In this document: positions 1-64,000 of the stretch, in pieces
Layout: each line of letters opens with the position of its first letter
Numbering within the stretch: position 1 is the first letter of the stretch
Assembly: GCA_002311645.1 (NCBI GenBank)
Contig: DBYW01000011.1
Location: forward strand, 10,739-74,738
Length of the DNA: 64,000 nt
Reading direction: 5' to 3'
Origin: Bacteroidales bacterium UBA1176
Lineage (GTDB): Bacteria > Bacteroidota > Bacteroidia > Bacteroidales > WCHB1-69
The notes under the pieces: generated by a model
Databases searched by the model: none
Told to the model about the DNA's origin: nothing
Seen by the model: only the letters and a program-made list of their open reading frames with translations
Position numbers and translations under genes: made by a program

Positions 1-96
1 GGCAAGAAGTCTTTGGCCGAGTTGGAAGAGCTTGTGAAATCCAAAGGTCTGGAATTTGGTATGAATATTTCAAAATATAACTTAGATAACGAATAA
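1..96 (+). CDS. rpoA: DNA-directed RNA polymerase alpha subunit, C-terminal fragment (5' end outside window)
   Basis: Frame 1 is open from the window edge to TAA at 94-96 and reads [31 protein letters not shown]. The GKKSL..E motif is typical of the alpha-CTD. The position directly upstream of rplQ is canonical. Confidence 0.7.
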
Positions 97-101
97 TAAC
101 A

Positions 102-605
102 ATGAGACACGCTAAAAGAATCAATCACTTAGGAAGAACGGACGCCCATCGGAAGGCTATGCTTTCCAATATGGCCACGTCCCTCATCATGCATAAGCGC
201 ATCAACACGACCCTGGCCAAGGCCAAGGAGTTGAGAAAATATGTGGAACCTTTAGTGACCCGCAGCAAGAGTGATACTACCCATTCCCGTCGTATTGTGT
301 TTGCCCAGTTGCATAACAAATATGCCATCAAGGAACTGTTCACCGAAATCGCTCCCAAGATTGCTACGCGTCCCGGTGGTTATACCCGTATCCTCAAGAC
401 TGGTTTTCGCAAAGGTGATAATGCTGAAATGTGCATGATGGAGTTCGTTGACTACAACGAGAACTACACCACGGAAGCTGGCACAAAGAAGAAGGCTACT
501 CGTACCCGTCGTAGCAGCAAGAAATCCACGCAAGCTCCCGCCGAGCCTGTTGCCGAAGCAGCTGTCGAGACCTCTGCTGAGGAAACTGCTCCCGCCGCTG
601 AATAA
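102..605 (+). CDS. rplQ: 50S ribosomal protein L17, with a basic then Ala/Glu-rich C-terminal tail
   Basis: 167 aa, [53 protein letters not shown] is the L17 signature N-terminus. It follows rpoA. Confidence 0.95.
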
Positions 606-632
606 AGCAAACACTATCCTCATGATATCCAA

Positions 633-658
633 GGCCGCTCGGAAGAGCGGCCTTTTTT
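633..658 (+). terminator. Rho-independent terminator after rplQ
   Basis: GGCCGCTC (633-640), GGAA loop, GAGCGGCC (645-652), then TTTTTT (653-658). Confidence 0.7.
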
Positions 659-735
659 GTCAGCTTGTCTCACGTCTGAGTGTTCAAAAGTCAAACAAGA
701 ATGTGCCGATGTGACGGTGCTATCCGATTATTTGC

Positions 736-743
736 TACTTTTG
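736..743 (+). promoter_or_regulatory. Bacteroidota -7 promoter box (TAnnTTTG) for the GH20 gene
   Basis: TACTTTTG lies 21 nt upstream of the ATG at 764. Confidence 0.4.
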
Positions 744-763
744 CACCCTCCAACACACCCTCT

Positions 764-3295
764 ATGAATATTCGTAACACAATCCATCTCGGACTCACGC
801 TCATAGGGCTTATCTGCCTCCTCGGCACACTGTCCAGTATCGCTCAGAATATCGGAGTCATCCCCGCGCCACAACATGTGGAATTCCAGTCGGGCAGCTG
901 CCTGATTTCCGAAAACACTCCTGTGGAGAAAAAGCTTGTGGATAAACTGCCCATTGACACGAACATGGATCAAGGCTATATCCTTGAAATTCTGCCCGAC
1001 CGGGTGGTGATGACCGCTGTCACAGAGACGGGACTCTATTATGCCGAGTTGAGCCTGCAACAGATTTGCAAGCATTATCAGAACAAGGTTCCGTGCATGC
1101 GCATCACCGATTATCCCGCACTCCAATATCGCGGCTGGATGGACGACATCAGTCGCGGACCCGTGCCCACCATGGAGTTTTTGAAGCGTGAAATTGCGAC
1201 CTTGGCGCAGTACAAGATGAACTTTTTCAACCTCTATACCGAGCATCTGTTCAAGTTGGACGACTATCCCGACATTGCGCCGGGAGACGGACTCACCGCT
1301 GCGCAAATCAAAGAGTTGGAGGAGTACGCCGCCCAGTTTCATATTGAATTCTTCGGTAACCAGCAGTGTCTTGCCCACGCTGAGAAGACCCTCCGAATCC
1401 CGTTCTATCAGGATATGGCCGACACCAAGTTCAATGTGAATCCTGGTGCTGACAAGACCCGTGAATTCCTGCAATACCAGATAGAAACCGTGGCAAAGAC
1501 GTACAAGTCTCCCTTCTTCAACATCAACTGTGATGAGACGGAGGCCTTGGGCAACGGCAAGGCGCGTCAATATGTGGAGAACCATGGTGGCGCTTCACAG
1601 GTCTATGTGGACCACATCCGTTGGGTGTACGATATTCTGCGCAAACAGGGCAAACGGGTGATGATGTGGGGTGACATTGCCGCCAAGGATCCCGAAATCG
1701 TGCGGCAACTCCCCAGGGATATGCTGATGATCGTGTGGATGTATGCTCCCTCCGACAGCTATGATGATATGTTCAAACCTTTCGCCAAGGCGGGCTTCGA
1801 CTTTATGGTGGCGCCAGGCATGAGCATGTGGGGAACGGTATACCCCAGCTATGACACCTACACCAAGAATATCGCCAATCTGGTGCGAGACGGGTATCGG
1901 CATGGTGCTATGGGCATGATGAACACCGCCTGGGACGACTCTGGCGAGTCGCTCTTCAACACCACCTGGCACGGGATGGCATGGGCGGCGGAGATGGCAT
2001 GGAAGCCCTTGCAGGAAACTGTTCCCGCCAAGGCTGACGCTGAACGCTCTGTCCGACTGGAGGACTTCAACCGCCGCTTTCAGGAACAATTCTACTATCC
2101 CGACGAGGTCCGCGAGTTGATGCGGCTATACGAGAGCTGCAACATCCCCCTCTTTTTCCAGAATGGTTCGCTGTATGAAAGCATCTGGGACAATTACGCC
2201 TCCAAGGTGAGCCGTGAGTATTTCGACAAAAATGAACAACTTCTGACGCAGAGCCATCAACTCCTCGGTAAAATTCCCGACAGTTGGGATATGGACCCCA
2301 TCCACAACGCCGTGGCGCGCTTCTTGCCATACGTCTTCTATCGACAGGACTACGTGATGCGGCGGAATATGTTCCGCTATGTCCTGCACCGTTTCTTGTC
2401 GGGAGACGACAGATATTCCGCTAAAGAGTTACTTCTTGGAAGAGACGAATTGAAAGAGCAATTGCACCAAGTCAAACGCGCCTATTTGCGGCTCTGGGAC
2501 GAGGAGTGCCGGCAGTACAGCCGTGACATTGTGGAGGCCCGTTTCGACCATGCTGCGCAAGAACTGCTCGATATGCCATATCATGTCCTCATCCAGTCGG
2601 AACTGAACGACAAGGGGGAGGCCGTGATTACGATGCGGACTCTTACCGACGGTCCGGCGATATACTACACCCTGGACGGGCGCGCCCCGCAGCAGGGGGA
2701 GAACTTGTATCGGGGGTCCTTCACCATCGCCCATTCCGCCAACGTGAAGGCGATGACGCGCAATGCGATGGGGGAGGAGGTGGTCTCCGAAAAGTATGTG
2801 CTGCTGCACCAGGGACTGGGTAAAATCGTGCGACTCAACACTCCTTACGCCACCTATCGTCCGCAATATGAAGCATCGGGTACACAGGCACTGGCCGATG
2901 GCGTTGTGGGCGGCCAGTCCTACGACGACGGCAACTGGCAGGGATACTGGGGCTCCGACATTGATGTGGAGTTCGACTTTGGGAAGAGCGTGCGCCTTGA
3001 CCATCTCAAGACCCGTTTCTTCCAGAACATCCACGACTGGATCATGGCCCCTACGACAGTGGAACTCTATGTCTCCAAGAATGGCCGCGATTACACGCTC
3101 TTCCGTACATTGGAGGTGTCAGGGGTGGACCACCATGCCTCCACCGGGGACATCTACACGCTCCAGATGGACAACCTTGGGCTGGACGCACGCTATGTGC
3201 GTGTTGTAGTGAAGAATGCCGGTCCGCTACCCGCATGGCACCAGGCCCCGGGACAACCCTCCTATCTCTTCTGCGATGAAATGATTTGGCAATAA
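764..3295 (+). CDS. Glycoside hydrolase family 20 beta-N-acetylhexosaminidase with a C-terminal discoidin (F5/8 type C)-like domain
   Basis: The ORF in the track is 680-3295. The likely start is ATG 764 (MNIRNTIHLGLTLIGLICLLGTLSSIAQ, a signal peptide). GH20 motifs seen: YRGWMDDISRGPVP and NINCDETEALG (catalytic D-E pair). The C-terminal ~150 aa (WQGYWGSD...YVRVVVKN) looks discoidin-like. Confidence 0.85.
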   Translation: MNIRNTIHLGLTLIGLICLLGTLSSIAQNIGVIPAPQHVEFQSGSCLISENTPVEKKLVDKLPIDTNMDQGYILEILPDRVVMTAVTETGLYYAELSLQQICKHYQNKVPCMRITDYPALQYRGWMDDISRGPVPTMEFLKREIATLAQYKMNFFNLYTEHLFKLDDYPDIAPGDGLTAAQIKELEEYAAQFHIEFFGNQQCLAHAEKTLRIPFYQDMADTKFNVNPGADKTREFLQYQIETVAKTYKSPFFNINCDETEALGNGKARQYVENHGGASQVYVDHIRWVYDILRKQGKRVMMWGDIAAKDPEIVRQLPRDMLMIVWMYAPSDSYDDMFKPFAKAGFDFMVAPGMSMWGTVYPSYDTYTKNIANLVRDGYRHGAMGMMNTAWDDSGESLFNTTWHGMAWAAEMAWKPLQETVPAKADAERSVRLEDFNRRFQEQFYYPDEVRELMRLYESCNIPLFFQNGSLYESIWDNYASKVSREYFDKNEQLLTQSHQLLGKIPDSWDMDPIHNAVARFLPYVFYRQDYVMRRNMFRYVLHRFLSGDDRYSAKELLLGRDELKEQLHQVKRAYLRLWDEECRQYSRDIVEARFDHAAQELLDMPYHVLIQSELNDKGEAVITMRTLTDGPAIYYTLDGRAPQQGENLYRGSFTIAHSANVKAMTRNAMGEEVVSEKYVLLHQGLGKIVRLNTPYATYRPQYEASGTQALADGVVGGQSYDDGNWQGYWGSDIDVEFDFGKSVRLDHLKTRFFQNIHDWIMAPTTVELYVSKNGRDYTLFRTLEVSGVDHHASTGDIYTLQMDNLGLDARYVRVVVKNAGPLPAWHQAPGQPSYLFCDEMIWQ

Positions 3296-3313
3296 TCTTT
3301 TAAGTTGATATTC

Positions 3314-4051
3314 ATGAAAAGAACATCCTTTATTTTGTTGATGGCGGTTGCTGCAATTGCATCCTCTTTTGCGCAGGGCGACTGTGGCACGGTGACCGAC
3401 CGTGATGGCAACGTTTATCAGACAGTGCAACTCGGCATCCAGTGCTGGATGCGTGAAAATTTGCGCGTTACCCATTTCCCGGACGGCAGGCCGTTGGCAT
3501 TGGGTGAAGAGACATCCGCAACAGAGCTTTTCTATTATTATCCAAACGGAGATTCCACGCAGGTTGCTCGAAACGGTCTGCTTTATAGTTGGAATACCTG
3601 TCTGACGGGCAAAAAGCCGACAGAGGCGGTACCCAGTGGCATCCAAAGCCTGTGCCCCGACGGTTGGCATCTCCCCTCCAACTTCGAGTGGATGAACTTG
3701 GAGGACTTTTTGGGGTACAAGGAGGAGCATCGGTGCGGCACCGACGTGAACAATGTGGCCAAGGCGATGGCTTCGCGCGAAGGGTGGCAATACAACTCCT
3801 TCTCACCCGCGCCTGAATGCAGCATTGCGGACGGCATGAAGAATAACAACTCCTCAGGCATGGACGTGCCGCCCGCCGGCAACTTCTTCCATACATTCGA
3901 TGGCTTTGGTGTCGATGCAGGTTTTTGGACCGCCTCCGATGGCAGCGAAGTGACGGCTCCCATTCACCATTTCTACATCACCAATGCCACCGTGGAAATC
4001 AATTGCACACCCAAAGAGGCCGCCTACTCGGTGAGATGCCTGAAAGACTAA
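3314..4051 (+). CDS. Secreted FISUMP-domain protein (Fibrobacter succinogenes major paralogous domain, TIGR02145-like)
   Basis: Signal peptide MKRTSFILLMAVAAIASSFAQ. Hallmark motifs: DRDGNVYQTVQLGIQCWMRENLR, then CPDGWHLPSNFEW, then YSVRCLKD. The track start at 3305 is TTG; ATG 3314 is preferred. Confidence 0.75.
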   Translation: MKRTSFILLMAVAAIASSFAQGDCGTVTDRDGNVYQTVQLGIQCWMRENLRVTHFPDGRPLALGEETSATELFYYYPNGDSTQVARNGLLYSWNTCLTGKKPTEAVPSGIQSLCPDGWHLPSNFEWMNLEDFLGYKEEHRCGTDVNNVAKAMASREGWQYNSFSPAPECSIADGMKNNNSSGMDVPPAGNFFHTFDGFGVDAGFWTASDGSEVTAPIHHFYITNATVEINCTPKEAAYSVRCLKD

Positions 4052-4117
4052 ACTGCCAAGCACATGGTATCCATCATCGCACAGGATAATGTATGATGGG
4101 CATTTGCCGGCTTGAAT

Positions 4118-5830
4118 TTATCGCCAGATGCTTACCACTTTGCGTATTCGTTTCGCCTTTCCTTCTTGATTCCACCAGCTAATCAGCGTCACGTAGGACC
4201 CTGACGGCAGAGGTTGTCTGTTGTCGTCGGTGCCATCCCAGCGGAACAGGGCTTCTGTACCGCAATATTCGTTGTTTGCCAACAGTCGGACGGGATGTCC
4301 ATGGCGGTCAAAAATTTGAATCGACAGCCGATTCTCCAATTGTGTGAAGCTGAGGGCAAACTCGGTATAGTCGTCGAATCCGTCGTTGTCGGGAGAGAAG
4401 ACTTCTGGTATGATGGTGATGTCGTCGCGGGGCAGTTCCGCTCCTGCTTGGGAGTTCTTGAATCCAGGGGTGGCATATCCGACGGTGGAGGCGGCGGAGT
4501 GCCAGTTGTTTTCGTCCTGCGTAGGGTGGTCCGTGCGCAGACGTTCTAAACTCACCCCTTCATCGGAGGAGAGCCCGGAATAGTGCATTTTATCGTTATA
4601 GGCAAAGCGATCGAGAACCTGCAGCCCGATGGTGGTGAGGAAGACCACACCCTCCGCGTTGGCGTAGGCCGGCAGAGAATCGCATTCCTGCAGGGCTCGC
4701 GGGTCGCGGCAGAAATAGTGTGCCGTGGTGTGAGTCCTATCCTTGCAGAGGGCGCAGTATTCGTCGGGGAACAGCTGCCGCCCAGAGCCAACGGCAATGA
4801 CGGCCTTGTTGGGCATGGTGTCTCCGCCAGAACCGATTTTGACCGTCTTGAGGTCGATGATCTTATTGGAGCAGTTGTATAGTTCCACAAAGTCGGCATC
4901 CGCACCCTCGAAGGGGTGTGAGAGTATCTCGTTGATGACGATATCTCCAGGCAAAGGTTGTTCGCTTGCGCCTATGGACAGGCACTCTGCGCGGATGACG
5001 TTGCCCACGCAGTCGCACAGCGAGCCGTCCGTGCAAAGCCTGTAGCGTATGCCTGCGGATAGAGGGTCGGCTATCAGGATGTCAAGAGCGTTGAAGTTGG
5101 GTGGCACCTCTCGGATTTCAACAATGTTTACAGATGGTTCTATGGAAATCCAGTCCATGGGTGGCAGAGGCAGCCGCACCGGCTCGGTAAAGAAGAGCCG
5201 TATGGTACTGCTGTCTATGAGCGTGAGCCGTTGCATTTCCGGCGGTTCATAGTCGCCGACATCCTGTCGGATTGCGTTGGGCATGCCGGGCGTGCCGCCT
5301 TCGGGGGACGTCGAGGAGTTCCAGTTCTCGCGCCCCGCACATGGTATGGCTTCGTCCATCATCTCTAAAGACCATCCTCCATCCTGCTTGATGCTTTCCG
5401 TGTGCCATGACTTGCGGAACGTGACAGAGTGTATGACGGAGCCCTGCTCATTGTACAGCGTGAGGCTCTGACCGCCATCGGTGATGCTGAGCGATGACAG
5501 GGTGTACAAGTGCGCGCAGTAGGGGAGAAACTCCTCCCGATATTTTTCTGCGATGATGACGCAATAACCGGCACTGTCTAACACAATGTCTGGAAGGTTC
5601 TTGGCGGTGTTGCCAATTTTAAGTTTCCAGTTGTTTAATGTGCATGGATGCGGCAGCCGATTGTGCAGTTCCACGTATTCTGCGGCGGGCAGGCCCACGA
5701 CAGGCGTGGGGTCGGCCATGATCTCGCTAATGACGATGTCGTAGCGCCCGATGGGTTGTGCGGACAGGCTCCAAAGGCCGGTACAGCATACTACTAATAA
5801 TAGGTGCAGATGTTTTTTCATACTGTCCAT
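4118..5830 (-). CDS. Lamin-tail-domain (LTD) protein with a T9SS type-B (CHU_C/gliding-type) C-terminal sorting domain
   Basis: Two LTD-like segments (ISEIMADPTP..AEYVELHN and INEILSHPFEGADADFVELYN). The C-terminus FSPDNDGFDDYTEF...IFDRHGHPV...WDGTDDNRQPLPSGSYV matches the type-B CTD pattern. The start is MDSMKK/MKKHLHLLLVV (5830 or 5821), not 5881. Confidence 0.7.
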   Translation of the reverse strand: MDSMKKHLHLLLVVCCTGLWSLSAQPIGRYDIVISEIMADPTPVVGLPAAEYVELHNRLPHPCTLNNWKLKIGNTAKNLPDIVLDSAGYCVIIAEKYREEFLPYCAHLYTLSSLSITDGGQSLTLYNEQGSVIHSVTFRKSWHTESIKQDGGWSLEMMDEAIPCAGRENWNSSTSPEGGTPGMPNAIRQDVGDYEPPEMQRLTLIDSSTIRLFFTEPVRLPLPPMDWISIEPSVNIVEIREVPPNFNALDILIADPLSAGIRYRLCTDGSLCDCVGNVIRAECLSIGASEQPLPGDIVINEILSHPFEGADADFVELYNCSNKIIDLKTVKIGSGGDTMPNKAVIAVGSGRQLFPDEYCALCKDRTHTTAHYFCRDPRALQECDSLPAYANAEGVVFLTTIGLQVLDRFAYNDKMHYSGLSSDEGVSLERLRTDHPTQDENNWHSAASTVGYATPGFKNSQAGAELPRDDITIIPEVFSPDNDGFDDYTEFALSFTQLENRLSIQIFDRHGHPVRLLANNEYCGTEALFRWDGTDDNRQPLPSGSYVTLISWWNQEGKAKRIRKVVSIWR

Positions 5831-5850
5831 TTTTGTTTGATTTCTGTTCG

Positions 5851-5867
5851 CAAAAATAGTATCTTTG
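5851..5867. promoter_or_regulatory. Back-to-back divergent -7 boxes (the minus box for the LTD gene, the plus box for asd)
   Basis: CAAAAATA (5851-5858) is TATTTTTG on the minus strand. TATCTTTG (5860-5867) is on the plus strand. Confidence 0.45.
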
Positions 5868-5914
5868 CAGGCAGAAGTCAAGAATTGTTAATAACTTTTT
5901 AGAATCGAAAAACA

Positions 5915-6898
5915 ATGATGAAAATAGCCTTGGTCGGAGCCACTGGATTAGTTGGTGGCGTTATGCGTAAAGTATTGGAGGAAAGAGGATTTGGAGACTG
6001 CGAACTCATTCCTGCCGCCTCAGCCCGTTCGGTGGGCAAAAAGGTGACATTCGCGGGGAAAGTGTGTAATGTGGTCTCGGTTGAGGAGGCCATCGAACAT
6101 GCTCCAAAGTATGCCATTTTCTCCGCTGGCAGTGGTCCGTCTCTGCAATACGCTCCTTTGTTTGCCCAGAAGGGCACGGTGGTCATCGACAACTCTTCGG
6201 CATGGCGCAGCAACCCCGACATTCCGTTGGTTGTGCCCGAGATCAATGGCGACGTGGTGCGCCCAAACGACTATATCATCGCTAACCCGAATTGCTCGAC
6301 TATCCAGATGGTCATGGCGCTGGCGCCGTTGCACAAACGTTATCGCATCAAGCGCATCGTTGTCTCCACGTATCAATCCATCACGGGTACAGGTATGAAG
6401 GCAGTCAACCAGCTGGCCAAGGAGCGCGCCGGTGAGCCTTGCGACATGGCATATCCATATCAGATAGACATGAATCTGTTCCCGCATGGCGGCACATTTG
6501 AGGAGAACGGCTATACAACAGAGGAGACCAAATTGTTGAATGAGACGCGCAAGATATTGCGAGACAATGAGATTCGCGTGTCTGCCACCGTTGTTCGCGT
6601 TCCTGTGACGGGTGGACACTCCGAGTCTGTCAATGTGGAGTTCTACGAGGATTTCGAACTGTCAGAAGTGTACGATTTGCTGAACAACATGCCTGGTGTT
6701 GTTGTACAAGACAATCCTGCCGAGAATCTCTATCCCATGCCGTTGTTTGCCAAGGACAAGGACGAGGTTTTTGTGGGACGCATCCGCCGCGACTTCTCGC
6801 AGCCCAAGACGCTGAACCTCTGGGTGGTGGCTGACAACCTTCGGAAAGGTGCTGCCACTAATGCCATCCAAATTATGCAGATGTTGCTGAAAAGGTAG
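5915..6898 (+). CDS. asd: Aspartate-semialdehyde dehydrogenase
   Basis: 327 aa. N-terminal Rossmann motif MKIALVGATGLVGG, active-site region IANPNCSTI, and an overall Asd-like sequence. Confidence 0.95.
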   Translation: MMKIALVGATGLVGGVMRKVLEERGFGDCELIPAASARSVGKKVTFAGKVCNVVSVEEAIEHAPKYAIFSAGSGPSLQYAPLFAQKGTVVIDNSSAWRSNPDIPLVVPEINGDVVRPNDYIIANPNCSTIQMVMALAPLHKRYRIKRIVVSTYQSITGTGMKAVNQLAKERAGEPCDMAYPYQIDMNLFPHGGTFEENGYTTEETKLLNETRKILRDNEIRVSATVVRVPVTGGHSESVNVEFYEDFELSEVYDLLNNMPGVVVQDNPAENLYPMPLFAKDKDEVFVGRIRRDFSQPKTLNLWVVADNLRKGAATNAIQIMQMLLKR

Positions 6899-6902
6899 GA
6901 TT

Positions 6903-6943
6903 TTGGCGGTTGGATGTTGGTAGTTGGTAGTTGGTGTTGGGAT
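6903..6943. repeat. Low-complexity TTGG-word array (complement of the CCAAC family)
   Basis: TTGGCGGTTGGATGTTGGTAGTTGGTAGTTGGTGTTGGG, directly after the asd stop codon. Confidence 0.8.
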
Positions 6944-7010
6944 TAATTACCTCATTGATTCTTTACAATAAAATTCCATATTTCCCGTTTCATGGGACGC
7001 GGTATTTTCG

Positions 7011-7018
7011 TATTTTTG
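7011..7018 (+). promoter_or_regulatory. -7 promoter box for the S41 peptidase gene
   Basis: TATTTTTG lies 16 nt upstream of ATG 7034. Confidence 0.4.
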
Positions 7019-7033
7019 CCGCCCTTATTGAAT

Positions 7034-8674
7034 ATGATGAAAAGAGTGCTATTGACTGTGGTAGCTGCCGTTTGTCTGACGGCGCCTCTCGCTGCCCAAA
7101 ATGATTTTGAAATTGCGAAGAATGTGGACATTTTCGTCTCCATTCTCAAGGAACTAAATGATAAGTATGCTGACGAGATTTCGCCTGGCGCGTTGACGCA
7201 GACCGCCATTGATGCGATGCTCAACTCGTTGGATCCCTATACGGTTTACTACCCAGAGTCGGAGATAGAGGATTTCCGTATGATGACCACTGGCCAGTAT
7301 GGTGGTATTGGGGCGCTTATCCAACAGCATGGCAAGGATGTGGTGATTTCCGAGCCCTACGAAGGAACCCCTTCCCAAAAGTCCGGTCTTCGTGCCGGCG
7401 ACGTGGTTCGCAAGGTGAATGGCCAATCCCTCGAAGGCAAGAACTCCTCCGACGTGAGTGCGGCTATGAAAGGCCAGCCTGGATCTACCCTCGTGTTGGA
7501 GGTCTTTCGTCCGTCGGAGAATAAAAACCTTACTTTCAACATTGTTCGTGAAGAGATCAAGATGCCCAACATCCCGTATTCTGGTATGTTGGACAAGGAG
7601 ATCGGCTATGTGAAACTTGACCAGTTCACCGAGAAGGCCAGCTCTGAGGTGCGCGAGGCTTTCCTCAAACTCAAGGAGCAAGGCATGAAATATTTTATCC
7701 TTGACCTACGCGACAATGGCGGCGGTCTCTTGAACGAAGCAGTCAACATTATGAACATCTTCGTGGACAAAGGCGTACAAATTGTCGAGACCAAGGGCAA
7801 AATTCCTGAACTGCAGCGCGTTCATAAAACTATGGCACCCGCAACAGACAAGGATATCCCGGTGGTTGTTCTTGTGAATGACCATAGCGCCTCTGCTTCC
7901 GAGATTGTCTCGGGCGCTTTCCAAGACCTCGACCGCGGTGTCATCGTTGGCAAGAAGAGTTTTGGCAAGGGATTGGTGCAGAATGTGTTGCCCCTTGATT
8001 ACAATACTTCTTTGAAAATTACGGTCGCCAAATATTATATTCCTTCCGGACGTTGCGTGCAAAATATCGAATATTTCGACAAGGATACTACTAAGGGTGC
8101 CTTCAAGATCCCTGATTCCTTGGCGGTTGCTTATAAGACGAAAAACGGACGCACCGTTTACGACAAAGGCGGCGTCGAACCTGACGTGATTACCGAAGAT
8201 AGTCTGCTGAGCGAGATTTTGCTTTCGTTGGTGACGCATAACCTCGTTTTTGACTTTGCGAACGATTATCGTGCCAAGCATGAGTCTATTCCGCCCGCCG
8301 ATCAGTTTACGGTAGATGACAAGCTCTATCAGGATTTTGTCGACTTTTTGAAGGACAAGGACTACTCCTATAAGACTGTCACCGAGGAGCTGCTTGAGAA
8401 ACTCAAAACGGCTGCGCAGGAAGATCGTGTCTTCAAGGACATTGAGCCCTATTACAATCAGTTGAAAGAAAAACTCAAACAGGAGAAGTCGGAGGATCTT
8501 ACTCGTTATAAGGATGAAATCCGTAAATACCTGGCTTCGGAGATTGTAGTGCGTTACTACTATCAGAAGGGCCGCATCATCAATATGCTTAGCGAAGATA
8601 ATGACATCGCTGTCGCCAAGGCCATCCTGCTTGACAAGGCTCGCTATAACTCTATTCTCTCCCCAAAAAAATAG
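7034..8674 (+). CDS. Carboxy-terminal processing (tail-specific) peptidase, family S41, with a PDZ domain
   Basis: Signal peptide MMKRVLLTVVAAVCLTAPLAAQ. PDZ region GLRAGDVVRKVNG. S41 core LDLRDNGGGLL and VLVNDHSASASEIVSGA...FGKGLVQ. Confidence 0.9.
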   Translation: MMKRVLLTVVAAVCLTAPLAAQNDFEIAKNVDIFVSILKELNDKYADEISPGALTQTAIDAMLNSLDPYTVYYPESEIEDFRMMTTGQYGGIGALIQQHGKDVVISEPYEGTPSQKSGLRAGDVVRKVNGQSLEGKNSSDVSAAMKGQPGSTLVLEVFRPSENKNLTFNIVREEIKMPNIPYSGMLDKEIGYVKLDQFTEKASSEVREAFLKLKEQGMKYFILDLRDNGGGLLNEAVNIMNIFVDKGVQIVETKGKIPELQRVHKTMAPATDKDIPVVVLVNDHSASASEIVSGAFQDLDRGVIVGKKSFGKGLVQNVLPLDYNTSLKITVAKYYIPSGRCVQNIEYFDKDTTKGAFKIPDSLAVAYKTKNGRTVYDKGGVEPDVITEDSLLSEILLSLVTHNLVFDFANDYRAKHESIPPADQFTVDDKLYQDFVDFLKDKDYSYKTVTEELLEKLKTAAQEDRVFKDIEPYYNQLKEKLKQEKSEDLTRYKDEIRKYLASEIVVRYYYQKGRIINMLSEDNDIAVAKAILLDKARYNSILSPKK

Positions 8675-8680
8675 CCTGAT

Positions 8681-10198
8681 TTGACGCGAGAACTCTTTCA
8701 TCATAAAGTCTACCTGTTTGGCACGATGGTGCTGGTCGCCTCCATGCCGCTGTCCCATTTCTCCATGGGGCTGACTTCATTCATCCTTTTTTTGAATTGG
8801 ATTGCGGAGTGGAATTGGAAAGACAAATGGAACAATCTGAAAGCCAACAAGGAAGGCCTTATATTTGCCGGTCTTTTCGTGGCATGCCTCTTGGGCCTTG
8901 TTAAAACGGAAAATTGGGCGTTCGCCTCGCACAACTTACTGTCCAAGCTGCCATTGTTTTTTGCCCCGATAGTGGTCATTACGACCAAGCCTTTTACCAA
9001 GAAGGAGTTGGATTGGATTCTGAACACATTTGTCGTCAGCACGGCATTCTGCTGCGTCTGTTCTGTCATCTATTGGCTGACCCATACCGTATCCAATATC
9101 CGGGAAATCTCGATTTTCATCGACCACATTCGTTTCAGCTTGTGCATTGACCTGTCCATCACGTTCTGTTTCTATTTCCTCACCCGGAGCCGCCAATGGC
9201 ACTGGTTGAATTGGATGTATTTGGCTGTGATGGTTTTCTTCGTCGGGTATCTGTTCTTTGCCCAAACCTTGACGGGCATTGTCATTTTGGCCGTTCTTTG
9301 TGTGGTGTTCTTGTTCTACGCCTTGATTTCCATGCCGTCAGGCTGGATTCGCGCCGTCTCGTTGTCCCTGCTCACGGCGGCTATTGTTGCAGGCACTGTC
9401 TATACCAGTCGGATTTGTGTCAAATATTTTAAGAACCAAGACCTCACGATTACGGAGACTCAGACGGCGTTGGGGAACGCGTACGAATTTGACGAAGAGA
9501 CGCCCGTGGAAAGTGGGCACCGCATCGGCTATTATGTGTGCAAGCCTGAGTTGCAGGCAGCATGGGCTCTCCGGTCCGACTCCCTGTACAACAGCTATCT
9601 GGAACAAACCCTGATACGTTATCTCAATTCCAAGGGCCTGCACAAGGACTATGCCGGTGTGATGGCTTTGGATGAGGATGATATTCGCAATGTGGAGCGC
9701 TACATTGCCAATTATGATTACACCCGTCCGTTTGGCCTTCGCCGCGTGCTTTACCAGAATTTCTTCAGCCTGTCAATGTTTTGGCAATATCGCTATATTG
9801 ATAACTCCACACTGTTGCAGCGCATCGAGTTATGGCGTGCCTCCGCTGCAGTCATAGAGGATAACTGGCTGTTAGGGGTCGGTGTGGGCGATTTCAAGGC
9901 AGCCTTGGACGAACAATTAGCTGCACAGAATTCAACCATCGCTTACAAGCAAAACCGTGGCAGTCACCAACAATTCCTTACATATTGGCTGATGGGCGGC
10001 ATTTTCTTGGTGGTATATTTCTTGTTTGTCCTTGTGTTTCCCTTCCTCAAAATGCGCAACAAGGTCACGCTTCTCTATATTGCCCTTATAGTCATTATTT
10101 TTGTGTCTTGTTTTGGCGAGGACACGTTAGAAACGCAAACAGGACGGATGCTGTTTTCTGTGTTTGCACCCATCCTGTTGTTTAGCTTGGATGATTAG
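8681..10198 (+). CDS. Polytopic membrane protein, O-antigen ligase/polymerase-like (Wzy_C-type)
   Basis: About 10 hydrophobic segments, a large loop, and a C-terminal RGSHQQFLTYWLMGG motif reminiscent of the O-antigen ligase family. The track start is TTG 8681; an alternative is ATG 8726. Confidence 0.55.
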   Translation: MTRELFHHKVYLFGTMVLVASMPLSHFSMGLTSFILFLNWIAEWNWKDKWNNLKANKEGLIFAGLFVACLLGLVKTENWAFASHNLLSKLPLFFAPIVVITTKPFTKKELDWILNTFVVSTAFCCVCSVIYWLTHTVSNIREISIFIDHIRFSLCIDLSITFCFYFLTRSRQWHWLNWMYLAVMVFFVGYLFFAQTLTGIVILAVLCVVFLFYALISMPSGWIRAVSLSLLTAAIVAGTVYTSRICVKYFKNQDLTITETQTALGNAYEFDEETPVESGHRIGYYVCKPELQAAWALRSDSLYNSYLEQTLIRYLNSKGLHKDYAGVMALDEDDIRNVERYIANYDYTRPFGLRRVLYQNFFSLSMFWQYRYIDNSTLLQRIELWRASAAVIEDNWLLGVGVGDFKAALDEQLAAQNSTIAYKQNRGSHQQFLTYWLMGGIFLVVYFLFVLVFPFLKMRNKVTLLYIALIVIIFVSCFGEDTLETQTGRMLFSVFAPILLFSLDD

Positions 10199-10256
10199 AT
10201 TTGCAACGACGGAGTGTCGGTTATCTCCTGTCGTGTAAAGGTAATTCCGAAAAAAC

Positions 10257-11003
10257 TTATTTGAGGTCGAATTCGAATGTGTCGCCCGGTTTCTTTTCCG
10301 TCGGTTTTTTGCCATAACGGAGTACAATCATCTTGCGGGTGCCGCGCAGCGTGATGCGCTCGTGGTCAACCCAAAGGGCGGTGCCTTCGCGCAGGCCGGC
10401 GACGGTGCGCTCCTGGTTGACAGCCAAGTATTCGTTGATGCGCACTTGGCGGGTCTCGCCGCCGTGACGGATGGCGTCGTTTATTTTCTCGGGATACGGG
10501 TCAATGTAGTGCGGGTTGATCTGGAAGGGCACCAGGTCGAGACATTTGAAACTCTCGGGCATGACAATGGGCATGTCGTTGGTGGTGCAGAGGGTGGGGC
10601 AGGCCACATTGGAACCGGCGCTCCAGCCGATGTAGGGCGTGCCTTCCATGACCTTGCGGCGGATAGGCTCGATAAGTTTGTTGCGGTGCAACTCGGCGAC
10701 CAGATGGAAGGTGTTGCCGCCACCCACCACGATGATGTCGGCCTTCTCGATGACCTTGGCGGGATCTTTGGCACTGTGGACGGAATTGATCTTCTTGCCG
10801 AATTGCTTGAACACATTCTGCACGCGCTCCGTATAGGCATCATAGCTGGCGGGATAGACCTTGCCGGCCACATCCACGCCTGCGTAAGGCACAAACGCCA
10901 CGTTTTTGCCCATGCCTTGCATGAACTCTTCCAAAAGAGGTTGGCACCAACCTAAATAGGGTTCCTTGTAATTGGTGGAATTGCTGATCAGTAGTAATTT
11001 CAT
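10257..11003 (-). CDS. pepE: Dipeptidase E (peptidase S51)
   Basis: MKLLLISNSTNYKEPYLGW, GGGNTFHL and GWSAGSNV (nucleophile Ser) are typical of PepE. Confidence 0.85.
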   Translation of the reverse strand: MKLLLISNSTNYKEPYLGWCQPLLEEFMQGMGKNVAFVPYAGVDVAGKVYPASYDAYTERVQNVFKQFGKKINSVHSAKDPAKVIEKADIIVVGGGNTFHLVAELHRNKLIEPIRRKVMEGTPYIGWSAGSNVACPTLCTTNDMPIVMPESFKCLDLVPFQINPHYIDPYPEKINDAIRHGGETRQVRINEYLAVNQERTVAGLREGTALWVDHERITLRGTRKMIVLRYGKKPTEKKPGDTFEFDLK

Positions 11004-11067
11004 ATCGAATATATTTTAAATGTGTATGTTTTTGAATTATGATGCGGGCTTTTGCCTGCTGTATGTC

Positions 11068-11943
11068 CTAAATTTTTAATTGTGCTAATTTCTCCACCAC
11101 GTAAGGCCTGTCTTCCTTGTAGGTGACACCGAACCATTCGGCATCGCAGGGCAGCACCTTGACACGGGCATCGCCGCGCGCCATGAGGGTGGCGATGACA
11201 TTGGGTATTGGGTATTCCGCCGTGATGTTGTCTTGGTTGGCCTTCATGAACTCCACGAACTGCTCCTGCAAGGCGTCGAAGAAGCCGGGTGTGAAGCCCC
11301 AGAAATTCATGGAGACAGGCTCGTCGCCGACAAAGTGGTTGTACAGTCCCTCTTCGATGTTCTCAATGCCTTTGTCGGTGTAGCCGATTTTGTGGTTCTC
11401 CACGATGTCGGTCAGGAAGCCTTGCTCATTTGTGCGGCACACACCGCGCGAGACGGTGCCGTTGCGAGATAGCGTCTTGTTGAGGCGATAACCCACCATT
11501 GAGTATGTCGGGGGCACTGTCGGCTCGCTGTTGAGCAGGAAATCTGCCATCACTTTGAAGGCCTGCCGCCCGTAGAAGTCATCGGCATTGATGACAGTGA
11601 AAGGTTCATGGATGGCGTTACGTGCCACCAAGATGGCATGTGCCGTGCCGTAGGGCTTCTTCCGCTCCGGATTGACCGTGAAACCCTCGGGCAGCAGGTC
11701 AAGTTCCTGAAAAACGTATGCAACAGCTATTTTGTCCGCATATCGGGGCATGATGTGCTGCTTGAAATCCTCTTCCATGGAACGGCGTATCACGAAAACA
11801 ACCTTTCCAAAGCCGCATTCCCAGGCGAAACGGACGGAATAGTCCATGATGGTCTCACCATGGGGTCCCATCGGATCCAGCTGCTTGAGTCCACCATAAC
11901 GGCTGCCCATGCCGGCAGCTAAAATTAGTAATGTAGGGGTCAT
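11068..11943 (-). CDS. Sugar-phosphate nucleotidyltransferase family protein
   Basis: LILAAGMGSRYGGLKQL is the GxGxR NTP-transferase signature. Length is 291 aa. Confidence 0.75.
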   Translation of the reverse strand: MTPTLLILAAGMGSRYGGLKQLDPMGPHGETIMDYSVRFAWECGFGKVVFVIRRSMEEDFKQHIMPRYADKIAVAYVFQELDLLPEGFTVNPERKKPYGTAHAILVARNAIHEPFTVINADDFYGRQAFKVMADFLLNSEPTVPPTYSMVGYRLNKTLSRNGTVSRGVCRTNEQGFLTDIVENHKIGYTDKGIENIEEGLYNHFVGDEPVSMNFWGFTPGFFDALQEQFVEFMKANQDNITAEYPIPNVIATLMARGDARVKVLPCDAEWFGVTYKEDRPYVVEKLAQLKI

Positions 11944-11960
11944 ATTAGAGGTTTGTGTTT

Positions 11961-12024
11961 AGTGATCAGTGATTAGTGAACAGTGATCAGTGATCAGTTT
12001 TCAACTATTAACTATTAACTATTA
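11961..12024. repeat. Low-complexity word arrays (GTGATCAGTGA family, then AACTATTA x3)
   Basis: AGTGATCAGTGATTAGTGAACAGTGATCAGTGATCAG followed by TTTTCAACTATTAACTATTAACTATTA. It lies between two same-strand genes. Confidence 0.8.
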
Positions 12025-13323
12025 CGGTGCCATGTTTATGTAGTCTTCCATCAGTTCGTCGTCGAGTTGGGCGAGTTGGGCGTTGATGTAATGCTTGATG
12101 AGATATAGGTCTTTGTGGCTTTCGAGGATGCGGTGGATGGCCTCATTGACCTCCCGCAGGGTGCCGACACACTCGAATGGCTTGTATGGACTGAGTCCGG
12201 TCAGCTCATCGAAGGTGTGTTCCAAAGAGGGCTTGTCGAGCAGGTCTTCCCCGAAGATTTTAATCATTTCTTCTCGCGGAATGAACGGAGAGAGGATGAT
12301 GTAGGCGAAGAGGCATTTGGGACAGTTGCAGCACCATTTGTTCTCCTTACTCCCCGCATTGCAGCTCTTGAAAACCGGAAAATATTGGGGGTGTTGGGCA
12401 AAACGTTCGGCAATCTGCAACTCGGTGAGCGGGCGCAGGTGACTGTAATAATGGTTGCAGTCGCCCATGAAATCGCGGACATATTCGCGGAAGTCTTCTT
12501 CGAATTCCAACGATTTGGAGTATTGATGATTGACGTATGTGCCGGGGATGGTCGGCTCGTTGGCGGACGATTCGTTGGAGAGGGCCACGTCGCGGATGCC
12601 TGTGATTGCGCTCAACAGGGTGGTGTAGAAGGCCAACATTGCGGAGAAGGGAGTGTGGCCGTTAAGGTATCCTTCGCGGTTGAGTTCGAGCAGCTTGGGA
12701 TCGATTTGGCGCTCGAGGATGATAATGTCTTCAGGTGTCACGAACCCAGCGATACGCGCGCAGTCGAGTGTGGCGCCGCGCGGGTTGATGATGAAGGGCA
12801 CCACTTCGCGTTCGCGGCGCAGTTCTTCAAGCGTCACGACGGAGTCCTTGCCGCCACCGATGGGTACGATGACGCGCTGGCTGTCGTCTGCATGGGGAAA
12901 AGTGGTTGTCGAAGCATCGGGTGCATCGTCCGGGAACTCGAAATTGAGGAAGTCCCAGTGGTTGGAATGAATGTGGTTCTTGAAAAAGAACTCGCCCAAA
13001 CCGTTCCAATAGAGTTTCCTCCAGAAAAACTGCTGCTCTTCGGATATCTTGAACCCATGGATGCACAATCGCGGACTGCAGGTGCATTTCCAATAGCTGA
13101 TCAACTCAATCATGCCGATGTTGAAAACAATGCCGTCCAAGATTGCCAGGTTTGCAGGCCACTGGGCGTACTTGCCGGGCTTCAGAACCATATGCGGCTT
13201 GAAATGAATTTCATCTCCAATCTGAAAATGGAATTCAATATGAAGAGCGTTGTCTTTCAGTTCGTAGGTATAAGAAGAATAATCAAATCTTGGATATTTT
13301 TCTCTCAGTTCTTCAAAACTCAT
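12022..13323 (-). CDS. PP-loop (adenine-nucleotide alpha-hydrolase superfamily) protein with a C-terminal Cys cluster; function unknown
   Basis: VIVPIGGGKDSVV (an SGGxDS-like PP-loop) and WCCNCPKC (a Cys cluster, a QueC-like arrangement). There is an extra ~150-aa N-terminal domain. Confidence 0.55.
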   Translation of the reverse strand: MSFEELREKYPRFDYSSYTYELKDNALHIEFHFQIGDEIHFKPHMVLKPGKYAQWPANLAILDGIVFNIGMIELISYWKCTCSPRLCIHGFKISEEQQFFWRKLYWNGLGEFFFKNHIHSNHWDFLNFEFPDDAPDASTTTFPHADDSQRVIVPIGGGKDSVVTLEELRREREVVPFIINPRGATLDCARIAGFVTPEDIIILERQIDPKLLELNREGYLNGHTPFSAMLAFYTTLLSAITGIRDVALSNESSANEPTIPGTYVNHQYSKSLEFEEDFREYVRDFMGDCNHYYSHLRPLTELQIAERFAQHPQYFPVFKSCNAGSKENKWCCNCPKCLFAYIILSPFIPREEMIKIFGEDLLDKPSLEHTFDELTGLSPYKPFECVGTLREVNEAIHRILESHKDLYLIKHYINAQLAQLDDELMEDYINMAP

Positions 13324-13326
13324 TGT

Positions 13327-14748
13327 TTATTTCCCTTCTTTCTTTAGTACGATTAAAACTGTGTATATCAATATTTTGATATCCATCTGTATCGACATGT
13401 TCTCGATATAGAGCAAATCCCAGCGGAGGCGTTCGATCATCTCGTCCACATTCTCGGCGTAGCCGAACTTGACTTGTCCCCAGGAGGTGATGCCGGGGCG
13501 GATGCCGAGCAGCAGCTTGTAGTAGGGCACGCGCTCGGAGATTTTGTCGATGTAGTATTGGCGTTCGGGACGCGGCCCTACCAACGACATGTCGCCGATG
13601 AGGACATTGAAGAACTGCGGGGTCTCGTCGAGGCGGTATTGGCGCATGAACTTGCCAAAGGGGGTGATGCGTGTGTCGTCCTTGGAGGAGAGCATGGGAC
13701 CGGACTCTTCCGCGTTGTTTTTCATGGAGCGGAATTTGATGATGTTGAAGGGCTTGCCCTTGTAGCCGATTCTCTCTTGCTTGTAAAATATAGGGCCGGG
13801 CGAGGAGCGTTTCACACCAATGGCCAAGAAGATGTAGAGCGGCAGCAGCAAAATGAGGGCTATCAGCGAAAACAGGATGTCGAATCCGCGCTTGATGAAG
13901 CGTTGCCATGTGGGGAGATATTCCGGGGTTATGGAGATGAGCGGCTCGTACATCACGGAGCTGGTCTTGACTGCTCCCAACAACACGTCCTGTTGCTGGG
14001 GCGTGATGTGCAGCGTGAGGTTGCCAAGGTCGCGCGCCAGGGCGATGAGCATTTCGATGTGTTTGCGCTGGCCGTTGTGCAGGGTGACAATCAGCTCCTC
14101 AATATGGTCCTTCTCGATGATGTCGGGCAATTGTTCCAATGTGCCGAGGCATACGAGATGGTCGCGCAGCAGGTCGTCAGACTGCTCGTCCACCTTGACG
14201 TATCCGATGAGGAAGTTGCCGGGCGCCGGTTTCTGTTGCATCACGGTCTTGTAAACTTGGTGCGCGTAAGCGTCGCTGCCGATAATGAGCGTGTTGAAAC
14301 CGATTTGTCCGCTGTGGATGCGGCGGTTGACGCGTGTGGTGGTGCAAACACGCGGTATGTAGGTTGTTAAAAATTGTACAGCAAAATAGAACAACATGTA
14401 TCGCACATAATCTTTCGGCGATGTGACGATGTCGTCCAATATGAAGAAAAAGAAGAAAATCAGGATGCCGAAAATGGTGATGCCGAGCGTCGTGGTCAGC
14501 TCGTCAATGCGGGATTTTCTATGGATTTTGTTGTAGTATCCGATGAAGGCATGCAAGAACACCCAATAGATCGGGCATAGCAGGATGCCCCAGAAGAATG
14601 TCTTGTCGGCCATCATGGCTTCGCCGATGCTGCTGAAAGACAAGGATTCTCCCACGAGTTTTCGATATATGTAGAGGCACACCCAGGAAATGATGGCGGC
14701 CAGTACATCGAAAAAAACGTATGAAAACAGGAGTCTCCTTTTGTTCAT
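13327..14748 (-). CDS. Polyprenyl-phosphate glycosyl-1-phosphate transferase (WbaP/WcaJ-type bacterial sugar transferase)
   Basis: Four N-terminal TM segments, then FDILFSLIALILLLPLYIFLAIGVKRSSPGPIFYKQERIGYKGKPFNIIKFRSM and LVGPRPE. Confidence 0.85.
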   Translation of the reverse strand: MNKRRLLFSYVFFDVLAAIISWVCLYIYRKLVGESLSFSSIGEAMMADKTFFWGILLCPIYWVFLHAFIGYYNKIHRKSRIDELTTTLGITIFGILIFFFFFILDDIVTSPKDYVRYMLFYFAVQFLTTYIPRVCTTTRVNRRIHSGQIGFNTLIIGSDAYAHQVYKTVMQQKPAPGNFLIGYVKVDEQSDDLLRDHLVCLGTLEQLPDIIEKDHIEELIVTLHNGQRKHIEMLIALARDLGNLTLHITPQQQDVLLGAVKTSSVMYEPLISITPEYLPTWQRFIKRGFDILFSLIALILLLPLYIFLAIGVKRSSPGPIFYKQERIGYKGKPFNIIKFRSMKNNAEESGPMLSSKDDTRITPFGKFMRQYRLDETPQFFNVLIGDMSLVGPRPERQYYIDKISERVPYYKLLLGIRPGITSWGQVKFGYAENVDEMIERLRWDLLYIENMSIQMDIKILIYTVLIVLKKEGK

Positions 14749-14754
14749 GCTACA

Positions 14755-15687
14755 CTATGCGGCTGGGTGGTAAATGACTTTGACGTTGTCGATTTGGAAA
14801 TGTGTCTCGTTGGAACCGGCCACACCGTTGCCTGAGAAGATGATGTTGGCGTTTGTGATGGATGCGCCGGTGTAATTGTAGCCGTGAATGATGCTGGACA
14901 GGTCGAAATAGATGGTTTTCCATTTTCCATTCGAAGCATAGATGCCGCCCAATTGGTGCACGGAGTTGGGACTTGATGCCGTGGAGAGTTTCATGCCGAT
15001 GTCAATGTCGCCTTCGGTCTTGTACGTCACTTCTAAGTAGACATAGTAGTTGTAGGTGGGCAGGGCGATGTCTGTGGTGGAGACGTCGAATCTGTCAGTG
15101 GCACCGTGCAGCACGATTTCGCCCACTGTCCGTCCGTCCGCGATGGTTGGCAGGAAACTGTGCGTGCTGTAGGAGGTGTCGGTGGGAGTGAACGACGAGC
15201 TGTTGGAGAAGGTCTCGAAATAGGGGAATCGTGCGTATGCGCTGTATTTGTACACGGGCGGATTGTCCGAAACATTGAAGGTCTCGCCGGCTTTGAGCGG
15301 CAGGTTTTGTCGCAGTACATTGAAGAAGGGATAGCCGCTGATGGTGCGCCCCATGCCGGTCTTCTTGAAAGCGGGCAGAAGCACCACCACAGAGGAGTCG
15401 CTGCCGGCAGTGTGCAACACGGGCACCTTGCAGGGCAACTGCCAGCAACCCAAGTTCTTGTTGTTTACATAGACATTGACGTGCGTGAACGAGTGCTTTT
15501 GCAAGTCGGCCAGATGCTCACTGTCGAAATTGAGGTCGTGGTCGTAATTGAACGTGCTGACATCCACGCAGTTGTTGAGATCTTCCTCCGTGATGTACAA
15601 ATAAGCTGGCGTGAGGTCGGTGTCTTTGCACCCCGCACCACACAAAAGGCATGATATGATGACGAACGTAAAAATTTGTCTCCGCAT
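14755..15687 (-). CDS. Hypothetical lipoprotein
   Basis: MRRQIFTFVIISCLLCGAGC is a lipobox-like signal. I recognised no family. It sits 6 nt from the sugar transferase gene. Confidence 0.5.
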   Translation of the reverse strand: MRRQIFTFVIISCLLCGAGCKDTDLTPAYLYITEEDLNNCVDVSTFNYDHDLNFDSEHLADLQKHSFTHVNVYVNNKNLGCWQLPCKVPVLHTAGSDSSVVVLLPAFKKTGMGRTISGYPFFNVLRQNLPLKAGETFNVSDNPPVYKYSAYARFPYFETFSNSSSFTPTDTSYSTHSFLPTIADGRTVGEIVLHGATDRFDVSTTDIALPTYNYYVYLEVTYKTEGDIDIGMKLSTASSPNSVHQLGGIYASNGKWKTIYFDLSSIIHGYNYTGASITNANIIFSGNGVAGSNETHFQIDNVKVIYHPAA

Positions 15688-15747
15688 AGATTAATGTTTA
15701 TGTTTTGAGAAACGTTGATTTATAGTTATTATTGCAAGAGGGGAATA

Positions 15748-17355
15748 TTATTTTCCCCTATTTTTTTTCATTTTGTCTGATGGTATTGAAAATTGCAACC
15801 ATATAGGATAATGGTCTGATATATAGGGCACTCCATAGTAATCCACAATGGTTCTGAACTGTATGGGGAAGATGTTTTTGACGAAGAATTGGTCGATGAT
15901 GTTGGCGGAGGCGTTGTTGGCGAAGGCGTTGTTTACGGTTCCAAAGCCATTGAAGGATGGTTCCTTGTCGGTTTGCTCAGTAAGGTCGCGGGCAGGATAC
16001 ATGCCCAACTCCCGGGATAGGGGAGTGAAGATGGTGTCGGCTGTCGAGGAGTTCATGTCGCCGCCTAACAGAACGGGTGTGCCCTGTTGGACATCATGCT
16101 CCATCAGTCTGCCGAGCAGTTTTATGGACTCGCGGCGTGCCACGGTGCCCACATGATCCAAGTGGGTGTTGTAATAATGGATGATGGCCTTTGTTTTCTT
16201 GTCTTGCAGCACAGCTTTGGTGACGGTGCGGCGGCAAGCGGCATCCCACCCGAAGGAAACGGAGTCGGGGGTGGCACTGAGCCAAAAGGTTTTCTCTTGC
16301 AACAGCTTGAATTTCTTTTTGTTGTAGAAAACAGCCATATTCTCACCCTTTTGGTCGCCGTCGTCGCGTCCTACGCCCACCATGGCGTAATCCGACAGGT
16401 TTTGGCGCAGGAAATCGCGTTGGTCGGGCAGCATCTCCTGCACGCCGAATGCGTCGGGTGCCAGCTCGCGCAGCATCTTGGCCACGGCCTCCTTGCGGTA
16501 GGGCCAAGCGTTTTCTTCGTCGTATTCGGGAAATCCGCTCTGGCGGATGTTGAAGGAGACAAAGACAAAGATGGGTTCGTCGCGAAGCCAGGCACGCATG
16601 CGTGCCGGCTCGTTGGTCGTGATGAGATCCACGCCTAATTCCGACATTTTTTTTGCGATGGCTTTGCTGTCTATGGTCCACGCATTGACGCTCATGCCGA
16701 GTGCGTGCGCCTGTTGAACCCATTTCGGATGTTGCAGCAGAATGCTGTAGTGGTAGTCGATGCCCTTGATGCCCAAGGCGTGGAGTTCTTCGGGAGTCTT
16801 GTCGCCATTGAGGTAAGCGACTGGAATGTCGGGACAGCGTTGCGCCAACATCTTGCACATTTCCAAGTCAAAGGAAATAAATTCCATTCGTCCCGACAGG
16901 TTGTGTTTTCTCACCAAGTCGATGCATTTTGCAACGTAAAGATTCCGCTCGCCTTCGGAGAGTGCGGGCTTGATTTCAAAATAGAGCTTGAAGGTGCTGC
17001 TGCATGATTTTGCGGCTTGTTGCAGGTATTCTTCCGCAGTGGGAATGGATTCGCCGTTGGGCAGCCGATATTGCATGACGCGGCTGTGGGGGATGCGGTC
17101 CACGTATTCGTCGCCAATTTTGCGGTCGTGGATGATGATGAGCACACTGTCGGATGTCAGGCGTGCGTCGCACTCCACGCCGGCACAAATTTGCCCGGGG
17201 TGTGCCGAGGCGCGGGAGGCAGCAGCCAAGGCGGACAATGTGTTCTGCTGTGCCCCATCAGCCTTCCAAAAGCCACGGTGTGCCACGATGCCTTGGGCGG
17301 AAATCTGAATGGATAGGATGATCAGGAATAACGCCTGAAGAGCCAATGTGCGCAT
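15748..17355 (-). CDS. Fusion protein: glycerophosphodiester phosphodiesterase (GDPD) plus an endonuclease/exonuclease/phosphatase (EEP) domain
   Basis: GIVAHRGFWK with ECDARLTSDSVLIIIHD is the GDPD part. FVSFNIRQSG, LGGDMNS and ISDHYPI are the EEP part. The likely start is MRTLALQALFLIILSIQISAQ (17355). Confidence 0.75.
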   Translation of the reverse strand: MRTLALQALFLIILSIQISAQGIVAHRGFWKADGAQQNTLSALAAASRASAHPGQICAGVECDARLTSDSVLIIIHDRKIGDEYVDRIPHSRVMQYRLPNGESIPTAEEYLQQAAKSCSSTFKLYFEIKPALSEGERNLYVAKCIDLVRKHNLSGRMEFISFDLEMCKMLAQRCPDIPVAYLNGDKTPEELHALGIKGIDYHYSILLQHPKWVQQAHALGMSVNAWTIDSKAIAKKMSELGVDLITTNEPARMRAWLRDEPIFVFVSFNIRQSGFPEYDEENAWPYRKEAVAKMLRELAPDAFGVQEMLPDQRDFLRQNLSDYAMVGVGRDDGDQKGENMAVFYNKKKFKLLQEKTFWLSATPDSVSFGWDAACRRTVTKAVLQDKKTKAIIHYYNTHLDHVGTVARRESIKLLGRLMEHDVQQGTPVLLGGDMNSSTADTIFTPLSRELGMYPARDLTEQTDKEPSFNGFGTVNNAFANNASANIIDQFFVKNIFPIQFRTIVDYYGVPYISDHYPIWLQFSIPSDKMKKNRGK

Positions 17356-17431
17356 CGGCCATTTTTGTACTGTGCTGTTGGCGTGTGTTTTGGACATCGT
17401 TGTCTTGTCGGTGGATGCGTATATTGGATAC

Positions 17432-18043
17432 CTAAAACTTGTAGCCGACCCCTACGACGACATACGAGACGTACCCGAAGTTGGTTTCGAAAAGGCCGTA
17501 GAATCTCTTGCCGACGGACACGCCGATGGGGGTGATGTTGAAGGCGAACATGAAATTGGTGTTCTTTCCATCCTTGTCGGCAGATTTCCCGCGGCTGTCA
17601 AACAGATAGCTGGCGCCAAGGTCTATGCCGGAGTAAAGCCGCACCCAGGGGCGGTTGAGGTAATTGAATCGTACGCTGGGCATCAAGGTCAGGAAACACA
17701 TTTTGTATTGGTCAGTGATTACAGCTCGTGTGCTGTCTGAAAAACGCGTCACGCCTGCACCTTCCAAGGTCGCCTTGAAACCGACCTGGAACCACGGCTT
17801 CACCTGGTAGTAATAATGAAATCCGTATTCCCCGTAAAGATTCAAGTCGACGGGCCTGTGGGAAATGGATCCGCCGAGTGCCTCGAAAAATCCGACGGTG
17901 CCATAAACAAGCGATCCCATGAAGGAGAAAGGACCGGCTTCAATGCCTACTTCATGCTTGCACTCGTTGTGTGGATGCTGTGCTTGAACTTGACCATGAA
18001 ACAGGATGGTCAATAAGAGACATAGGATGATGATGCGTTTCAT
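17432..18043 (-). CDS. Small outer-membrane beta-barrel (porin-family/OmpW-like) protein
   Basis: Signal peptide MKRIIILCLLLTILFHGQVQAQ, alternating-hydrophobic strands, and a C-terminal ...VGVGYKF ending in Phe. Confidence 0.6.
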   Translation of the reverse strand: MKRIIILCLLLTILFHGQVQAQHPHNECKHEVGIEAGPFSFMGSLVYGTVGFFEALGGSISHRPVDLNLYGEYGFHYYYQVKPWFQVGFKATLEGAGVTRFSDSTRAVITDQYKMCFLTLMPSVRFNYLNRPWVRLYSGIDLGASYLFDSRGKSADKDGKNTNFMFAFNITPIGVSVGKRFYGLFETNFGYVSYVVVGVGYKF

Positions 18044-18102
18044 AGGTTTTTATTTTGAGGCCGCAAATATAGGATTTTTATAGTATCTGACGGCTTTTTT
18101 TG

Positions 18103-18110
18103 TACATTTG
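18103..18110 (+). promoter_or_regulatory. -7 promoter box for the GNAT gene
   Basis: TACATTTG lies 24 nt upstream of ATG 18134. Confidence 0.4.
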
Positions 18111-18133
18111 CCGCCTTAAAAACACAATCCTTT

Positions 18134-18706
18134 ATGATAGCCAACGCTGCCATTACCATACGGCCTGCTACGGTCGACGATGTTTCTCTGATAGCACGCA
18201 ATGTGCTGGATGCCGTTGGCATGGAACATCCGGATAAAGAGGCGATTGATTGTCTCGCTGAATTGTGCCGCCGATCCGATGTGTTGTACAGTTGGGCGAA
18301 CACGGATATTGCCCTTTTGGGCGATAGGCCTGTCGGGTCGCTTACCTCCTATGATGGGGGGCTGTATGCTGAAATGCGCGCCAAGACGTTTCCCGAGTTG
18401 GAAAAGTTTGTCGGCTTGGATTTCAGTAAGATGAGTGTTGAAACTGGTCCCGGTGAGTTCTATTTTGATTCTCTCGCCGTACTTCCTGAATTTCGCGGAC
18501 AGGGCATCGGGACACTTCTGATGCAACATGGCATAGCCAAAGCTCGCGCATTGCATTTCTCCCGTATCGCCTTGCTTGTGGATTTTGAAAATCCTGACGC
18601 AATGCATCTGTATAAGTCTTTGGGATTCAAAAAAGAGGGGGAGATGTACTTGTTTAGCACGCTTTATGCGCGCATGATTGTTGAAATAGGGCCCGAGGAA
18701 CGCTAA
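18134..18706 (+). CDS. GNAT family N-acetyltransferase
   Basis: LAVLPEFRGQGIGTLLM is the acetyl-CoA binding motif (Q/RxxGxG/A). Confidence 0.8.
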   Translation: MIANAAITIRPATVDDVSLIARNVLDAVGMEHPDKEAIDCLAELCRRSDVLYSWANTDIALLGDRPVGSLTSYDGGLYAEMRAKTFPELEKFVGLDFSKMSVETGPGEFYFDSLAVLPEFRGQGIGTLLMQHGIAKARALHFSRIALLVDFENPDAMHLYKSLGFKKEGEMYLFSTLYARMIVEIGPEER

Positions 18707-20538
18707 CGTTGCATCAGCTGCATGATGTTGCCGTCTTTGTAATAGACATCCTCCCGGTATTGGATGCTCCCGTCGTTTCCGGTAAAACAGGTGTAGTATT
18801 CGATGTAGAGCGGCATTGTCTTTTTGAGCTGGATGCTGGTGGGACGCAGTTCCCGATAGAATTTCTTCTCACGGTCGGAGAGCTTGTCGTAATATTCCTG
18901 CTCCTTCTCTGTTTTTTTCTCTAAATATTTCTCGCCGTCTTCTGTGGTCGGCTCGTTGCCGAGGATGATGCTGATTTCCTCCAGCCGTTTTTCGTCAAAC
19001 TCATTGATGGCGTAAAGCACAGCGGCAAGGTCCATGGGGTTCTCCACGCGGATGCAACCATGGCTCAGCGCACGGGTGCGGCGTTTGAATGCCCCTTTGT
19101 TGTTGGTATCGTGCAGATACACGGATTCTGTGTTGGGGAAGTCGAACTTGACGCGGCCCAGGGCGTTGTGCCGTCCCGAAGTCTGGCGCAGGCGATAAGG
19201 GATGTTGCCGCGGTTCACCTTGTTCCAGTCGATGGAATCGGGAACCACGTAGTCGCCGGTGCGCGCGTCCTTGATGTAGAGCTTCTCGCGATTGACCACG
19301 GCGGTGTTGCTCTTGCAGAGCTTGTAGTAGTACTCGTTCTTGATAATGTCGTACGGGATGTTCCACTCCGGGTTGAGCACGATCCGGTTGATGCGGCTGT
19401 AAAGCAGGGGCGATTCGGCCTTGTAGGCGGTGACGATTCCTTTTCTGATGCGTGATGGGTTCTTGGCCGGGTCTTGCGTGCGACCGCAGCAAATGCGCGT
19501 CTTGAAGGCCACCGTGTCCTCCACGAAAGCCTTCAGCGTGTAGTCGGGGATGTTTACAGCAATGTAAGTGCGATCCTTTTCCGGCGTGACGTGCCAGCGC
19601 AGGCGTTCCATGTTGGCCGCCAATTTGTCGAGGTAGTAGCTGATGGGCCTGTTGAGCTTGCGGACGGTCTCCTCACCCAAGCTGTCGCATTCGGGGATGG
19701 CGTTGTGGCGGCGGAAGAGGTTGATACCCGCCAACAGGGAGTCCGTGAGGCGGTCGGTGACTGTGAAGTCAGCGGGTAGCTCGCCCGTGAGCATCAGTCG
19801 CTTGCATACGTTGGGCAAGGCTGTGTGGCGTTGTCCTTTGCGCACGGTGGGCATGACGATTTTGGGCACAATCGTGTCTTTAAGCGGGTAAAGCCGCAAT
19901 AGCTCTGCCTGCAAGTGCTTGTATTCCGAAGTGTTAGGCTCTCTATCCCTGATGACTGACGGGAATTGCTCAATCTTTTCCATGATGGAATTCTCGAATT
20001 CCTTGTCCGGTTTCAGGTTTTTCATCAGCCATTTTCCGCCGTTGGCCTTGACGGGGTCGGTGGCTCCGTAGCTGAGGGCGCTGACATATCGGAGGTATGC
20101 CTCGGAGAGGTGCATCTCCAAGTTGAAGAGTGTGTCGAAGAGGGTCGAGTCATTGGCGACTTGGTGGCTCTTAAGCAAATTGAGAGAACGTTTGAGGGCT
20201 GGGCATTGCAGGAATGTGTCGGGGATGCCGTGCTCGTAGGAGCGGGCAAGGATGTGCAGCAGCGAGTCGATGCGCGTCTCTTGGATGCCGCGTGCCGTCC
20301 AATAGGGTTCGCAACGGTGCGTCTGGTAGTAGTGCTGCAGAGCATCGGCATACGCGAAACAACTGTCGCTCAAGGCATCAACTCGGCGGGCGAAATGTTC
20401 GTTGTAGGCTTTCTCGTGGTATGCGGAATAATGCGTGAACCAATGGGGTGCACGTTCCGTGCCGATGGACTTGCTGTGGCAGGAGGATCCTATCAGAATG
20501 GCGACGAGTAGGATGAAAACATTGGAAAAGCGCAACAT
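18703..20538 (-). CDS. L,D-transpeptidase family protein (YcbB-like, YkuD catalytic domain)
   Basis: The C-terminal YLHDTNNKGAFKRRTRALSHGCIRVENP contains the HxxxxxxSxGCIR catalytic motif. The start is likely MLRFSNVFILLVAILIGSSC (20538). Confidence 0.8.
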   Translation of the reverse strand: MLRFSNVFILLVAILIGSSCHSKSIGTERAPHWFTHYSAYHEKAYNEHFARRVDALSDSCFAYADALQHYYQTHRCEPYWTARGIQETRIDSLLHILARSYEHGIPDTFLQCPALKRSLNLLKSHQVANDSTLFDTLFNLEMHLSEAYLRYVSALSYGATDPVKANGGKWLMKNLKPDKEFENSIMEKIEQFPSVIRDREPNTSEYKHLQAELLRLYPLKDTIVPKIVMPTVRKGQRHTALPNVCKRLMLTGELPADFTVTDRLTDSLLAGINLFRRHNAIPECDSLGEETVRKLNRPISYYLDKLAANMERLRWHVTPEKDRTYIAVNIPDYTLKAFVEDTVAFKTRICCGRTQDPAKNPSRIRKGIVTAYKAESPLLYSRINRIVLNPEWNIPYDIIKNEYYYKLCKSNTAVVNREKLYIKDARTGDYVVPDSIDWNKVNRGNIPYRLRQTSGRHNALGRVKFDFPNTESVYLHDTNNKGAFKRRTRALSHGCIRVENPMDLAAVLYAINEFDEKRLEEISIILGNEPTTEDGEKYLEKKTEKEQEYYDKLSDREKKFYRELRPTSIQLKKTMPLYIEYYTCFTGNDGSIQYREDVYYKDGNIMQLMQR

Positions 20539-20673
20539 GGGGAGATGTGTATGGAAAGTACAAAAAGTACAAAAGAGTTTATGAGTGGATGAGTGAAAAT
20601 ATGAGGCCACAAAGATAGTTTTTTTGTGTATATCTTCGGAGATGAGATTTTTGCATAAGGCAAGGATGTGGTA

Positions 20674-21810
20674 TTACTGCTCTGTTTTATGTGTTGCATT
20701 CTGTATCTCTTCCACGCAGTGCCACCCGAAATCCTTCAGGTTCGCGTCGGTGGTCATCAGCAAGATCACGTCTTTCCTGCGCAAGACTTCCGGCAGGGTC
20801 CGCTTGTCGATATAGTATGCGGTGGGGTCCCAGATGTGGGGGTATAGGGAGAGGTTGTAGTACCAGAACTCGGGCTGGTCGAACCACTGCTGCAGGATGC
20901 CGTGGTTCCAAAGACTCCAGACATAGCTGTCGGCGATGACGAGCGCGCGCGGGCGCGCCCCCGTGACGGGCTGCGGCTCCATGACGGGGAAGCAGAGCTT
21001 CTCGTGCGGCAGCTCCGACAGCAGGTTCATCGGGGGCTCCAAGTCGAAGTCAAGGTCTTTGTTGATTGTGGAGAGCGAGTCACCGACATGGTGGAAAGAG
21101 GGCAGTGTCGTGTGGCATTCCCGCTCGATGAATCGCTGCAGCGTGTCGGCGGCGCGCCACATCCCGTAGGTGGTCCAATGGATGCCGTGGCGGCTGTAGA
21201 GCGGGTAGGGCTCGTTGGCGGCGATGGACAGGAACCAGGCGTTCAGGTCCAACAGGCGCACTCCAAGCTCCTTGGCGAGGCGCGTGTAGCTGTTGTAGTT
21301 GGTCTGTGCGCCCTTGCGGCAGCGTTTCGGCAGATATTCGGGCATGCAACGTGCCTTGCCCGGTTCAAATACCAATAAAAGCTCTATGCCTTGGTGGTGT
21401 AAGGAGTCTTGTAACTCCTTGAACTTTAATAGATTGTTTTTGACAACATCGTCTCCGGCAAAATCCTTGCCCTGATATTCGTCAACATAGACGTTCTCAT
21501 AGAAATAGTCGTCCTGCCCAATGATGAGCTTGGGTGCGGCCGAGTATCTGAAAAGGCGGTAGTTCAGCTCATTATAGAACCGCACAGCGTGGTTGCATCC
21601 CCCGACACTCTGCTTGACAAGCATTTCATCCCTGTCGTGGAAACCGAGATAGAGCATGATGGGAGTCCTCTCTTTGTCGGGGACGGGTGGTATGCCGAAG
21701 AGCGGTTTGCCCCTTGTGGCCGGCACAAACATCAGCACGCCCGGCAGCGTCATGAGGACGAGCAGGAGGGCGAAGAGGATGCGGTAGTGTCGTTGTGTAT
21801 GTGATGCCAT
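20674..21810 (-). CDS. Membrane-anchored AlgJ/AlgX-like (SGNH-like) O-acylation accessory protein
   Basis: N-terminal TM anchor. HGIHWTTYG resembles the DxHW motif of AlgJ/AlgX. It is immediately downstream of the MBOAT gene (3-nt gap). Confidence 0.5.
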   Translation of the reverse strand: MASHTQRHYRILFALLLVLMTLPGVLMFVPATRGKPLFGIPPVPDKERTPIMLYLGFHDRDEMLVKQSVGGCNHAVRFYNELNYRLFRYSAAPKLIIGQDDYFYENVYVDEYQGKDFAGDDVVKNNLLKFKELQDSLHHQGIELLLVFEPGKARCMPEYLPKRCRKGAQTNYNSYTRLAKELGVRLLDLNAWFLSIAANEPYPLYSRHGIHWTTYGMWRAADTLQRFIERECHTTLPSFHHVGDSLSTINKDLDFDLEPPMNLLSELPHEKLCFPVMEPQPVTGARPRALVIADSYVWSLWNHGILQQWFDQPEFWYYNLSLYPHIWDPTAYYIDKRTLPEVLRRKDVILLMTTDANLKDFGWHCVEEIQNATHKTEQ

Positions 21811-21813
21811 GGG

Positions 21814-23235
21814 TCAGAATCTGAAATAGATGAAGGGGTTGAAGCCGCCGGCAAGCAAGGCGCTGCCGTTGAGCACATATAGCGCCACCATGACGAGGGT
21901 GACAAGGATGGCGCGGTGGGTGGTTAGTGAGCGTTCGTACAGCCCGTTGACCGCCGACTCTATCTTGCCGAAGATGCCGGAGAAGGCGCACAATGTTGCT
22001 GCGATGAGAATTACCACGAAGCGGGTGTTGAGGAGGATGCCGTCGGCGGGTGCGGTAAACGCGAAGAGGCGACCGATATATTCGGCGGCGTAGCCCAACG
22101 TGTCGGCGCGGAAGATCACCCAGCCGATCATCACGAAAAGGAAGGTGAGCAGGGTGGAGGGGATTCTGCCCGCTTTCTCCAACAGCTTGCGCAAGCCCCA
22201 CTTGTCGAGTACGAGGAACAAGCCGTGGTAGAGTCCCCAGATCGCGAAGGTCCAGGCCGCGCCGTGCCAGAGGCCGGAGAGGAAGAAGACGGTCACGAGG
22301 TTGAGGTAGGTGCGCGCCGTCCCTTTGCGGTTGCCGCCGAGCGGGATGTAGAGGTAGTCTTTCATCCAGTTGCCCAATGTGATGTGCCACCGCTTCCAGA
22401 ATTCGGTGAAGCTGCGCGAGATGTACGGGAAGTTGAAGTTCTCGGGGAACGAGAAGCCGAACATGCGGCCCAGTCCGAGCGCCATGTCGGAGTAGCCGGC
22501 GAAGTCGAAGTAGATCTGCATCGTGTAGGCCAACATCCCGAGCCAGGCGGTGCCGGCAGCCAACTCGCCGGGCGCGGTGGCGAAGATGATGTCCACTTGC
22601 TGCGCCAGAACATTGGCAATTAACACTTTTTTAGAGAGTCCGATGAGGAATCTGTAGAGTCCGTTGAAGCGGTTCCGGGGCGTGTCCTGTGCGCTGCGGT
22701 CGGCTAATTGCGCCACGATTTCCTTGTAACGGATGATCGGGCCGGCGATGAGCTGCGGGAACATCAGGATGTAGAGGGCCAGCACGTCCCAGCGGCGCTG
22801 CGCGGGATGGTCCTGGCGATAGACATCCACCATGTAGGAGATCTTCTGGAAGGTGACGAACGAGATGCCCACGGGCAGCGCGACCTTGTGCCACTCAAAC
22901 GGCACTAAGCCCAACCAGTTGTAAAACTGTTGTACATTCTCGATGAAGAAGTTGGCATACTTGAAATAGGCCAGGATGCCAATGTTGAGCACCAAGGAAA
23001 ACGCCAACCATCCTTTCCGCTTTTTGCCTTCTGCCTTGTCCATGGCACGGGCTATGAAGTAGTCGGCGGTGATGGAGACGAGGAGCAAGGCGATGAACCG
23101 CGGCTCGCTCCAGGAGTAAAACAGCAGGCTGGCGACCAGCAGCCACACGTTCCGGCCTCGTGCAGGCAGCAGGTAGTATAGGAGCAATACTACCGGCAGG
23201 AAGATGAACAAGAAGGTGGCGGAACTGAAAACCAT
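21814..23235 (-). CDS. MBOAT family O-acyltransferase (AlgI/DltB-like)
   Basis: MVFSSATFLFIFLPVVLLLYY, WHITLGNWMKDYLYIPLGGNR and SGLWHGAAW (conserved His) are typical of the AlgI/DltB family. Confidence 0.9.
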   Translation of the reverse strand: MVFSSATFLFIFLPVVLLLYYLLPARGRNVWLLVASLLFYSWSEPRFIALLLVSITADYFIARAMDKAEGKKRKGWLAFSLVLNIGILAYFKYANFFIENVQQFYNWLGLVPFEWHKVALPVGISFVTFQKISYMVDVYRQDHPAQRRWDVLALYILMFPQLIAGPIIRYKEIVAQLADRSAQDTPRNRFNGLYRFLIGLSKKVLIANVLAQQVDIIFATAPGELAAGTAWLGMLAYTMQIYFDFAGYSDMALGLGRMFGFSFPENFNFPYISRSFTEFWKRWHITLGNWMKDYLYIPLGGNRKGTARTYLNLVTVFFLSGLWHGAAWTFAIWGLYHGLFLVLDKWGLRKLLEKAGRIPSTLLTFLFVMIGWVIFRADTLGYAAEYIGRLFAFTAPADGILLNTRFVVILIAATLCAFSGIFGKIESAVNGLYERSLTTHRAILVTLVMVALYVLNGSALLAGGFNPFIYFRF

Positions 23236-23401
23236 AGGGCACGAACAGCGGTTTTAAAGCGTTAAATTAATTGTGTGATATAGGTTGTAAATGTGAAATA
23301 TGTAAAATGATAACTATTACGGTTTTAAAAAATGAAACGCATCCGCAATATCTCACGGGTCCATTGAGTAGGCGTTAAACTGCAACTTCTTTTTCATCAT
23401 C

Positions 23402-24406
23402 CTATTCCTTTATAAATTTCCTGACAATGGTTCTCTTGCCATCCCTATAGGTCAGGAAATACATTCCTGCCGGCAATTCCGCCACTGGAATCCGGCAACG
23501 GCTTCCTTCGGCCTTCTGCTGGAGGCGATGCCTGCCCAACATGTCCGTAATCACCACGGTGCCCTCCATTTCTTCTCCCGTACTCATGTCCAAGACCACA
23601 TACTGTGTCGCAGGATTCGGGTAGAGATTCATTGCGGACATTGAAGGATGCTCTGATACGCCCACGTGTTGCTGTTCGCATCCAAGTCGCTCGTCTGCCA
23701 TATAAACTAAGGAGTCGTCCTTGTACAGACAAAGCAACAAAGTTAAGTAAGGCTGGGCAAGTGCCCCATAGCCTGGTGGTACATTTGGGTAGCTGTATTC
23801 TTCCCCTGTACAGGTCCCGTATGTGGGGCCTATGCCTTCTATGAAACGAATGGAGAAGGGATAGTCGGCATGTTGGTTTGCATAATCAGTTCCAAAAAAA
23901 TAATCGTCCAGATGGTTAAGCAGGGACAGGCAAATCGTCTTCCTGCCTGAATAATACCGTACACTGTCCACTAACATTAATCTTTTAAGACCTGAAAATG
24001 ACACCCATGAAAATGTGTCCCCTTCGGCCAAGGACATGTCACAGACAAGTCGCCCGCTTCTGTACAAGCGTCCGTGTGCAGTGTCTTCCCTTAGAAGTCC
24101 AGACCAGCATCTGGGGCTGCACGAAGAATAGGAATGAGCCGAATAATAGTCTTCGCCCTGGAGATTTTGGTGACTGCTTTTGTCAAAGGTCATTGTAAAT
24201 GTGCGGGAATATACGCCCAAAGGGAATGATGTTGCATATGCGGGCGGACTTTGGACTGCCACCACGTGGTACACCCACGTGCTGTCGCCGAAGAAAGACA
24301 TGTACTGCCCGTGCGCGTGTGCGGCGGAGAGCAGCAGGACGGCAAAGGCCAACGCAAAGGCAAGTCGACTGTGTCTTTTCTCTGTGTGTGTCATGATATT
24401 TCTCAT
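23402..24406 (-). CDS. T9SS type-A C-terminal-domain secreted protein, function unknown
   Basis: The CTD reads MNLYPNPATQYVVLD...ITDMLGRHRL...LPAGMYFLTYRDGKRTIVRKFIKE. Confidence 0.7.
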   Translation of the reverse strand: MRNIMTHTEKRHSRLAFALAFAVLLLSAAHAHGQYMSFFGDSTWVYHVVAVQSPPAYATSFPLGVYSRTFTMTFDKSSHQNLQGEDYYSAHSYSSCSPRCWSGLLREDTAHGRLYRSGRLVCDMSLAEGDTFSWVSFSGLKRLMLVDSVRYYSGRKTICLSLLNHLDDYFFGTDYANQHADYPFSIRFIEGIGPTYGTCTGEEYSYPNVPPGYGALAQPYLTLLLCLYKDDSLVYMADERLGCEQQHVGVSEHPSMSAMNLYPNPATQYVVLDMSTGEEMEGTVVITDMLGRHRLQQKAEGSRCRIPVAELPAGMYFLTYRDGKRTIVRKFIKE

Positions 24407-24505
24407 TGTTTTGTGTTGTGATTATAGTCGAATTAAACTGAAAAATACGTGTGTAAAATTAAAAAAAATAATCATGTAAGGAAAGAAAAAGCAAGGAATT
24501 GTTGA

Positions 24506-26305
24506 TTATTGTTTCACTACTTTCAGCGTGGATGTCTTCCCATTTTGGAAACGAACCTGCAACAGGTAAAGCCCTGGGGCGAAATCCGACAGATTGACGG
24601 AATGGGAAAGCCCCTCGCAGGGGATGGTCTTGAGCGTTCTGCCCGAGAGGTCCCGGATGGTGACGCTTTCCAACTGTGCCAGCCCGCTCTCAAGGGTGAC
24701 GAGACCCTGCGTGGGGTTGGGAAATACCGTCACGGGCAGTGCTCCCGTGGGGCGCGGATCCTCCACCGACACCCTGTTGTCCAAGACTATTGGGATGCGG
24801 TAAACGGTGTCAAGTTCGGGGACGGTTACCCGAAGCAGGGCTTTGTAGCTGCCGGAGAAATAGCCGTTGATGTTGAAGTTGAGCGCAATGTCGCGGCTCT
24901 GATGGGCGTTGACAGAACCGTTGGGCGTGGCAACCTCCACCCAGCCGACGGGGTTGTGCTGCTCGTCTAAAAGCTCGGTGTTGAAGACAAGGTAGAAGTC
25001 TGACTCGTTGACGAAATGCAGTGTGCGATTGAAAACCGAGGAGCCGTCGTCATACAAGGAGACCCCGATGCTGTCGGGTGTGATGGCAAGCGACGGGTAT
25101 CCCTCGTTGTAGTTGCTCAGGCAGATGTCGTCAATCCATACGCAGTCGCTGCCCGTACTCACAGAGTAGTCCTTGGTGTATTGCCACGTCAGGGTGTGCG
25201 TGCCCGGCTGTACGGCGAACGAGATTTCTGTCCAGTCGTTGGCGCCCGACCAACGCCCTTTTTGCACCCCGTCAATGAAGAAATAGAGCCAGTCGTAGTT
25301 GTTCTCGGTCGAGGTTCTGAAGGCGAACGAGACGTAATGGCTATGGTTGACGGTGATGGGCATATTCACCACGCTGGTGTCGTTGTGGGAGATGGCGCCG
25401 CTGCGCAGACTGTACAGGCCGCTGTGTGCGTTCAGGGAGTCAATGCGCCAGTCTGTCCAGACGGAATCCCCGTACATCGTCGGCGGGTAGATGCCGTCGC
25501 TGAACTCCTCGCAATTGGCGACGCCCACGATGGGGACGATATAGCTGCCGATGGGGACCTGGCTGCCTTGCCGGGCCACCTGGATGCGTACATCGAAGGT
25601 GGTACCGTCCGCAAAAGGCGAACCGGCCTGGATGACGGCCTGGAAGGGGAACGTCTCGTCGCCCCAGAGGGAATCCTTGGTCATCGGGGCGGAGACCACC
25701 TGTATGCCGGGCTGGTCGCACTCCAACGAGAACACCAGGCCCTGCAGCTCGCGGTTGTCGTTGTTGTGGAGCGTGAAGAGCAGGGTGTCGGTCTCGCCGG
25801 CATTCACGAGGCTGTTGTGGTTGCCGTTGTCGCGGATCTCATAGCCCATCACCGAGAGCGAACAGGCCTGCACCCGGTAGGAGCGGTAGGCAATGGCCGA
25901 TTCGATGTCGTTGGTAATCAGGAAGGCGAAGGTGATGACGCGCCCGTCGGGGATGTCGGGGCTGATTTGGCAGCTGGCGCAGTTGTTGAGCGCGTATTGG
26001 TTGCCAGGGGCGATATAGTCGAAACTCTCCGTGCTGTCGTGAAAGGTGATGTAGGGGTCGATGGTGGTGACGTGCAGCTCGCAGTTCTGGAACGGCATCG
26101 TGCCGTTGTTGCGCACCGTCACCGAGAACACGAGCTCGCCGCCCGCTTCCAGCGCGGGACTGGCACTGCCATTGGCCGTGATGAGGACGAACTCCAGGTT
26201 CTCCGTGAAACGTCCTCCGAGTTGCGCCCAGGATGCCTCCGTGCAGAAGAGACACCCTGCCAGGAGGAAGAGGTATTGTAGTATGTGTTTTTTGAAGGAG
26301 AGCAT
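24506..26305 (-). CDS. T9SS type-A cargo protein with adhesin-like modules shared with the two downstream-numbered giant genes
   Basis: CTD VFPNPTQGLVTLE...IRDLSGRTL...APGLYLLQVRFQNGKTSTLKVVKQ. It contains the module SGAISHNDTS...FRTSTENNYDWLYFFIDGVQKGRWSG...CVWIDDICL. Confidence 0.75.
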   Translation of the reverse strand: MLSFKKHILQYLFLLAGCLFCTEASWAQLGGRFTENLEFVLITANGSASPALEAGGELVFSVTVRNNGTMPFQNCELHVTTIDPYITFHDSTESFDYIAPGNQYALNNCASCQISPDIPDGRVITFAFLITNDIESAIAYRSYRVQACSLSVMGYEIRDNGNHNSLVNAGETDTLLFTLHNNDNRELQGLVFSLECDQPGIQVVSAPMTKDSLWGDETFPFQAVIQAGSPFADGTTFDVRIQVARQGSQVPIGSYIVPIVGVANCEEFSDGIYPPTMYGDSVWTDWRIDSLNAHSGLYSLRSGAISHNDTSVVNMPITVNHSHYVSFAFRTSTENNYDWLYFFIDGVQKGRWSGANDWTEISFAVQPGTHTLTWQYTKDYSVSTGSDCVWIDDICLSNYNEGYPSLAITPDSIGVSLYDDGSSVFNRTLHFVNESDFYLVFNTELLDEQHNPVGWVEVATPNGSVNAHQSRDIALNFNINGYFSGSYKALLRVTVPELDTVYRIPIVLDNRVSVEDPRPTGALPVTVFPNPTQGLVTLESGLAQLESVTIRDLSGRTLKTIPCEGLSHSVNLSDFAPGLYLLQVRFQNGKTSTLKVVKQ

Positions 26306-26312
26306 TGCGATA

Positions 26313-26413
26313 AAGAAACTAAGAAATTAAGAAATTAAGAAATTAAGAAATTAAGAAGTTAAGAGGTTGATTATTAATAGTTTAATATTTTAATATTTTA
26401 ATGATTTAATAAC
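26313..26413. repeat. Tandem 8-nt word array (AAGAAATT, about 6 copies) followed by an AT-only word array
   Basis: AAGAAACTAAGAAATTAAGAAATTAAGAAATTAAGAAATTAAGAAGTTAAGAGGTT, then GATTATTAATAGTTTAATATTTTAATATTTTAATGATTTAATAAC. The second part overlaps the last codons of the 26390 gene. Confidence 0.85.
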
Positions 26414-29400
26414 TTTAGTCGTGATGGCGTTTCCGCCTTCCATCCCGATTTTCAGCAGGTAGATGCCGGAGGGCAATCTTGACAAATCGATGTTAGTCTG
26501 GTAGTCGTTCACCGGAACAGTCGCCACCGTGCGGCCGTAAAGATCCGTGACGGTCACTCTCTCGATAAGGGCGTTTTCGTGTTGTACAAAAATTCTGCCG
26601 CTCGTGGGGTTGGGATAGACTTTCAACTCGCGGGACTGTTCCACGGTCGGGATGCCCACACTGCTGACGTGCATCGTGACGGGGACCAGCTGCTCGCCGC
26701 CCGTGTGGCGGATGCGCAGCGTGGCGTGGTGGTCCTCTTCCGCACAGCCGTAACTGTTGAAGTAAAGGACGACCTGCCGTTGTCCGTTCGCGTCAATGAA
26801 GTCGTTGCCCGGCGCACAGGTAACCCAGGTCGGTGTTTGCCCGTCATCGTCTTCCATCACATTGTTGAACAATACAATGCCGTCGAAGGGACTCTCCAAG
26901 GTGACGAGTGCGCTGTCGGTCGTGCTGGTGTGTACCCCTAACGAGACCTCGATGCTGTCAGGCTGGATGTCCAAGTCAAAATCTGCGTCGTTGAATTCCG
27001 TGAGGCAGACGTTGTCAATCCAAACTCTGTGATTGACTTCGTTTACAATGCCAAAATTACCTTTCACGACATTCCAGGTGATGGTGTGGTCACCTGCGGG
27101 GATGGTGAATTGTACTTTAATGCTGTCACCCCAAGATGAGCGTGTCCAAGTGCTTTGCAGTATGTCGTCAATGTATATATAGCAATAATCGTTGTTGATA
27201 AATAATGTTTTCCAGAGATAGAAAGACAACTGTGCGCTTTGTAAGATGTGTACGTCCATCTGGAGTGTTGCGGTGTCGAAATCGTTGAGCGGACCACTGC
27301 ATAGGCGAGTTGAACAGTGGTGGACATAGGTGGCATAGTAGTCGATGCTGTCGAGGATCCAATTCGAATGGATGCCGTCGCCGTGGAATGGCGCAGATAT
27401 CAAGCCGTTCTCAAAATCAAAGCAGAACTTTTCGCTTGTGAGGGTGATGGTCTTGGTTTCCAGAAACATCCCTTTGACGTAAATATCCAAATGTACATTG
27501 AAGGTGGTGCCGTCCACGAAGGCGGAGGACAGGTCAAGTAGGGATGAGATAGAGAAGGGAAGATAGGTAATGGTGTCGAAATGCCAATGGGATGCGGATA
27601 GGTTCACATCTGTCTGCGGGGTGTGCAGATAGATGTCCACGTCATATATGGGCGCCTTGTTGTTCTGCAACGTGAACACAAGGGTGTCGGTCTCATCCGG
27701 ATGAGGGATGATGTCGTTGGCGGACAGGAAAGCGTGCTGTAGCAGTGAGATGTCGTAACGGTGAGCTGTGTAGGTTCGGGAAATGTTTGCCGATGAGATG
27801 TGGTTGTTGAGATGGACGGAGAAGGGAATCGGATAGTTGTCGGGTATGTTGCGATGCACGATGCAGGCGGCGCAGTGACTGAAGACACGGGGCTCGTTGG
27901 GCAGAATATCCCCAAGGGTTTCTGTGCTGTCGAGGAATGTCACAAAGGGGTCGTCGCTGCGGACAAGGATGGTGCTGTTGTGGTACGGTATGGTGTCGGC
28001 ATTGAGCAGGGATATGTCGAAGAACAGCGTGTCGCCGGCATAAATGTAGGGGTCGGACTTGTCGTTCACGATGATGTCGGAGACCAGCACGCGGGAGACG
28101 GCACGAGAGGAGAGACGTATGTCCTGGGTGGCCTGTACGTTGTTGTTGTCGTAGCAGGTGACGGCGAAGGTGGTGTCTTCGAAAGTGTAGTCAACTGTTC
28201 CCGACAGGATGCCATCTGAAGAAAGGGTGAGCCCCTCGGGCAGGGTAGAGGGGGTGAAACGATAGCTGCGATGGTTGATGTCGGAGGCAAAATGCCCGGA
28301 CGCAGAGGTGTGTTGGATGAGTTGGTTGTCGCCCCGCACCAACGCCGACCAGAAACTGTTGCCCATAAAGTTCATTGAACCGTAAAGGAATTCTATGCTC
28401 CCCGTTGAGTGTAAACGGACAGCGAAGTTGACCGTTTGGACGTTGCCGTTGATGTTGGCGTGGAATACCAAAGTGAGATTGTCGCTCGCGACAATCTTGC
28501 GTACCGAGCAATTCGTCAGATCCGACTTGAATGGGCAGATGGAACGAATGGCCATATCCTGCATAGTCGTGGCTTGTGAATTGATGGTGGACAGGAAAGG
28601 CCAGTCGCCGGACTGGTGGTGGAAGGCGATGTAGCCGTCGGCATAGACCACGATTTTGTCATATTCATCACCGTAGTATGTGAAGGTGAATGGCAGTTCA
28701 ACAATGGCATAGCCGTTGTTTACGTTTGAAAGCGGAACATCTTGACCCGATTCCGTCGGGAATGGGACATTGGTTTCTTCAATCTTGTATCTCCTGTTCA
28801 ATTCCCAGTGGTAAGGAGGTTTTCCCCCTGTGGCGTGGAGTGTCTGTTGGTAGTTGGAGTCCACTTCCATATCGGGGAGCAGTGTGTTTTGGATGACGGG
28901 TTTGGAGAAATTGATGGCACGCACCACCGACAGCCAAAGGGTGTCTCCCGGCATAAGGGCAACGTGGGTGGATGGACAAGCTTGTTCAACAGGCGTCCCG
29001 GAGGTGTAGTCCATCAGACTGAAATTTTGCACGACACCTTCGCTGGTATGGTACATATCGGAAAAGGAGGAGGCGATCAGGAAGAACTTGCAGGGCTGTC
29101 CGGGCTCCACAAAGTTGAGCAAGGGGCTGACATCAAGTCCCAGTTCAAGGGTCTTGTTGGATTCTGTGGAATTTCCCCCTTGCATATATTGGCAGCCTCC
29201 TTGTCGGTTGAAAACGTTGAATTCCAATGTGTTTGTGGGACGTGTGGCGTTGGTGTCGTTGGCTATTCCCGCTGTGAGTTTGAGCATCTCGCGGCAAGGA
29301 TGGGTGATGGTGGCCTTGAAGGTGATCTGAGGGAAAACTTCGTCTCTGACTTGCACCACATAGACACACTTGTTCCAGATGCCGCCCTCTGCGGGCAGGG

Positions 29401-30388
29401 AGGCCAACCTGGAATAGGGCAAGTAACAGTAACCGTTGTCACCAAAGCTCTCCCCGTAGGTGTTGCAGATGATGACGGCGCCGATTTCCCAGTCACGAAG
29501 GTCCACAATGCCATCCCCCGTGATATCTATGTTGTTGGTGTACTGGCCGTCATTGTTGTAATCCCAGCGGACATCGTCGTTGTATCCGACAATGGTCATA
29601 GAATGGTTTACGGTTGAACCGAAATAACTCATTATGTGCTTTCCGGCGTCGGGGTTGCCTTGCGGGATAACAGACAGGAAGTTGTTGCCGCGGTAGGTGC
29701 AGTAGAAATTGGCCAACCCGCCGCTGCTTTCCCCGGCCAGATGGTCGTTCAGCCAATGCTTGAGCGTCAACAGACCCTCCTCGTCGTCAATGGGGATGGC
29801 ATACATCTCTGAAATGCGGTTCTTCATTGCGCTGTGATAGGTCTCATAGCCGCTGACCCAACGTCCTGCCCCTCCAGTACTGTACCATCCGCCCCATTCC
29901 GTCACATTGGGTGTGCCCGCCGTACGGATGACCTCCCAAGAATCCAGGAAACTTACACCTTCGTTGGTTCCTTTGTTGCAGAAGTTCCAGGCGAAATGGG
30001 AAGGGTATGCGTAGTTGTGTCCTCCGATGGCATACGGATCTCCACGTTTGCGCATAAGCTCATAACTCAAGGTGTAGCAAATGGTGCTGGCTTGCCCGCA
30101 CTCCAGTGCACTTTGATAGAAGACGGGAATCATCCACGGTTGTAGGCTGTTGTTCACTGAAGAGGGTAATGGTATGTTTCGTTCTGCTTCCGACAATTTT
30201 AGCTGTGATATATTGGAAAATGCCGGGTTGTTGAGCTCCAAGACGGGCATTTGGGCATACAGACTGTCCAAATGTGCTGCCTGTGCGGACATCGCTTCGT
30301 GCTCGGGCACATCTTGCGCACGAAGTCCTCCAATATGGGTCGCCCATATCAAGAACAGGATTGCCGGTATCAGAATGCACTTTTTCAT
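26390..30388 (-). CDS. Giant T9SS cargo: N-terminal papain-like (C1-like) cysteine peptidase domain, repeated adhesin-like modules and a type-A CTD
   Basis: 1332 aa. YQSALECGQAS is the candidate Gln/Cys. VNHSMTIVGYNDD carries the His. CNTYGESFGDNGYCYLPY parallels papain NSWGxxWGxxGY. The CTD is KVYPNPTSGRIFVQ...VTDLYGRTV...PSGIYLLKI. Confidence 0.75.
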   Translation of the reverse strand: MKKCILIPAILFLIWATHIGGLRAQDVPEHEAMSAQAAHLDSLYAQMPVLELNNPAFSNISQLKLSEAERNIPLPSSVNNSLQPWMIPVFYQSALECGQASTICYTLSYELMRKRGDPYAIGGHNYAYPSHFAWNFCNKGTNEGVSFLDSWEVIRTAGTPNVTEWGGWYSTGGAGRWVSGYETYHSAMKNRISEMYAIPIDDEEGLLTLKHWLNDHLAGESSGGLANFYCTYRGNNFLSVIPQGNPDAGKHIMSYFGSTVNHSMTIVGYNDDVRWDYNNDGQYTNNIDITGDGIVDLRDWEIGAVIICNTYGESFGDNGYCYLPYSRLASLPAEGGIWNKCVYVVQVRDEVFPQITFKATITHPCREMLKLTAGIANDTNATRPTNTLEFNVFNRQGGCQYMQGGNSTESNKTLELGLDVSPLLNFVEPGQPCKFFLIASSFSDMYHTSEGVVQNFSLMDYTSGTPVEQACPSTHVALMPGDTLWLSVVRAINFSKPVIQNTLLPDMEVDSNYQQTLHATGGKPPYHWELNRRYKIEETNVPFPTESGQDVPLSNVNNGYAIVELPFTFTYYGDEYDKIVVYADGYIAFHHQSGDWPFLSTINSQATTMQDMAIRSICPFKSDLTNCSVRKIVASDNLTLVFHANINGNVQTVNFAVRLHSTGSIEFLYGSMNFMGNSFWSALVRGDNQLIQHTSASGHFASDINHRSYRFTPSTLPEGLTLSSDGILSGTVDYTFEDTTFAVTCYDNNNVQATQDIRLSSRAVSRVLVSDIIVNDKSDPYIYAGDTLFFDISLLNADTIPYHNSTILVRSDDPFVTFLDSTETLGDILPNEPRVFSHCAACIVHRNIPDNYPIPFSVHLNNHISSANISRTYTAHRYDISLLQHAFLSANDIIPHPDETDTLVFTLQNNKAPIYDVDIYLHTPQTDVNLSASHWHFDTITYLPFSISSLLDLSSAFVDGTTFNVHLDIYVKGMFLETKTITLTSEKFCFDFENGLISAPFHGDGIHSNWILDSIDYYATYVHHCSTRLCSGPLNDFDTATLQMDVHILQSAQLSFYLWKTLFINNDYCYIYIDDILQSTWTRSSWGDSIKVQFTIPAGDHTITWNVVKGNFGIVNEVNHRVWIDNVCLTEFNDADFDLDIQPDSIEVSLGVHTSTTDSALVTLESPFDGIVLFNNVMEDDDGQTPTWVTCAPGNDFIDANGQRQVVLYFNSYGCAEEDHHATLRIRHTGGEQLVPVTMHVSSVGIPTVEQSRELKVYPNPTSGRIFVQHENALIERVTVTDLYGRTVATVPVNDYQTNIDLSRLPSGIYLLKIGMEGGNAITTKVIKSLKY

Positions 30389-30448
30389 AAGGAATGGAAA
30401 TTAGGGGTTACTTCCAAAAGATGCATTTTTTTGCGTTTTGTTACATCT

Positions 30449-33400
30449 TTACTCTTTTATGATTTTGTGCATTATGTGGTTGCCGTCCACCTGTTCTATG
30501 CGTAGCAGATATAGTCCATTGGGCAGCGAGGATAGATCTAAAGTGCCTGTATAGTCGTTTACAGGAATAATTGCCACCGTGCGGCCGTAAAGGTCCGTAA
30601 CAATCACTCTCTCGATAAGGGCGCTTTCGTTTTGTACAAAAACTCTGCCGTTTGTGGGGTTGGGATAGACTCTGACGTTGGCGGGGAATTCCACGGTCGG
30701 GATGCCCACGCTGCTGACGTGCATCGTGACAGTGACCAGCTGCTCGCCGCCCGTGTGGCGGATGCGCAGCGTGGCGTGATGGTCATTCTCCGCGCAGCCG
30801 TAGCTGTTGAAGTAAAGGACGATCTGCCGTTGCCCGTTGGCGTCAATGTAGTCGTTGCCCGGTGCACAGGTGACCCAGATCGGCGTGTGCCCGTCTTCAT
30901 CTTCCAACACATTGTTGAACAAGACGATGCCGCCGAAGGGACTCTCCAAGGTGACGAGCGCGCTGTCGTTTATATGAGCGGAAACGCCCATCGTGATCTC
31001 CACGGTTTCGGGATGAACGTCCAGCTCAAGGGTTGGGTCGTCGAACTCCGCAAAACAGATGTCGTCAATCCACACACAGTCGCTATTGCTGTTGGTGCTG
31101 TAGTCCTTGATGTATTTCCAGGAGGCGACGTGCTCTCCCGGGGCCACGGGATAGTGCACTTGGGTCCACGCGTGTTCACCTGCCCAGCGCCCCTGCTGCA
31201 CACCGTCAATGTAGAAGTAGAGCCAGTCGTACTTGTTCTCCGTCGAGGTGCGGAAGGCGAACATCAGATGCTCGCCCTGCACAGAGTTGAAGGCGATTTG
31301 CACAGCGCTGGTGTCGTTGTGACTGATGGCGCCGCTGCGAAGACTGCCTATGCCCGAGTGCGCCTCCGTGAGGTCGATGACCCAGTCGGCCTGCGAGTTG
31401 CCGCCAGTGAACTGTGCCGGCACGTTTCCGTCCTCAAAGTCAAAGCAGACGGTTTCGCCGAGAATGGTGACGGTCTTGGTGTCCACCAACACGCCATGGA
31501 CGTAGATGTCCACGTAGACGTTGAAAGTGGTGCCGGGCACGTAGTTCGGAGTCACGTAGAGGATGGCCGGCAGTTCAAACGTCGCTTCTGCAGCGATGGC
31601 GTCGAAGTGCCTCGTCGCGACGGGAACCTCCACCTCTGGAAGAGAAGAGTGCAGGCGCAACTCCACGTCTTGGATCTCGCCCTTATTGTTGCGCAATGTT
31701 ACCAAGAGCGTGTCCAACTCGATGGGATGCAGCATGCCGGTGTTGTTGTCGTGGTTGAGGATGGCGTAGTGCAGAAGGGAGAAATCGTAGCTGTGGACGG
31801 CAAAAGCGCGCGTGGTGGTGACGGCGGCGATGTCGTTGGCGATCTCGATGGAGAAGGGAATTTCATGCCCGTCGGGAACGCCTCTTCGCACGACACACGT
31901 GACGCAGTTGTTGAGTGTGTACTCGTTGCTGGAACCGATATAGCCGAAATATTCGGTGCTGTCGATGAACGAGACGAATGGGTCTGTGCTGCGTATATGC
32001 AGGACGCCATTGGGATAGGCCATAGTGTCGGTGTTGAGGACGGAAATGGAGAACCGAATCGTGTCGCCCACAAAGAGATTGGGATTGTCGCTGCCGTTGA
32101 TTTTGAGGTCTGACATCAGAAGACGCGAGGTGTAGAGGCTGGAGATGTGAAATCGTTGGGTTGTCCCCACGTCGTTGTTGTCATAGCAGGTGAGCGAGAA
32201 GGTGGCGTCCTCGAATGCGCGTTCGGACTTGCCTGACAGGGTGCCGGAGGCGGAGAGTGTCAGGCAGTCGGGGAGGATGCTGGGCGTCATCGAGAAGCTG
32301 CGGTGCGCAATGTTGGCGGCAACCTGTCTTGAAACAGGCGTGTGCTGGATCACCTGCTGGTCGCCACGCAAGAGCGCTGACCAGAAATTGCTCCCGGAGA
32401 AAGTCATATCCCCATATTGGAACTCAATGACACCCGAAGCGTGCAATGTGACGGCAAAGTTCACTGACGAGGATGTCTGTCCCGATATCTTGGCAGAGAA
32501 CACCAAGGTGAGCATGTCGTTGCCTGCAATCTTGCGGACACTGCAGTTGGTCAGGTCGGCCTTGAAGGGGCAGATGGAGCGGATGGACATGGTCTGCATA
32601 TCCGAATGTTGCAGGAAGGGCCAGTTGGCGGGCTGGTGGTGGAAGGCGATGTAGCCGTCGGCGTAGACGACAATTTGGTCGTATTCGTCGCCATAGTAGG
32701 GGAACTCGAAAGGCAGGTTGACGATGGCGTAGCCGGTGCCGGTGTTGGAGAGGCTCACAGCTTGTCCCGATTCGGTGGGGTAGGATGAGTTGGTTTCCGA
32801 GATTTCGAACTGCCGGCTCACCTCCCAGCGGTAAGGGGGCTTGCCGCCGGTCGCGGTCAGCGTCTTGCTGTAGGGCACAAAGGCCTCCATATCCGGCAGC
32901 ACCGTGTCCTGGATCTCGGGTTTCGTGAAGTGGATGGCACGCACCACCGACAAGGTGGTCGTCGTGTTGTTGGCGATGGGCACGTTGCCGTTGGGACACA
33001 CCTGCTCATCCTCCACGCCCGAGGTGTAGTCCATCAAACTGAATCCTATAATCTGTCCGTCGCTCGCATTGTCAGGGTCGTCCTCAATTACGTTGAAGAA
33101 GAACTTGCAGGGTGCGTCCGGAGTGGCGTAGTTGAGCAGCGGACTCACGTCAAGTCCCAGTTCGATATCCTTGTTTGACTCGTCGGTGTTGTCGCCCAAC
33201 ATATAGAGGTCGCCGCCCTGGAAGTTGAAGACGCGGAACTCAAGGGTGTGTTCGGGCTGGGTGGCGTTGACGTTGTTGGCGATGCCGGCGGTGAGCTTGA
33301 TCTTGCCGCGCGACGAGTGGCGAATCATTGCCTTGTAGGTGATTTGCGGGAAGACCTCGTCCTTCACCTGCACCACATAGACGCACTTGTTCCAGATGCC

Positions 33401-34372
33401 GCCCTCTGCGGGCAGCGACGCTAACTTGCAGTAGGGCAGGTAGCAGTAGCCGTTGTCGCCAAAAGCATCGCCGAAGGTGTTGCAGAAGATGACGGCGCCG
33501 ATCTCCCAGTCCTTCATGTTCACCACGCCGTCGCCGTTGATGTCAATGTCGTTGGTATATTGCCCGTCGCCGTTGTAGTCCCAGCAGACGGCGTCGTTGT
33601 AGCCGACGATGGTCTGCGAGTGGTTGACGGTGGTGGTGAGGTTGACCACGATGTGCTTACCCGCCTCGGGCGCACCGGGAGGAATCACTGAAAGACCGGA
33701 GTTGCCGTAGTAGGTGCAGTAGTAGTTGGCCAGACCGCCGGAGCTCTCGCCCGCCAGGTGGTCGTAGAGCCAGTGCTTGAGCGTCAGCAGTCCCTCTTCG
33801 TCGTCCACGGGGATGGCGTACATCTCCGAGATGCGGTTCTTCATCGCGCTGTGGTAGGTCTCGTACCCGCTGATCCAGCGGCTGGCGCCCCCCGTACTGA
33901 ACCATCCGCCCCATTCGTTGACATTGGGCGTGCCGGCGGTACGGATTACCTCCCACGTCTCCATAAAGGCTACCCCGCGACTGCTACCACCGTTGCAGAA
34001 GTTCCAGGCGAAGTGCGAGGGGTAGTTGTAGATCATTCCCCATAAAGGGCTCACGTTGCGCCGCCGTGCCAACTCATACGCGAAATTATAGCAGATGCTG
34101 CTGGCCTGGCCGCACTCCAATGCCGCCTGGTAGAATATCGCGGGCATCCACATCCGCTCTGAGTTGTTTACGTAGGAGGGCAGCGGGATGTTGCGCTCGT
34201 CTTGCGACAATTTCAGCCTCGGAACGTTGCTGAACGCGGCCGCATCCAATGCCTCCATGGGGGGCATAGACGCATACAGGCTGTCGATGTCGTATGCTGT
34301 CTGGCCAGGCTGCGCGCCGGCAAGGGTCGCCAACAAGGCCAATATGATCAATAGAGCAGACCTCTTTCTCAT
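30449..34372 (-). CDS. Giant T9SS cargo, tandem paralog of 26390-30388 (papain-like peptidase, adhesin modules, type-A CTD)
   Basis: The true start is MRKRSALLIILALLATLAGAQ at 34372; the track extends to 34549 through non-coding promoter sequence. It has the same ECGQAS / VNHSQTIVGYND / CNTFGDAFGDNGYCYLPY motifs. The CTD is RVYPNPTNGRVFVQ...VTDLYGRTV...PNGLYLLRI. Confidence 0.75.
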   Translation of the reverse strand: MRKRSALLIILALLATLAGAQPGQTAYDIDSLYASMPPMEALDAAAFSNVPRLKLSQDERNIPLPSYVNNSERMWMPAIFYQAALECGQASSICYNFAYELARRRNVSPLWGMIYNYPSHFAWNFCNGGSSRGVAFMETWEVIRTAGTPNVNEWGGWFSTGGASRWISGYETYHSAMKNRISEMYAIPVDDEEGLLTLKHWLYDHLAGESSGGLANYYCTYYGNSGLSVIPPGAPEAGKHIVVNLTTTVNHSQTIVGYNDAVCWDYNGDGQYTNDIDINGDGVVNMKDWEIGAVIFCNTFGDAFGDNGYCYLPYCKLASLPAEGGIWNKCVYVVQVKDEVFPQITYKAMIRHSSRGKIKLTAGIANNVNATQPEHTLEFRVFNFQGGDLYMLGDNTDESNKDIELGLDVSPLLNYATPDAPCKFFFNVIEDDPDNASDGQIIGFSLMDYTSGVEDEQVCPNGNVPIANNTTTTLSVVRAIHFTKPEIQDTVLPDMEAFVPYSKTLTATGGKPPYRWEVSRQFEISETNSSYPTESGQAVSLSNTGTGYAIVNLPFEFPYYGDEYDQIVVYADGYIAFHHQPANWPFLQHSDMQTMSIRSICPFKADLTNCSVRKIAGNDMLTLVFSAKISGQTSSSVNFAVTLHASGVIEFQYGDMTFSGSNFWSALLRGDQQVIQHTPVSRQVAANIAHRSFSMTPSILPDCLTLSASGTLSGKSERAFEDATFSLTCYDNNDVGTTQRFHISSLYTSRLLMSDLKINGSDNPNLFVGDTIRFSISVLNTDTMAYPNGVLHIRSTDPFVSFIDSTEYFGYIGSSNEYTLNNCVTCVVRRGVPDGHEIPFSIEIANDIAAVTTTRAFAVHSYDFSLLHYAILNHDNNTGMLHPIELDTLLVTLRNNKGEIQDVELRLHSSLPEVEVPVATRHFDAIAAEATFELPAILYVTPNYVPGTTFNVYVDIYVHGVLVDTKTVTILGETVCFDFEDGNVPAQFTGGNSQADWVIDLTEAHSGIGSLRSGAISHNDTSAVQIAFNSVQGEHLMFAFRTSTENKYDWLYFYIDGVQQGRWAGEHAWTQVHYPVAPGEHVASWKYIKDYSTNSNSDCVWIDDICFAEFDDPTLELDVHPETVEITMGVSAHINDSALVTLESPFGGIVLFNNVLEDEDGHTPIWVTCAPGNDYIDANGQRQIVLYFNSYGCAENDHHATLRIRHTGGEQLVTVTMHVSSVGIPTVEFPANVRVYPNPTNGRVFVQNESALIERVIVTDLYGRTVAIIPVNDYTGTLDLSSLPNGLYLLRIEQVDGNHIMHKIIKE

Positions 34373-34398
34373 ATTTTTATACTTTACGAAACAAAGCC

Positions 34399-34442
34399 GC
34401 AAATGTACATAAATTTTAAATATGCACTGACATGATGTAATT
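34399..34442 (-). promoter_or_regulatory. Promoter-containing 44-nt repeat, copy A (drives the 30449-34372 gene)
   Basis: GCAAATGTACATAAATTTTAAATATGCACTGACATGATGTAATT. The minus strand carries the -7 box TACATTTG (34400-34407), 28 nt upstream of the start at 34372. It is nearly identical to copy B at 39416-39459. Confidence 0.55.
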
Positions 34443-34522
34443 GTTGTGATTTTCCCGCACACCGTCCCTTCCCAGGGGTTGCAGCGCTCGTTCCCTACCA
34501 ACCCTGGCAGACCTCTGGCCTG

Positions 34523-34610
34523 CCAACCACCAACAACCAAAGACCCCATAGTTCATAGCCATAGTTCAAAGTTCCAACGACCAACCACCAACGACCAACC
34601 ACCAACAACC
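34523..34610. repeat. Low-complexity CCAAC-word array with an embedded CCATAGTTCA duplication
   Basis: CCAACCACCAACAACCAAAG ... CCATAGTTCATAGCCATAGTTCAAAGTTCC ... AACGACCAACCACCAACGACCAACCACCAACAACC. Confidence 0.85.
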
Positions 34611-34630
34611 ATATTTTCTACCGAGCTCTT

Positions 34631-34966
34631 GCCCCTACCGGGGCCATGCGGCATCTTACAAATTGTCTCCCTTTCGCACCGGGGAGGCGCAATGCTTCGT
34701 GGCAAGTGACTCCCGCGGTGCGATGTGTGTCCACCGCGCATCCCAGCACCACACTTGCTACGCTTCGTGTGGTGTTACAAAAAGGAAGGCCTCTTCGAGG
34801 CCGATTCAATTACATTGTCATTTTCCATTCAGACGTGTTCCGAAGGAACACCCTTCTCTGTAACCCCACACGGCCGTGTGGGGTGGAACGACGGCACAGA
34901 AAACCTCTCGCGGCGCGGGAGTCGGCATCCAAGATGCATGAAACTTGCTCGCCGCGAAAGGGAGAC
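34631..34966. ncRNA. Candidate structured RNA (or an inverted-repeat-bounded DNA element); family unknown
   Basis: A perfect 13-bp long-range helix, GTCTCCCTTTCGC (34665-34677) with GCGAAAGGGAGAC (34954-34966). It encloses at least 6 perfect GC-rich hairpins of 5-8 bp, and a further hairpin (34631-34644) lies just outside it. No credible ORF is present. The strand is unresolved. Confidence 0.3.
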
Positions 34967-35020
34967 GTAGGAAAAATGTGTTGTTTATCCCGGCCTGGTG
35001 CCATCATGTATATAACCACC

Positions 35021-35147
35021 TTAATTTTTTAATTTCTTAATTATCAACGTCAAACACCAAACACCAAACACCAATAACCAATGTCCAATAACCAATGTCC
35101 AATAACCAATGTCCAACATCCAATGTCCAATATCCAACGGCCAATAA
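35021..35147. repeat. Low-complexity arrays: TTAATTTCTTAATT words, then CAAACAC x3, then a 14-nt tandem repeat CCAATAACCAATGT (about 3.5 copies)
   Basis: TCAAACACCAAACACCAAACACCAATAACCAATGTCCAATAACCAATGTCCAATAACCAATGTCCAACATCCAATGTCCAATATCCAACGGCCAATAAC. It abuts the MATE stop codon. Confidence 0.85.
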
Positions 35148-36473
35148 CTAAACAAATCTCTTGACGCCCAATTGCATCAGCAATCCTCTCAATACGAGGA
35201 ACAGCAGAAAAGCTATCCATAATCCATTGTTGCCCAATGTGTTGTGCAGGGCGTAGTAGGCAATGAAAAAGGCAGCGGTGGCCGCGAACATCACGTTGCG
35301 CATCGCCTTGGACGCCGTGGCTCCGATGTAGATGCCGTCGTAAATGAAGGCTGCAAATCCCGCAAAAGGTACCATCACCGTCCAGATGATGTACTCCATG
35401 GCCTTGTCAATGACTTCCACTTTGTCGGTGAGGATGCTGAGCAGACCACGTCCGCAGAGGGCATATAGCACGGTAAACACCGCCGCCAGTCCTGTCCCCC
35501 ATAAGAGCAGCAGGCGGATGACCCGGCGCAGGGATTGGTTGTCCTGTGCTCCCACATAGCGTCCCACTAAGGACTCACCGGCATAGGCGAAGCCGTCCAT
35601 GATGTACGACAGCAGTGTGAAAAGCTGCATCAGCAGTGTGTTGGCGGCTAACACCTCATCGCCCATCTCGGCGGAGATGTAGGGGATGAAGGTGAACACG
35701 GCGATGAGGCATAGCGTCCGCAGGAAAATGTCGGCATTGATCTTGAAGAATCGTACCATCTCGTTGATTTTCAGGCTTTCGCGAATGTTGATGTCATGGC
35801 GCATCTCCCCGTATTTGTAGAACCAGATGACTACGGCCATGGCGAGTCCCATGTATTGTGCGATTACGGTGCCCCACGCCACGCCTGCGATGCCGTAGTG
35901 CAGCACAAAGACAAACACCAGGCTGCCGACGATGTTGACGAGATTCAGGATGATGGCAATCCACATGGGGGCCTTGGCGTTCTGCATACCGATGAACCAT
36001 CCCTTGAGGGCATAGAGGCCCAATGTGGCAGGTGCTGCCCAAATGCGGATGTGGAAGTATATCATCGTCAGGTCAAGGGTCTCTTGGCTGGTGTGAATCC
36101 ATCGGCGGCAGAGGAGGTCGATGGGCTGCTGCAGTGCGATGAGCAGGACGGCTGCGCATAGTGCGATGGCCATGCCCCGCACCAAGATGCGCAGGCACTC
36201 CGCGCGGTCCTCCGCCCCATAGGCCTGTGCGGTCAGGCCGCTGGTGCCCATCCGCAGGAATCCGAAGTTCCAGTAGACAAGGTTGAAGACCATGGTGCCC
36301 AATGCAATGGCTGCGATGTGGCTGGCCTGGCCGATGTGTCCCACAATGGCAACGTCCACCATCCCCAATAGGGGCACGGTGATGTTGGTGATGATGCTCG
36401 GCACGGCAAGGCGTAAAATCTGCTTGTTCAAGGCTCTTGTTTTAAAACGGCAAAAGTACAAAAAACGCTCCAT
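35148..36473 (-). CDS. MATE family efflux transporter
   Basis: About 12 TM segments. N-terminal ILRLAVPSIITNITVPLLGMVDVAIVGHIG is typical of MATE (NorM/DinF). The start is probably MERFLY (36473). Confidence 0.9.
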   Translation of the reverse strand: MERFLYFCRFKTRALNKQILRLAVPSIITNITVPLLGMVDVAIVGHIGQASHIAAIALGTMVFNLVYWNFGFLRMGTSGLTAQAYGAEDRAECLRILVRGMAIALCAAVLLIALQQPIDLLCRRWIHTSQETLDLTMIYFHIRIWAAPATLGLYALKGWFIGMQNAKAPMWIAIILNLVNIVGSLVFVFVLHYGIAGVAWGTVIAQYMGLAMAVVIWFYKYGEMRHDINIRESLKINEMVRFFKINADIFLRTLCLIAVFTFIPYISAEMGDEVLAANTLLMQLFTLLSYIMDGFAYAGESLVGRYVGAQDNQSLRRVIRLLLLWGTGLAAVFTVLYALCGRGLLSILTDKVEVIDKAMEYIIWTVMVPFAGFAAFIYDGIYIGATASKAMRNVMFAATAAFFIAYYALHNTLGNNGLWIAFLLFLVLRGLLMQLGVKRFV

Positions 36474-36486
36474 ATCTATTTTTTTG

Positions 36487-36494
36487 TATCTTTG
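36487..36494 (+). promoter_or_regulatory. -7 promoter box for the yqgE/algH-like gene
   Basis: TATCTTTG lies 23 nt upstream of ATG 36517. Confidence 0.45.
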
Positions 36495-36516
36495 CGCTGC
36501 AAAAAAATGCATTTAA

Positions 36517-37098
36517 ATGCCTTACAATAGTGACTTGTTGAAAGTTAAGCAGACGGAATACTCGCTGACGGCGGGAAGGATACTGATATCCGTGCCCTAC
36601 TACAACGATGCTTTTTTCAACCGGTCGGTGGTCCTGCTGACGGATTATGACCAGCAGCATTGTGCGGGGCTGATTGTCAACCATAGGTTGCCCTTCCCGG
36701 TGCGCGACCTCGTGGACGAGCTGCCGATAGACGCCCCCATGCATCTCGGCGGCCCGGTGATGCCCACCGCACTCTTCCTGCTGCATAATTATAGTGAGAA
36801 CGAGGCCTCCGCCCGTATTGTGCCCGATGTTTATGTGGGGTACGACAAGACTCTGCTGTCGCTCATCTTGAACCATGCGGTTGCCAACTTGCGCTACAAG
36901 TTCTTGATGGGCTACGCCGGTTGGGCGCCAGGCCAGTTGGAGGGCGAGTTGCGCAGAAATATGTGGGTGATCGGCAACCCGACGTCGGACCTTGTGTTCC
37001 GCACCGAACCCGAAAAGGTCTGGGAACAGGCCGTGCGGATTTTAGGCCCTGAATACAAACATTGGCTGCAAGTCCCCAAGTTCATCAACCTTAATTAA
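36517..37098 (+). CDS. YqgE/AlgH family protein (UPF0301)
   Basis: GRILISVPYYNDAFFNRSVVLLTDYDQQHCAGLIVN and GYAGWAPGQLEGEL are signature stretches. Confidence 0.85.
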   Translation: MPYNSDLLKVKQTEYSLTAGRILISVPYYNDAFFNRSVVLLTDYDQQHCAGLIVNHRLPFPVRDLVDELPIDAPMHLGGPVMPTALFLLHNYSENEASARIVPDVYVGYDKTLLSLILNHAVANLRYKFLMGYAGWAPGQLEGELRRNMWVIGNPTSDLVFRTEPEKVWEQAVRILGPEYKHWLQVPKFINLN

Positions 37099-37135
37099 GA
37101 GGGGATTTTGTTCTGTTGTAAGTGGTTGTAATATA

Positions 37136-38830
37136 TTATCTTGCCTCGTCTATGTTAAAGTCTTCCTCTAAATCCCAGTAGGCACGGACAGTAAGACCTT
37201 TCGTGAAATAGATGATCGGCTCGGGTTGTATGCTGTGGTGATAGTCGCCCGTGTCCCAACGCCCGTTGCCGTTGAGATCCAAGATGGCGCGGAGGGAATA
37301 GTTGCCAGGTTCCAGATGCTCGTAGCGGATAGTGGCATCCTGCGTCAAAATATCCTGCTGTACAATACTTGTTCCGCTGAAAAGCTGCATGATGACGGGA
37401 CATGTGATCGTGCCCAACTGGTAGTTGAGCGTGATGTCGCCATATTCTTTCTCCGATTTCATGGAGAAAGAGCAACGTAAAGTGTCTTGTGTCAAACCGT
37501 TATACCCCAAAAACAGGGAGTCCGGAATCATGACGTCGTAATGTTTTTTGGTCTCGAAATTATAAAGGATGGGGATCTCGGTTATAAATCCATCGGGCAC
37601 TTGCACTTGCACGATGACGGTGTCACCCTTGCCTTGCCGTTGTGAAAAGATGTAGACGGGGAACGAGTCTAATGGCAGGATGGGGTAGGAGAACTGCAGC
37701 GTTAGCGGCTTGAAACGATGTCCTTCGTTCAGAAATTTGATTCTGAGATATTTGGGAGATCCGCCGCCACCTCCGCGTGTCGGACTGGTTTTGGCCTTGT
37801 AGGGCTTCAAAAGAACTGTGTCCGTATGGCCATTGGCAGTGAAGAGATAGGCCAAGGTGTCGAATTGCGGTGCCTTCAGATACCATGTGAGTGTGTCATG
37901 GCGGGAATTCCAAAGGTGAAAGTGGTCGATGCTGCCGGCTAAGCGGTCTTCTTCGAACTCCGTCACGGGTGTGGAGAATGGGAATTTGTAGACACCTGCT
38001 TCAGGGTTGTCGTAGTGTGCCAGTTTCGGGAAAGAGTCGGCTGCGATGAATGTCTTCAGCAGGATCTCGGCAGGTTGGGGCTCGGGCTCCTTTTCGGATG
38101 CCTCGGCCTGTTCGGTGCTGTCTTGCGCGACGGGCGGCGGGCAGGCTCTCACCAATTCCTTCTGGAACGCGATGGCTTCGTTGGGTAAATCGTAGATGTA
38201 GTTGCTGTTGATGTCCTTGAGGGCGAATATCTTATAATCGCCGGAGGAGATGTTCTGGAAATGAAAGGTGCCGTTTTTCTGGCTCTTGGTGACGTAGTCG
38301 GGGATGGTGGTCAAAGGCAGGGAGTCGATGTCGCGACTGTAGAGCAGCACCAAGAAGTCCTCTTCGGGTGCGAGCGTGTTGGCGTTGATGAGCTTGCCGT
38401 CCAATTGGAACGAGTCGATGGCGGGGCCTGTGGAAAAACTGTAGTGGTAGAGCGGTATCTTGTTGCCTTCGTGATAGTCCTGTATGCAATTGGAGAAGAC
38501 GACATTATAGGTCGTGTTTTCGCGCAGGGTGTCTTTGATCTTGATAATGAGGGTCTTGCCGCTGGTGGTGTAAGTGGGCTGATGTTGCAGGGGAGGGGAG
38601 AACATCACATTCTCGTTCGGGTTGTTGAGGGTGAAGAATTCGTCGAAGGTGATGTGGATCTGGTTGGCATTAAAGTTGACGCTTTGGTTCGCGGGCGTCT
38701 CCTTGGCCATCTTGGGAGGTGTGTTGTCGCGCGGCCCGCCGGTTGGAGTGACGACCTTGGCACAGCCCCCCGCGAACAGGGCGATTGCGACGAACCATTG
38801 CAGATATGTGGAATACCTTCTCAAGACCAC
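37136..38830 (-). CDS. Lipoprotein with an N-terminal bacterial Ig-like (Big_5/SbsA-type) domain
   Basis: FAGGCAKVVTPTGGPRDNTPPKMAKETPANQSVNFNANQIHITFDEF is the typical lipobox plus Big_5 opening. Confidence 0.65.
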   Translation of the reverse strand: MVLRRYSTYLQWFVAIALFAGGCAKVVTPTGGPRDNTPPKMAKETPANQSVNFNANQIHITFDEFFTLNNPNENVMFSPPLQHQPTYTTSGKTLIIKIKDTLRENTTYNVVFSNCIQDYHEGNKIPLYHYSFSTGPAIDSFQLDGKLINANTLAPEEDFLVLLYSRDIDSLPLTTIPDYVTKSQKNGTFHFQNISSGDYKIFALKDINSNYIYDLPNEAIAFQKELVRACPPPVAQDSTEQAEASEKEPEPQPAEILLKTFIAADSFPKLAHYDNPEAGVYKFPFSTPVTEFEEDRLAGSIDHFHLWNSRHDTLTWYLKAPQFDTLAYLFTANGHTDTVLLKPYKAKTSPTRGGGGGSPKYLRIKFLNEGHRFKPLTLQFSYPILPLDSFPVYIFSQRQGKGDTVIVQVQVPDGFITEIPILYNFETKKHYDVMIPDSLFLGYNGLTQDTLRCSFSMKSEKEYGDITLNYQLGTITCPVIMQLFSGTSIVQQDILTQDATIRYEHLEPGNYSLRAILDLNGNGRWDTGDYHHSIQPEPIIYFTKGLTVRAYWDLEEDFNIDEAR

Positions 38831-38893
38831 TGGATAATTGTTTGGCGATGCAAAAATAGATTATTTTTTGAAATGCAGAAAGATTAAGGCAGT

Positions 38894-39355
38894 TTAAGGC
38901 ATGGGTTGGTTGCGTTCTTCCTGCTCCTGGTTCTTGAAACTGTAGTAGTTGAGATCCGTGCGTTCGGTCCAGCCTTGCGAACGCCAGAAGGCGTTGCCGA
39001 TCTCGTTGTGCTTCATCACCAACAGGCCGCTTTTTTTAATGCCCTCTTGCTCGGCAGCAGCGTAGACGGCGTGTAACAGCGCCTTGCCGATGCCTTGGTT
39101 GCGCAGGTCGCTGCGCACCACCGTATGGTAAATGTAGGCGCGTCGGCCGTCCATGCCGCACAAGATGACGCCCACCAAGTCGTCGCCGCGCAGCGCCACG
39201 AAGTTGGAGGTCGGGTTCTTTTTCAGGAACTTGCAGATGCCCTCCTCGGAGTCGTCATAGCCCCGCAAGGCCATGCCATCGGTCACAGACCAGAGGTGAT
39301 ATACTCGCGCATAGTCTTCCGCCGTCATCAGTCGTATGGTAATGTTGGGGTTCAT
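38894..39355 (-). CDS. GNAT family N-acetyltransferase
   Basis: The true start is MNPNITIRLMTAEDYARVYHLW (39355). VVRSDLRNQGIGKALL is the CoA-binding motif. The track extension to 39478 runs through the promoter repeat. Confidence 0.8.
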   Translation of the reverse strand: MNPNITIRLMTAEDYARVYHLWSVTDGMALRGYDDSEEGICKFLKKNPTSNFVALRGDDLVGVILCGMDGRRAYIYHTVVRSDLRNQGIGKALLHAVYAAAEQEGIKKSGLLVMKHNEIGNAFWRSQGWTERTDLNYYSFKNQEQEERNQPMP

Positions 39356-39415
39356 TGTATTGTAAATTTCTGTTATCAAATATGTTGTGAATAGTTCTCT
39401 TGGTAAGAAGAGGCG

Positions 39416-39459
39416 GCAAATGTACATAAATTTTGAATATGCACAGACATGATGTATTT
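39416..39459 (-). promoter_or_regulatory. Promoter-containing 44-nt repeat, copy B (drives the GNAT gene)
   Basis: GCAAATGTACATAAATTTTGAATATGCACAGACATGATGTATTT. The minus-strand -7 box TACATTTG is at 39417-39424. It differs from copy A at 3 positions. Confidence 0.55.
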
Positions 39460-39546
39460 GCCGTGTGAAGTGACGCATGCGTCTCTACAATCACACACGC
39501 AATCGAATGTTTCCCGCCACCGCGCCGGCACGCCCAAATAAAAACA

Positions 39547-39680
39547 GAATTATCCCTTTGAATCATGTGATATCTTTTCTGCGTTTTTCTGCGAGTTCTG
39601 CGGGCGTTTTTTTCCCCCGCAGACCACGCAGATTTTCGCAGATTATCATACCATTTTTTCAAGACTATAAGGGATAATTC
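39547..39680. repeat. Nested palindromic (MITE/REP-like) element
   Basis: A 12-bp perfect terminal inverted repeat, GAATTATCCCTT (39547-39558) with AAGGGATAATTC (39669-39680). It encloses three TTCTGCG words (39577-39602), a T7C5 centre, and three CGCAGA words (39619-39642). Confidence 0.55.
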
Positions 39681-39797
39681 CGTATAAAAAACGATATCCT
39701 GTGAACGGTTTTATCTGTAACTAAATTACTTTTTTTCCGTATATTTCTTACCGTAATTTTTTTAAAGATTTTGTTAGTAGATAAAATCCTCAATTAT

Positions 39798-40016
39798 ATG
39801 GCAACATATCCACACGTCGGTAAAATGATAAAGTCGCAGTTGAAAGCGCAAGGCCGCAGCGCTGTTTGGCTGGCTGCCCAGCTCAATTATGGCACGGACA
39901 ATATATACAAAATCCTGCAGCGGGACCATTTGTCCACGGATGTCTTGTGGAAAGTGTGCGGGGTTTTGGATCACGATTTCTTCAAAGAGATCTCCCAATG
40001 CATCTCGGGCGAGTGA
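39798..40016 (+). CDS. Small XRE-like helix-turn-helix protein (72 aa)
   Basis: GRSAVWLAAQLNYGTDNIYKILQRDHLSTDVLWKVCGVLDHDFF fits an HTH_3-type pattern. The track start 39771 is TTG; ATG 39798 is preferred. Confidence 0.5.
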   Translation: MATYPHVGKMIKSQLKAQGRSAVWLAAQLNYGTDNIYKILQRDHLSTDVLWKVCGVLDHDFFKEISQCISGE

Positions 40017-40020
40017 GTGC

Positions 40021-40048
40021 GGCCTGCAAGTCAGGCCTCTCTTTTTTT
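40021..40048 (+). terminator. Rho-independent terminator after the HTH gene
   Basis: GGCCTG, CAAGT loop, CAGGCC, followed by TCTCTTTTTTT. Confidence 0.65.
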
Positions 40049-40059
40049 AAAAAGCGTCT

Positions 40060-40081
40060 TATTCACATTGCATTGTGAATA
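40060..40081. promoter_or_regulatory. Candidate operator palindrome upstream of the FHA/kinase operon
   Basis: TATTCACA, ttgcat spacer, TGTGAATA (8-bp perfect inverted repeat). It lies 85 nt upstream of the -7 box at 40167. Confidence 0.3.
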
Positions 40082-40166
40082 TTATTTTCTATGAAAACCG
40101 CGCTTTGGTAAAATATTTACATATTCTGTTGTAAATTCGATGCTAAAGTTGTATGTTGATAAATTA

Positions 40167-40174
40167 TATTTTTG
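40167..40174 (+). promoter_or_regulatory. -7 promoter box for the FHA/kinase/phosphatase operon
   Basis: TATTTTTG lies 28 nt upstream of ATG 40202. It is the only TAnnTTTG box I noticed in the intergenic gaps of the 10-gene array. Confidence 0.45.
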
Positions 40175-40201
40175 CCTTTTAAAATATATTAAAGTTTAAA
40201 A

Positions 40202-41332
40202 ATGATTAGATGTGAAAATTGTGGCTGGAGCAATAATCCAGACGGAAGTACCACTTGTCAAAAATGCGATAGCCCTCTGATGAGAGCTTCTGCGTCTAAT
40301 TCCAACGAAAAAGCGGCTCAAGAAGAAAAGGTTGAGCCCAAACCCAACAGACCGTTGCGTCAGACCATACGCGAGATACTGAAGGATCCCTCCCCAAAGG
40401 ATTCCTCTCCCAAGGATTCTGAAAAATCCTCCAATGAAAGTCGTATGACGCAGAGAATCGGTAAAGTGGTTGAACCTGCCTCTTCTGAAAAGGAGGCCTC
40501 CGAACCCAAGTCTGAGCCCAAGACGGCGGAACAATCCAAGAGCACGGAGGCTTCTGCTCCTCAGGCCTCGGCGTGTCCTTCATGCGGATACCCTCTGCGC
40601 CCGGGCAGTCTGACGTGCCCCAAATGCAACACCTCCGTTGCCGCGCGCACCGTGCACGACAAACCCTCTCCGTTGAAGGGAACAGTCATAGAAGTTCCCC
40701 CGACAGAAGAGAAAGAGACGTCATCGGCACAGAAGAACACCGTTTATGAAGGCAACAACCCTCAAAAGGGTACTTTTTTCCAGGGTAAAGACCCTCAGAA
40801 AAGCACCCGTTATGAAGGCTTTAATCCTCAAAAATCCACCCGTTATGAAGGTGTCAATCCGTTGAGGGCGACGCGCCGTGAAGGCCAGTTCCCGCAAAAA
40901 GGCACTATCAATGAGCATATTGACGAGTCCCGGGAGCCGGTGAAGACCCCGAATCCTGCGTCCGCCGAGCCGAAGGTCGCCGAAGTTGTGAGTAAGGGTA
41001 CGGTTTTCCCAAGTCATCTGACAGATGATGAGCCACAAAAGGGAAAATCCATCCGCATGACAGCCTTGAATGTCGGTGAACGCCCCGATTTCGCTCCGAT
41101 AGACCTTGAGTTCTCGGACAAGGAGGTTGTCCTCAACAGGGGCAATGTCGCTCCCAACGACCTCACGATCTCTCGTTCCGCACAGGCCCTGCTCACCTGC
41201 GAGGATGGACATTGGTATATAGAAAACAAAAGTCGCCTGTTGACCACTTCATTGGTCCTTGACAAAAAACACGAGCTTCAGGATGGCGACATTGTAATCA
41301 TTGGGGACAAAATGTTCAGAATCGGCTTCTAA
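40202..41332 (+). CDS. Double zinc-ribbon protein with a disordered linker, NPQK tandem repeats and a divergent C-terminal FHA domain
   Basis: CENCGWSNNPDGSTTCQKC and CPSCGYPLRPGSLTCPKC. Five copies of (Y/F)(E/Q)GxNPQK(G/S)T. The C-terminus VVLNRG...ISRSAQALLTCEDGHWYIENKS...LQDGDIVIIGDKMFRI is FHA-like, with His replaced by Gln. Confidence 0.75.
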   Translation: MIRCENCGWSNNPDGSTTCQKCDSPLMRASASNSNEKAAQEEKVEPKPNRPLRQTIREILKDPSPKDSSPKDSEKSSNESRMTQRIGKVVEPASSEKEASEPKSEPKTAEQSKSTEASAPQASACPSCGYPLRPGSLTCPKCNTSVAARTVHDKPSPLKGTVIEVPPTEEKETSSAQKNTVYEGNNPQKGTFFQGKDPQKSTRYEGFNPQKSTRYEGVNPLRATRREGQFPQKGTINEHIDESREPVKTPNPASAEPKVAEVVSKGTVFPSHLTDDEPQKGKSIRMTALNVGERPDFAPIDLEFSDKEVVLNRGNVAPNDLTISRSAQALLTCEDGHWYIENKSRLLTTSLVLDKKHELQDGDIVIIGDKMFRIGF

Positions 41333-41336
41333 GGTT

Positions 41337-42629
41337 ATGTCAACAATTGTAAAGCGTTGTGATTTCAAGATAGATGACGTCATACAGGGAAGGTATGTCG
41401 TTCAAAAGGTGCTGGGCGAGGGTACATTCGGCAAGGTGTACAAGGTCACGGACAGACACGACCCCTCGAAGCCGGTGGCTTTCAAGCTGCTGAAATTGTG
41501 GGAAGTGCCCCCGACCATCCGCGAGGAACTCCAGCAGCGTTTCCAGATGGAGTTCGAGACGGGCCGCATCGACAGCCCCTACTTAGTCCGCTCCATGGAC
41601 TATGGCATCGAAGGCGGCAACCCTTTCTTCGTCATGGAGTTCTGTCCTAACGGAGACATCAGCAAGTTTATACCTTCCTCTCCTGCGGATGTGATTCCGG
41701 ACGAGAAGCTGTGCGACATTTTCAGCAATGTGCTTTTAGGCTTGCGTATGCTTCACAGTTGTGGCAAGGTGCATCGCGACTTGAAACCCGAGAACGTTTT
41801 ACTCAAGGAGAACGACTTTGCCGTGCTGACCGATTTCGGCATCTGCGGCGACCGCAATAACCGGATGACGGAGCGCAACATCTTAGGCAAGCCCATGCAG
41901 ATGTTCGGCACATACGCCTACATGCCGCCAGAACAACTGCGGCGCGTTAGGGGCAATGCCACGGTACTCCCCACCACCGACATTTTCTCTTTCGGCGTGC
42001 TGGTATACCAGCTTATCACGGGCCGGCTTCCATTCGGCAGCATGGAAGACCAGAACCAGCTGGTGATGTATCAGAAAAACGCCACCGCAGGGCAATGGGA
42101 TCGCACCCAGCTCAACCGCTACGGTGTCCATCCCCGCTGGCGCGAAATCGTCGAGGGCTGCCTTGTGCCCGACTACAAGGAGCGCTTCCAAAGTGTGGAT
42201 GAATGCCTTAAATGCATACCGAATGTGCATCATTCCCATACGGAGAATGTCGCGGCATCCTATCAGGGCAATGGCCGCCGGCTGCGTGTCATGCAGGGCG
42301 AGGAATACGGCAAGGTCTATGACTTGATGGCCCTGCTGAAAAGCCACGGCTCCTTGTTGTCCATGGGATGCAAGCCGGAAAACGACATCCATGTCCGCGA
42401 AGAACTCTCGTTTGTCATTTCCCGCCGCCATTGTACCTTGGAGACGGAAGACGGCGGGCGCACGTGGTTTGTGCGCGACGGACAGTGGATTGCGGACAAG
42501 CGCGAATGGTGCCGCTCCACCAACGGCACATTCCTGAATTCGACCGAAGTTACGCAAGACGGCCTGGAATTGTCACCGGGTGACATCTTGACCATCGGCG
42601 ATGCAAAACTTCGATATGAAATCTTTTAA
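41337..42629 (+). CDS. Hanks-type Ser/Thr protein kinase with a C-terminal FHA domain (no TM segment)
   Basis: GEGTFGKVYKV, VAFKLLK, HRDLKPENVLL, TDFG and YMPPEQ make up the kinase. FVISRRHCTLE...STNGTFLNSTEV...LSPGDILTIGDAKLRY is the FHA. The start is ATG 41337, 4 nt after the preceding stop. Confidence 0.9.
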   Translation: MSTIVKRCDFKIDDVIQGRYVVQKVLGEGTFGKVYKVTDRHDPSKPVAFKLLKLWEVPPTIREELQQRFQMEFETGRIDSPYLVRSMDYGIEGGNPFFVMEFCPNGDISKFIPSSPADVIPDEKLCDIFSNVLLGLRMLHSCGKVHRDLKPENVLLKENDFAVLTDFGICGDRNNRMTERNILGKPMQMFGTYAYMPPEQLRRVRGNATVLPTTDIFSFGVLVYQLITGRLPFGSMEDQNQLVMYQKNATAGQWDRTQLNRYGVHPRWREIVEGCLVPDYKERFQSVDECLKCIPNVHHSHTENVAASYQGNGRRLRVMQGEEYGKVYDLMALLKSHGSLLSMGCKPENDIHVREELSFVISRRHCTLETEDGGRTWFVRDGQWIADKREWCRSTNGTFLNSTEVTQDGLELSPGDILTIGDAKLRYEIF

Positions 42630-42675
42630 AATAGAAAACACAGTTAACTTTATTATTAATTAAAACAACAATGCT

Positions 42676-44190
42676 ATGAGTAAAACAGACTCCTTTAAGT
42701 CCTCCTTCGGCGGCACCGTCGGTTCCGGTATGAAATCCGTCTTCAACCCGTCCGGCAAGCGGTTCTACATATTGGAACACCGCAATGATTCGCAATACCA
42801 TCGTGCAGGCGAAGCCCAGAACATCATCGTGGATGAGGCCACCATCGGTCGTGACCCCAAGTGCACGGTCCGCTTCGATGAAGACTTCAACACGGTCAGC
42901 CGCATGCATGCCGCCATCCGCCACGAGGGCGAGAATTATGTGCTGTACCATTTGTCAAAGACCAACCCCACGCTCGTGAATGGTTCTCCGGTGCAGGGCA
43001 CTTATTATCTCAAAAACGGTGACGAGATCCAGCTCTCCTCCAACGGACCGCGTCTCGGATTCATCATCCCCCAAGGCGAACAGTCTCTCGTGAAGAGCCT
43101 CGGCCTCACCGCTCGTCTCAATCTTTTCCGCAAACAGGCCCTGCGTCCCTACAAGACCGCGCTGTCCATCCTTTGCGCCCTCCTCGCGCTCGCTATCGCC
43201 GGTGGCGTTATCTATGGCGTCAAGAGCAACAAGAAAATCAAAGAACTGACCATTTTGTCCGATCAGTTGAAACATCAACAAGATTCCTTGCTCTTGGAAC
43301 AGACGCGTATCCAAAACCTCCTTGACTCCATGGACAGAGTGGAACCCACCGTCAAGCATGTCTGGCACAATGGCGCTGTGGTTGATGCGAAAAAGCTCAA
43401 AGACGAAATGGAAGCCGGTATCGCTCCGGAATACATCACCTCGCTTGATCAGGTCAAGGGCAGTGTCTGCTATGTCGAGACAACCGTCATGGCGGATGTT
43501 GAAGGCGAACCGTTCGAGGTCGGCAAAGTGTCGGGCAGCGGTTTCCTCCTTTCTGACGGCACCTTCATCACCGCGCGTCACATGGTCACGCCGTGGCTCT
43601 ATCCCTCCAGCATCCTCGACCTCTTCATGAACTCCAAGGCTTCCACCGATGAGGTGTTCCTCTATTCCAAGGTTAAAGTGTTCTTTGGCGACAAGAGCTT
43701 TACCCTCAACAGCAACGACTTCAAGATGGATGTCAGCAAGGACGTGAAATGGACGGACGGCAACGGTACAGTTTACAATGTCGCCTTCCCCATGAACAGC
43801 GAGCACAACATGAAGGCCATGAGCACCGACTGGGCTGCAGCTGCCACCCGTTACAAAGGCAATATCCAAATCGATGCCGCCGCATCCATGTCTCCGGTCA
43901 GTGGCCAAGATGTGTACATCATGGGCTTCCCTGGCGGATTGGGCTATAAGGATAGTGAAGATGTCGAGAATATTGTCAATCCGATCTACAACCAGACCAC
44001 GATTGCCCGTCAGGGCCTCAACAATGCCGACTGCATCACCATTTCCAACACGGTTGACCACGGCAATTCCGGCGGTCCTGCCTTCATCATTCGCGACGGC
44101 AAGCTGTATGCCATTGGCATCGTCTCGCGTATCGACAAGGATTCGCAGAAATATGCTCACATCGTTCCTATCAAGAACGTTGTGCGTTAA
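42676..44190 (+). CDS. FHA domain, TM helix, coiled coil and trypsin-like serine peptidase fusion protein
   Basis: TIGRDPKCTVRF..VSRMHAAIRHEGENYVLYHLSKTNPTLVNG...GDEIQL is the FHA. ALSILCALLALAIAGGVIYGV is the TM. GSGFLLSDGTFITARHMV (His), DWAAA (candidate Asp) and VDHGNSGGPAF (Ser) form the protease triad. Confidence 0.85.
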   Translation: MSKTDSFKSSFGGTVGSGMKSVFNPSGKRFYILEHRNDSQYHRAGEAQNIIVDEATIGRDPKCTVRFDEDFNTVSRMHAAIRHEGENYVLYHLSKTNPTLVNGSPVQGTYYLKNGDEIQLSSNGPRLGFIIPQGEQSLVKSLGLTARLNLFRKQALRPYKTALSILCALLALAIAGGVIYGVKSNKKIKELTILSDQLKHQQDSLLLEQTRIQNLLDSMDRVEPTVKHVWHNGAVVDAKKLKDEMEAGIAPEYITSLDQVKGSVCYVETTVMADVEGEPFEVGKVSGSGFLLSDGTFITARHMVTPWLYPSSILDLFMNSKASTDEVFLYSKVKVFFGDKSFTLNSNDFKMDVSKDVKWTDGNGTVYNVAFPMNSEHNMKAMSTDWAAAATRYKGNIQIDAAASMSPVSGQDVYIMGFPGGLGYKDSEDVENIVNPIYNQTTIARQGLNNADCITISNTVDHGNSGGPAFIIRDGKLYAIGIVSRIDKDSQKYAHIVPIKNVVR

Positions 44191-44251
44191 TTGGAACAGG
44201 TTGTTTGAATGCCAATTTCTTTAGATTATTAAGTATTAAATATATTAAAGT

Positions 44252-45706
44252 ATGAGTGACATAACGATATGTCTCACCGCTGCCACTGACGTGGGCGTAT
44301 ATCGCAAGAATAACGAAGACAATTTCATCGTATGCCCCGATGTCAGTGTCGACAACTGGACCATCCCCCAAGACCCTAACGGAATTATTCCGTTGGGGTC
44401 TCGGGGCAGTCTTATTGTCGTCGCCGACGGCATGGGTGGGATGAATGCCGGCGAGGTTGCATCCGACATCGCCGTGCATACAGTCAAGGATTGTTTTGCA
44501 CCGGACAAGGTTACCCCGGAGGATTTTGCAACTCCAGCCGCCGCCTGCAAGTTTATGAAGCAGGTGATTTTGGAGGCTGACAACCGCATCAAGAAACATG
44601 CCAAAAAGCATTCCGACACCAGCGGCATGGGCACCACCATCGTGATGGCCTGGCTGTTGGACAACACGGCGTGCGTGGCATGGTGCGGTGACAGCCGGGC
44701 TTACGCCTTCCACCCGGAAACCGGCCTGCGTCAGCTGTCGAAGGACCACTCATACGTGCAGTCGTTGGTCGACTCCGGCCAGCTTCTGCCGGAATTGGCA
44801 TTCGATCATCCTGACAGCAACATCATAACTTCGAGTCTTGGCGACTTCGTCAACTCCGCATCGCCCGACAGTGTGGTCACATATCTCCATAACGGAGAGA
44901 TGCTGCTGCTTTGCAGTGATGGATTGTGCGGCATGATCCGCGACAATGAGACGGAGCAGATTCTCCAGCAGACGCACGAGGATCTCGACGCCTGCCGTCA
45001 GGCCCTGATTCAGGGTGCGCTCAATGCGGGAGGTCACGACAATGTGACCGTTGCCCTGCTCAAGGTGCTGTCGGGCGCTCCGGACCTGCCTCCTGTCACC
45101 AACACCCCGACCCGCACGCTCTCGCCCACGGAGGTTGAGCAGCAGGCGCAAGGCGAGGACCAGGCAATTGAAGAGCCTTCCGACATCGAAGAGTTGGTGA
45201 AACCTGCCGTTGAACAGAATGCTGCCAACGATCTCGACGCCAAGGCCAAAGCCAAGGTCGAAGAATTGAAGAAAAACAAGAAGAAAGGACGCAAGTTCTT
45301 CTGGACCCTCTTCATCCTCCTGCTTTTGGCGGGCGGCCTCTACCTCTTGTGGCGCTTCGTGCCGGGTATGCCGTTCCAGCCCAAGCAATGCGAGGGACCC
45401 GACTCAAACCAGGTTGAGATTGTAGACACCAACATAACGCCACCTTCACCAGAACCCGAAACCCCGGTCGTAGTCCCAGAAACCCCAAAACCTGAGAATG
45501 CTCCGGCTTCCGGGCCACAGAAACCGCAATCCACAACTCAACAAACCACAACTCAGCAAACCACTCCTTCTCCAGCCAACCCCATTGGCATGATCATTGA
45601 AAAACAGCAGGCGAAGACGTCTGCTACAACCGAGCCGACAGAAAAGCCGCAAACCGATGCGGACGCGTCAAACGAGGCCACGGAAACCAATTCAGAAGAG
45701 GAGTAG
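44252..45706 (+). CDS. PP2C-family Ser/Thr phosphatase with a C-terminal TM helix and a Pro/Thr/Gln-rich tail
   Basis: VGVYRKNNEDNF, VADGMGGMNAGEVAS, LLLCSDGL and GGHDNVTVAL make up the PP2C. The TM is FFWTLFILLLLAGGLYLLWRFV. The tail carries TTQQTTTQQTTPSP. Confidence 0.9.
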   Translation: MSDITICLTAATDVGVYRKNNEDNFIVCPDVSVDNWTIPQDPNGIIPLGSRGSLIVVADGMGGMNAGEVASDIAVHTVKDCFAPDKVTPEDFATPAAACKFMKQVILEADNRIKKHAKKHSDTSGMGTTIVMAWLLDNTACVAWCGDSRAYAFHPETGLRQLSKDHSYVQSLVDSGQLLPELAFDHPDSNIITSSLGDFVNSASPDSVVTYLHNGEMLLLCSDGLCGMIRDNETEQILQQTHEDLDACRQALIQGALNAGGHDNVTVALLKVLSGAPDLPPVTNTPTRTLSPTEVEQQAQGEDQAIEEPSDIEELVKPAVEQNAANDLDAKAKAKVEELKKNKKKGRKFFWTLFILLLLAGGLYLLWRFVPGMPFQPKQCEGPDSNQVEIVDTNITPPSPEPETPVVVPETPKPENAPASGPQKPQSTTQQTTTQQTTPSPANPIGMIIEKQQAKTSATTEPTEKPQTDADASNEATETNSEEE

Positions 45707-45747
45707 TTTAGAGTTTTTAAGTACAATAAGAAAAAATAGAAACAGAT

Positions 45748-47139
45748 ATGTTGACAGAAAATAGCATGTTTGCCGGACGTTACCGGTTGTTGAAGAAAAT
45801 TGGCGGAGGCGGTTTCTCCGTCGTATGGAAAGCCATTGACACGATGGCGGGCAATTTGATTGTCGCCATTAAAATCTATGTGCCTGACAATGGCATGGAC
45901 GAGGAGGGCTTGCGCATCTTCCGGGATGAGTTCTCCTTGGTGTTCGCGCTGAACCATACGAATTTGCTGCGCCCTACTTATTATGACATTTGTGACGACT
46001 CTCCCTACCTGGTGCTGCCCTTCTGCGACAGGGGCAGCGCGGAGCGTCTGATCAACCCCGAACGGCCGCTGCCTGAAAGAAATGTGGTAGAGTTTATACG
46101 CGACGTCGCGGCAGCCTTGGCATACCTGCACAGTCAGGAACCGCCCATCATCCATCAGGACATCAAGCCGGGCAACGTGCTTTTGTCCAATGATGGCTCC
46201 TATAAGGTCACGGACTTCGGTATCAGCACCCGTATGCGCAGCACGTTGCGCAAGACGGTGGGTGCCTCCGAGATGGACAAGCTCTCCAAGAGCAATGGCA
46301 GCGGATCCATCCCCTATATGGGACCGGAACGCTTCTCCGCCTCGCCCACGCCGGTCAAGGCCAGCGATGTTTGGGCTCTCGGTGCCGCCGCCTTCGAGAT
46401 TATGACCGGCGACGTGCCGTTCGACGAGATGTTCGGCGGAAGCCTCCAGAAAAACGGCGCGGATGTGCCAGTTATCCCCGGTAGCTATTCCAAGGGACTC
46501 AAGAAATTAGTCTACAAGTGTCTCGCCAAGGAGACCTGGGATCGTCCCACTGCCGCCCGCATCGAACAGTGCTGCAACGAATACCTCGAAACGGGCAAGT
46601 GGCGTCTCCACCTGCTCGATCCGCCTGTCGTATGGCAGCGCTATCGCAGAAAAGTGATCGCCATCATTGCCGTCGCCATCCCGATTTTGCTCGGCGTCGC
46701 ATTCTTCTCCTTTGAGCACCACAAGGCCTCGAAACTCGTCTCCAAAGTGGAGAGCCTCTCTGTCGTGGCCCAGCAGCATTTGGACGGGAGCCTCATGGAC
46801 ATAGACCGCGCACGGCGTTCCTCCATCATGGAGTGCGAGAACTTGGGATTGGAAAAATCCTTGTGCACTCACATCGACACGCTCAACATGATATGCAGGA
46901 ATCTCCAATCGATTTCCTCCGACTGGACCTTCAAGCATTTCGTGGACGAAGAGAAAAGAGTTCAGCCCGACAAGGTGCTCACAGGGATCGTCATTGCTTT
47001 GGACGACCAATATGATATCTCGATGGATATACGTGAAAAGAATATCGAGGACGGTTTTCCCACAGATGTTGCTACTATGCTCATCAACACCTTGCGTGGC
47101 TTCAGCTTCTTGTCGAAGAACCAGAGCGCGAAACAGTAA
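45748..47139 (+). CDS. Membrane-anchored Hanks-type Ser/Thr protein kinase with a ~125-aa extracytoplasmic C-terminal domain
   Basis: GGGGFSVVWKA, VAIKIY, HQDIKPGNVLL, TDFG and YMGPER make up the kinase. The TM is VIAIIAVAIPILLGVAFFSF. No PASTA or other sensor domain was recognisable. Confidence 0.9.
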   Translation: MLTENSMFAGRYRLLKKIGGGGFSVVWKAIDTMAGNLIVAIKIYVPDNGMDEEGLRIFRDEFSLVFALNHTNLLRPTYYDICDDSPYLVLPFCDRGSAERLINPERPLPERNVVEFIRDVAAALAYLHSQEPPIIHQDIKPGNVLLSNDGSYKVTDFGISTRMRSTLRKTVGASEMDKLSKSNGSGSIPYMGPERFSASPTPVKASDVWALGAAAFEIMTGDVPFDEMFGGSLQKNGADVPVIPGSYSKGLKKLVYKCLAKETWDRPTAARIEQCCNEYLETGKWRLHLLDPPVVWQRYRRKVIAIIAVAIPILLGVAFFSFEHHKASKLVSKVESLSVVAQQHLDGSLMDIDRARRSSIMECENLGLEKSLCTHIDTLNMICRNLQSISSDWTFKHFVDEEKRVQPDKVLTGIVIALDDQYDISMDIREKNIEDGFPTDVATMLINTLRGFSFLSKNQSAKQ

Positions 47140-47155
47140 TTAAAATGTTGATTTG

Positions 47156-48889
47156 ATGCAAGACAAGCCAACCCGAGTTAAAGTCCTTGTTTTCACTGTG
47201 GTGTCGTTGCTCATGGCTACGACGGCGTTCGCGCAGTGCATGGCCCCTCGTGAGCAAAGGGGCGACGGCTTCGCGAAGTCGCACAAATACGACCAGGCCA
47301 TCAGCGACTATGCCAATGCCTTGACCTGCCCTGAACTGACCACCGCCGACAAGACCCGCCTCAACAAGAAAATCCAAAACTGCAAGGCTCTCAAGGAAAA
47401 GGAGAGAAAGGAGAAGGAAAATAGGGAAAAGGCTGCTCGTGCGGCGCGTGGGAATGACAATGCCACTGCGGATATGCAACAGGACTCTACCGAAAACCAT
47501 GCCATCAGCGACGAGGTGGCAGACACCGGAGATGATGCTTTGGACACCCTGATCGGGAAAGAGGAGATAGATCCATACCAAGTGCTCCGGGAACTGCATG
47601 AGAAATGGAAGAAGACCGCTTACATGGGTAGTATCCGCGTCAACATCGAGGGCCAGTGCTCGGACGGCTCGAAACTTCTCAACGAAGAGATGGACTATGT
47701 CGTGCCCAAGGTCTTCTACTCGCCGCTCGACCCCGACTCGGTCCATGAGGTGATGTTGGATGTCTGCATATTGCGCAAGGAAAGTATCATCATCCGCAAG
47801 GAATGCCCGGTGGAGGTAAAGCCTGTGTCGGGCGATTTTATCATCAAGGACCTGATATGGTCGCCGGAATACGAGCCAGGCGACTACACCTTCCAGATCA
47901 TGTACAATGGCACCCCCATCTATTTGGGCGAGTTCGTCGTCCAGCAAAAGAAAATCAAGTTGATTGTCAACACTATCGATGCGGAGTATGTGGACACCAT
48001 GCACCGGATTATGGTCAACAATAAAGACACGGTGCTGACGTTCACAGTTGAGGCCAACGCCTCTTACACGGTGACGTTGCCCGACTGGTGCATGCTGAGG
48101 CAAAAGAAGGGCGACATGTTCGAGGTCGAGGTGCTGCGGAACACGGCCAAGGATGCGCGCATCGGTGCCGGCTCCGTGACGGCCGCATCGCGCAACAAGA
48201 ACAACTTCAAGACCATTAAGTTCAACATCCGTCAAGCCGGCACGCAGTACAAGTTCGATGTCAACAACAAAACGACCACTCTTTCGCGGATCATGAAGGC
48301 CCGGGGCGGCAACATCTCCTTGATGGCGCACACCGACGCCCCTTCCTGCCGTATTGAGGGCGCTTCCGCGTGGTGCTCCGGTGCGGTGACCCGCGACAAG
48401 TACAACCTGAATCTTCAGATCCATGTCAGCACCAACAAGAGTGCCCGCTCAAGATACCACACGCTCTACGCGATTGTCTACGATGGCGTTGACAAGGCCA
48501 TCGACAGCATCCCCATTGCCATCCGCCAACGCGGGAACATCCCCATTTTAGAGTCCATCTTCATTCCGGGTGCAGGCTTGATCAGCAAGGGTCGCAACGG
48601 CCTTGGCGGTGTCATTCTCTTCGGAGAAATCCTTACGGGCGGAGTCGCCATCGCCAACCATTTCGTCTGCGACTATTCCAAGAAAAACGATAGGACGAAT
48701 TTCTTCACCCGAAACGAAGCCACCATTCGCGCATCCTCCCTCGGCGCGTGCATAGGCATCTATGTGCTGAACTTGGTGCTTACGCCGACGTTGAAGGCCA
48801 AAGAGAACTATAATATCAGCTTTTATCCAGCGGTGCAGCCCTCCATGGGGCAGGCAACCCTCTCTATGGGGTTCTCCTGCCGGTTTTAA
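47156..48889 (+). CDS. Secreted/membrane protein with two BACON-like modules and a C-terminal double-helix membrane anchor (DUF5683-like); paralog A
   Basis: Signal ...TTAFAQ|C, then CMAPREQRGDGF. BACON-like DWCMLRQKKGDMFEVEVLRNTAKDARIGAGSVTA. C-terminus IFIPGAGLISKG plus two hydrophobic helices, ending ...SMGFSCRF. Confidence 0.6.
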   Translation: MQDKPTRVKVLVFTVVSLLMATTAFAQCMAPREQRGDGFAKSHKYDQAISDYANALTCPELTTADKTRLNKKIQNCKALKEKERKEKENREKAARAARGNDNATADMQQDSTENHAISDEVADTGDDALDTLIGKEEIDPYQVLRELHEKWKKTAYMGSIRVNIEGQCSDGSKLLNEEMDYVVPKVFYSPLDPDSVHEVMLDVCILRKESIIIRKECPVEVKPVSGDFIIKDLIWSPEYEPGDYTFQIMYNGTPIYLGEFVVQQKKIKLIVNTIDAEYVDTMHRIMVNNKDTVLTFTVEANASYTVTLPDWCMLRQKKGDMFEVEVLRNTAKDARIGAGSVTAASRNKNNFKTIKFNIRQAGTQYKFDVNNKTTTLSRIMKARGGNISLMAHTDAPSCRIEGASAWCSGAVTRDKYNLNLQIHVSTNKSARSRYHTLYAIVYDGVDKAIDSIPIAIRQRGNIPILESIFIPGAGLISKGRNGLGGVILFGEILTGGVAIANHFVCDYSKKNDRTNFFTRNEATIRASSLGACIGIYVLNLVLTPTLKAKENYNISFYPAVQPSMGQATLSMGFSCRF

Positions 48890-48919
48890 CAGTCCGTCTC
48901 AAAAGAAGTTAGTTAGCTT

Positions 48920-50521
48920 ATGAGGAAAATTCTTACCTTAATCTGCCTTGTGGTCCTTCCATGTATGCTTTGGGCGCAATGTTTCACCCCCCGGGAGCAA
49001 AGGGGGGACTCTTTTTTTGCTGAAAAAGATTACAAGGCTGCAAAAGACTGGTATGAAAAAGCCAAGACCTGTATGGACCTGACGAACAGCGACAAGTCAC
49101 GTTTGAACGGTAAAATTGCGAAATGTAACAAGCTTATCAAACAGCCCGATGACCAGCCACAAACTCCGCAGCCTACCAAACCCGAAACCGAATGGGTCAA
49201 GACCGCCTATATGCAGGACCCGGAAATAAGTCTCGAGTTCTATAAAGACGGGGATAAACTGCAAATCCCTGCGCAGGATATGGACTATTTTGTCCCGGTT
49301 GTGCGGTATGTGCCCAAAGACACCGTCAAGGACCATGTGGCAAGCCTGCGCCTGCGTGTCTGGCAGGGCACCGACCTGAGCCGGCGTCCCAAGTCGGACG
49401 TGAACCTCGATTGCCAAGTGCTGCATAACAAGCGGGAAACGAGCTTGGAACAGCAGAAATGGAATCATGGCACAGGTGTTTTCACCATCGAGATCACGAA
49501 CCGCTACAACAACACAACCCTCTACAAGGACGTCATAGAGGTCCTTGAGAAAACCATCAGTCTCCAAGTAAACACCAGCAGCGGAACACCGGCTGAAAAC
49601 TTGCTGATTGGGAAAGGAACTCCGACAAAGGTGTATCGCTACATGGTCGCCACCAATGCCGAGAGCTTCCAGGCTGTTTCCACCGCCTCGGACTGGTGCA
49701 AGATCGAGAATATAACCGGTAACAGTTTTGATGTCCGTGTGTTAGAGAATAACGGTCGCGACATGCGAGTCGCCGACTGCCGCGTGACTGCCGGCGACAA
49801 GACGGTCTCCTTCACCGTGACGCAGGAGGGCAAGTCCTTCTTCCTGACGGTGGACGGGTATTCTACACGCATGCCGGATCAGACGTGCCGCGCCCGGGGC
49901 ACCCGGCTCTATTTCCCCGTCAAGTCCAATGCCCGGTGGTCTGTCAAAGGCGACAACAGATGGTGTCGTTGGAACTCGGCGATGAGCAAAGACACATTGG
50001 TGCTCGATATTGCGCCCAACGACAAGGCTTCCAAACGCGAGATAGAGATACAGGTGGTGGCTGTGGACGGCAACGGGGTGGAGGTTGACCGCCTTGACAT
50101 GCGCATTGTGCAGTCCGGCGACTTGGCCATTGTGAAATCCCTCTTTATTCCCGGCTTAGGCCAGATGGGCAGGGGACAGGTGGGCAAGGGCTCCGCTATC
50201 CTTGTCGGTGAGGTGGTCTGTGCCGGCACGGCTCTTATTACATACGCTTCGGGCAAATCGAAGCTGAAACTGATGAACAGCAGCATAGAAACTGGCAATT
50301 ACGACGATTTTATGAAAGCAAGCAAGAGCTACAAGAACTTGCGTGCCGCCAACTATACTTTTTGGAGCTTCGCAGGAGCCCTTTACGTCTATAATCTTGT
50401 GGACGCCATTGTTTCCAAGGGAAAACCGAACTACAAGAACTCCAAGATATCTTTCGCCCCCGTCGCCGCCCCGACATTGGAAGGGCCTGTGTTCTCGATG
50501 GGGTTCAACTTTAAATTCTGA
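48920..50521 (+). CDS. Paralog B of the preceding gene (BACON-like modules plus a C-terminal membrane anchor)
   Basis: Signal ...CMLWAQ|C, then CFTPREQRGDSF. DWCKIENITGNSFDVRVLENNGRDMRVADCRVTAGDKTVSFTVTQEG. LFIPGLGQMGRGQVGKGSAILVGE. It ends ...SMGFNFKF. Confidence 0.6.
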   Translation: MRKILTLICLVVLPCMLWAQCFTPREQRGDSFFAEKDYKAAKDWYEKAKTCMDLTNSDKSRLNGKIAKCNKLIKQPDDQPQTPQPTKPETEWVKTAYMQDPEISLEFYKDGDKLQIPAQDMDYFVPVVRYVPKDTVKDHVASLRLRVWQGTDLSRRPKSDVNLDCQVLHNKRETSLEQQKWNHGTGVFTIEITNRYNNTTLYKDVIEVLEKTISLQVNTSSGTPAENLLIGKGTPTKVYRYMVATNAESFQAVSTASDWCKIENITGNSFDVRVLENNGRDMRVADCRVTAGDKTVSFTVTQEGKSFFLTVDGYSTRMPDQTCRARGTRLYFPVKSNARWSVKGDNRWCRWNSAMSKDTLVLDIAPNDKASKREIEIQVVAVDGNGVEVDRLDMRIVQSGDLAIVKSLFIPGLGQMGRGQVGKGSAILVGEVVCAGTALITYASGKSKLKLMNSSIETGNYDDFMKASKSYKNLRAANYTFWSFAGALYVYNLVDAIVSKGKPNYKNSKISFAPVAAPTLEGPVFSMGFNFKF

Positions 50522-50523
50522 CT

Positions 50524-51843
50524 ATGAAAAACAAAGCCATACTCATACTGACCGCGCTTGCGTTTATTCTCCCGTCGGGTTGTCTCAAGAAACTCGAGAA
50601 AGAGGGCATCTTCAGTGACACCCTGGTGTTCGGGACCGTTACTGTTAATGATGCCGACCACACTCCAGCTTCAAATGTTGTGGTCTCCTTGGTGGATGGC
50701 GAGAACATGGTACGTTCCACCACCACAGATGCGCGCGGCTATTACGAAATATCCGTCTCCGCCGAAGAAATCCATAAGGGTTTCGCCTTTAAGCTTACCG
50801 CCGACTCGGTGTATCAGGACGCGGTGTTCTCCTTGGAAGAGGTGGGCTTCGGCTTAGAGCGTTACGAGCTCAACATGTCGCTCGACGGTCCCTCTTTGCC
50901 GCAGGTGCAAACACTTGAAGTGTCCAATGTCACGACCCAAAGTGCGCTTGCCAAGGGCGTGGTCACGAATAACGGGAACCTGCCTCTCCAGTCGCGCGGT
51001 TTTTGCTGGAGCCGTTTGCCCAATCCCACCGTCAACGATGCCCACGTGAACGTGCCGGGCGGGGTAGGGGAATTCACCGCCACCCTCACCGGTCTTGAAC
51101 CGGCGATAACCTACTATGTGCGCGCATACGCCTCCAACAGCCAGGGTCTCGTGTATGGCGCGGAATTGTCGTTCACTACAGAGGGCGTGTTCCATTGCGG
51201 CAACTCCAAGGTCTACGACTTCGACGGCAATCCTTATAACACCCTGCTGATCGGCACCCAGTGCTGGACTCGCGAGAGCATGCGCACCACGCATTACTCC
51301 GACGGCACGGCAATCCCGGCGGGCACGACCAGCGGCGACACTCCGTACCGCTACGCCCCCGGCAACGACGAGTCCAACGTCTCCACCTACGGCTATCTCT
51401 ACAACTGGTCTGCCACCATGCGCGGCGCGGCATCTGGACAGTCGCCGGTACAGGGTGTCTGCCCTGACGGCTGGCACGTGCCTACCGACGCGGAGTGGAC
51501 CCAGCTGACCAATACGGTCTCCTCGTCAGGCTTCGTTTGCGGCGGCAACCCCGACAACAACGCCAAGGCCTTGGCTGCCACATGGGGCTGGAACAGCAGC
51601 AATGTGTCCTGCTCCGTGGGCGAGGACCCCTCATCCAACAATGTCACCACATTCACGGCACTGCCCGCTGGCTTCTATTCCGGCACCTATAGCAACATGG
51701 GCGGCTATGTCTATTTCTGGACATCGACCGAAAGCGGCTCGTCCACAAGCTACAGCCGTCTTATCCGGTACGACAATCCGAATGTCGCTGTCAGGTCAAA
51801 CGGCAGGAAAAACGGCAATCTCGTGCGCTGTGTGTTAGATTGA
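50524..51843 (+). CDS. Lipoprotein: CarboxypepD_reg-like domain, Fn3-like module and FISUMP domain
   Basis: Lipobox ILPSGC. GTVTVNDADHTPASNVVVSLVDGENMVRSTTTDARGYYEI. FCWSRLPNPT...YYVRAYASNSQGLVYG. DFDGNPYNTLLIGTQCWTRESMR...CPDGWHVPTDAEW...LVRCVLD. The ATG is 2 nt after the upstream stop. Confidence 0.75.
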   Translation: MKNKAILILTALAFILPSGCLKKLEKEGIFSDTLVFGTVTVNDADHTPASNVVVSLVDGENMVRSTTTDARGYYEISVSAEEIHKGFAFKLTADSVYQDAVFSLEEVGFGLERYELNMSLDGPSLPQVQTLEVSNVTTQSALAKGVVTNNGNLPLQSRGFCWSRLPNPTVNDAHVNVPGGVGEFTATLTGLEPAITYYVRAYASNSQGLVYGAELSFTTEGVFHCGNSKVYDFDGNPYNTLLIGTQCWTRESMRTTHYSDGTAIPAGTTSGDTPYRYAPGNDESNVSTYGYLYNWSATMRGAASGQSPVQGVCPDGWHVPTDAEWTQLTNTVSSSGFVCGGNPDNNAKALAATWGWNSSNVSCSVGEDPSSNNVTTFTALPAGFYSGTYSNMGGYVYFWTSTESGSSTSYSRLIRYDNPNVAVRSNGRKNGNLVRCVLD

Positions 51844-51901
51844 GTCTGCTCAAAACACACACCATTCCATATAACCCCATTCAGTCGATAAATATTTAGT
51901 C

Positions 51902-54574
51902 ATGAAAAAAATAACAGGCATATTTTTGATTTCCTTGCTTTTGTTGCAGACACTTGTGGCGCAAGTGCCGAACAGGTTCGTCTACCAGGCGGTGGTGCGG
52001 AACAACAGCAACAATTCGTTGGTCACCAACCAGCAGATAGGTGTCAGGATTTCCATCCGCCAGGGCTCGGAAAATGGCGCGTCCGTATACACGGAGACGC
52101 ACCATCCGACCACGAACGTCAACGGCCTTATGACGGTGGAGGTGGGCGGCGGCACCCCGCAGGGCGGCTCTGTCTTCTCCAACATCGACTGGTCGTTGGG
52201 CACCTTTTTCCTGAAGGTGGACCTCGATCTGAACGGAGGGAACAATTACGTGGACTATTCCACGCAGCAGATATTGAGTGTGCCGTATGCGTTGTATTCC
52301 GAGACCGCCGGCAATGTGCCCACCTTGAACATCACCCCCGTCTCCAACGGCTATGAGTTGGAGTTGTCAAATCCCGGGGGCGGCAGCCAGACCTATTCGC
52401 TGCATCATGGCACGCAGGGACCGCAGGGACCGACAGGTCCGCAGGGACCCTCTGGCCCGCAAGGCCTGGCCGGACACTCCATCAGCGTGCAGTCGGTGCC
52501 CACCTCTAACGGCAATTTGGTGACCATGCACTATTATGACCAGAATGGGCAGCAGCAGAGCGTCCAGTTCAATGTGACGAACGGCCAGCAAGGTCCGCAG
52601 GGCCCCGCCGGCCAGTCGGGCGTGTCGCCCACCATCGTCACCCACCAGTATGCGGACAGCACCGTGGTGGTCATCACGGATGTGGACACCACGCAGTCGT
52701 TCACCATCCGCAACGGCGCGCAGGGTCCCGCCGGCCCTCCGGGTCCCGCCGGCCCTCCGGGAATATCCCCGAGAGTTACCACCACGCCGACCACGAACGG
52801 CACCATCGTCACCATCACCGACTCGGTCGGCACGCGCTCGTTCACGATCCATAACGGCGCCACCGGCCCGCAAGGCCCCGCCGGACAGGACGGCACTCCC
52901 GGCACCCCCGGCTTCTCCCCGACAGTTGCCACCTTTCCGAACAGTAGTGGCACGACCGTCACCATCACGGATGCCACCGGTCCTCACACCTTCACTGTCC
53001 AGAACGGACTCTCCGCCTACCAGATATGGCTGAATGCGGGCAACAGCGGCACCGAGGCTGACTTCCTGGCCGCCACCACGCCCCAGACCCTCTCGCTTTC
53101 CGGCGACCAGCTCTCCATCTCCGGCGGCAACAGCGTGACCCTGCCCATGACGCACACTACGGGCGCCACCGGCCTCTCCGCCTACCAGATATGGCTCAAC
53201 AATGGCCATAGCGGCTCCGAAGCCGACTTCTTGGCCTCCCTGCAAGGCACCAATGGCTACAGCCCAGTGGTTACCATTGAACCGCTCGACTCCATGCGCA
53301 CCCGGCTCACCATCACCGATGCCAACGGCCCGCACGCTTTTGTGCTGCGCAACGGCATCGACGGCGGCCCGTTCATCCAGGAGCAGGCCGACTGGACCGA
53401 GTCTAATGCGTCCGAAAAATCCTATATCCTCAACAAACCGTCGTTGGCGGCTGTGGCCACTTCCGGCAGCTACAACGACCTCTTGAACAGGCCCACGCTT
53501 TTCAGCGGCAACTACAACGACCTGGCCAACCGTCCCACCATACCGACCGTCCCCACCAATGTAGGCGCGTTCAACAACGATGCCGGCTATGTCTCCAATA
53601 GCGGTTGCGACACGGTGGCCTTCTGCGACATGATGGCGCAGGCGAGTCTTCTGAACGCCCGCATTGCTGCCCTGCAGGCCCGGATGGGCCAGGGTGGGGG
53701 AGCCGCCAATGTCACCCTGCCGACGGTTACGACCGCCGCGGTGACGAATATTGGCCATGCGGATGCCACGTGTGGCGGCAATGTGACCTCCGACGGCGGC
53801 GGCATTGTTGCCGCCAAGGGGGTGTGCTGGAACACTACCGGCAGCCCTACCATTGCCGACAACCACACCATAGACGGCGGCGGACGCGGCGCGTTTGTCA
53901 GCGCTGTCCGTGCCTTGGTGCCTGGCACCACCTACCACGTGCGGGCTTACGCCACCAACGACGCGGGCACGGCGTATGGTGACGAGGTAACCTTTACAAC
54001 TGAGCAGCTTCCTGCCGCCGTGGGCGACATTCTCTGCACCGACGGCACGTGGGTCTCCTTAAGCGATTATGCCGCCTCCGGCAAGACCGCCATGGGCGTG
54101 ATCTTCCATGTGGACGACTCCGGCATGCACGGCTGGGCCGTGAATCTGCACGACGACTGCCCATACTACTGTAGATGGGGCGACTACGACACAGACATTC
54201 CCGATTTGCCCAACTTTACGAATAGCACGGTGGCATGTGCCGACACGGCGGGCTACAGTAACACGCAGATCATCCGCAACTATGGAAACGCTGCCACATA
54301 CTCCGCCGCCTGGGCTGTGGACTTTAACAACGGTTGGTACCTGCCTGCCATGGGACAACTGAATACACTGTACAACGCACGCAATACGGTAGAACCATCC
54401 TTGACTGCGGTGGGCGGCACTTTGTTTGGGAATGGTGATCATTTCTGGTCGTCAACAGAATATAGTGAGATCCATGCGTGGTTCGTGACCGGCTATGGCA
54501 CGACCGGCTATGGTTACGTGACCTACCATAATAAGGCCAACGAGCATCTGGTGCGTAGTGTTCGTTCGTTTTAG
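51902..54574 (+). CDS. Collagen-like/tail-fibre-like secreted protein with a C-terminal DUF1566 (Lcl C-terminal)-like lectin-type head
   Basis: GPQGPTGPQGPSGPQGLAG and three further GXY tracts alternate with ~30-aa SPxV...VTITD...F(T/V)(I/V)xNG units. LSAYQIWLN(A/N)G.SG.EADFLA occurs twice. ADWTESNASEKSYILNKP. An Fn3-like VCWNTTGSPT...YHVRAYATNDAGTAYG. GWYLPAMGQLNTLY...FWSSTEY...LVRSVRSF. Confidence 0.8.
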   Translation: MKKITGIFLISLLLLQTLVAQVPNRFVYQAVVRNNSNNSLVTNQQIGVRISIRQGSENGASVYTETHHPTTNVNGLMTVEVGGGTPQGGSVFSNIDWSLGTFFLKVDLDLNGGNNYVDYSTQQILSVPYALYSETAGNVPTLNITPVSNGYELELSNPGGGSQTYSLHHGTQGPQGPTGPQGPSGPQGLAGHSISVQSVPTSNGNLVTMHYYDQNGQQQSVQFNVTNGQQGPQGPAGQSGVSPTIVTHQYADSTVVVITDVDTTQSFTIRNGAQGPAGPPGPAGPPGISPRVTTTPTTNGTIVTITDSVGTRSFTIHNGATGPQGPAGQDGTPGTPGFSPTVATFPNSSGTTVTITDATGPHTFTVQNGLSAYQIWLNAGNSGTEADFLAATTPQTLSLSGDQLSISGGNSVTLPMTHTTGATGLSAYQIWLNNGHSGSEADFLASLQGTNGYSPVVTIEPLDSMRTRLTITDANGPHAFVLRNGIDGGPFIQEQADWTESNASEKSYILNKPSLAAVATSGSYNDLLNRPTLFSGNYNDLANRPTIPTVPTNVGAFNNDAGYVSNSGCDTVAFCDMMAQASLLNARIAALQARMGQGGGAANVTLPTVTTAAVTNIGHADATCGGNVTSDGGGIVAAKGVCWNTTGSPTIADNHTIDGGGRGAFVSAVRALVPGTTYHVRAYATNDAGTAYGDEVTFTTEQLPAAVGDILCTDGTWVSLSDYAASGKTAMGVIFHVDDSGMHGWAVNLHDDCPYYCRWGDYDTDIPDLPNFTNSTVACADTAGYSNTQIIRNYGNAATYSAAWAVDFNNGWYLPAMGQLNTLYNARNTVEPSLTAVGGTLFGNGDHFWSSTEYSEIHAWFVTGYGTTGYGYVTYHNKANEHLVRSVRSF

Positions 54575-54690
54575 GAGTGATCAGTGAATTGTGATCAGTG
54601 ATCAGTGAACAGTGAGGAGATGTTTTTAACCGTAAATCGAAAATAAGAGTGATCAGTGATTAGTGAACAGTGAAGAGGGAGAGGATGTTT
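54575..54690. repeat. Duplicated intergenic unit of the GTGATCAGTGA word family
   Basis: Unit 1 is GAGTGATCAGTGAATTGTGATCAGTGATCAGTGAACAGTGAGGAGATGTTTTTAACCG. Unit 2 is GAGTGATCAGTGATTAGTGAACAGTGAAGAGGGAGAGGATGTTTTAATCG. These are the same words as at 11961-11997. Confidence 0.85.
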
Positions 54691-54712
54691 TAATCGCAAA
54701 CCGCAAATTGTC

Positions 54713-57700
54713 ATGAAAAGAATATATCTGCTGTTGATTTTATGTTTGGGTGTGGTGTCGGCGGTGGCACAGACGCCGGGACAGGCGCCGGTGAGGTTCA
54801 CCTATCAGGCCGTGGTGCGCAACGCTGACGGCGTTCCTTACACGACCGACTATACAGTGCGGATCAGCATCTGGCACAACGCCACGACAGAACCTGCAGG
54901 ACAGCGGGTATATCAGGAGGATCATAAAATTGAAGATCCTGGGAATCCAAATGTTTCAGTAAATGGTGAAATCACACTGACTATCGGCGAAGGAACGAAC
55001 ACATTCGGAAGCTTGGAGAGCATTGACTGGGGCGACGGCACATACTACCTTGTCTCACAATATATTGACGATGCCTTTGATAACGATAACGTGTTTGCCT
55101 CTGGCAGCGTGCAGCTGCTGAGTGTCCCGTATGCGCTTTTCGCGAACCGGGTCGGGGGTGTTGTGCCCACGTCCTATCAGGTGGTGCCGGCCGCCAATGG
55201 CTACACGGTGAGTGTCACCTTCTCGGACGGTCAGGTGCAGACATTTGCGTTGCAGAACGGCAACGACGGGCCGCAGGGCCCTACCGGCTCCACAGGCCCC
55301 ACGGGACCGCAGGGGGCCGCCGGCGTGTCGCCCACGGTCACTGTCAACACCACCTCCTCGCAAGACTCTGTGCTCATCGTGGTGGACAGCGCGGGCGTGC
55401 AGTCCACCTATTCCATACGCTATGGCCAGCGCGGCCCTGCCGGGCCGGCAGGCCAGCCGTACCCCTTCAGCCCGACGGTGACAGTGAGCACCCTCGGCAA
55501 CAACATCATCATTATCATTCCGAGCAGCATGCCGGTATCCTTGACGCATGGCACGGACGGGCCGCAAGGTCCCCAGGGCCCTCGGGGCCCCCGCGGGGTC
55601 TCGGGCGTAAGCCCTTCCATAACCTTCTCCCCGGTGGTCAACGGCGACACCCTCGTGACCATCACCGACACGTTGGGCAACCATGCCTTCATCGTCCGTG
55701 CGGGCGCGCAGGGCGCGAGTGGCAGCCCGGGCGCGGCGGGCACGACAGGTGCCTCGCCCATCGTGAGCACCCAGACCGTCGGCGACGGTATCCTGCTGAC
55801 TGTCAACACTGCCGGCGTGCAACAGCAATACATGATCAGCAACGGAAAGTCCGCCTACCAGGCATGGCTCGACGCCGGCCACACCGGCTCTGAGACCGAC
55901 TTCCTTTCCGGCCTGGAACTCCAGAGCCTTTCCCTTTCCGGACGGAACTTGTCGATACATCCGGGCAACTCGGTTGTGTATCTGCCCGACTCGTTGGGCA
56001 CGACGCAACAGGGTCTCTCCGCTTACCAGGCCTGGCTCAATGCAGGCCATACGGGCACGGAGGCCGACTACCTGCAGTCGCTGCGCGGCGGGGATGGCAC
56101 ATCGGGTGTCACGCCCGTCGTGACCATCGAGGTGCTGGACTCGATGCGCACGCGTGTCACCATCACCTCGGCTGCTTATCCGCAAGGCCAGAGTTTTGTG
56201 GTGCGCAACGGCATTGACGGCTCCTCTTTCGTGCAGGTCCAGTCAGACTGGAACGAGACCTCGACGGGCAGTCCCGCCTACATCCAGAACAAGCCCACCC
56301 TGTCGACGGTGGCTACCACGGGCAACTACAACGACCTGCAAAACAGGCCCACGCTTTTCGACGGCAACTACAATAGCCTTACCAACAGACCCGTTATCCC
56401 GACTGTTCCCACGAATGTAAGTGCATTTGCCAATAATGCAGGCTATATTTCCAATAACGGCTGCGACACGGTGAATTTTTGCGGCCTCGCAAATCTGCTC
56501 CAGTCGCTTTCCGACACGCTCGACGTGATTGAAAGCCGGATTGACACCACCATAGTGCCTCCCACCGTACACACGAATGCGGTGCAGGTTGCGGGCTTGA
56601 CGGCCCATACGGGCGGTGAAGTGCTCTCCGACGGCGGCTCGCCCGTTACGGGCACCGGCGTGTGCTGGGACACTGTGCCGAACCCCACTTTGTCGCACAA
56701 CCACACCATCGATGTCTCCTGGCAGGGACTCTTCAGCAGCACCTTGTTGGGCCTTTCGCCCGCGACCCTCTATTATGTGCGGGCATACGCCACCAACGCC
56801 GCCGGCACAGGTTATGGCAACGAGGTGACGTTCACATCGGGATGCCCCGTCTTTGCAATTGACATTGCGGGTGCGGGAAGCATCTGCCAAGGGGAAGCCA
56901 TCACGCTTGTGGCATCGGGCGCGGTGAACTATGTGTGGAACACCGGAGCACAGACGGCCTCCATCACGGTCACGCCCACGAATTTCGGCACGACGACCTA
57001 CACGGTGACGGCCACCGATGCGGACGGCTGCACGGCCACGGCATCGAAGACGGTGATTGTCAACCCCGTCTTCAGCCAGTCAGTCAGTGTGTCTGTCTGT
57101 GATAGCGAGCTGCCCTACACTTGGAGCGGGCAGACCTACACGGCGAGCGGCGACTATACCCGCACGTTCCAGACCATCAACGGCTGCGACAGTGTGGTGA
57201 CGCTGCACCTGACCGTCAATATGTCGGCGACCACACAGATCAGTGCTACGGCTCTCGACAGTTACACTTGGAACGAGCAGACCTACACGGCGAGCGGCGA
57301 CTATGTGCAACATCTGCAAACCGTTGATGGCTGTGACAGTGCCGTGACGTTACATCTTACAATAAATCATATTCCTGCCGGCGACGCGCAGCCTTGCCCG
57401 GGCACGCCCACCGTCACCGACTACGACGGCAACGTCTATAATACTGTGAAGATCGGTCAGCAGTGCTGGATGAAGGAGAACCTGAGAACGACGCACTATT
57501 CGGATGGGACGGCGATAAATGCTGGATCTTCAAGTAGCATGAATGGCTCATATTGGTTCAAGCCGAATGAAAATGCCTCCAACGTGCAAACTTACGGACG
57601 CTTATACAGCTGGGCGGCTGTGATGCATGGCGCAAGCAGCAGCAACGCCAACCCCAGCAATATACAGGGTGTCTGCCCCACAGGTTGGCATGTGCCGAGC

Positions 57701-60700
57701 GATGCGGAGTGGTCGCAGCTGACGAATTATGTGAAAAGTCAGAGTTTGTACCAATGTAATGGCAGCAACAGCTATATTGCAAAGGCGTTGGCGGCTACAG
57801 AAAACTGGAATAGCCATAATGGAAATTGTGCGGTTGGCAACGACCTTGCGTCAAATAACATTACGGGGTTCAGTGCGTTGCCAGCAGGTAAACGCACAAT
57901 TGTGGTATTTTCAGACAGCTATAGCGAGTTTGGTAAGGAGGCGGTATATTGGTCTGCCACGTCTAATATGTTGACTACAATAATAAAAACGTATGTCATA
58001 TCCTATAATTCTGCTGCTGTAGCGACTGATAGTGAAAATCGCAACAGTGGATTATCTGTACGTTGTCTCCGTGGTAACGGTGTAAACATTCCAGTGGTGA
58101 CCACAGACACCGTCACCAACATTGGCATGGCCACGGCCATGGGCGGTGGTAACGTTGTCTATGACGGTGACGCTGCTGTGACGGCGCGCGGTGTGTGCTG
58201 GAACACTACCGGCACCCCGGCACTTGACGATAGCAACACCGTCTTTACCACCGACGGTAGTGGAACAGGTGCGTTCACAAGCTCGCTTACGGGCCTGCAA
58301 CAGGGCACCACCTACTACGTGCGGGCGTATGCCACCAACAGCGCGGGTACGGCGTATGGCAACGAGGTTAGCTTCACAACTTTGGCCATCCCCGCCGGCG
58401 ACGCACAGCCCTGTCCGAACAACCCCACCGTCACCGACTACGACGGCAACACATACAACACTGTGAAGATCGGTCAGCAATGTTGGATGAAGGAGAACCT
58501 GAGAACGACGCACTATGAGGACGGGGTGGAAATACCAGCGGGCAACAGTGCTTCATACGACGTTGCCTATCGCTACAACCCGTTTGGTTCTTCAGGCAGC
58601 GTGGCCACATACGGCTACCTTTACAACTGGCCTGCGGTGATGCATGGCGACTCCTCCCGCTTTGACACTCCCAGTGGCGTGCAAGGCATCTGCCCGCAAG
58701 GTTGGCACGTGCCGAGCGTTACGGAATGGACGCAGCTGACGGACTATGTGAGCAGCGTTCCCGCATACGTGTGTGGCGAATTTTTTATTGGCGAAATTGC
58801 CAAAGCATTGGCTTCCACAACGGGATGGAACAGTGACAGCGTTTATTGTTCCGTGGGCAATGAACAAAGCACAAACAATACTACGGGATTTAATGCTATG
58901 CCCGTAAGCTTATACTACGGACAATCCGGCTATGGTAGCTACGGCCTCACCGCCTGTTTCTGGAGTTCTACTGAACTCGATAGTCATTTTTCTATTACGG
59001 ATAGTAACCTAGCTATTCAATTTCGTCTCCAAACGGGCGACGACGTGTCCCTGGGCTCCGGCAACAAGTTCAACGGTTTTTCTGTTCGATGCGTCCTTGG
59101 CGACGGAGCGAACCTGCCTGCGGTGACTACATCCAGCGTCTCCAACATCGGTACGACCACCGCCACCGGCGGCGGCAACGTGACCTACGACGGCAACACC
59201 ACGGTGACGGCGCGCGGCGTCTGCTGGAACACCACCGGCACGCCGACCATCAGCGACAGCCACACCACCGACGGCAGCGGAACGGGTGCATTCACCAGCA
59301 GCATAACAGGACTTACTCCCAACACGACCTATTATGTGCGCGCCTACGCCACCAACAGCATGGGCACGGTCTATGGTAACGAAGTTGTCTTCACGACGGG
59401 TTGCCCCTCCTTTACGGTCAGCATCTCAGGTGACGATCAGGTCTGTTTCCCCAATAGCACCGTGCTTCGAGCATCGGGTGCGACGAGCTATGTGTGGAGC
59501 ACGGGCGCGACAGTCCCGAATATCGGAGTGGTGCTTGCCCAGACGACAACCTACACGGTGACGGGTACTGATGCGTGGGGCTGCACGGCCACGGCGACGA
59601 AGACTGTGATAGCATTTCTCCCTGATAATACGACACTGCACGTATCTGCGTGCGATAGCTACGAATGGAACGGAGAGATCTACACACAAAGCGGCGACTA
59701 TACCCAAACTTTCCAGAATGTGCATGGCTGTGACAGCGTGGTGACGTTGCACTTGACCCTGTTGCCTGCGGCTTCCATTACGCCTGCGCAGGTGCCCACC
59801 GTATTCGCTAATACGCCCGTCACCCTCAGTGCCTCGGGAGCCAACATGCTCACGTGGACGGATGAGAACGGCAATGTCGTGGGCTGCGGCAACACGGTGA
59901 CGGTTACGCCGGTGGATACTACCGTCTATACGGTGACCGGCCATGATGAAGATGCGAACTTAGTGGTGAACGGCGACTTTGAGCAAGGGAACACCGGCTT
60001 CACGTCGGGATACACTTATCATACGCAAAACAACGGACCTGGTTATGGAACATATACCATCCGCGATGATGCCTATAACATTTTGGGTAACAACCATCAT
60101 TACGGATACGGCGGTTCCGGTCTATTTATGATTGTGGACGGAGCCAGCACCGCCAACGTGGTGGTGTGGAGCGAGACGGTGAATGTGCAGCCTGGAAGCC
60201 TTTACCGCTTTGCCATGCAGGCGATGATGTTGAGCACGGCCAATCCAACCGCACATTTCAAGATTTTGGTAAATGGTGAACAGCTCGGTGCGGTGGAAAC
60301 CATGCCGAACTCAGATCAGTGGCGGGAGATCCAGCGCTTCTGGAACAGCGGAAGCAACACCACGGCCACCATCACTATTATTGACGAGACCAATAGCGGG
60401 GGTAACAACGACTTTGGCCTCGACGGCATACGTTTTGCGCGGATGACCTCCTGCGACGCCACCGCTTCTGTTCCTGTGGAAGTACTTCACATCCCCGCCG
60501 GCGACGCGCAGCCCTGTCCGAACACCCCCACCGTCACCGACTACGACGGCAACGTCTATAATACTGTGAAGATCGGCAACCAGTGCTGGATGAAGGAGAA
60601 CCTGAGAACGACGCATTATGCGGATGGGGAAGAAGTAACAAGTCGTTTCTCACCTAATAACGACGAGAACAATGTACCCGTTTACGGATATCTCTATAAT

Positions 60701-63700
60701 TGGTCAATAATGATGCATAGTGCTGTCAGCAGCTCCGACAACCCCAGCGGCGTACAAGGTATATGTCCAACAGGTTGGCACTTACCATCCAATGCAGAGT
60801 GGGATCAATTGACAAGTTATGTAAGTAATATTCCACAATACTTATGCAATGACAAAATTGCAAAGGCTTTGGTTTCAACTACGGGATGGAGCATCCACAA
60901 TGGAAACTGCACTCCTGGAAATAATCAAGATTTAAACAATGCTACAGGTTTAAGTATTTTACCTTCGGGTAGTAGTTCTTCGCTAGGTGGTGTTTTCAGC
61001 CAACAAGCAACGTTCTGGAGTGCTACTATAGATATTGGACATGGAGGTGCATGGTTTCGTCGTTTTTCTTACGACAATGCCTACGTAAGTTATGGTACTG
61101 GCAGCGTGAACATCGTTTTTTCCGTCCGTTGCCTCTTGGGCGATGGCGCAAACCTGCCTGCGGTAACCACCTCGGCTGCGAGCAACATCACGGCCAACAC
61201 TGCCGACTGTGGCGGCAACGTGACCTACGACGGCAACACCACCGTGACGGCGCGCGGCGTGTGCTGGAACACCACCGGCACCCCGACCCTCAGCGACAGC
61301 CACACCACCGACGGCACGGGCACGGGTGCGTTCACCAGCACGCTCACCGGCCTGCATGAAAACACTACCTACTACGTGCGGGCCTACGCCACCAATAGCA
61401 TGGGCACGGTCTATGGCGAGGAAAGGGTGTTCACCACGGAGTCCAGCATCTCCAGTGGCGACGCACAACCTTGTCCGAACAATCCCACCGTGACCGACTA
61501 CGACGGCAATGTCTACAACACCGTGAAGATCGGCAACCAGTGCTGGATGAAGGAGAACTTGAGAACGACCCACTTTGCCGACGGCACGGATATAAATTAC
61601 GCGGGTGGAGCGACGGGCAGTAACAATAATTTGTCCAATACAGACGAGTGCTATTATACCACCGCCGGCGATGCGGCCACGTATGGCTATGTCTACAACT
61701 GGTTGGCGGCCATGCACCGTGCAAACGGCAGCGCGGCCAACCCGAGCGGCTTGCAGGGTGTGTGCCCCAATGGCTGGCACCTGCCTTCTCAAGCAGAATG
61801 GAACCAGCTGTTCGACTATGTGCGCAGTGTGCCGGCGTATGGGTGCAACGGCAACTCCAACAGCATCAATAAGGCGTTGGCCTCCGACTTCGGATGGCAG
61901 AGCACCGGAAGCGCCTGCACGCCGGGCAACGACATGAGCTCGAACAACAGCACCGGCTTCAATGCGATGCCTGCGGGCGGCAACGGCGGCTTTGGCCAGG
62001 GCTTCTATGTCTGGAGCGCCACCCCGAGCAGCAGCACCCAGGCTTACTGCGTCGACATATACCGGAACTATGCGGCACCGGTCACCGTGTCCCGCGACTA
62101 CAACGACACCCGCACCGTCCGCTGCGTCCTTGGCGCGGGCGTGAACCCGCCCTCCGTGACCACCGGCCAGGCCAAGCAAACCGGCAACACCTCCGCCTAC
62201 TGCGGCGGCGAGGTGACAGCCGACAACGGCGCCGCCGTCACCGAGCGCGGCATCTGCTGGAGCGCATACCCGAATCAGAATCCGACCGTGGGCGGGCCTC
62301 ACGCTGCCAGCGGCAACGGTATAGGCACCTTCACCGCTGACCTCACAGGGCTGGATCTGTGGGACACCGTTTACTTTGTCCGCGCATACGCCACCAACAG
62401 CGCCGGCACGGCCTACGGAGATGTGATACCCCTTTACCTCTATCCTGTAGTGCCCAAAACCGGCACCGAGACCTACGACATGTACTACAACACCGTGTCG
62501 GTGTTCGACCACGGCGGACCATGGACCGACTATGACGACTATTGTGACGGCCAATTAGTCATCACCGCGCCGACGGCGAACATGATACTGCAAATCTCCG
62601 GCGACTACAATACGGAGGACTGCTGCGACCACCTCCTCATCTACGATGGAAACGGCACCAATGTCCAATTGGCGGACCTCCATGGGACGGGTTCCATCGG
62701 CACGCCCATCCTGACCACCGGCAACACCGTGACCCTGCGCTTTGCCTCTGATTTTTCTGTGACCAATCCTGGCTTCTCGCTGACGGTGGAGGCCATCCAG
62801 CCCGTGGTGCCCGGCAGCGTGATAATCTCCGGCTACGACGTGGTATGCGACGGCGGCACCACCACGCTTACGGCCACCTCCGATGTGAGCGGCACCTACA
62901 CGTGGAGCAATGGCACAACCGGATCGCAAATTACCGTGGGCGCGGGCACCTACACCGTGACCGTAACCTCGGCGACCGGCAACTCCTTGTCGTCTTATCC
63001 TTTCGTGGTCTATGGAGCACAAAGCGCCACCGTGTCGGTACTCCAGTCTGCGTGCGAAAGCTACACCTGGAACGGCAGCACCTACACGCAGAGCGGAGAC
63101 TACACAAAACATCTCACTACCTTGATGGGCTGCGACAGCACCGTGACGCTGCACCTGACGCTTAATCAGGGTACGCACAATGCCTATACGGAAGCCTCCA
63201 ACGGATCCTACACGTGGCATGGCCAGACCTACACCGAGAGTGGGGTCTACACTTACGCCTACACCAATGATGACGGGTGTCCCAGTGTGGACACGCTGCA
63301 TCTTACGGTAAACCACATCCCCGCCGGCGACGCACAGCCCTGCCCGAACAATCCCACTGTCACCGACTACGACGGCAACGTCTACAACACGGTGAAGATC
63401 GGCAACCAGTGCTGGATGAAGGAGAACCTCCGCACCACGCACTACGCCGACGGCGCAGCAATTCCTGCGGGAACCTCTGGCTCTACCTCTGATCCTTACT
63501 ATTATGTATATTCCGGTTTGGATGCCGCCCTCTACGGATACCTCTACAACTGGCCTGCCGTGATGCATGGTGCGGGCAGCACTAACGCCATTCCCAGCGA
63601 CGTGCAGGGTGTCTGCCCGACCGGCTGGCACCTGCCCTCCGACGCAGAGTGGACACAGCTTCTCGGCTATGTGAGCAGTATGTCGGTATACCAATGCGAC

Positions 63701-64000
63701 GGCAACAGCGGCAACATCGCCAAGGCATTGGCGGCCACAGACGGCTGGTACAGCTACGGCGGTACCTGCAAGGTGGGCGACACGCCTTCCGGTAACAACG
63801 CCACCGGTTTCGGAGCCATGCCCGCCGGCTTCTACAACAACGGTTGCGGCAGCTCCGGCGACTTCGCCTTCTTCTATGGTGCCACGCAATCCTCCGGCAG
63901 CAATGCGTTGTATTACTACCTGTCTGCTGACAACGCCAATGTCACTCGCGCCAGCAGCGCCAAGTCGCGCGGCTACTCCGTGCGCTGTCTCCTCGGCAGC
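54713..64000 (+). CDS. Giant multidomain surface protein (at least 3,096 aa, 3' end outside window): collagen-like/tail-fibre-like N-terminal region and five FISUMP domains interleaved with Fn3-like, Cys-repeat, CBM-like and CUB-like modules
   Basis: It is not in the supplied ORF track. By hand translation from ATG 54713 (MKRIYLLLILCLGVVSAVAQ|T), frame +2 stays open to the window edge; I spot-checked about 15 segments codon by codon. The N-terminal ~700 aa are paralogous to 51902-54574. FISUMP starts (PAGDAQPCPxxPTVTDYDGNxYNTVKIGxQCWMKENLRTTH) are at about 57371, 58388, 60491, 61455 and 63317. Confidence 0.85.
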   Translation, partial: MKRIYLLLILCLGVVSAVAQTPGQAPVRFTYQAVVRNADGVPYTTDYTVRISIWHNATTEPAGQRVYQEDHKIEDPGNPNVSVNGEITLTIGEGTNTFGSLESIDWGDGTYYLVSQYIDDAFDNDNVFASGSVQLLSVPYALFANRVGGVVPTSYQVVPAANGYTVSVTFSDGQVQTFALQNGNDGPQGPTGSTGPTGPQGAAGVSPTVTVNTTSSQDSVLIVVDSAGVQSTYSIRYGQRGPAGPAGQPYPFSPTVTVSTLGNNIIIIIPSSMPVSLTHGTDGPQGPQGPRGPRGVSGVSPSITFSPVVNGDTLVTITDTLGNHAFIVRAGAQGASGSPGAAGTTGASPIVSTQTVGDGILLTVNTAGVQQQYMISNGKSAYQAWLDAGHTGSETDFLSGLELQSLSLSGRNLSIHPGNSVVYLPDSLGTTQQGLSAYQAWLNAGHTGTEADYLQSLRGGDGTSGVTPVVTIEVLDSMRTRVTITSAAYPQGQSFVVRNGIDGSSFVQVQSDWNETSTGSPAYIQNKPTLSTVATTGNYNDLQNRPTLFDGNYNSLTNRPVIPTVPTNVSAFANNAGYISNNGCDTVNFCGLANLLQSLSDTLDVIESRIDTTIVPPTVHTNAVQVAGLTAHTGGEVLSDGGSPVTGTGVCWDTVPNPTLSHNHTIDVSWQGLFSSTLLGLSPATLYYVRAYATNAAGTGYGNEVTFTSGCPVFAIDIAGAGSICQGEAITLVASGAVNYVWNTGAQTASITVTPTNFGTTTYTVTATDADGCTATASKTVIVNPVFSQSVSVSVCDSELPYTWSGQTYTASGDYTRTFQTINGCDSVVTLHLTVNMSATTQISATALDSYTWNEQTYTASGDYVQHLQTVDGCDSAVTLHLTINHIPAGDAQPCPGTPTVTDYDGNVYNTVKIGQQCWMKENLRTTHYSDGTAINAGSSSSMNGSYWFKPNENASNVQTYGRLYSWAAVMHGASSSNANPSNIQGVCPTGWHVPSDAEWSQLTNYVKSQSLYQCNGSNSYIAKALAATENWNSHNGNCAVGNDLASNNITGFSALPAGKRTIVVFSDSYSEFGKEAVYWSATSNMLTTIIKTYVISYNSAAVATDSENRNSGLSVRCLRGNGVNIPVVTTDTVTNIGMATAMGGGNVVYDGDAAVTARGVCWNTTGTPALDDSNTVFTTDGSGTGAFTSSLTGLQQGTTYYVRAYATNSAGTAYGNEVSFTTLAIPAGDAQPCPNNPTVTDYDGNTYNTVKIGQQCWMKENLRTTHYEDGVEIPAGNSASYDVAYRYNPFGSSGSVATYGYLYNWPAVMHGDSSRFDTPSGVQGICPQGWHVPSVTEWTQLTDYVSSVPAYVCGEFFIGEIAKALASTTGWNSDSVYCSVGNEQSTNNTTGFNAMPVSLYYGQSGYGSYGLTACFWSSTELDSHFSITDSNLAIQFRLQTGDDVSLGSGNKFNGFSVRCVLGDGANLPAVTTSSVSNIGTTTATGGGNVTYDGNTTVTARGVCWNTTGTPTISDSHTTDGSGTGAFTSSITGLTPNTTYYVRAYATNSMGTVYGNEVVFTTGCPSFTVSISGDDQVCFPNSTVLRASGATSYVWSTGATVPNIGVVLAQTTTYTVTGTDAWGCTATATKTVIAFLPDNTTLHVSACDSYEWNGEIYTQSGDYTQTFQNVHGCDSVVTLHLTLLPAASITPAQVPTVFANTPVTLSASGANMLTWTDENGNVVGCGNTVTVTPVDTTVYTVTGHDEDANLVVNGDFEQGNTGFTSGYTYHTQNNGPGYGTYTIRDDAYNILGNNHHYGYGGSGLFMIVDGASTANVVVWSETVNVQPGSLYRFAMQAMMLSTANPTAHFKILVNGEQLGAVETMPNSDQWREIQRFWNSGSNTTATITIIDETNSGGNNDFGLDGIRFARMTSCDATASVPVEVLHIPAGDAQPCPNTPTVTDYDGNVYNTVKIGNQCWMKENLRTTHYADGEEVTSRFSPNNDENNVPVYGYLYNWSIMMHSAVSSSDNPSGVQGICPTGWHLPSNAEWDQLTSYVSNIPQYLCNDKIAKALVSTTGWSIHNGNCTPGNNQDLNNATGLSILPSGSSSSLGGVFSQQATFWSATIDIGHGGAWFRRFSYDNAYVSYGTGSVNIVFSVRCLLGDGANLPAVTTSAASNITANTADCGGNVTYDGNTTVTARGVCWNTTGTPTLSDSHTTDGTGTGAFTSTLTGLHENTTYYVRAYATNSMGTVYGEERVFTTESSISSGDAQPCPNNPTVTDYDGNVYNTVKIGNQCWMKENLRTTHFADGTDINYAGGATGSNNNLSNTDECYYTTAGDAATYGYVYNWLAAMHRANGSAANPSGLQGVCPNGWHLPSQAEWNQLFDYVRSVPAYGCNGNSNSINKALASDFGWQSTGSACTPGNDMSSNNSTGFNAMPAGGNGGFGQGFYVWSATPSSSTQAYCVDIYRNYAAPVTVSRDYNDTRTVRCVLGAGVNPPSVTTGQAKQTGNTSAYCGGEVTADNGAAVTERGICWSAYPNQNPTVGGPHAASGNGIGTFTADLTGLDLWDTVYFVRAYATNSAGTAYGDVIPLYLYPVVPKTGTETYDMYYNTVSVFDHGGPWTDYDDYCDGQLVITAPTANMILQISGDYNTEDCCDHLLIYDGNGTNVQLADLHGTGSIGTPILTTGNTVTLRFASDFSVTNPGFSLTVEAIQPVVPGSVIISGYDVVCDGGTTTLTATSDVSGTYTWSNGTTGSQITVGAGTYTVTVTSATGNSLSSYPFVVYGAQSATVSVLQSACESYTWNGSTYTQSGDYTKHLTTLMGCDSTVTLHLTLNQGTHNAYTEASNGSYTWHGQTYTESGVYTYAYTNDDGCPSVDTLHLTVNHIPAGDAQPCPNNPTVTDYDGNVYNTVKIGNQCWMKENLRTTHYADGAAIPAGTSGSTSDPYYYVYSGLDAALYGYLYNWPAVMHGAGSTNAIPSDVQGVCPTGWHLPSDAEWTQLLGYVSSMSVYQCDGNSGNIAKALAATDGWYSYGGTCKVGDTPSGNNATGFGAMPAGFYNNGCGSSGDFAFFYGATQSSGSNALYYYLSADNANVTRASSAKSRGYSVRCLLGS

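Follow-up and report, generated by a model that had tools for sequence, protein, structure and literature searches.

A probable REPIN/MITE-like palindromic repeat family with conserved hairpins in uncultured Bacteroidales

The spacer between the MatE and T9SS genes

The window, that is, the whole 64-kb stretch of DNA analysed in the present study, contains a 775-nt spacer (34373-35147) between two minus-strand genes: a MatE transporter gene (35148-36512; Pfam E=2.7e-37) and a gene for a 1307-aa protein with a T9SS C-terminal sorting domain (30449-34372). The latter has a Bacteroidetes-type -7 box, TACATTTG, at 34400-34407 on the minus strand, which is the sole occurrence of TAnnTTTG in the spacer and lies outside the element described below. 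The placement given in the original prediction, between the stop codon of the MATE gene and the promoter of the T9SS gene, is correct. The MatE protein assigns the window to an uncultured rumen and gut Bacteroidales lineage, and its best relatives in genome bins are at most 80% identical. Further neighbouring genes encode Big_5, DUF179 and GNAT proteins; the order GNAT, Big_5, DUF179, MatE, large protein is the same in L106, the closest relative found (neighbouring protein 91% identical). A 7-nt tandem array starts at the MatE stop codon (35043-35148), and a second 7-nt array (34523-34615) has a TTGG-type unit and an orientation as in the first. These arrays correspond to the word repeats that had been described as bracketing the locus on both sides. 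We regard them as context outside the repeat unit, the first being a possible target. The element between them contains only short overlapping open reading frames, in agreement with the earlier judgement that none is credible.

The spacer includes a perfect 13-bp inverted repeat (34665-34677 and 34954-34966), located as predicted, with its halves 276 bp apart. In the 64-kb window, GTCTCCCTTTCGC has exactly two matches, at 34665-34677 on the plus strand and 34954-34966 on the minus strand, even when two mismatches are allowed. For inverted repeats within 400 nt in a 775-nt spacer, we calculate a chance expectation of about 0.005 (775 x 400 / 4^13) for a perfect repeat of at least 13 bp. The seven hairpins of the original prediction were all found in their places (34714-34738, 34747-34774, 34788-34802, 34835-34851, 34864-34883, 34925-34937 and 34631-34644), as was the complementarity of CTCCCG at 34710 with CGGGAG at 34916. 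The predicted RNA fold of 34620-34980 has a free energy of -159.3 kcal/mol (z -6.05) for the plus strand and -158.7 kcal/mol (z -5.74) for the minus strand, and with DNA parameters the minus strand of 34600-35016 folds at -90.3 kcal/mol (z -5.0); in none of these cases was a shuffle as low.

Two inverted arms and their relatives elsewhere

A search for homologues by blastn and nhmmer, as had been proposed, and by covariance models recovered dispersed intergenic copies: among metagenome contigs and related genome bins, 12 further intergenic sites, all unrelated, carry single or paired arms homologous to those of the window. Searching 80 related loci with the spacer yielded three copies within 13 kb in L011 (a yak-omasum bin) and one copy in L010, the sister bin of L011. 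Metagenome contigs, scanned for an exact pattern, yielded six family contigs, which represent five distinct sites (L083, the same as L101; L085; L091; L095; L100) with flanks unrelated to each other. Two covariance models were used, model R1 for the core module and model R2 for the arm. Model R2 recovers every arm plus four distant members: a palindromic copy with a different core in L019 (sheep-rumen bin), hairpins 1 and 2 only in L048 (red-deer bin), a decayed B arm in L007 (horse bin), and a single B arm within a capsule locus in L108, a closer relative of the window. In the 64-kb window itself, blastn, nhmmer and models R1 and R2 gave no further copies beyond the two arms. Phage and plasmid records gave no match to the element, and pattern scans of viral contigs gave none either.

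The reading direction adopted here for the copies is that of the strong core module and corresponds to the minus strand of the window. The conserved part of an arm is 134-144 nt long, or about 200 nt with the outer end. In complete copies, the arm begins with an outer inverted repeat, TATATACCTGATGGCAC, followed by a core hairpin of about 62 nt, whose stem is of type A (TCGCACCG/CGGTGCGA) in one arm and of type B (TCGCGGCG/CGCCGCGA) in the other. After a variable spacer come hairpin 2, with an 8-bp stem CCCCnnAC/GTnnGGGG, a linker of the AATCTCAATAA type, which pairs with the linker of the opposite arm, and, at the centre, hairpin 1, with a stem of 6-7 bp and a GGA or GAA triloop. The core hairpin module ends GCGAAA-GGAG; the module of about 62 nt, CATCGCACCGCGGGAGTC...CCCGGTGCGAAA-GGAG, is common to the copies of the window, L011 and L010. 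The long copies are large imperfect palindromes, and each element also matches itself on the opposite strand. The elements are about 150-440 nt in size, with 57-91% identity between arms. Both ends of L083 carry the outer repeat TATATACCTGATGGCAC, with 0 and 2 mismatches, and it is also present in L011c and L091. In several members, one end of the copy reads TATA followed by TACCTGATGG and the other CCATCAGGTA followed by TATA, where the TA or TATA is inseparable from the repeat itself.

The copies differ by the loss of whole modules and are broken at module boundaries. Doublets of arms occur in the window, L083, L091, L011a and L019, and singlets in L085, L011c, L108, L048 and L011b. L085 and L011c are single A arms, L011b and L010 have the core and outer end only, and in L100 an A arm is followed by a B core.

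Judging from nhmmer and blastn homology to L083, L091, L011 and other loci, from a search for end repeats and from alignments A4 and A5, the window copy is an imperfect palindrome of two inverted arms spanning about 34606-35014. The original prediction had recognised the hairpin-dense stretch correctly, but its boundaries, 34631 and 34966, do not delimit the element. The boundary at 35014, on the left in minus-strand reading, is firm, whereas that at 34606 is approximate because this end is degenerate. The outer terminal inverted repeat TATATACATGATGGCAC (34998-35014, minus strand) has one mismatch to the family consensus. It is intact at this end of the window copy only; the same 17-mer also bounds L083 (both ends), L011c and L091. 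The opposite end (34606-34663, minus strand) aligns weakly to GCCAT..ATCTGACATC..GTGYCATCAGGTATATA in alignments A4 and A5, with about 12 of 23 positions matching the consensus end by eye, and it includes the hairpin GCCCC-tacc-GGGGC (34631-34644).

The right arm (34664-34806, minus strand) scores 130.1 bits with model R2 (E=1.2e-33) and the left arm (34832-34967, plus strand) 71.7 bits (E=2.3e-17); each has hairpin 1, the linker, hairpin 2 and a core, of type A in the right arm and of type B in the left. The type-A core hairpin module, CATCGCACCGCGGGAGTC..CCCGGTGCGAAAGGGAGAC (34665-34727, minus strand; model R1 79.3 bits, E=4e-17), has a predicted fold of -27.9 kcal/mol (z -3.2), and the type-B module (34905-34966, plus strand; model R1 33.4 bits, E=2.4e-5) one of -28.4 kcal/mol (z -3.4). 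The type-B stem, TCGCGGCG/CGCCGCGA, is compensatory relative to type A, and the B-type signature is common to the window, L083, L091, L100, L007 and L108. Hairpin 2 of the right arm, CACCACAC/GTGTGGTG (34747-34774, minus strand), carries a mini-hairpin GCGTAGC in its loop, and its stem covaries with CCCCAGAC/GTCTGGGG of other copies; that of the left arm is ACCCCACACGG/CCGTGTGGGGT (34863-34884, plus strand). Hairpin 1 is GGCCTC-GAA-GAGGCC, with a G-N-A triloop, in the right arm (34788-34802, minus strand) and GTGTTCC-GAA-GGAACAC in the left (34835-34851, plus strand). The right-arm linker (34775-34787, minus strand) is partly complementary to the left-arm linker, CCTTCTCTGTAA (34852-34863, plus strand); this pairing between arms is perfect in L083 (TTATTGAGAT/ATCTCAATAA) and L091 (TTAATAAGAT/ATCTTATTAA).

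This anatomy gives another meaning to the 13-bp repeat, which had been proposed as a long-range helix closing the structure. Since model R1 scores the window twice, in inverted orientation, the two halves are the common 3' tail (GCGAAAGGGAGAC) of two inverted hairpin modules of about 62 nt: the left half (34665-34677, plus strand) is the complement of the 3' tail of the type-A core, and the right half (34954-34966, plus strand) is the tail GCGAAAGGGAGAC of the type-B core. The helix is not conserved, because the tails are imperfect in other paired copies; they match at 13 of 13 positions in the window, 11 of 13 in L083 and 6 of 13 in L091 (ungapped counts for the last two). The closing helix is a by-product of the paired modules and not a conserved structural feature.

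Hairpin maintenance and dispersal of the copies

The covariation that the original prediction called for was found in the hairpin stems. Among 20 distinct arms, 97.9% of the cells show standard pairing as against 83% in shuffles, 17 of 24 pairs have changes on both sides, none of 500 shuffles reached the observed pairing values, and controls with slid partners were 35-55% paired, although these statistics are generous, as the alignment was fitted to the model and the cells are not independent events. Even so, the trend is plain. In hairpin 1, compensatory changes are present across arms at all six stem pairs, and by our own count there are at least eight different perfectly paired stems. Compensatory substitutions maintain the local hairpins, and some selection acts on their structure, at the level of either DNA or RNA.

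The strong compensatory changes in all three hairpins would also be expected of a family of structured non-coding RNA genes or modules, present as paralogous copies, with conserved loops binding a protein or another RNA. In support of such a family, conservation is higher in the loops and the linker than in the spacers, the hairpins are intact at arm identities of 57-91%, and a member is retained downstream of MatE in three lineages (see below). However, the palindromic design lets both strands fold equally, a conserved promoter or terminator was looked for and not found, and the copies end at module boundaries and lie in mixed orientations, at two sites in divergent promoter regions. Furthermore, the closest relative, L106, is without the element, and Rfam has no match. 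In the whole 64-kb window, no known family of Rfam 15 reached its gathering threshold (0 matches); in a permissive scan of the spacer the best sub-threshold matches had E above 1, and permissive scanning of the L010 and L011 loci gave matches at chance level only. We therefore regard the RNA family as unlikely. The raiA-hairpin RNA (RF03059) has a local likeness to the core module, CACCG..GGUGC.AAAGGGA; its score of 14.8 bits against a gathering score of 43.7 bits (E=7.4) is at chance level, and the four copies in the L010 and L011 loci gave no such match.

The strand of a putative RNA was not assigned from folding. In most copies the complement of the core-module strand folds better, but this difference disappears without G-U pairs and follows the G+T content, and the wobble pairs are few and lie on opposite strands in the two arms, which rules out an assignment by fold energy or wobbles. 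Hairpin 1 and the apex of hairpin 2 (GCGTAGC in the window and L019, ACGCAGT elsewhere) are c(GNA)g triloops. Such triloops are exceptionally stable in DNA, which gives a lead towards folding at the DNA level.

The genes adjoining the copies are unrelated (htpG/rplM-rpsI-rpsB, ftcD, capsule genes, secreted proteins and MatE). The orientation of the copies relative to genes is mixed, the sites lie between tandem, divergent and convergent genes, two of them in divergent promoter regions, and the copies are often embedded in 7-nt tandem arrays. Related genomes also differ in the presence of the element. Between flanks that are 89-92% identical, L011 has 461 nt, consisting of a heptamer array and the element, and L010 an unrelated 104 nt. 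In L106, the spacer from the MatE stop to the large gene is 59 nt, as against 775 nt in the window, and is without the element; the breakpoint is inside the last MatE codons, and similarity resumes at the -7 box (TATGTTTG in L106, TACATTTG in the window), the difference being a larger indel. Since L106 has kept the -7 box in its short spacer and lacks the element, the element appears to be dispensable for the expression of the adjacent secreted-protein gene. Neither the comparison of L010 with L011 nor that of L106 with the window gave a readable clean empty site or target-site duplication, and an exact look-up of the neighbouring protein gave no match. Both 'empty' sites are larger unalignable indels, so deletion is as possible as insertion.

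Three lineages (the window, L010/L011 and L007) have family members downstream of the MatE gene, in consistent orientation. The window has both arms at this position, L007 the left arm, and L010 and L011 the right end, and the window and L007 have a few diagnostic bases in common. This pattern hints at long vertical retention at one locus as opposed to repeated insertion, and such persistence would keep a functional role, in RNA or for the host, open.

The same comparisons bear on two further explanations. In the first, the central hairpins would have been co-opted in cis between MatE and the secreted-protein gene, where they would stabilise 3' ends or serve as a terminator or insulator for both directions. 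The element does lie between two co-directional genes, the second of which has a promoter of its own beyond the element, and each copy of hairpin 1 in the window is followed by a pyrimidine- or T-rich tail on its own strand. The T-rich tails are specific to the window copy, however, and the homologous hairpins elsewhere are followed by TAATCTCAATAA, so that the intrinsic terminator originally proposed for the minus strand does not extend to the family. In addition, the 2 terminator-like sites found are within the range of the shuffles, whose mean is 0.9, and L106 manages with its 59-nt spacer. We consider this co-option rather improbable.

In the second, the region would be an invertible phase-variation segment, on whose 13-bp repeats a site-specific recombinase would act and thereby control the surface-protein gene. 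Perfect inverted repeats upstream of a gene for a large secreted or surface protein are what such a switch would need, and the L001 contig, from the same species in another sample, ends at the outer edge of the repeat. But neither strand of 34600-35016 contains a -7 box (TAnnTTTG), the promoter of the gene being outside; the 13-bp repeats belong, as tails, to a dispersed module whose other copies have them in imperfect form; a scan of five neighbouring proteins revealed no recombinase; copies are present at sites without an adjacent regulated gene; and L106, with its -7 box in the short spacer, has no segment at all. This option of the original prediction is thus very improbable. The repeat accounts for the breaks of contigs at this locus.

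A dispersed repeat family and its known counterparts

The explanation that we prefer, with a probability of roughly 0.6, is that this locus carries one member of a non-autonomous, modular family of palindromic, non-coding DNA repeats, dispersed and of REPIN/MITE-like character, with hairpins under selection. Between the two readings of the original prediction, the MITE-like DNA repeat is favoured by the unrelated loci, the two orientations, the outer inverted repeats and the presence of the element in only some of the close relatives, and neither a unique RNA gene nor the invertible segment is favoured. The prediction had named a multi-copy repeat as evidence against its RNA reading; the copies at unrelated loci, three of them within 13 kb of L011, provide this evidence. 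The family would have spread as DNA, with the hairpins as its selected parts. Most likely, an enzyme acting in trans, for example a Y1/HUH REP-associated transposase, would recognise them when the DNA is single-stranded and folded or forms a cruciform. An alternative possibility could be a DDE-family (cut-and-paste) transposase binding the outer inverted repeats. Effects on neighbouring transcripts, through stabilising or terminating hairpins, would be secondary.

The most attractive partner may be the Bacteroidetes TnpA_REP of subclass 2.6, the genes of which have 'atypical secondary structures' on their flanks, recurring across the genome (PMC6006769). In about 1.2 Mb examined, a six-frame regular-expression search for an open reading frame with the HUH...Y motif (RAYT-like) found none, no longer element with the same ends was found, and the end sequence (with up to two mismatches) occurred only at element ends. 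The analysis shows that the copies belong to one family, along with their anatomy, their dispersal, their presence or absence among relatives and the compensatory upkeep of the stems; since neither a target-site duplication nor a transposase was found, the mobility of the family and its mechanism of recognition are inferred. The copies are old, as the arm identity of 57-91% indicates, yet their hairpins are intact; this would not be expected of a purely selfish, decaying repeat, and so a function at the level of the host or RNA may exist.

A bolder reading, possible but on balance doubtful, is that the family represents an ancient and hitherto undescribed class of REPIN-like replicators in Bacteroidales, defined by a three-hairpin arm of about 140-200 nt, or else a new class of multi-copy structured RNA. 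As a replicator, the family may be further characterised by c(GNA)g-type triloops on two of the three hairpins, by arms kept through selection, by vertical persistence and by a preference for 7-nt arrays adjacent to stop codons. If this is true, a partner enzyme that works on single-stranded DNA should still await discovery, for example a Bacteroidetes TnpA_REP of subclass 2.6.

As a dispersed repeat, the locus drops off the list of candidate new RNAs or phase switches. To our knowledge, hardly any repeat family of the REP/REPIN type has been described in Bacteroidales, and in the literature on MITEs and REPs of this order we found only papers on MITEs of Porphyromonas gingivalis. The multi-hairpin arms, their compensatory evolution and their apparent affinity for heptamer arrays adjacent to stop codons provide a handle on recognition, whether of single-stranded DNA hairpins or of end repeats, and also on the persistence of repeats in uncultured gut and rumen lineages. 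For a census, models R1 and R2 are ready to use.

A classical REP is a short imperfect palindrome, 20-40 nt long, at whose foot GTAG or CGTC is conserved (PMC3733652). Alignments A3 and A5 show neither tag conserved beside any of the stems, and the family falls outside this classical definition. The motif GGGGWSAS of the repeats that flank the TIR-associated tyrosine transposase (TIRYT) (PMC3733652) does not, by eye, fit the GGGG-containing stems. Nevertheless, as with REPs, REPINs and BIMEs, the family is extragenic, its hairpin modules are found singly and in inverted pairs able to form a long hairpin, its organisation is mosaic and clustered (L100, L011), the stems are kept while the sequences diverge, and long vertical persistence is possible. 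Unlike REPs and REPINs, it has arms of about 140-200 nt with three hairpins each, a core hairpin of about 62 nt and outer inverted repeats flanked by TA, and a RAYT gene is absent from the approximately 1.2 Mb examined.

The definition of a MITE applies in part, since the family has terminal inverted repeats, a small non-coding size and several copies in one genome (L011). The Correia element of Neisseria and the enterobacterial ERIC sequence are bacterial MITEs that are imperfect palindromes. Like these, the present elements are non-coding and in the range of 150-450 nt, have terminal inverted repeats beginning with TATA, lie between genes in both orientations, fold back overall and have deletion derivatives. 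In contrast to MITEs of the Correia/ERIC type, no target-site duplication is readable here. A further difference from MITEs is that the internal local hairpins are conserved by compensatory change, and transposition by a DDE-family transposase does not need internal local hairpins. Within Bacteroidales, a MITE containing a minisatellite, BrickBuilt, was found in P. gingivalis, and BrickBuilt resembles the present family in being a non-autonomous repeat associated with short tandem repeats (PMC4596501). The tandem repeat of BrickBuilt is internal, whereas the 7-nt arrays flank the element in the present family (PMC4596501).

Tandem arrays at stop codons and the repeat element

At several sites in the window, the upstream gene is followed by a tandem array of 7-8-nt units that starts right at the gene's stop codon or only a few bases away (6894-6940, 11955-12024, 26313-26411, 35043-35148 and 54576-54615), the array at 34523-34615 being an exception. 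Like arrays were found past the MatE stop in the related loci L005 and L014, the horse bin L007 and the sister bins L010 and L011. Many of the units, among them AGTGATC, GAGTTAA and GGTAGTT, include a stop codon, and therefore three copies give stops in all three frames. To our knowledge, no function has been described for 7-8-nt arrays adjacent to stop codons.

These heptamer or octamer arrays often enclose the palindromic repeat element, as in the window (34523-34615 and 35043-35148), its closer relative L108 (2060-2600), L011 (5095-5165 and 7290-7345), the related locus L100 and the sheep-rumen bin L019 (10520-10575). The two arrays flanking the window element share a TTGG-type unit in identical orientation, as if a single array had been split in two, and the L108 element has AGACnnn units on either side. 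We counted an adjacent array at about 6 of 11 element sites; the elements may land preferentially in such arrays.

Variation of the MatE spacer among relatives

In L106, the closest relative found, the spacer between MatE and the large T9SS-sorted protein gene is only 59 nt (L106 7440-7565 against window 34373-35215). Since the C-terminus of L106 MatE differs from that of the window and is 12 codons longer, the breakpoint of the in-del lies inside the 3' end of MatE. A contig of the same species from another sample (L001; ENA ERZ1772556 NODE_731) encodes an identical MatE protein with 98% nucleotide identity downstream, and breaks off precisely where the 13-bp inverted repeat has its outer edge (window ~34968), which is probably an assembly break due to the repeat.

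The large T9SS-sorted protein gene belongs to a conserved cluster (window 24506-34372; L107, L108 and L111) of one or two proteins of ~1300 aa and one of 599 aa that carries a T9SS sorting domain, together with an MBOAT gene in the related loci. The upstream neighbour of the cluster differs among relatives (MatE, YebC, NusG or DUF6970). A block of ~50 nt (34396-34443 and 39413-39460, 92% identity), in which a -7 box, TACATTTG, is accompanied by short inverted repeats (ACATCATGT), is found 5' of both the large gene and a GNAT acetyltransferase gene, and may be a promoter or operator common to the two.

Hairpin loops of the element

In the long element copy of L011, an internal direct duplication of ~30 nt (TCGCGTCGCCATCCTGTTTCGTCTCGGAG, two copies; 5340-5450) replaces most of the left arm. 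At the apex of hairpin 2, the window (34757-34763) and the homologous hairpins of all loci have a mini-hairpin, GCGTAGC or ACGCAGT; in L014, a weak match, it is GCGAAGC. The loops of hairpin 1 (window 34788-34802 and 34835-34851, and the homologous hairpins of all loci) are G(G/A)A triloops, most of them closed by a C-G pair. Triloops of the c(GNA)g type are exceptionally stable in DNA.

Follow-up and report, generated by a model that had tools for sequence, protein, structure and literature searches.

A conserved kinase, phosphatase, and FHA gene cluster of Bacteroidales with a possible role in envelope-spanning Ser/Thr phospho-signaling

Gene content of the locus

The window analyzed here, a 64,000-nucleotide stretch of a rumen Bacteroidales genome, carries five adjacent plus-strand genes (g1-g5) at positions 40202-47139 (Table 1). 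We reproduced the coordinates and spacing given for them in an earlier note on this DNA, with gaps of 4, 46, 61, and 41 nt along g1-g2-g3-g4-g5. The start of g2 was set at the ATG at 41337 because gene calls on identical contigs and ortholog lengths fit this codon; the ORF lister extends the frame to a TTG at 41301. A terminator-like hairpin forms the 5' boundary of the unit and leaves g0 outside it, and relatives of g0 among related loci are limited to L007, plus a weak match in L008. Upstream of g1, TATTTTTG fits the Bacteroidetes-type -7 consensus of Bacteroides promoters, TAnnTTTG, and is a candidate promoter element.

Table 1. Features of the cluster and its flanks in window coordinates
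Feature	Position	Strand	Description
g0	39771-40016		small gene upstream of the cluster
Terminator-like hairpin and T-run, TCTCTTTTTT	40021..40037	+	6-bp stem with 5 GC pairs; follows g0
Candidate -7 promoter element, TATTTTTG	40167..40174	+	28 nt 5' of the g1 ATG; read from sequence
g1	40202-41332	+	376 aa; double zinc ribbon and divergent FHA
Tandem repeat	40793-40860		33-nt repeat within g1
g2	41337-42629	+	430 aa; soluble kinase-FHA
g3	42676-44190	+	504 aa; FHA-TM-serine protease
g4	44252-45706	+	484 aa; PP2C-TM phosphatase
g5	45748-47139	+	463 aa; kinase-TM
g6	47153..48889	+	secreted; N-terminal Cys/TPR-like module (N-module), weak BACON, C-terminal hydrophobic hairpin; paralog of g7
g7	48920..50521	+	secreted; N-module as in g6, BACON, DUF5683-like C-terminus
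g8	50524..51843	+	lipoprotein-like FISUMP-domain protein (Fib_succ_major, 8.1e-34)
g9	51902..54574	+	collagen-repeat, surface fibre-like protein; Lcl_C-like C-terminus
g10	54713..64000	+	stop-free frame of at least 3,095 aa running past the window end; N-terminus g9-like

A Pfam scan bore out the parts list proposed earlier (zinc ribbon, kinase, FHA in g2 and g3, Trypsin_2, and PP2C), and alignment together with motif inspection shows intact catalytic motifs in both kinases, the phosphatase, and the protease. Three of the five products had been described as membrane anchored; in agreement, a scan of all five proteins found a single hydrophobic segment in each of g3, g4, and g5 and none in g1 or g2.

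The two kinases differ in architecture. The product of g2 (Pkinase, 8.8e-43; FHA, 2.4e-13) is an RD Hanks kinase (residues 20-290) with HRDLKPEN and DFG motifs, followed by an FHA domain at residues 342-421, in which G-C replaces the phosphate-contacting G-R present in at least 90% of the 76 orthologs compared. This Arg-to-Cys change belongs to the lineage of the window. The g5 kinase (residues 12-272; Pkinase, 3.4e-42) is of the non-RD type, with HQDIKPGN and DFG motifs; HQD is found in 86 of 105 family members. Its TM helix (303-321) leads to a lineage-specific 142-aa ectodomain, whose sole match is in the near-identical relative L007. Across related loci, the membrane kinases comprise several paralogs with varied, fast-evolving ectodomains, and kinases carrying RHS repeats also occur. 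The activation loops of g2 and g5 both hold a conserved Thr. In g4 (PP2C_2, 4.9e-15), a phosphatase domain (residues 12-270) predicted to be cytoplasmic, with DGMGG/GDSR/SDGL/DN motifs, is followed by a linker, a TM helix (349-367), and a 117-aa low-complexity extracytoplasmic tail.

Pfam detects the second zinc ribbon of g1 (residues 120-146; Zn_Ribbon_1/DZR). The first (residues 1-26) is, judging from ortholog sequences, also real: ortholog N-termini read MRCxNCGW, and metagenome calls of g1 that begin at M27 are therefore too short. The divergent FHA domain previously proposed for this protein (residues ~300-376) went undetected in the Pfam scan of the window's g1. It is backed by hhalign comparison with the g3 FHA domain (E = 3e-5), by six weak PDB profile matches that are all FHA domains (ArnA best, E = 0.04), by precomputed PF00498 annotation on many family members, and by an AlphaFold model (pLDDT 72) for which only FHA structures appear among the 50 Foldseek matches listed. 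In the window's g1, a conserved Thr motif has expanded to eight copies over residues 161-267; it occurs 139 times in g1 orthologs versus 12.4 +/- 3.4 times after shuffling, an ~11-fold enrichment counted on the same, non-independent sequences that defined the motif.

By analogy, g1 resembles the pThr-switched adaptors GarA/OdhI and ArnA. Among the structures listed, GarA and OdhI match the modeled g1 FHA domain most closely (TM-score 0.6-0.7), and the Thr motif precedes the FHA domain in g1, the arrangement that an intramolecular pThr-FHA switch requires; unlike them, g1 has zinc ribbons but no ETTS motif, shows no link to 2-oxoglutarate metabolism, and has an FHA pocket without the canonical His and Asn. 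Sulfolobus ArnA, of the archaellum regulatory network, shares the zinc ribbon and FHA architecture and acts with Hanks-type kinases and a phosphatase, although the similarity of its FHA domain to the g1 family is marginal, ArnA is archaeal, the Bacteroidales cluster lacks a vWA partner (ArnB), and g1 has two ribbons and repeated Thr motifs.

A reader domain and a peptidase are joined in g3 (FHA, 1.4e-15; Trypsin_2, 3.5e-9). The FHA domain (residues 56-120), predicted to be cytoplasmic, is canonical, with GR/SR/H/N..T invariant in the alignment. It is followed by a juxtamembrane helix (131-160), a TM helix (161-179), a variable coiled coil (180-255), and the protease (256-504), whose S1 triad, H302/D385/S465, is likewise invariant in the alignment. 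The AF2 model, of low confidence over its first 76 residues, has one uninterrupted helix spanning residues 144-219. Invariant columns account for 50% of the juxtamembrane helix, 41% of the FHA domain, 12% of the protease, 5% of the TM helix, and 1% of the coiled coil. The best Foldseek matches are the protease domains of HtrA1, HtrA3, DegP, and DegS (E ~1e-9), and profile searches of g3 returned no PDZ domain. If the FHA domain is cytoplasmic, the TM helix necessarily puts this HtrA-like, PDZ-less protease domain beyond the cytoplasmic membrane. Such an arrangement would recall the HtrA family, especially DegS, and Mycobacterium tuberculosis MarP in being a membrane-anchored periplasmic chymotrypsin-fold protease with an intact triad. 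In contrast to DegS and its kin, g3 has as its regulatory domain an FHA on the opposite, cytoplasmic side of the membrane, and a long coiled coil separates the TM helix from the protease; the match to the MarP family is far under cutoff (30 versus 250 bits).

DegS and similar HtrA-family proteases are periplasmic stress sensors, and the structural likeness of g3 to them would suit an envelope quality sensor working from the outside in, with the protease as input, binding or cleaving misfolded or foreign envelope proteins, and the FHA domain reporting by either recruiting phosphorylated kinases and g1 or releasing them. Best conservation in the FHA domain and juxtamembrane helix fits a fixed reporting interface with a variable sensing side, and the ectodomain of the window's kinase is small and lineage-specific. 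However, PDZ, the sensing domain of DegS, is the part that g3 lacks, and kinase paralogs with varied ectodomains of their own fit kinases as the sensors. We consider this reading unlikely.

Conservation, descent, and accessory genes

Gene order was compared with 79 other genome loci. Upstream of g3 lie g2 (63/66) and g1 (62/66), and downstream lies g4 (59/59). All five gene types occur in 46 of the 50 fully flanked loci, four of them in the same order and on the same strand, with the membrane kinase on either side. Taxa with the syntenic arrangement include Prevotella, Bacteroides, Muribaculaceae, Paludibacteraceae, Rikenellaceae, Odoribacteraceae, and Tannerella. Many gut Bacteroidales families are among the carriers. 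A gene order shared so widely supports the view of the earlier note that the genes form a functional module; chance adjacency of five independent signaling genes, contradicted also by the short intergenic gaps, is scarcely credible.

Gene-order variants track taxonomy, which suggests vertical descent. No relatives of g3 were found on plasmid, phage, or IMG/VR viral contig records, and the window's other neighbors are ordinary chromosomal genes (MATE, AlgH-like, GNAT, and T9SS cargo). The pattern suggests that the cluster is chromosomal and vertically inherited.

Judged by spacing, the unit probably exceeds five genes and may be co-transcribed with g6-g10, which encode secreted or surface proteins: the gaps from g5-g6 to g9-g10 are 13, 30, 2, 58, and 138 nt, all on the same strand, and a scan as far as 55300 found no strong terminator among these genes. 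g6 has a signal peptide with an AFA|QC site, an N-module (HMM, 2.2e-22), and a BACON match below cutoff (4.4e-4); the corresponding values for g7 are 5.4e-23 and 8e-11. g9 matches Collagen (4.4e-8) and, below cutoff, Lcl_C (4.9e-6), and g10 contains five FISUMP domains (Fib_succ_major, 4.5e-156 in five stretches). Additional genes are also frequent elsewhere: 73 of 76 related loci carry a further secreted protein (gX, in 53/76), a small membrane protein with an FHA domain, or both, N-module proteins of the g6/g7 type occur in 44 of 80, and 12 have a MotA/ExbB-like protein, mostly paired with a TM/coiled-coil protein. The window has neither gX nor the small FHA membrane protein. By gene content its version of the cluster is atypical among its relatives, and what holds for the family at large may therefore not apply to it in full.

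Relation to known kinase-phosphatase systems

The actinobacterial fhaA-fhaB-pstP-rodA-pbpA-pknA-pknB operon is likewise conserved and combines two Hanks kinases, a membrane PP2C, and FHA proteins, with the phosphatase and at least one kinase being single-pass membrane proteins. In a comparable regulator of cell-envelope growth or division, the kinases and FHA proteins would govern how peptidoglycan or the outer membrane is assembled, and the protease would trim envelope enzymes, much as MarP trims RipA. The write/erase/read logic is identical, conservation is wide and mostly vertical, g4 is nearly an Stp1/IreP equivalog (NCBIfam Stp1_PP2C, 212.8 bits versus a cutoff of 230), and the protease has its weak MarP-family match. 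Yet no RodA, PBP, or PASTA was found among the scanned window ORFs or in the conserved neighborhood; PknB_PASTA_kin scores are 139-147 against a cutoff of 450; and the genes that recur beside the cluster encode secreted surface proteins of the BACON/FISUMP type rather than cell-wall enzymes. The Bacteroidales cluster further differs in its soluble kinase fused to FHA, its FHA domain that a TM helix connects with a periplasmic protease, its FHA protein with two zinc ribbons, and a host with an outer membrane. A growth or division role is, in our estimation, quite improbable.

The type VI secretion (T6SS) checkpoint formed by PpkA, PppA, and Fha1 (TagH), which controls an envelope machine post-translationally, also pairs a membrane kinase with PP2C and an FHA reader. 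A profile scan that covered the window ORFs of 200 aa or longer, together with g10, which runs off the window, gave no match to T6SS, RodA/PBP, or PASTA models, in agreement with what had been noted for the locus, and the TagH model, whose cutoff is 120, scores only 21-31 bits.

Equally improbable is a kinase-phosphatase toxin-antitoxin or anti-phage module, in which the kinases would stop growth if the phosphatase were overwhelmed or an invader sensed at the envelope, with the protease as effector. Its model is KKP of Pf prophages, which consists of the kinase-CSD protein PfkA, the kinase-FHA protein PfkB, and the PP2C PfpC (PMC11341870). As in KKP, two kinases and PP2C are clustered and one kinase, here g2, has a C-terminal FHA domain; KKP has also been reported in some Bacteroidetes (PMC11341870). 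In addition, g2 and g5 score on the PADLOC kinase models mad6 and PD-T4-6, and the accessory genes are polymorphic (kinase paralogs, RHS-repeat kinases, and the Zorya-reminiscent MotA/ExbB-like pair). However, the PADLOC matches span only the generic kinase domain, and we found no cold-shock domain kinase, possibly a defining feature of KKP according to its authors (PMC11341870). Membrane anchors and periplasmic parts are present in the phosphatase, in the second kinase, and in g3, and two further FHA proteins, one including the protease, belong to the cluster. Its gene order is different from that of KKP, and the chromosomal setting, the inferred vertical descent, and the search of mobile-element records all contrast with a prophage-borne system.

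A model for signaling across the envelope

Our preferred reading, held tentatively and a little short of even confidence, is that the cluster encodes an envelope-spanning Ser/Thr phospho-signaling module of Bacteroidales that works as follows. A periplasmic or surface cue would elicit a response from the membrane kinases, which would autophosphorylate on the conserved activation-loop Thr and phosphorylate the g1 Thr motifs and each other. The pThr sites would be bound by the g1 and g3 FHA domains, joined in most lineages by that of g2, and a membrane complex would assemble. Occupancy of the g3 FHA domain could then be relayed through the near-invariant juxtamembrane helix to the TM helix and coiled coil, clustering or activating the periplasmic protease. 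The protease would cut envelope targets, the likeliest being kinase ectodomains or co-encoded secreted proteins (g6-g10 in the window; gX and N-module/BACON proteins in relatives), and the g4 phosphatase would reset the system.

Two elements of the earlier account need revision. It had spoken of a phosphorelay, which is the wrong term for reversible Ser/Thr phosphorylation with FHA readers and no phosphotransfer. It had also counted three pThr readers; of these the g3 FHA domain alone is fully canonical, and loss of the Arg in g2 and the missing His and Asn in g1 make pThr binding uncertain for the other two. Its remark that it knew of no characterized equivalent in Bacteroidota is consistent with our full-text literature search, which found no paper on the cluster. 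We regard the cluster as a real module and an uncharacterized version of a known theme, kinase/phosphatase/FHA signaling.

Organization and conservation of the five-gene array

The five genes (g1 to g5) lie consecutively on the plus strand of the window, and the intergenic gaps (4, 46, 61, and 41 nt) agree with the spacing of 4-61 nt described in the earlier note. Its parts list likewise held up in Pfam searches, a hydrophobicity scan and, for the g1 FHA domain, hhalign and structural modeling: g1 encodes a double zinc-ribbon and FHA protein, g2 a soluble kinase-FHA fusion, g3 an FHA domain joined through a transmembrane (TM) helix to a protease, g4 a PP2C phosphatase with a TM helix, and g5 a kinase with a TM helix. 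The ORF list gives g2 a longer 5' end, beginning at a TTG (41301); an ATG at 41337 suits the lengths of its orthologs and the calls made on identical metagenome contigs. Metagenome callers place the g1 start at Met27; because g1 orthologs open with MRCxNCGW...CxKC, we regard the first zinc ribbon and the start at 40202 as real. Five further plus-strand genes, g6 to g10, continue the array past g5. No strong plus-strand terminator was found between g1 and 55300, the end of the scan just beyond the g10 start, and, judged from spacing only, the transcription unit probably runs from g1 to g9 or g10. An Rfam scan detected RNA families nowhere in the window; hence g1 is not preceded by any known leader or riboswitch. 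Matches from a sigma-70 promoter scan, a model ill-suited to Bacteroidetes, were at background level and were set aside.

Features of the g1-g10 array, in window coordinates
Feature	Position	Strand	Length	Description
Terminator-like hairpin	40021-40037			3' of the small upstream gene g0
TAnnTTTG-like element	40167-40174			Ahead of g1
g1	40202-41332	+	376 aa	Zinc ribbons, FHA
g2	41337-42629	+	430 aa	Kinase-FHA
g3	42676-44190	+	504 aa	FHA-TM-protease
g4	44252-45706	+	484 aa	PP2C-TM
g5	45748-47139	+	463 aa	Kinase-TM
g6	Starts 13 nt past g5	+		Secreted; N-terminal Cys/TPR-like module, weak BACON match
g7	30 nt past g6	+		g6-type N-terminal module and BACON
g8	2 nt past g7	+		FISUMP
g9	58 nt past g8	+		Collagen repeats and Lcl_C-like
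g10	54713-64000, 138 nt past g9	+	At least 3,095 aa	Exceeds the window end; five FISUMP domains

Homologs of g3 are numerous. A collection clustered at 90% identity contained 1,540 matches, nearly all of approximately 490-530 aa and most with the same Pfam domains, and 288 clusters at 50% identity matched with E ≤ 1e-30. Scanning GTDB by pattern, with one genome per species, yielded 214 encoding stretches, which sets a minimum, and 80 of these loci were fetched. According to their record labels, carriers include Prevotella/Segatella, Bacteroides, Muribaculaceae, Paludibacteraceae, Rikenellaceae/Alistipes, Odoribacteraceae, Tannerella, Lentimicrobiaceae, Salinivirgaceae, and Ca. Symbiothrix, and most are metagenome-assembled genomes (MAGs) from gut, rumen, or termite gut. 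One carrier, Bacteroides sp. 519 (NZ_QVMJ01000005, locus L032), seems by its label to be an isolate. Four loci with a Bacteroidales-type cluster (L041, L049, L051, and L069) are labeled Firmicutes bacterium CAG:95, Azospirillum sp. CAG:239, Acutalibacteraceae, or Clostridia, which are probably MAG binning or labeling errors. A close relative of the window, locus L007, comes from a water-buffalo rumen Bacteroidales MAG, and its g3 is 96% identical.

The gene-neighborhood comparison across Bacteroidales that the earlier note had called for revealed a conserved order. When window proteins were mapped onto the ORFs of related loci, with L007 left out, g2 and g1 were found upstream of g3 on the same strand in 63/66 and 62/66 loci, respectively; g4 was downstream of g3 in all 59 loci scored and a g5-type kinase in 49 of 59. 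All five gene types were present in 46 of 50 loci. That the genes are neighbors merely by chance is contradicted by this synteny, and we consider it extremely improbable. Gene-order variants track taxonomy, searches of plasmid, phage, and IMG/VR sequences yielded no relatives of g3, and the genes surrounding the array in the window are ordinary chromosomal ones (MATE, AlgH-like, GNAT, Big_5, type IX secretion system [T9SS] cargo, and polysaccharide genes). Together, these observations make the module look chromosomal and mostly vertically inherited.

Kinases, phosphatase, and FHA domains

Both kinases are well supported by Pfam, with Pkinase matches at 8.8e-43 for g2 and 3.4e-42 for g5. The two differ in their catalytic loops: g2 and 76 orthologs are RD kinases (HRDLKPEN, DFG), whereas non-RD forms prevail among g5 and its paralogs (86/105 have HQD, and DFG is retained). 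An activation-loop Thr is conserved in both families. The phosphatase g4 (PP2C_2, 4.9e-15) retains the motifs DGMGG, GDSR, SDGL, and DN; it scores 212.8 bits against the Stp1/IreP equivalog (Stp1_PP2C_phos, NCBIfam), just under the cutoff of 230, and carries a TM helix. In the hydrophobicity scan, g1 and g2 lack a TM segment, whereas g3 (residues 161-179), g4 (349-367), and g5 (303-321) have one each. The targets of FHA, PP2C, and kinase domains are cytoplasmic phosphoproteins, and no signal peptide precedes these domains here; by this topology logic, we infer that the g3 protease domain, a 117-aa tail of g4, and the 142-aa C-terminal domain of g5 are extracytoplasmic. The g5 ectodomain is lineage specific and matches only that of L007. 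A PADLOC search for defense systems returned generic kinase-domain matches only (mad6, PD-T4-6) and weak protease matches, which we do not count as evidence for such a system.

The earlier note counted three FHA readers of phosphothreonine (pThr) in the cluster. Three FHA domains are indeed supported; judged by its motifs, however, only that of g3 is fully canonical. In g2 (FHA, 2.4e-13), the window sequence has G-C (motif SMGCKP) at the phosphate-contacting position, where at least 90% of the 77 family members have G-R. This Arg-to-Cys change is specific to the lineage of the window and L007, and the domain retains the SR.H and NGT motifs.

The g1 FHA domain is more divergent still. Pfam recognizes Zn_Ribbon_1 and DZR at residues 120-146 of g1 and finds no match for the FHA domain of the window protein. 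A search for homologs with full-length g1 gave just 3 matches because of a low-complexity linker; an alignment of the C-terminal region as query gave 115. Four independent lines back a predicted FHA β-sandwich fold for this region. An alignment of 24 g1 C termini matches the FHA domain of the g3 family (hhalign, E = 3e-5); profile searches of the PDB returned six weak matches, all to FHA domains, with Sulfolobus ArnA at the top; a precomputed PF00498 annotation is attached to many proteins among the 115 in the family; and the 50 Foldseek matches listed for the AlphaFold model (pLDDT 72) are FHA structures only, headed by OdhI and GarA with TM-scores of 0.6-0.7. In the predicted pocket, the alignment shows Arg57 to be invariant and Ser/Thr68 to be present, Gln72 replaces the canonical His, and conservation is lost at the Asn position.

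Orthologs of g1 also share a Thr motif, approximately [KRGSNA]-T-[VILFR]-x-[EPQ], usually with one copy past the first ribbon and another, invariant one (GT[VI]NP), approximately 45 residues ahead of the FHA core. The 73 orthologs contain 139 instances, compared with 12.4 ± 3.4 in shuffled sequences, an enrichment that is indicative only because the motif was defined on the same related sequences. Most orthologs have 1-3 copies, whereas the window g1 has eight (residues 161-267). The expansion, at 40676-41011 (residues 159-270), arose through 11-aa tandem repeats, is partly accounted for by a 33-nt tandem repeat at 40793-40860, and is shared with L007. By analogy, g1 looks like a pThr-switched adaptor of the GarA/OdhI or ArnA type. 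Its combination of zinc ribbon and FHA domain is the architecture of ArnA, although the vWA partner of that protein (ArnB) is missing: no vWA family matched the cluster proteins or the scanned neighborhood families.

The FHA-protease fusion and associated envelope genes

The central protein of the cluster is g3 (FHA, 1.4e-15; Trypsin_2, 3.5e-9). An alignment of 21 diverse relatives shows no variation in the triad of the protease (H302/D385/S465) or at G58-R59, S75-R76, H78, N97, and T99 of the FHA domain. The AlphaFold model is confident over residues ~255-504, and a single predicted helix (144-219) runs from the juxtamembrane segment through the TM segment into a coiled coil. In the PDB, the protease domain is closest to HtrA1, HtrA3, DegP, DegS, and plant Deg2 (Foldseek, E ~1e-9), and sequence profile matches concur. 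The protein thus shares the fold and His-Asp-Ser triad of the HtrA/DegP/DegS group (MEROPS S1C) but differs from it in lacking a C-terminal PDZ domain; none matched, and g3 finishes with the protease domain. Membership in the MarP family is not supported (30 bits against a cutoff of 250). Conservation along the protein is uneven, with invariant columns making up 41% of the FHA domain, 50% of the juxtamembrane helix, 5% of the TM segment, 1% of the coiled coil, and 12% of the protease, which identifies the cytoplasmic face as the most constrained part.

Related loci carry accessory genes that vary in kind. In 53 of 76, a secreted protein of ~280-330 aa, which we call gX, is encoded between g3 and g4 (for example, L008:11471-12472 and L013:11539-12381). 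It is divergent, ends in a basic tail, and conserves the motifs PW..D, GWLVW, and GG.YV.P; neither Pfam nor the PDB gave a match. Comparison with the g3 protease by hhalign (probability 9.7%, E = 0.0033, aligned around the His region only) hints that gX may be a degenerate paralog of this fold, an unproven lead. A small FHA protein with multiple TM segments is found in 32 of 76 loci (L086:13909-14694, L042:10001-10696) and largely complements gX: 41 loci have gX only, 20 the small FHA protein only, 12 both, and 3 neither. Twelve loci, mostly of the Muribaculaceae/Bacteroides type, encode a MotA/ExbB-family protein (7.5e-14), in 11 cases with a TM and coiled-coil partner. This pair, encoded between g2 and g3 (L033:3141-3881, L031:8303-9214), hints at an envelope motor in a subset of variants. 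A tblastn search of the window for all these accessory proteins, and for other accessory families, found none of them and gave only a cross-match to the g3 FHA domain; with neither gX nor the small FHA protein, the window cluster is a rare, stripped-down version.

Related loci commonly contain further g5-type kinases, whose ectodomains vary. Some, of ~1,220-1,280 aa, have extracytoplasmic RHS repeats and are followed by a YbjN-like protein (L055:7188-10868; also L026, L069, L084, and L086). An HMM of the N-terminal module of g6 and g7 (47153-50521) detected a recurring family of secreted proteins in 44 of 80 related loci, typically encoded past the kinases (for example, L016:6097-8016 and L059:14519-15895). 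The module spans ~60 aa (Cys...TPR-like...Cys...Cys) and is followed by one or more BACON domains and a variable C terminus that may be outer-membrane β-barrel-like, DUF5683-like, or FISUMP-like; it also occurs within the ectodomains of two kinases. The last gene, g10, which is missing from the ORF list because it extends past the window end, additionally contains fn3- and Lcl_C-like parts and a g9-like N terminus; two listed minus-strand ORFs, 55055-56890 and 60983-63889, are probably its shadows. Elsewhere in the window, the minus-strand regions 23402-34549 and 4118-5881 encode four Por_Secre_tail T9SS proteins, two of more than 1,300 aa, and one CHU_C T9SS signal protein, indicating that the organism has a type IX secretion system.

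Relation to known systems and a possible mechanism

Kinase/phosphatase/FHA signaling is already known, and in this sense the cluster is not categorically new. Its working logic resembles that of the actinobacterial Fha/PstP/PknA-PknB cluster, raising the idea that it regulates the cell wall or division in a similar manner. Consistent with the earlier note, however, the PASTA and RodA/PBP components of that cluster are missing here: Pfam gave no PASTA match, NF033483 scored 139 for g2 and 147 for g5 against a cutoff of 450, and no SEDS or PBP genes were found in the cluster, in the 25 largest neighborhood families, or in those scanned with Pfam. Among the scanned ORFs of the window, there is only a distant YkuD L,D-transpeptidase, on the opposite strand. 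We consider a wall or division role quite unlikely. The T6SS checkpoint formed by PpkA/PppA/Fha (TagH) operates by a similar logic, yet the window cluster has neither TagH (TIGR03354 scores of 20.8 for g2 and 31.2 for g3 against a cutoff of 120.25) nor T6SS families among the scanned window proteins.

A further comparison is with the kinase-kinase-phosphatase (KKP) module of Pf prophages, which combines a kinase-FHA protein, a second kinase, and a PP2C phosphatase, has a PfkA-like kinase with a cold-shock domain, and resides in prophages (PMC11341870). Its authors propose that the cold-shock-domain kinase may be a defining feature (PMC11341870). The present cluster shares a PfkB-like kinase with a C-terminal FHA domain (g2) and a PP2C gene two genes away (g4), but differs in having no cold-shock-domain kinase (PF00313 matched neither g2 nor g5) and no prophage or mobile-element location. 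That it acts as a KKP-like toxin-antitoxin or anti-phage kinase module has a low probability in our estimation.

We found no description of the g1-g5 cluster in a full-text literature search, in line with the earlier note, which knew of no characterized equivalent in Bacteroidota. Kaur et al. 2020, on conflict systems, mention FHA and PP2C only in other contexts, and the portions of an oral-bacterial phosphorylation review available to us, its kinase table included, name no Hanks kinase for Porphyromonas. What sets this variant apart is the fusion of an FHA domain through a TM helix to an HtrA-like protease, together with the zinc-ribbon/FHA adaptor.

We are far more confident that these genes form one envelope-spanning phospho-signaling module than about which way the signal runs or what the substrates are. 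As a tentative account, to which we give somewhat less than an even chance, kinases sense, FHA domains dock, the g3 protease cleaves envelope proteins, and PP2C resets the system. Membrane-bound non-RD kinases, through their fast-evolving ectodomains, would sense an envelope or surface cue and, with the soluble RD kinase, would phosphorylate activation-loop Thr residues and the Thr motifs of g1. The FHA domains of g3, g1, and usually g2 would then dock on these pThr marks. The near-invariant juxtamembrane helix and the unbroken helix of TM segment and coiled coil could relay the state of the g3 FHA domain to the HtrA-like protease in the periplasm; among HtrA relatives, control is by oligomerization. 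The protease would cleave envelope proteins, plausibly kinase ectodomains or co-encoded secreted proteins, and g4 would reset the marks.

A bolder reading, which we regard as rather unlikely, is inside-out control, in which cytoplasmic pThr read by the g3 FHA domain switches on the periplasmic protease via one helix, and co-encoded surface or secreted proteins are remodeled. If true, this would constitute a phosphorylation-gated protease switch from cytoplasm to periplasm. Such a switch would work in the opposite direction to cascades of regulated intramembrane proteolysis, and gut Bacteroidales would gain their first defined Hanks-kinase pathway. In the opposite arrangement, which we judge unlikely, the protease itself would be the sensor and signaling would run from outside in.

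Bacteroidota dominate among the Gram-negative phyla of gut and rumen and, to our knowledge, Hanks-type Ser/Thr signaling is essentially unstudied in them. The cluster, found in at least 214 GTDB species-representative genomes, offers a conserved, self-contained entry point. Its breadth among gut Bacteroidales, a reader-protease fusion through one helix for which we found no characterized precedent, and the lack of a characterized Hanks pathway for the phylum in the literature searched make it a worthwhile experimental target. Should phosphorylation gate periplasmic proteolysis, or the reverse, the module would represent a new route for information across the inner membrane of diderm bacteria, and could explain how gut Bacteroidales control the large BACON, FISUMP, and collagen-like surface proteins encoded alongside it.

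Follow-up and report, generated by a model that had tools for sequence, protein, structure and literature searches.

Paralogs A and B, two proteins encoded in the window (the whole 64,000-nt stretch of DNA analyzed here), combine already known domains in a new architecture, and the organization of their gene neighborhoods suggests, with about an even chance of being right, that they serve as membrane-tethered periplasmic adaptors between a kinase cassette and a set of lipoprotein and fiber genes. The suggestion draws on two separate associations, that of the N-module with the kinase cassette and that of the C-terminal anchor with the lipoprotein.

Results

Paralogy and domain architecture

BLASTP aligned A and B over their full length (26% identity, E = 6e-47, far beyond chance), and the two are true paralogs, as the initial annotation had held. 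Their source is an uncultured rumen Bacteroidales bacterium, in which the two genes are neighbors. The ATG start of A is also that of database protein P0004 (98% identical), and database protein P0001 is 99% identical to B; the ORF listing begins A one codon earlier, at TTG 47153. Little space separates the genes in this part of the window: 16 nt (kinase to A), 30 nt (A to B), and 2 nt (B to lipoprotein). In both proteins the order of domains is signal peptide, TPR-like three-helix Cys module, linker, Ig-like sandwich, two BACON domains, and a divergent DUF5683 anchor (Table 1). This full-length architecture is rare, having been found in only three lineages among 1.8 billion representatives searched, so there is little independent replication of this specific fusion.

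Table 1. Features of the kinase–adaptor–lipoprotein region, in window positions
Feature	Position	Strand	Residues, basis and remarks
Upstream signaling cassette	40202..47139	+	Pfam
Zn-ribbon/FHA-like protein	40202-41332	+	Pfam
Kinase-FHA	41301-42629	+	Pfam
FHA-TM-trypsin-like protease	42676-44190	+	Pfam
PP2C-TM phosphatase	44252-45706	+	Pfam
Membrane Ser/Thr kinase	45748-47139	+	Pfam; ends 16 nt before A
Paralog A	47156..48889	+	577 aa from ATG; ORF list
A signal peptide	47156..47233	+	aa 1-26, ends AFA|Q; Gln at +1
A TPR-like three-helix module	47234..47392	+	aa 27-79; 3 conserved Cys; alignments
A linker, charged/acidic	47393..47605	+	aa 80-150; gap in alignment vs B
A Ig-like beta-sandwich	47606..47959	+	aa 151-268; aligns to sandwich of B
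A two BACON-like modules	47960..48535	+	aa 269-362, 363-460; align to BACON of B
A DUF5683-type anchor	48536..48886	+	aa 461-577; A3 profile, hhalign
A anchor FIPGAGL motif	48560-48580	+	
A anchor hydrophobic helix segments	48599-48655, 48725-48781	+	
A anchor beta-hairpin	48812-48886	+	ends ...SMGFSCRF
Paralog B	48920..50521	+	533 aa; ORF list
B signal peptide	48920..48976	+	aa 1-19, ends LWA|Q
B TPR-like three-helix Cys module	48977..49135	+	aa 20-72; AF2, TPR profile matches
B Ig-like seven-stranded beta-sandwich	49193..49561	+	aa 92-214; AF2 pLDDT about 90
B two BACON domains	49562..50119	+	aa 215-304, 305-400; PF13004
B DUF5683-type anchor	50120..50518	+	aa 401-533; AF2, PF18935, hhalign
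B anchor FIPGLGQ motif	50144-50164	+	
B anchor hydrophobic helix segments	50192-50248, 50357-50413	+	
B anchor beta-hairpin	50444-50518	+	ends ...SMGFNFKF
Partner lipoprotein	50524..51843	+	lipobox ...LPSGC; Pfam; starts 2 nt past B stop
Downstream "fiber" genes	51902..64000	+	two ORFs, second running off window
Collagen-repeat/Lcl_C protein	51902-54574	+	890 aa
Giant ORF	from about 54.7 kb, past window end	+	>3100 aa here

The signal peptides had been read as ending in a lipoprotein-like AQ|C site. We rejected this reading: the invariant residue is the Gln that follows the hydrophobic region (14/14 aligned relatives), while the Cys of homologs lies anywhere from one to six residues beyond it (AQDCY, AQSCY, AQVDCY, AQENYSPCY). 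In Bacteroidetes, signal peptidase I cleaves before Gln (the Q-rule; PMC5837995, PMC10653852), and for A and B the predicted cleavage is A|Q by this enzyme. Both the AQC..PREQRGD.F start and the helical pattern Y..A..Y..A..C..LT..DK.RLN.KI..C, recognized earlier, are invariant in an alignment of the two paralogs with their 85%-identity orthologs. PREQRGD itself is restricted to the A/B clade, distant relatives carrying C-Y-x-x-T-R-x-x-G, and we therefore dismissed any special standing for its RGD. The helical Cys region is indeed present, but measures about 53 aa rather than the approximately 70 first given and constitutes a single TPR-like three-helix unit: AF2 placed helices at model residues 3-15, 19-30, and 37-55 of the N-terminal module of B (pLDDT about 90), and a profile search with the Cys module matched consensus TPR proteins.

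The linker is 71 aa in A vs 19 aa in B, where it is modeled as disordered (AF2, pLDDT below 50). An Ig-like sandwich, overlooked in the initial annotation, lies between the Cys module and the BACON pair; the A4 profile matched it in the paralog A ORF at 4.7e-64, and Foldseek with the B sandwich returned generic Ig-like matches only (best 9ard_A, E = 1e-4). Two BACON modules had been assigned to each protein. PF13004 recovers those of B (42.2 bits vs a cutoff of 25, in two stretches, best 252-303; BACON_2, 24 bits); A remains under the cutoff at 20.6 bits but aligns to both modules of B.

A divergent DUF5683 anchor

Both C-termini carry, as originally described, an (I/L)FIPG(A/L)G motif, two hydrophobic helical segments, and the ending ISF(Y/A)P...SMGF..(R/K)F; the A3 profile matched this region of A at 4e-28. 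A check for DUF5683 had been proposed, and the suggestion proved correct, though the match is divergent. In direct searches with PF18935, B scored 16.5-20.7 bits vs a cutoff of 26.7 and A gave no match; of the anchor subfamily, 12/40 members were matched by the Pfam model. Homology was evident when the window-type anchor was compared with standalone DUF5683 by hhalign (99.1% probability, E = 1.4e-18, 121 columns including the last strand), and a profile of the window-type anchor retrieves proteins annotated as PF18935.

An AF2 model of the anchor (40-sequence alignment, mean pLDDT 80) consists of a long alpha-helical hairpin (helices 26-63 and 66-103, pLDDT 87-94) and a C-terminal beta-hairpin (strands 115-124 and 127-136). 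Phe is terminal in 43/44 relatives and, in a set of 40 non-redundant relatives, in 39; in that set, position -2 is hydrophobic in 97% and position -5 is Gly in 72%. The last strand matches the published beta-signal consensus of BAM, GxxPhixPhi (PMC13067283), so that the numbers bear out the suspected likeness to an outer-membrane beta-signal. Its combination with helices, which had been called contradictory, is family-wide and a hallmark of DUF5683. Anchor-sharing proteins carry diverse N-terminal domains (LPP20-like, LpoB-like, kinase, N-module). P0045 is a fusion of the same anchor with a Ser/Thr kinase, a TM helix, and a coiled coil, and at locus L012 a kinase gene immediately precedes an anchor gene.

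Two conserved gene neighborhoods

Genes of the A/B type follow the membrane kinase in the window and at the 85-87% orthologous loci L001 and L006. N-module-only relatives, at about 20% identity, also stand right behind a membrane kinase (P0063 at L035, P0016 at L036-38, P0054 at L040/41, P0011 at L043), in a cassette comprising Zn-ribbon, kinase-FHA, membrane kinase, N-module protein, FHA-TM-trypsin, and PP2C; the N-module gene directly follows the membrane kinase in 5/5 informative lineages. At L043, the extracytoplasmic domain of the kinase shares 45% identity (E = 4e-33) with each of the two sandwich copies in neighboring P0011, and the kinases of L035 and L036-38 also match sandwich columns. 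The window kinase has no sandwich (hhalign to the N-module, probability 0.9%), and this lack of detectable similarity in its periplasmic domain means that homotypic contact is not arguable in the window. P0088, which joins N-module and anchor, has no kinase within the 2.4 kb of upstream DNA available. The notion that homologs always neighbor FHA/STK genes applies to sharers of the N-module, which mostly lack the anchor, but not to anchor-only relatives, most of which have no such neighbors.

The partner lipoprotein, of the Fib_succ_major/Lcl_C type, combines a CarboxypepD_reg-like sandwich close to the lipid with an fn3-like domain and Fib_succ_major. A homolog of its lipobox and N-terminal sandwich is encoded downstream of the anchor subfamily in all ten locus types with enough downstream DNA (window, L001/L006, L003, L004, L005, L007-L011, L039), usually adjacent to or overlapping the anchor gene. 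Of the fiber genes, the giant ORF reaches 6418 aa at the orthologous locus L001. A Pfam scan of the operon found no SusC/SusD or glycoside hydrolase genes.

Discussion

A proposed adaptor

We propose that Sec exports A and B and that signal peptidase I cuts them before the invariant Gln, which would probably cyclize to pyroglutamate. The DUF5683-type module would tether them to a membrane, and the TPR-like Cys module, flexible linker, Ig-like sandwich, and two BACON domains would form a periplasmic arm. Two evolutionarily mobile modules with different partners would be joined in this way: the arm would serve the extracytoplasmic side of the Hanks-kinase/FHA/PP2C/FHA-trypsin cassette, most likely as co-sensor or scaffold for a membrane kinase that is without the sandwich domain carried by related kinases themselves, and the anchor would pair with the product of the immediately downstream lipoprotein gene. 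A and B would then most likely couple the cassette physically to the lipoprotein and collagen-like fiber proteins of the same operon. The initial annotation had suggested such a link between signaling module and fiber proteins, and the two independent neighborhood associations lend it comparative support; as most anchor-only relatives have no kinase/FHA neighbors and most N-module relatives have no anchor, the coupling role is deduced from one type of fusion. What the comparisons show is the makeup of domains, the homologies, and the two associations; the physical contacts, the direction of signaling, and the membrane that holds the anchor are what we infer.

Alternative readings

As to that membrane, we lean toward the inner one, at roughly an even chance, with the anchor as a hydrophobic alpha-helical hairpin, N-out/C-out with both ends periplasmic, that would end in a short amphipathic beta-hairpin with terminal Phe. 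A conventional inner-membrane hairpin poorly fits the beta-signal-like end, the weak hydrophobicity of the helices, and the missing positive-inside bias. The envelope-spanning role once suggested needs the anchor in the outer membrane, for which the evidence is split: marginal helices would escape the Sec lateral gate, the beta-signal would engage BAM, and the DUF5683 module would settle in or on the outer membrane, its arm reaching back to the inner-membrane kinase or protease. We regard this as possible but the less probable location. Besides the GxxPhixPhi strand and its Phe, crude Hessa sums point this way (the anchor helices give +4.4 and +4.7 kcal/mol, genuine TM helices of the same operon -1.4 to -2.6), and the hydrophobicity of helix 1 is lower in F-terminal versions (means +4.3 and +1.7) than in hairpin-less relatives (-1.5; post hoc p = 0.02 and 9e-6). 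Lys and Arg are symmetric across the helical hairpin (3.98 vs 4.00), and the F-terminal beta-hairpin is confined to signal-peptide proteins of diderm lineages. Where A and B have the anchor, P0054 carries a genuine OMP barrel (PF13568), and its N-module and cassette slot are the same; the partner gene product is a lipoprotein; SlyB and YfgH offer a two-helix precedent; and the TPR module, most distant from the anchor, would suit a reach to the inner-membrane kinase. Against these points, archaea and monoderms, whose only membrane is cytoplasmic, have homologous PGxGQ hairpins, and in P0045 the spacer between a clear inner-membrane TM helix and the anchor is only about 60 residues, which as a helix would measure about 9 nm and probably fall short of spanning the periplasm. 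The two predicted strands are not a barrel, and Pro at i and i+4 of strand 1 (25/40) argues against a closed oligomeric one; A and B have no lipid anchor and, in the Pfam search, no Gly-zipper match, and no relative was found in any resolved envelope complex.

Other readings concern function, and each appears unlikely. If the hairpin is N-out/C-out in the inner membrane, its loop of 23-36 aa would be the sole cytoplasmic part, and a Lys/Arg/Ser/Thr-rich tip might receive phosphate from the cassette kinases and be recognized by the FHA proteins, which would make A and B transmembrane phospho-substrates rather than passive tethers. The loops do contain Ser and Thr, and the operon encodes two kinases, two FHA-domain proteins, and a third with a weak FHA-like match; however, A and B have very different loops, their alignment has no conserved Thr-x-x-(I/L/D) site, anchor subfamily operons are mostly without any kinase or FHA gene, and the reading depends on a putative topology. 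Scarcely better or worse placed is regulated proteolysis, in line with the substrate role that the initial annotation had suggested, in which the FHA-TM-trypsin-like protease would cleave both proteins, for instance within the disordered linker that connects TPR-like module and sandwich. That protease, with an apparently intact GNSGGP serine motif, is kept in every cassette beside an N-module protein, and the linker is disordered and variable among these proteins. Yet the linker has no conserved cleavage motif and conserves neither length (19 aa in B, 71 aa in A) nor composition, and shared membership of one signaling complex explains the co-occurrence equally well. Slightly more doubtful still is that A and B are glycan-binding or spacer proteins without a signaling role, next to a kinase through operon hitch-hiking. 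BACON domains are typical of Bacteroidota glycan-utilization proteins and may be spacers (PMC11216935), and the genes further down the operon have a lectin-like character (Fib_succ_major, Lcl_C), but the post-kinase position of the N-module is kept at about 20% identity despite differing C-termini, kinases themselves bear the sandwich, and the operon lacks the SusC/SusD and glycoside hydrolase genes sought.

Comparison with known systems

To our knowledge, DUF5683 (Pfam PF18935) is an uncharacterized, unstudied Bacteroidota family. The window anchors share with it the PGxGQ motif, two G/A-rich hydrophobic helices, (Y/W)xxN(L/I)xDA in helix 2, and the C-terminal hairpin with terminal Phe, but A has PGAGL instead of PGLGQ. 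Whereas the canonical form is a standalone protein of about 170-180 aa, here it is the C-terminal anchor of multidomain proteins of 533-577 aa, its inter-helix loop is a long helical extension, and its subfamily goes together with one particular downstream lipoprotein, which distant DUF5683 genes lack.

The cassette resembles the pathway for threonine phosphorylation that TagQRST-PpkA-Fha1-PppA form in Pseudomonas aeruginosa, in which outer-membrane TagQ holds periplasmic TagR upstream of the kinase (PMC7817224), in that envelope accessory proteins, placed upstream of the kinase on the outer-membrane or periplasmic side, are encoded beside a Hanks-type membrane kinase, one or more FHA proteins, and a PP2C phosphatase. 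TagQ and TagR have no sequence or domain similarity to A and B, no T6SS genes were found in the window, FHA-TM-trypsin protease and Zn-ribbon proteins are added here, and the output appears to be the lipoprotein and fiber genes; the comparison is one of logic only and makes no claim of membership. With BACON glycan-utilization proteins, A and B share tandem BACON domains behind a signal peptide, but they are not lipoproteins, their BACON domains are not N-terminal and are flanked by the TPR-like module, the Ig-like sandwich, and the membrane anchor, and there is no polysaccharide utilization locus.

Like BAM substrates, the anchor has its last strand, G-h-G-h-(T/S)-h-(K/N/R)-F, exactly at the C-terminus; unlike them, it has a single predicted beta-hairpin after helices, with a Pro-rich strand 1, from which a monomer cannot form a barrel. 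The glycine-zipper 2TM lipoproteins SlyB and YfgH likewise combine a two-helix, G/A-rich, weakly hydrophobic hairpin with beta structure. A and B differ from them in having neither an N-terminal lipid anchor nor a Gly-zipper Pfam match, and in their helices of about 38 residues with a polar tip and their beta-signal-like C-terminal strand; among the matches listed by Foldseek for the anchor model, neither SlyB nor YfgH appeared. What SlyB and YfgH do show is that helical hairpins are able to reside in the outer membrane.

Architecture of the tandem paralogs

The tandem genes A and B join a module from the sensor side of a kinase cassette to a lipoprotein-associated anchor. Their products align end to end by BLASTP (E = 6e-47, 26% identity) and are thus genuine paralogs, as the initial annotation had proposed. 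Both genes lie within a tightly packed plus-strand operon, in which the intergenic gaps next to them measure 16, 30, and 2 nt. Upstream of A and B come, in this order, genes for a Zn-ribbon protein whose C-terminus is weakly FHA-like, a kinase-FHA protein, an FHA-TM-trypsin-like protease, a PP2C-TM phosphatase, and a membrane Ser/Thr kinase; downstream lie a Fib_succ_major lipoprotein (the partner lipoprotein), an 890-aa collagen-repeat/Lcl_C protein, and a giant ORF that continues past the window end. The entire operon is kept in the nearest genome, a water-buffalo rumen MAG of an uncultured Bacteroidales bacterium (anchor identity 87%), and in one other metagenomic contig. When 1.84 billion representatives were searched exhaustively by profile, only three full-length relatives were recovered, as well as about 10 proteins in which the N-terminal part is joined to a different C-terminus (an OMP barrel, MORN repeats, or an unknown domain). 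The anchor alone is common to many proteins, where it follows a kinase or an LPP20-like or LpoB-like domain. A and B are a new domain architecture made from catalogued domains (TPR-like, Ig-like, BACON, and DUF5683). A 137-aa database protein, P0010, matches paralog A over approximately the first 87 residues and diverges thereafter; it is probably a frameshifted or mis-assembled copy from another sample.

Features of the window, with the basis on which each was assigned
Feature	Position (nt)	Strand	Basis
Type IX secretion cargo gene (CHU_C or Por_Secre_tail C-terminal domain)	4118-5881	-	domain
S41 tail-specific protease with PDZ domain, outside the A/B operon	6992-8674	+	
Type IX secretion cargo gene (CHU_C or Por_Secre_tail C-terminal domain)	24506-26305	-	domain
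Type IX secretion cargo gene (CHU_C or Por_Secre_tail C-terminal domain)	26390-30388	-	domain
Type IX secretion cargo gene (CHU_C or Por_Secre_tail C-terminal domain)	30449-34549	-	domain
Kinase cassette	40202-47139	+	
FHA-TM-trypsin-like protease	42676-44190	+	
Membrane Ser/Thr kinase	45748-47139	+	
A, 577 aa from ATG	47156-48889	+	ORF
B, 533 aa	48920-50521	+	ORF
Partner lipoprotein	50524-51843	+	
890-aa collagen-repeat/Lcl_C protein	51902-54574	+	
Giant ORF	~54.7 kb to window end	+	
Long ORFs entirely inside the GC-rich (~0.6) collagen-repeat and giant fibre genes	52367-53938, 55055-56185, 60983-62554, 62555-63889	-	ORF

In an alignment of 14 relatives, a Gln directly behind the hydrophobic region of the signal peptide is invariant, and the first Cys follows 1-6 residues beyond it. 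Read as a lipoprotein signal, the cleavage between AQ and C given by the initial annotation is ruled out by this unfixed position of the Cys relative to the Gln, and a lipobox (small residues at -1/-2, invariant Cys at +1) is not found in A or B, where -1 would be Gln. The N-terminal pattern instead fits signal peptidase I cleavage and the N-terminal Gln documented as the Q-rule of Bacteroidetes (PMC5837995, PMC10653852). Three helices, approximately 53 aa in all (AF2 pLDDT ~90), make up the mature N-terminal unit, whose family profile matches consensus TPR proteins (E values between 1e-13 and 6e-4), with Pfam TPR_1/TPR_2 scoring 14 bits, under their cutoffs of 27-28; it corresponds to a single repeat and a capping helix, not to a tandem array of at least three repeats forming a superhelix. 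Three Cys are conserved in this unit, and the joint loss of the first two in the relative P0009 suggests a disulfide between them.

A disordered linker, 19 aa in B and 71 aa in A, leads to a seven-stranded Ig-like sandwich (AF2 pLDDT ~90) that the initial annotation overlooked. Because fold searching returned only generic Ig-like matches with low TM-scores, and the DUF3859 match seen in one relative was borderline, the sandwich was given no specific assignment. As for the two BACON-like modules claimed for each protein, a PF13004 search bore them out in B (42.2 bits over two stretches; gathering threshold 25 bits), but left A below the cutoff at 20.6 bits, although its modules align to the domains of B.

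Beyond A and B, the 890-aa protein and the giant ORF have a similar N-terminal domain (…RF(V/T)YQAVVRN…) after a signal peptide cleaved between A and Q, both contain collagen G-X-Y runs, and both share fn3-like units with the partner lipoprotein; the orthologous giant gene in locus L001 encodes 6418 aa. The four minus-strand ORFs inside these fibre genes are most likely not genes but shadow ORFs arising from repetitive coding sequence. The presence of four type IX secretion cargo genes elsewhere in the window indicates that the host has a T9SS; no CHU_C or Por_Secre_tail domain was found in the 890-aa protein. The window also encodes an S41 tail-specific protease, a type of enzyme that recognises nonpolar C-terminal residues.

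Linkage of the N-module to a kinase cassette

The TPR-like Cys module and the Ig-like sandwich (together, the N-module) recur in four database proteins, P0063, P0016, P0054, and P0011, that are ~20% identical to B and are each encoded immediately 3' of a membrane kinase. The cassettes concerned contain a Zn-ribbon protein, a kinase-FHA protein (with coiled-coil and MotA/ExbB proteins), the membrane kinase, the N-module protein, an FHA-TM-trypsin protease, and a PP2C. Placement of the N-module directly after the membrane kinase holds in 5/5 informative lineages, the window type included (P0135 was left out of this count, its contig being too short). Of the homologs, which the initial annotation proposed to check for FHA or Ser/Thr kinase neighbors, the N-module proteins have them; for the anchor itself, such linkage was rejected as a general trait, having turned up in the window type, a kinase fusion (P0045), and locus L012 alone.

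In locus L043, the extracytoplasmic C-terminal domain of the kinase (L043:6162-7985) shares 45% identity with each of the two sandwich copies in the adjoining P0011 (E = 4e-33), and the kinases of L035 and L036-38 match the same sandwich columns. The sandwich common to the L043 kinase and P0011 hints at a homotypic interaction or a shared ligand. No similarity to the N-module was found in the periplasmic domain of the window's membrane kinase; this kinase lacks the sandwich, so here only A and B supply it.

The cassette is conserved across the Bacteroidales loci L035, L036-L038, L040/L041, and L043 as well as the window, and across these loci its components are those listed for the N-module cassettes. 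These loci also encode an unannotated protein of 268-349 aa and, in some cases, one more FHA protein and a fusion of a kinase with an FGE-sulfatase domain. The MotA/ExbB-family gene, which the window version lacks, has no obvious ExbD/TolR-type partner. We found no description of a Hanks-kinase/FHA/PP2C/FHA-protease cassette in the literature. Its identification as an anti-phage defence system was rejected, as PADLOC gave only generic kinase and protease domain matches, and none for A or B.

Homology of the anchor and its lipoprotein partner

Pfam alone places the C-terminal anchor below threshold: PF18935 (DUF5683) scored 16.5-20.7 bits in B and gave no match in A, against a gathering threshold of 26.7 bits, and was matched by 12/40 relatives of the anchor subfamily at E <= 0.01 (best 2.3e-10). 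Homology to DUF5683, for which the initial annotation had advised a search, is nevertheless established because hhalign aligned the anchor with standalone DUF5683 proteins at 99.1% probability (E = 1.4e-18; 121 columns, including the terminal strand) and a profile of the window-type anchors (A2) recovered PF18935-annotated proteins from 5.8 billion sequences (E = 7e-5). The anchor has the features of this widespread Bacteroidota family, namely PGxGQ, two hydrophobic helices, the second bearing an N..DA-type motif, and a short C-terminal tail with Phe as its last residue; the anchor of A has a PGAGL variant and lacks the helix-2 Asp (YVLNLVL). In NCBIfam, the PGxGQ hairpin drew only a weak match, to the LB_137 family of Leptospira. 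Solved structures yielded none resembling or containing the DUF5683 module, and the searchable literature holds essentially nothing on it. Standalone DUF5683 genes occurred in varied gene contexts, and a conserved context was rejected on those grounds; a position beside parB was given no weight. In candidate division LCP-89, one protein (L033:9734-10639) has two tandem PG(L/W)GQ hairpins, and its C-terminal strand (...FGFQVRFPINLN) does not end in Phe.

An AF2 model of the anchor, built on a 40-sequence alignment (mean pLDDT 80), comprises, from N to C, a short helix, a PGLGQ turn, a helical hairpin, an 11-residue basic linker, and a beta-hairpin. The two helices, each of ~38 residues (pLDDT 87-94), are hydrophobic in their membrane-proximal halves and polar at the tip. 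The single two-strand hairpin that follows them is not an even-numbered multi-strand barrel, and A and B gave no OMP match in Pfam.

In every subfamily locus with enough downstream DNA (the window, L001/L006, L003, L004, L005, L007-L011, and L039), the anchor gene is followed by a lipoprotein gene, usually adjacent or overlapping. In these lipoproteins the lipobox Cys is invariant and a lipid-proximal sandwich of ~100 aa is conserved, after which come variable fn3, Lcl_C, or Fib_succ_major modules. Such a partner is absent beside distant DUF5683 genes. At L025:8467-10856, two standalone DUF5683 genes in tandem come directly after the gene for a Fib_succ_major-domain lipoprotein, the window's pairing in reverse order. 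A Rosetta-stone link, in which the CarboxypepD_reg-like domain upstream of the anchor in P0088 would be the same domain as the N-terminus of the partner lipoprotein, was unsupported (BLASTP E = 0.79).

Two further arrangements were observed. P0045 (L004:456-2084) combines a Ser/Thr kinase, a TM helix, a ~60-aa coiled coil, and a DUF5683-type anchor, the last very similar to the anchors of the LPP20-type proteins P0048 and P0003; downstream, an ORF of 155 aa separates it from an Lcl_C lipoprotein. In two rumen MAGs (L007:6047-11647 and L009:882-6545), the operon that encodes an LPP20-type anchor protein with its lipoprotein comes after a candidate sigma-factor/anti-sigma gene pair (identified by eye) and after genes for two proteins without a significant Pfam match, one secreted (503 aa) and the other a lipoprotein (193 aa); a ~1500-aa protein follows.

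Which membrane holds the anchor

The C-terminal residue is Phe in 43/44 anchor family members. Among 40 non-redundant tails, Phe occupies position 0 in 39/40, positions 0, -2, -4, and -6 are hydrophobic in 97-100% (-2 in 97%), and Gly occurs at -5 in 72% and at -7 in 62%. The predicted last strand accordingly resembles, and on sequence matches, the BAM beta-signal consensus GxxPhixPhi (PMC13067283). The initial annotation had seen an outer-membrane-like end joined to inner-membrane-like helices and called the combination contradictory; since Phe-ending tails match the beta-signal family-wide, that contradiction is real, and it is a hallmark of DUF5683 as a whole.

We consider the chance that the anchor resides in the inner membrane to be about even; residence in the outer membrane is possible though doubtful, and any other location improbable. 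An inner-membrane anchor is favored by the occurrence of strongly hydrophobic PGxGQ two-helix hairpins in archaea, Chloroflexi, and others, often behind cytoplasmic Zn-ribbons, and by P0045, in which only ~60 linker residues separate a clear TM helix from the anchor. The outer membrane is favored by the fit of the C-terminal end to the beta-signal and by the weak hydrophobicity of the anchor helices, for which crude Hessa sums are +4.4 and +4.7 kcal/mol versus -1.4 to -2.6 kcal/mol for the operon's genuine TM helices; Sec does not partition a helix into the inner membrane unless it is highly hydrophobic (PMC13067283). Helix 1 is also less hydrophobic in F-terminal versions than in hairpin-less relatives (p = 0.02, 9e-6), a difference that we regard as a trend only, because it is significant solely post hoc and the pooled comparison of both helices is not (p = 0.12). 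The positive-inside rule gave no orientation for the helical hairpin, K+R counts being symmetric, and this lack of bias also favors the outer membrane, as do the confinement of the beta-hairpin to signal-peptide-bearing proteins of diderms, the genuine OMP barrel that P0054 carries at the anchor's position, and the precedent for outer-membrane helical hairpins in SlyB and YfgH. Prolines at i and i+4 of strand 1 in 25/40 argue against a closed oligomeric barrel.

It is somewhat unlikely that DUF5683 is a hitherto unrecognised class of outer-membrane anchor and that A and B span the envelope as arms placing a TPR/Ig sensor at the inner-membrane Hanks kinase. Were this so, the weakly hydrophobic helical hairpin would pass the inner membrane via Sec, and the canonical C-terminal beta-signal would deliver or dock it at the outer membrane through BAM. 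A and B would sit there beside the lipoprotein, a 400-residue arm would bridge to the kinase, and phospho-signalling could reach the cytoplasm from the fibre layer or the cell surface.

Discussion

The two comparative-genomic associations of the A and B modules are robust, and the most economical reading is that these proteins are membrane-tethered periplasmic adaptors coupling the kinase cassette to the operon's lipoprotein and fibre genes. The observations of the initial annotation thus stand with corrections; its interpretation, as adaptors or protease substrates linking the signalling module to the fibre proteins, is borne out in part, with nothing pointing to A and B as protease substrates. 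If the adaptor reading is wrong, A and B would be ordinary multidomain envelope proteins.

The locus gives DUF5683 a conserved lipoprotein partner and a testable paradox, inner-membrane-like helices joined to a BAM-signal-like end. If the anchor does lie in the outer membrane, it would represent a non-barrel, non-lipoprotein route into that membrane, of real interest to specialists in envelope biogenesis. The analysis also outlines a conserved Bacteroidales Hanks-kinase/FHA/PP2C/FHA-protease cassette with a dedicated extracytoplasmic TPR-Ig-BACON partner, whose sensor domain is also present in the kinase of relatives. Little is understood of Ser/Thr signalling in Bacteroidales of the gut and rumen, and a cassette wired to collagen-like or lectin-like fibre genes is therefore a tractable entry point.

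Among known systems, the glycine-zipper 2TM lipoproteins SlyB and YfgH differ from A and B, which have neither a lipobox nor a Gly-zipper match at E <= 10 or 0.01. Type IX secretion cargo, represented by other genes in the window, carries a C-terminal sorting domain (Por_Secre_tail or CHU_C) that A and B lack. Outer-membrane beta-barrel proteins have the beta-signal in common with the A/B anchor, but the barrel is absent from its AF2 model. The proposed logic, without any sequence relationship, resembles that of the Pseudomonas TagQRST-PpkA-Fha1-PppA system, in which a Hanks kinase partnered by FHA and PP2C proteins is preceded in the pathway by TagQ in the outer membrane and TagR in the periplasm (PMC7817224).
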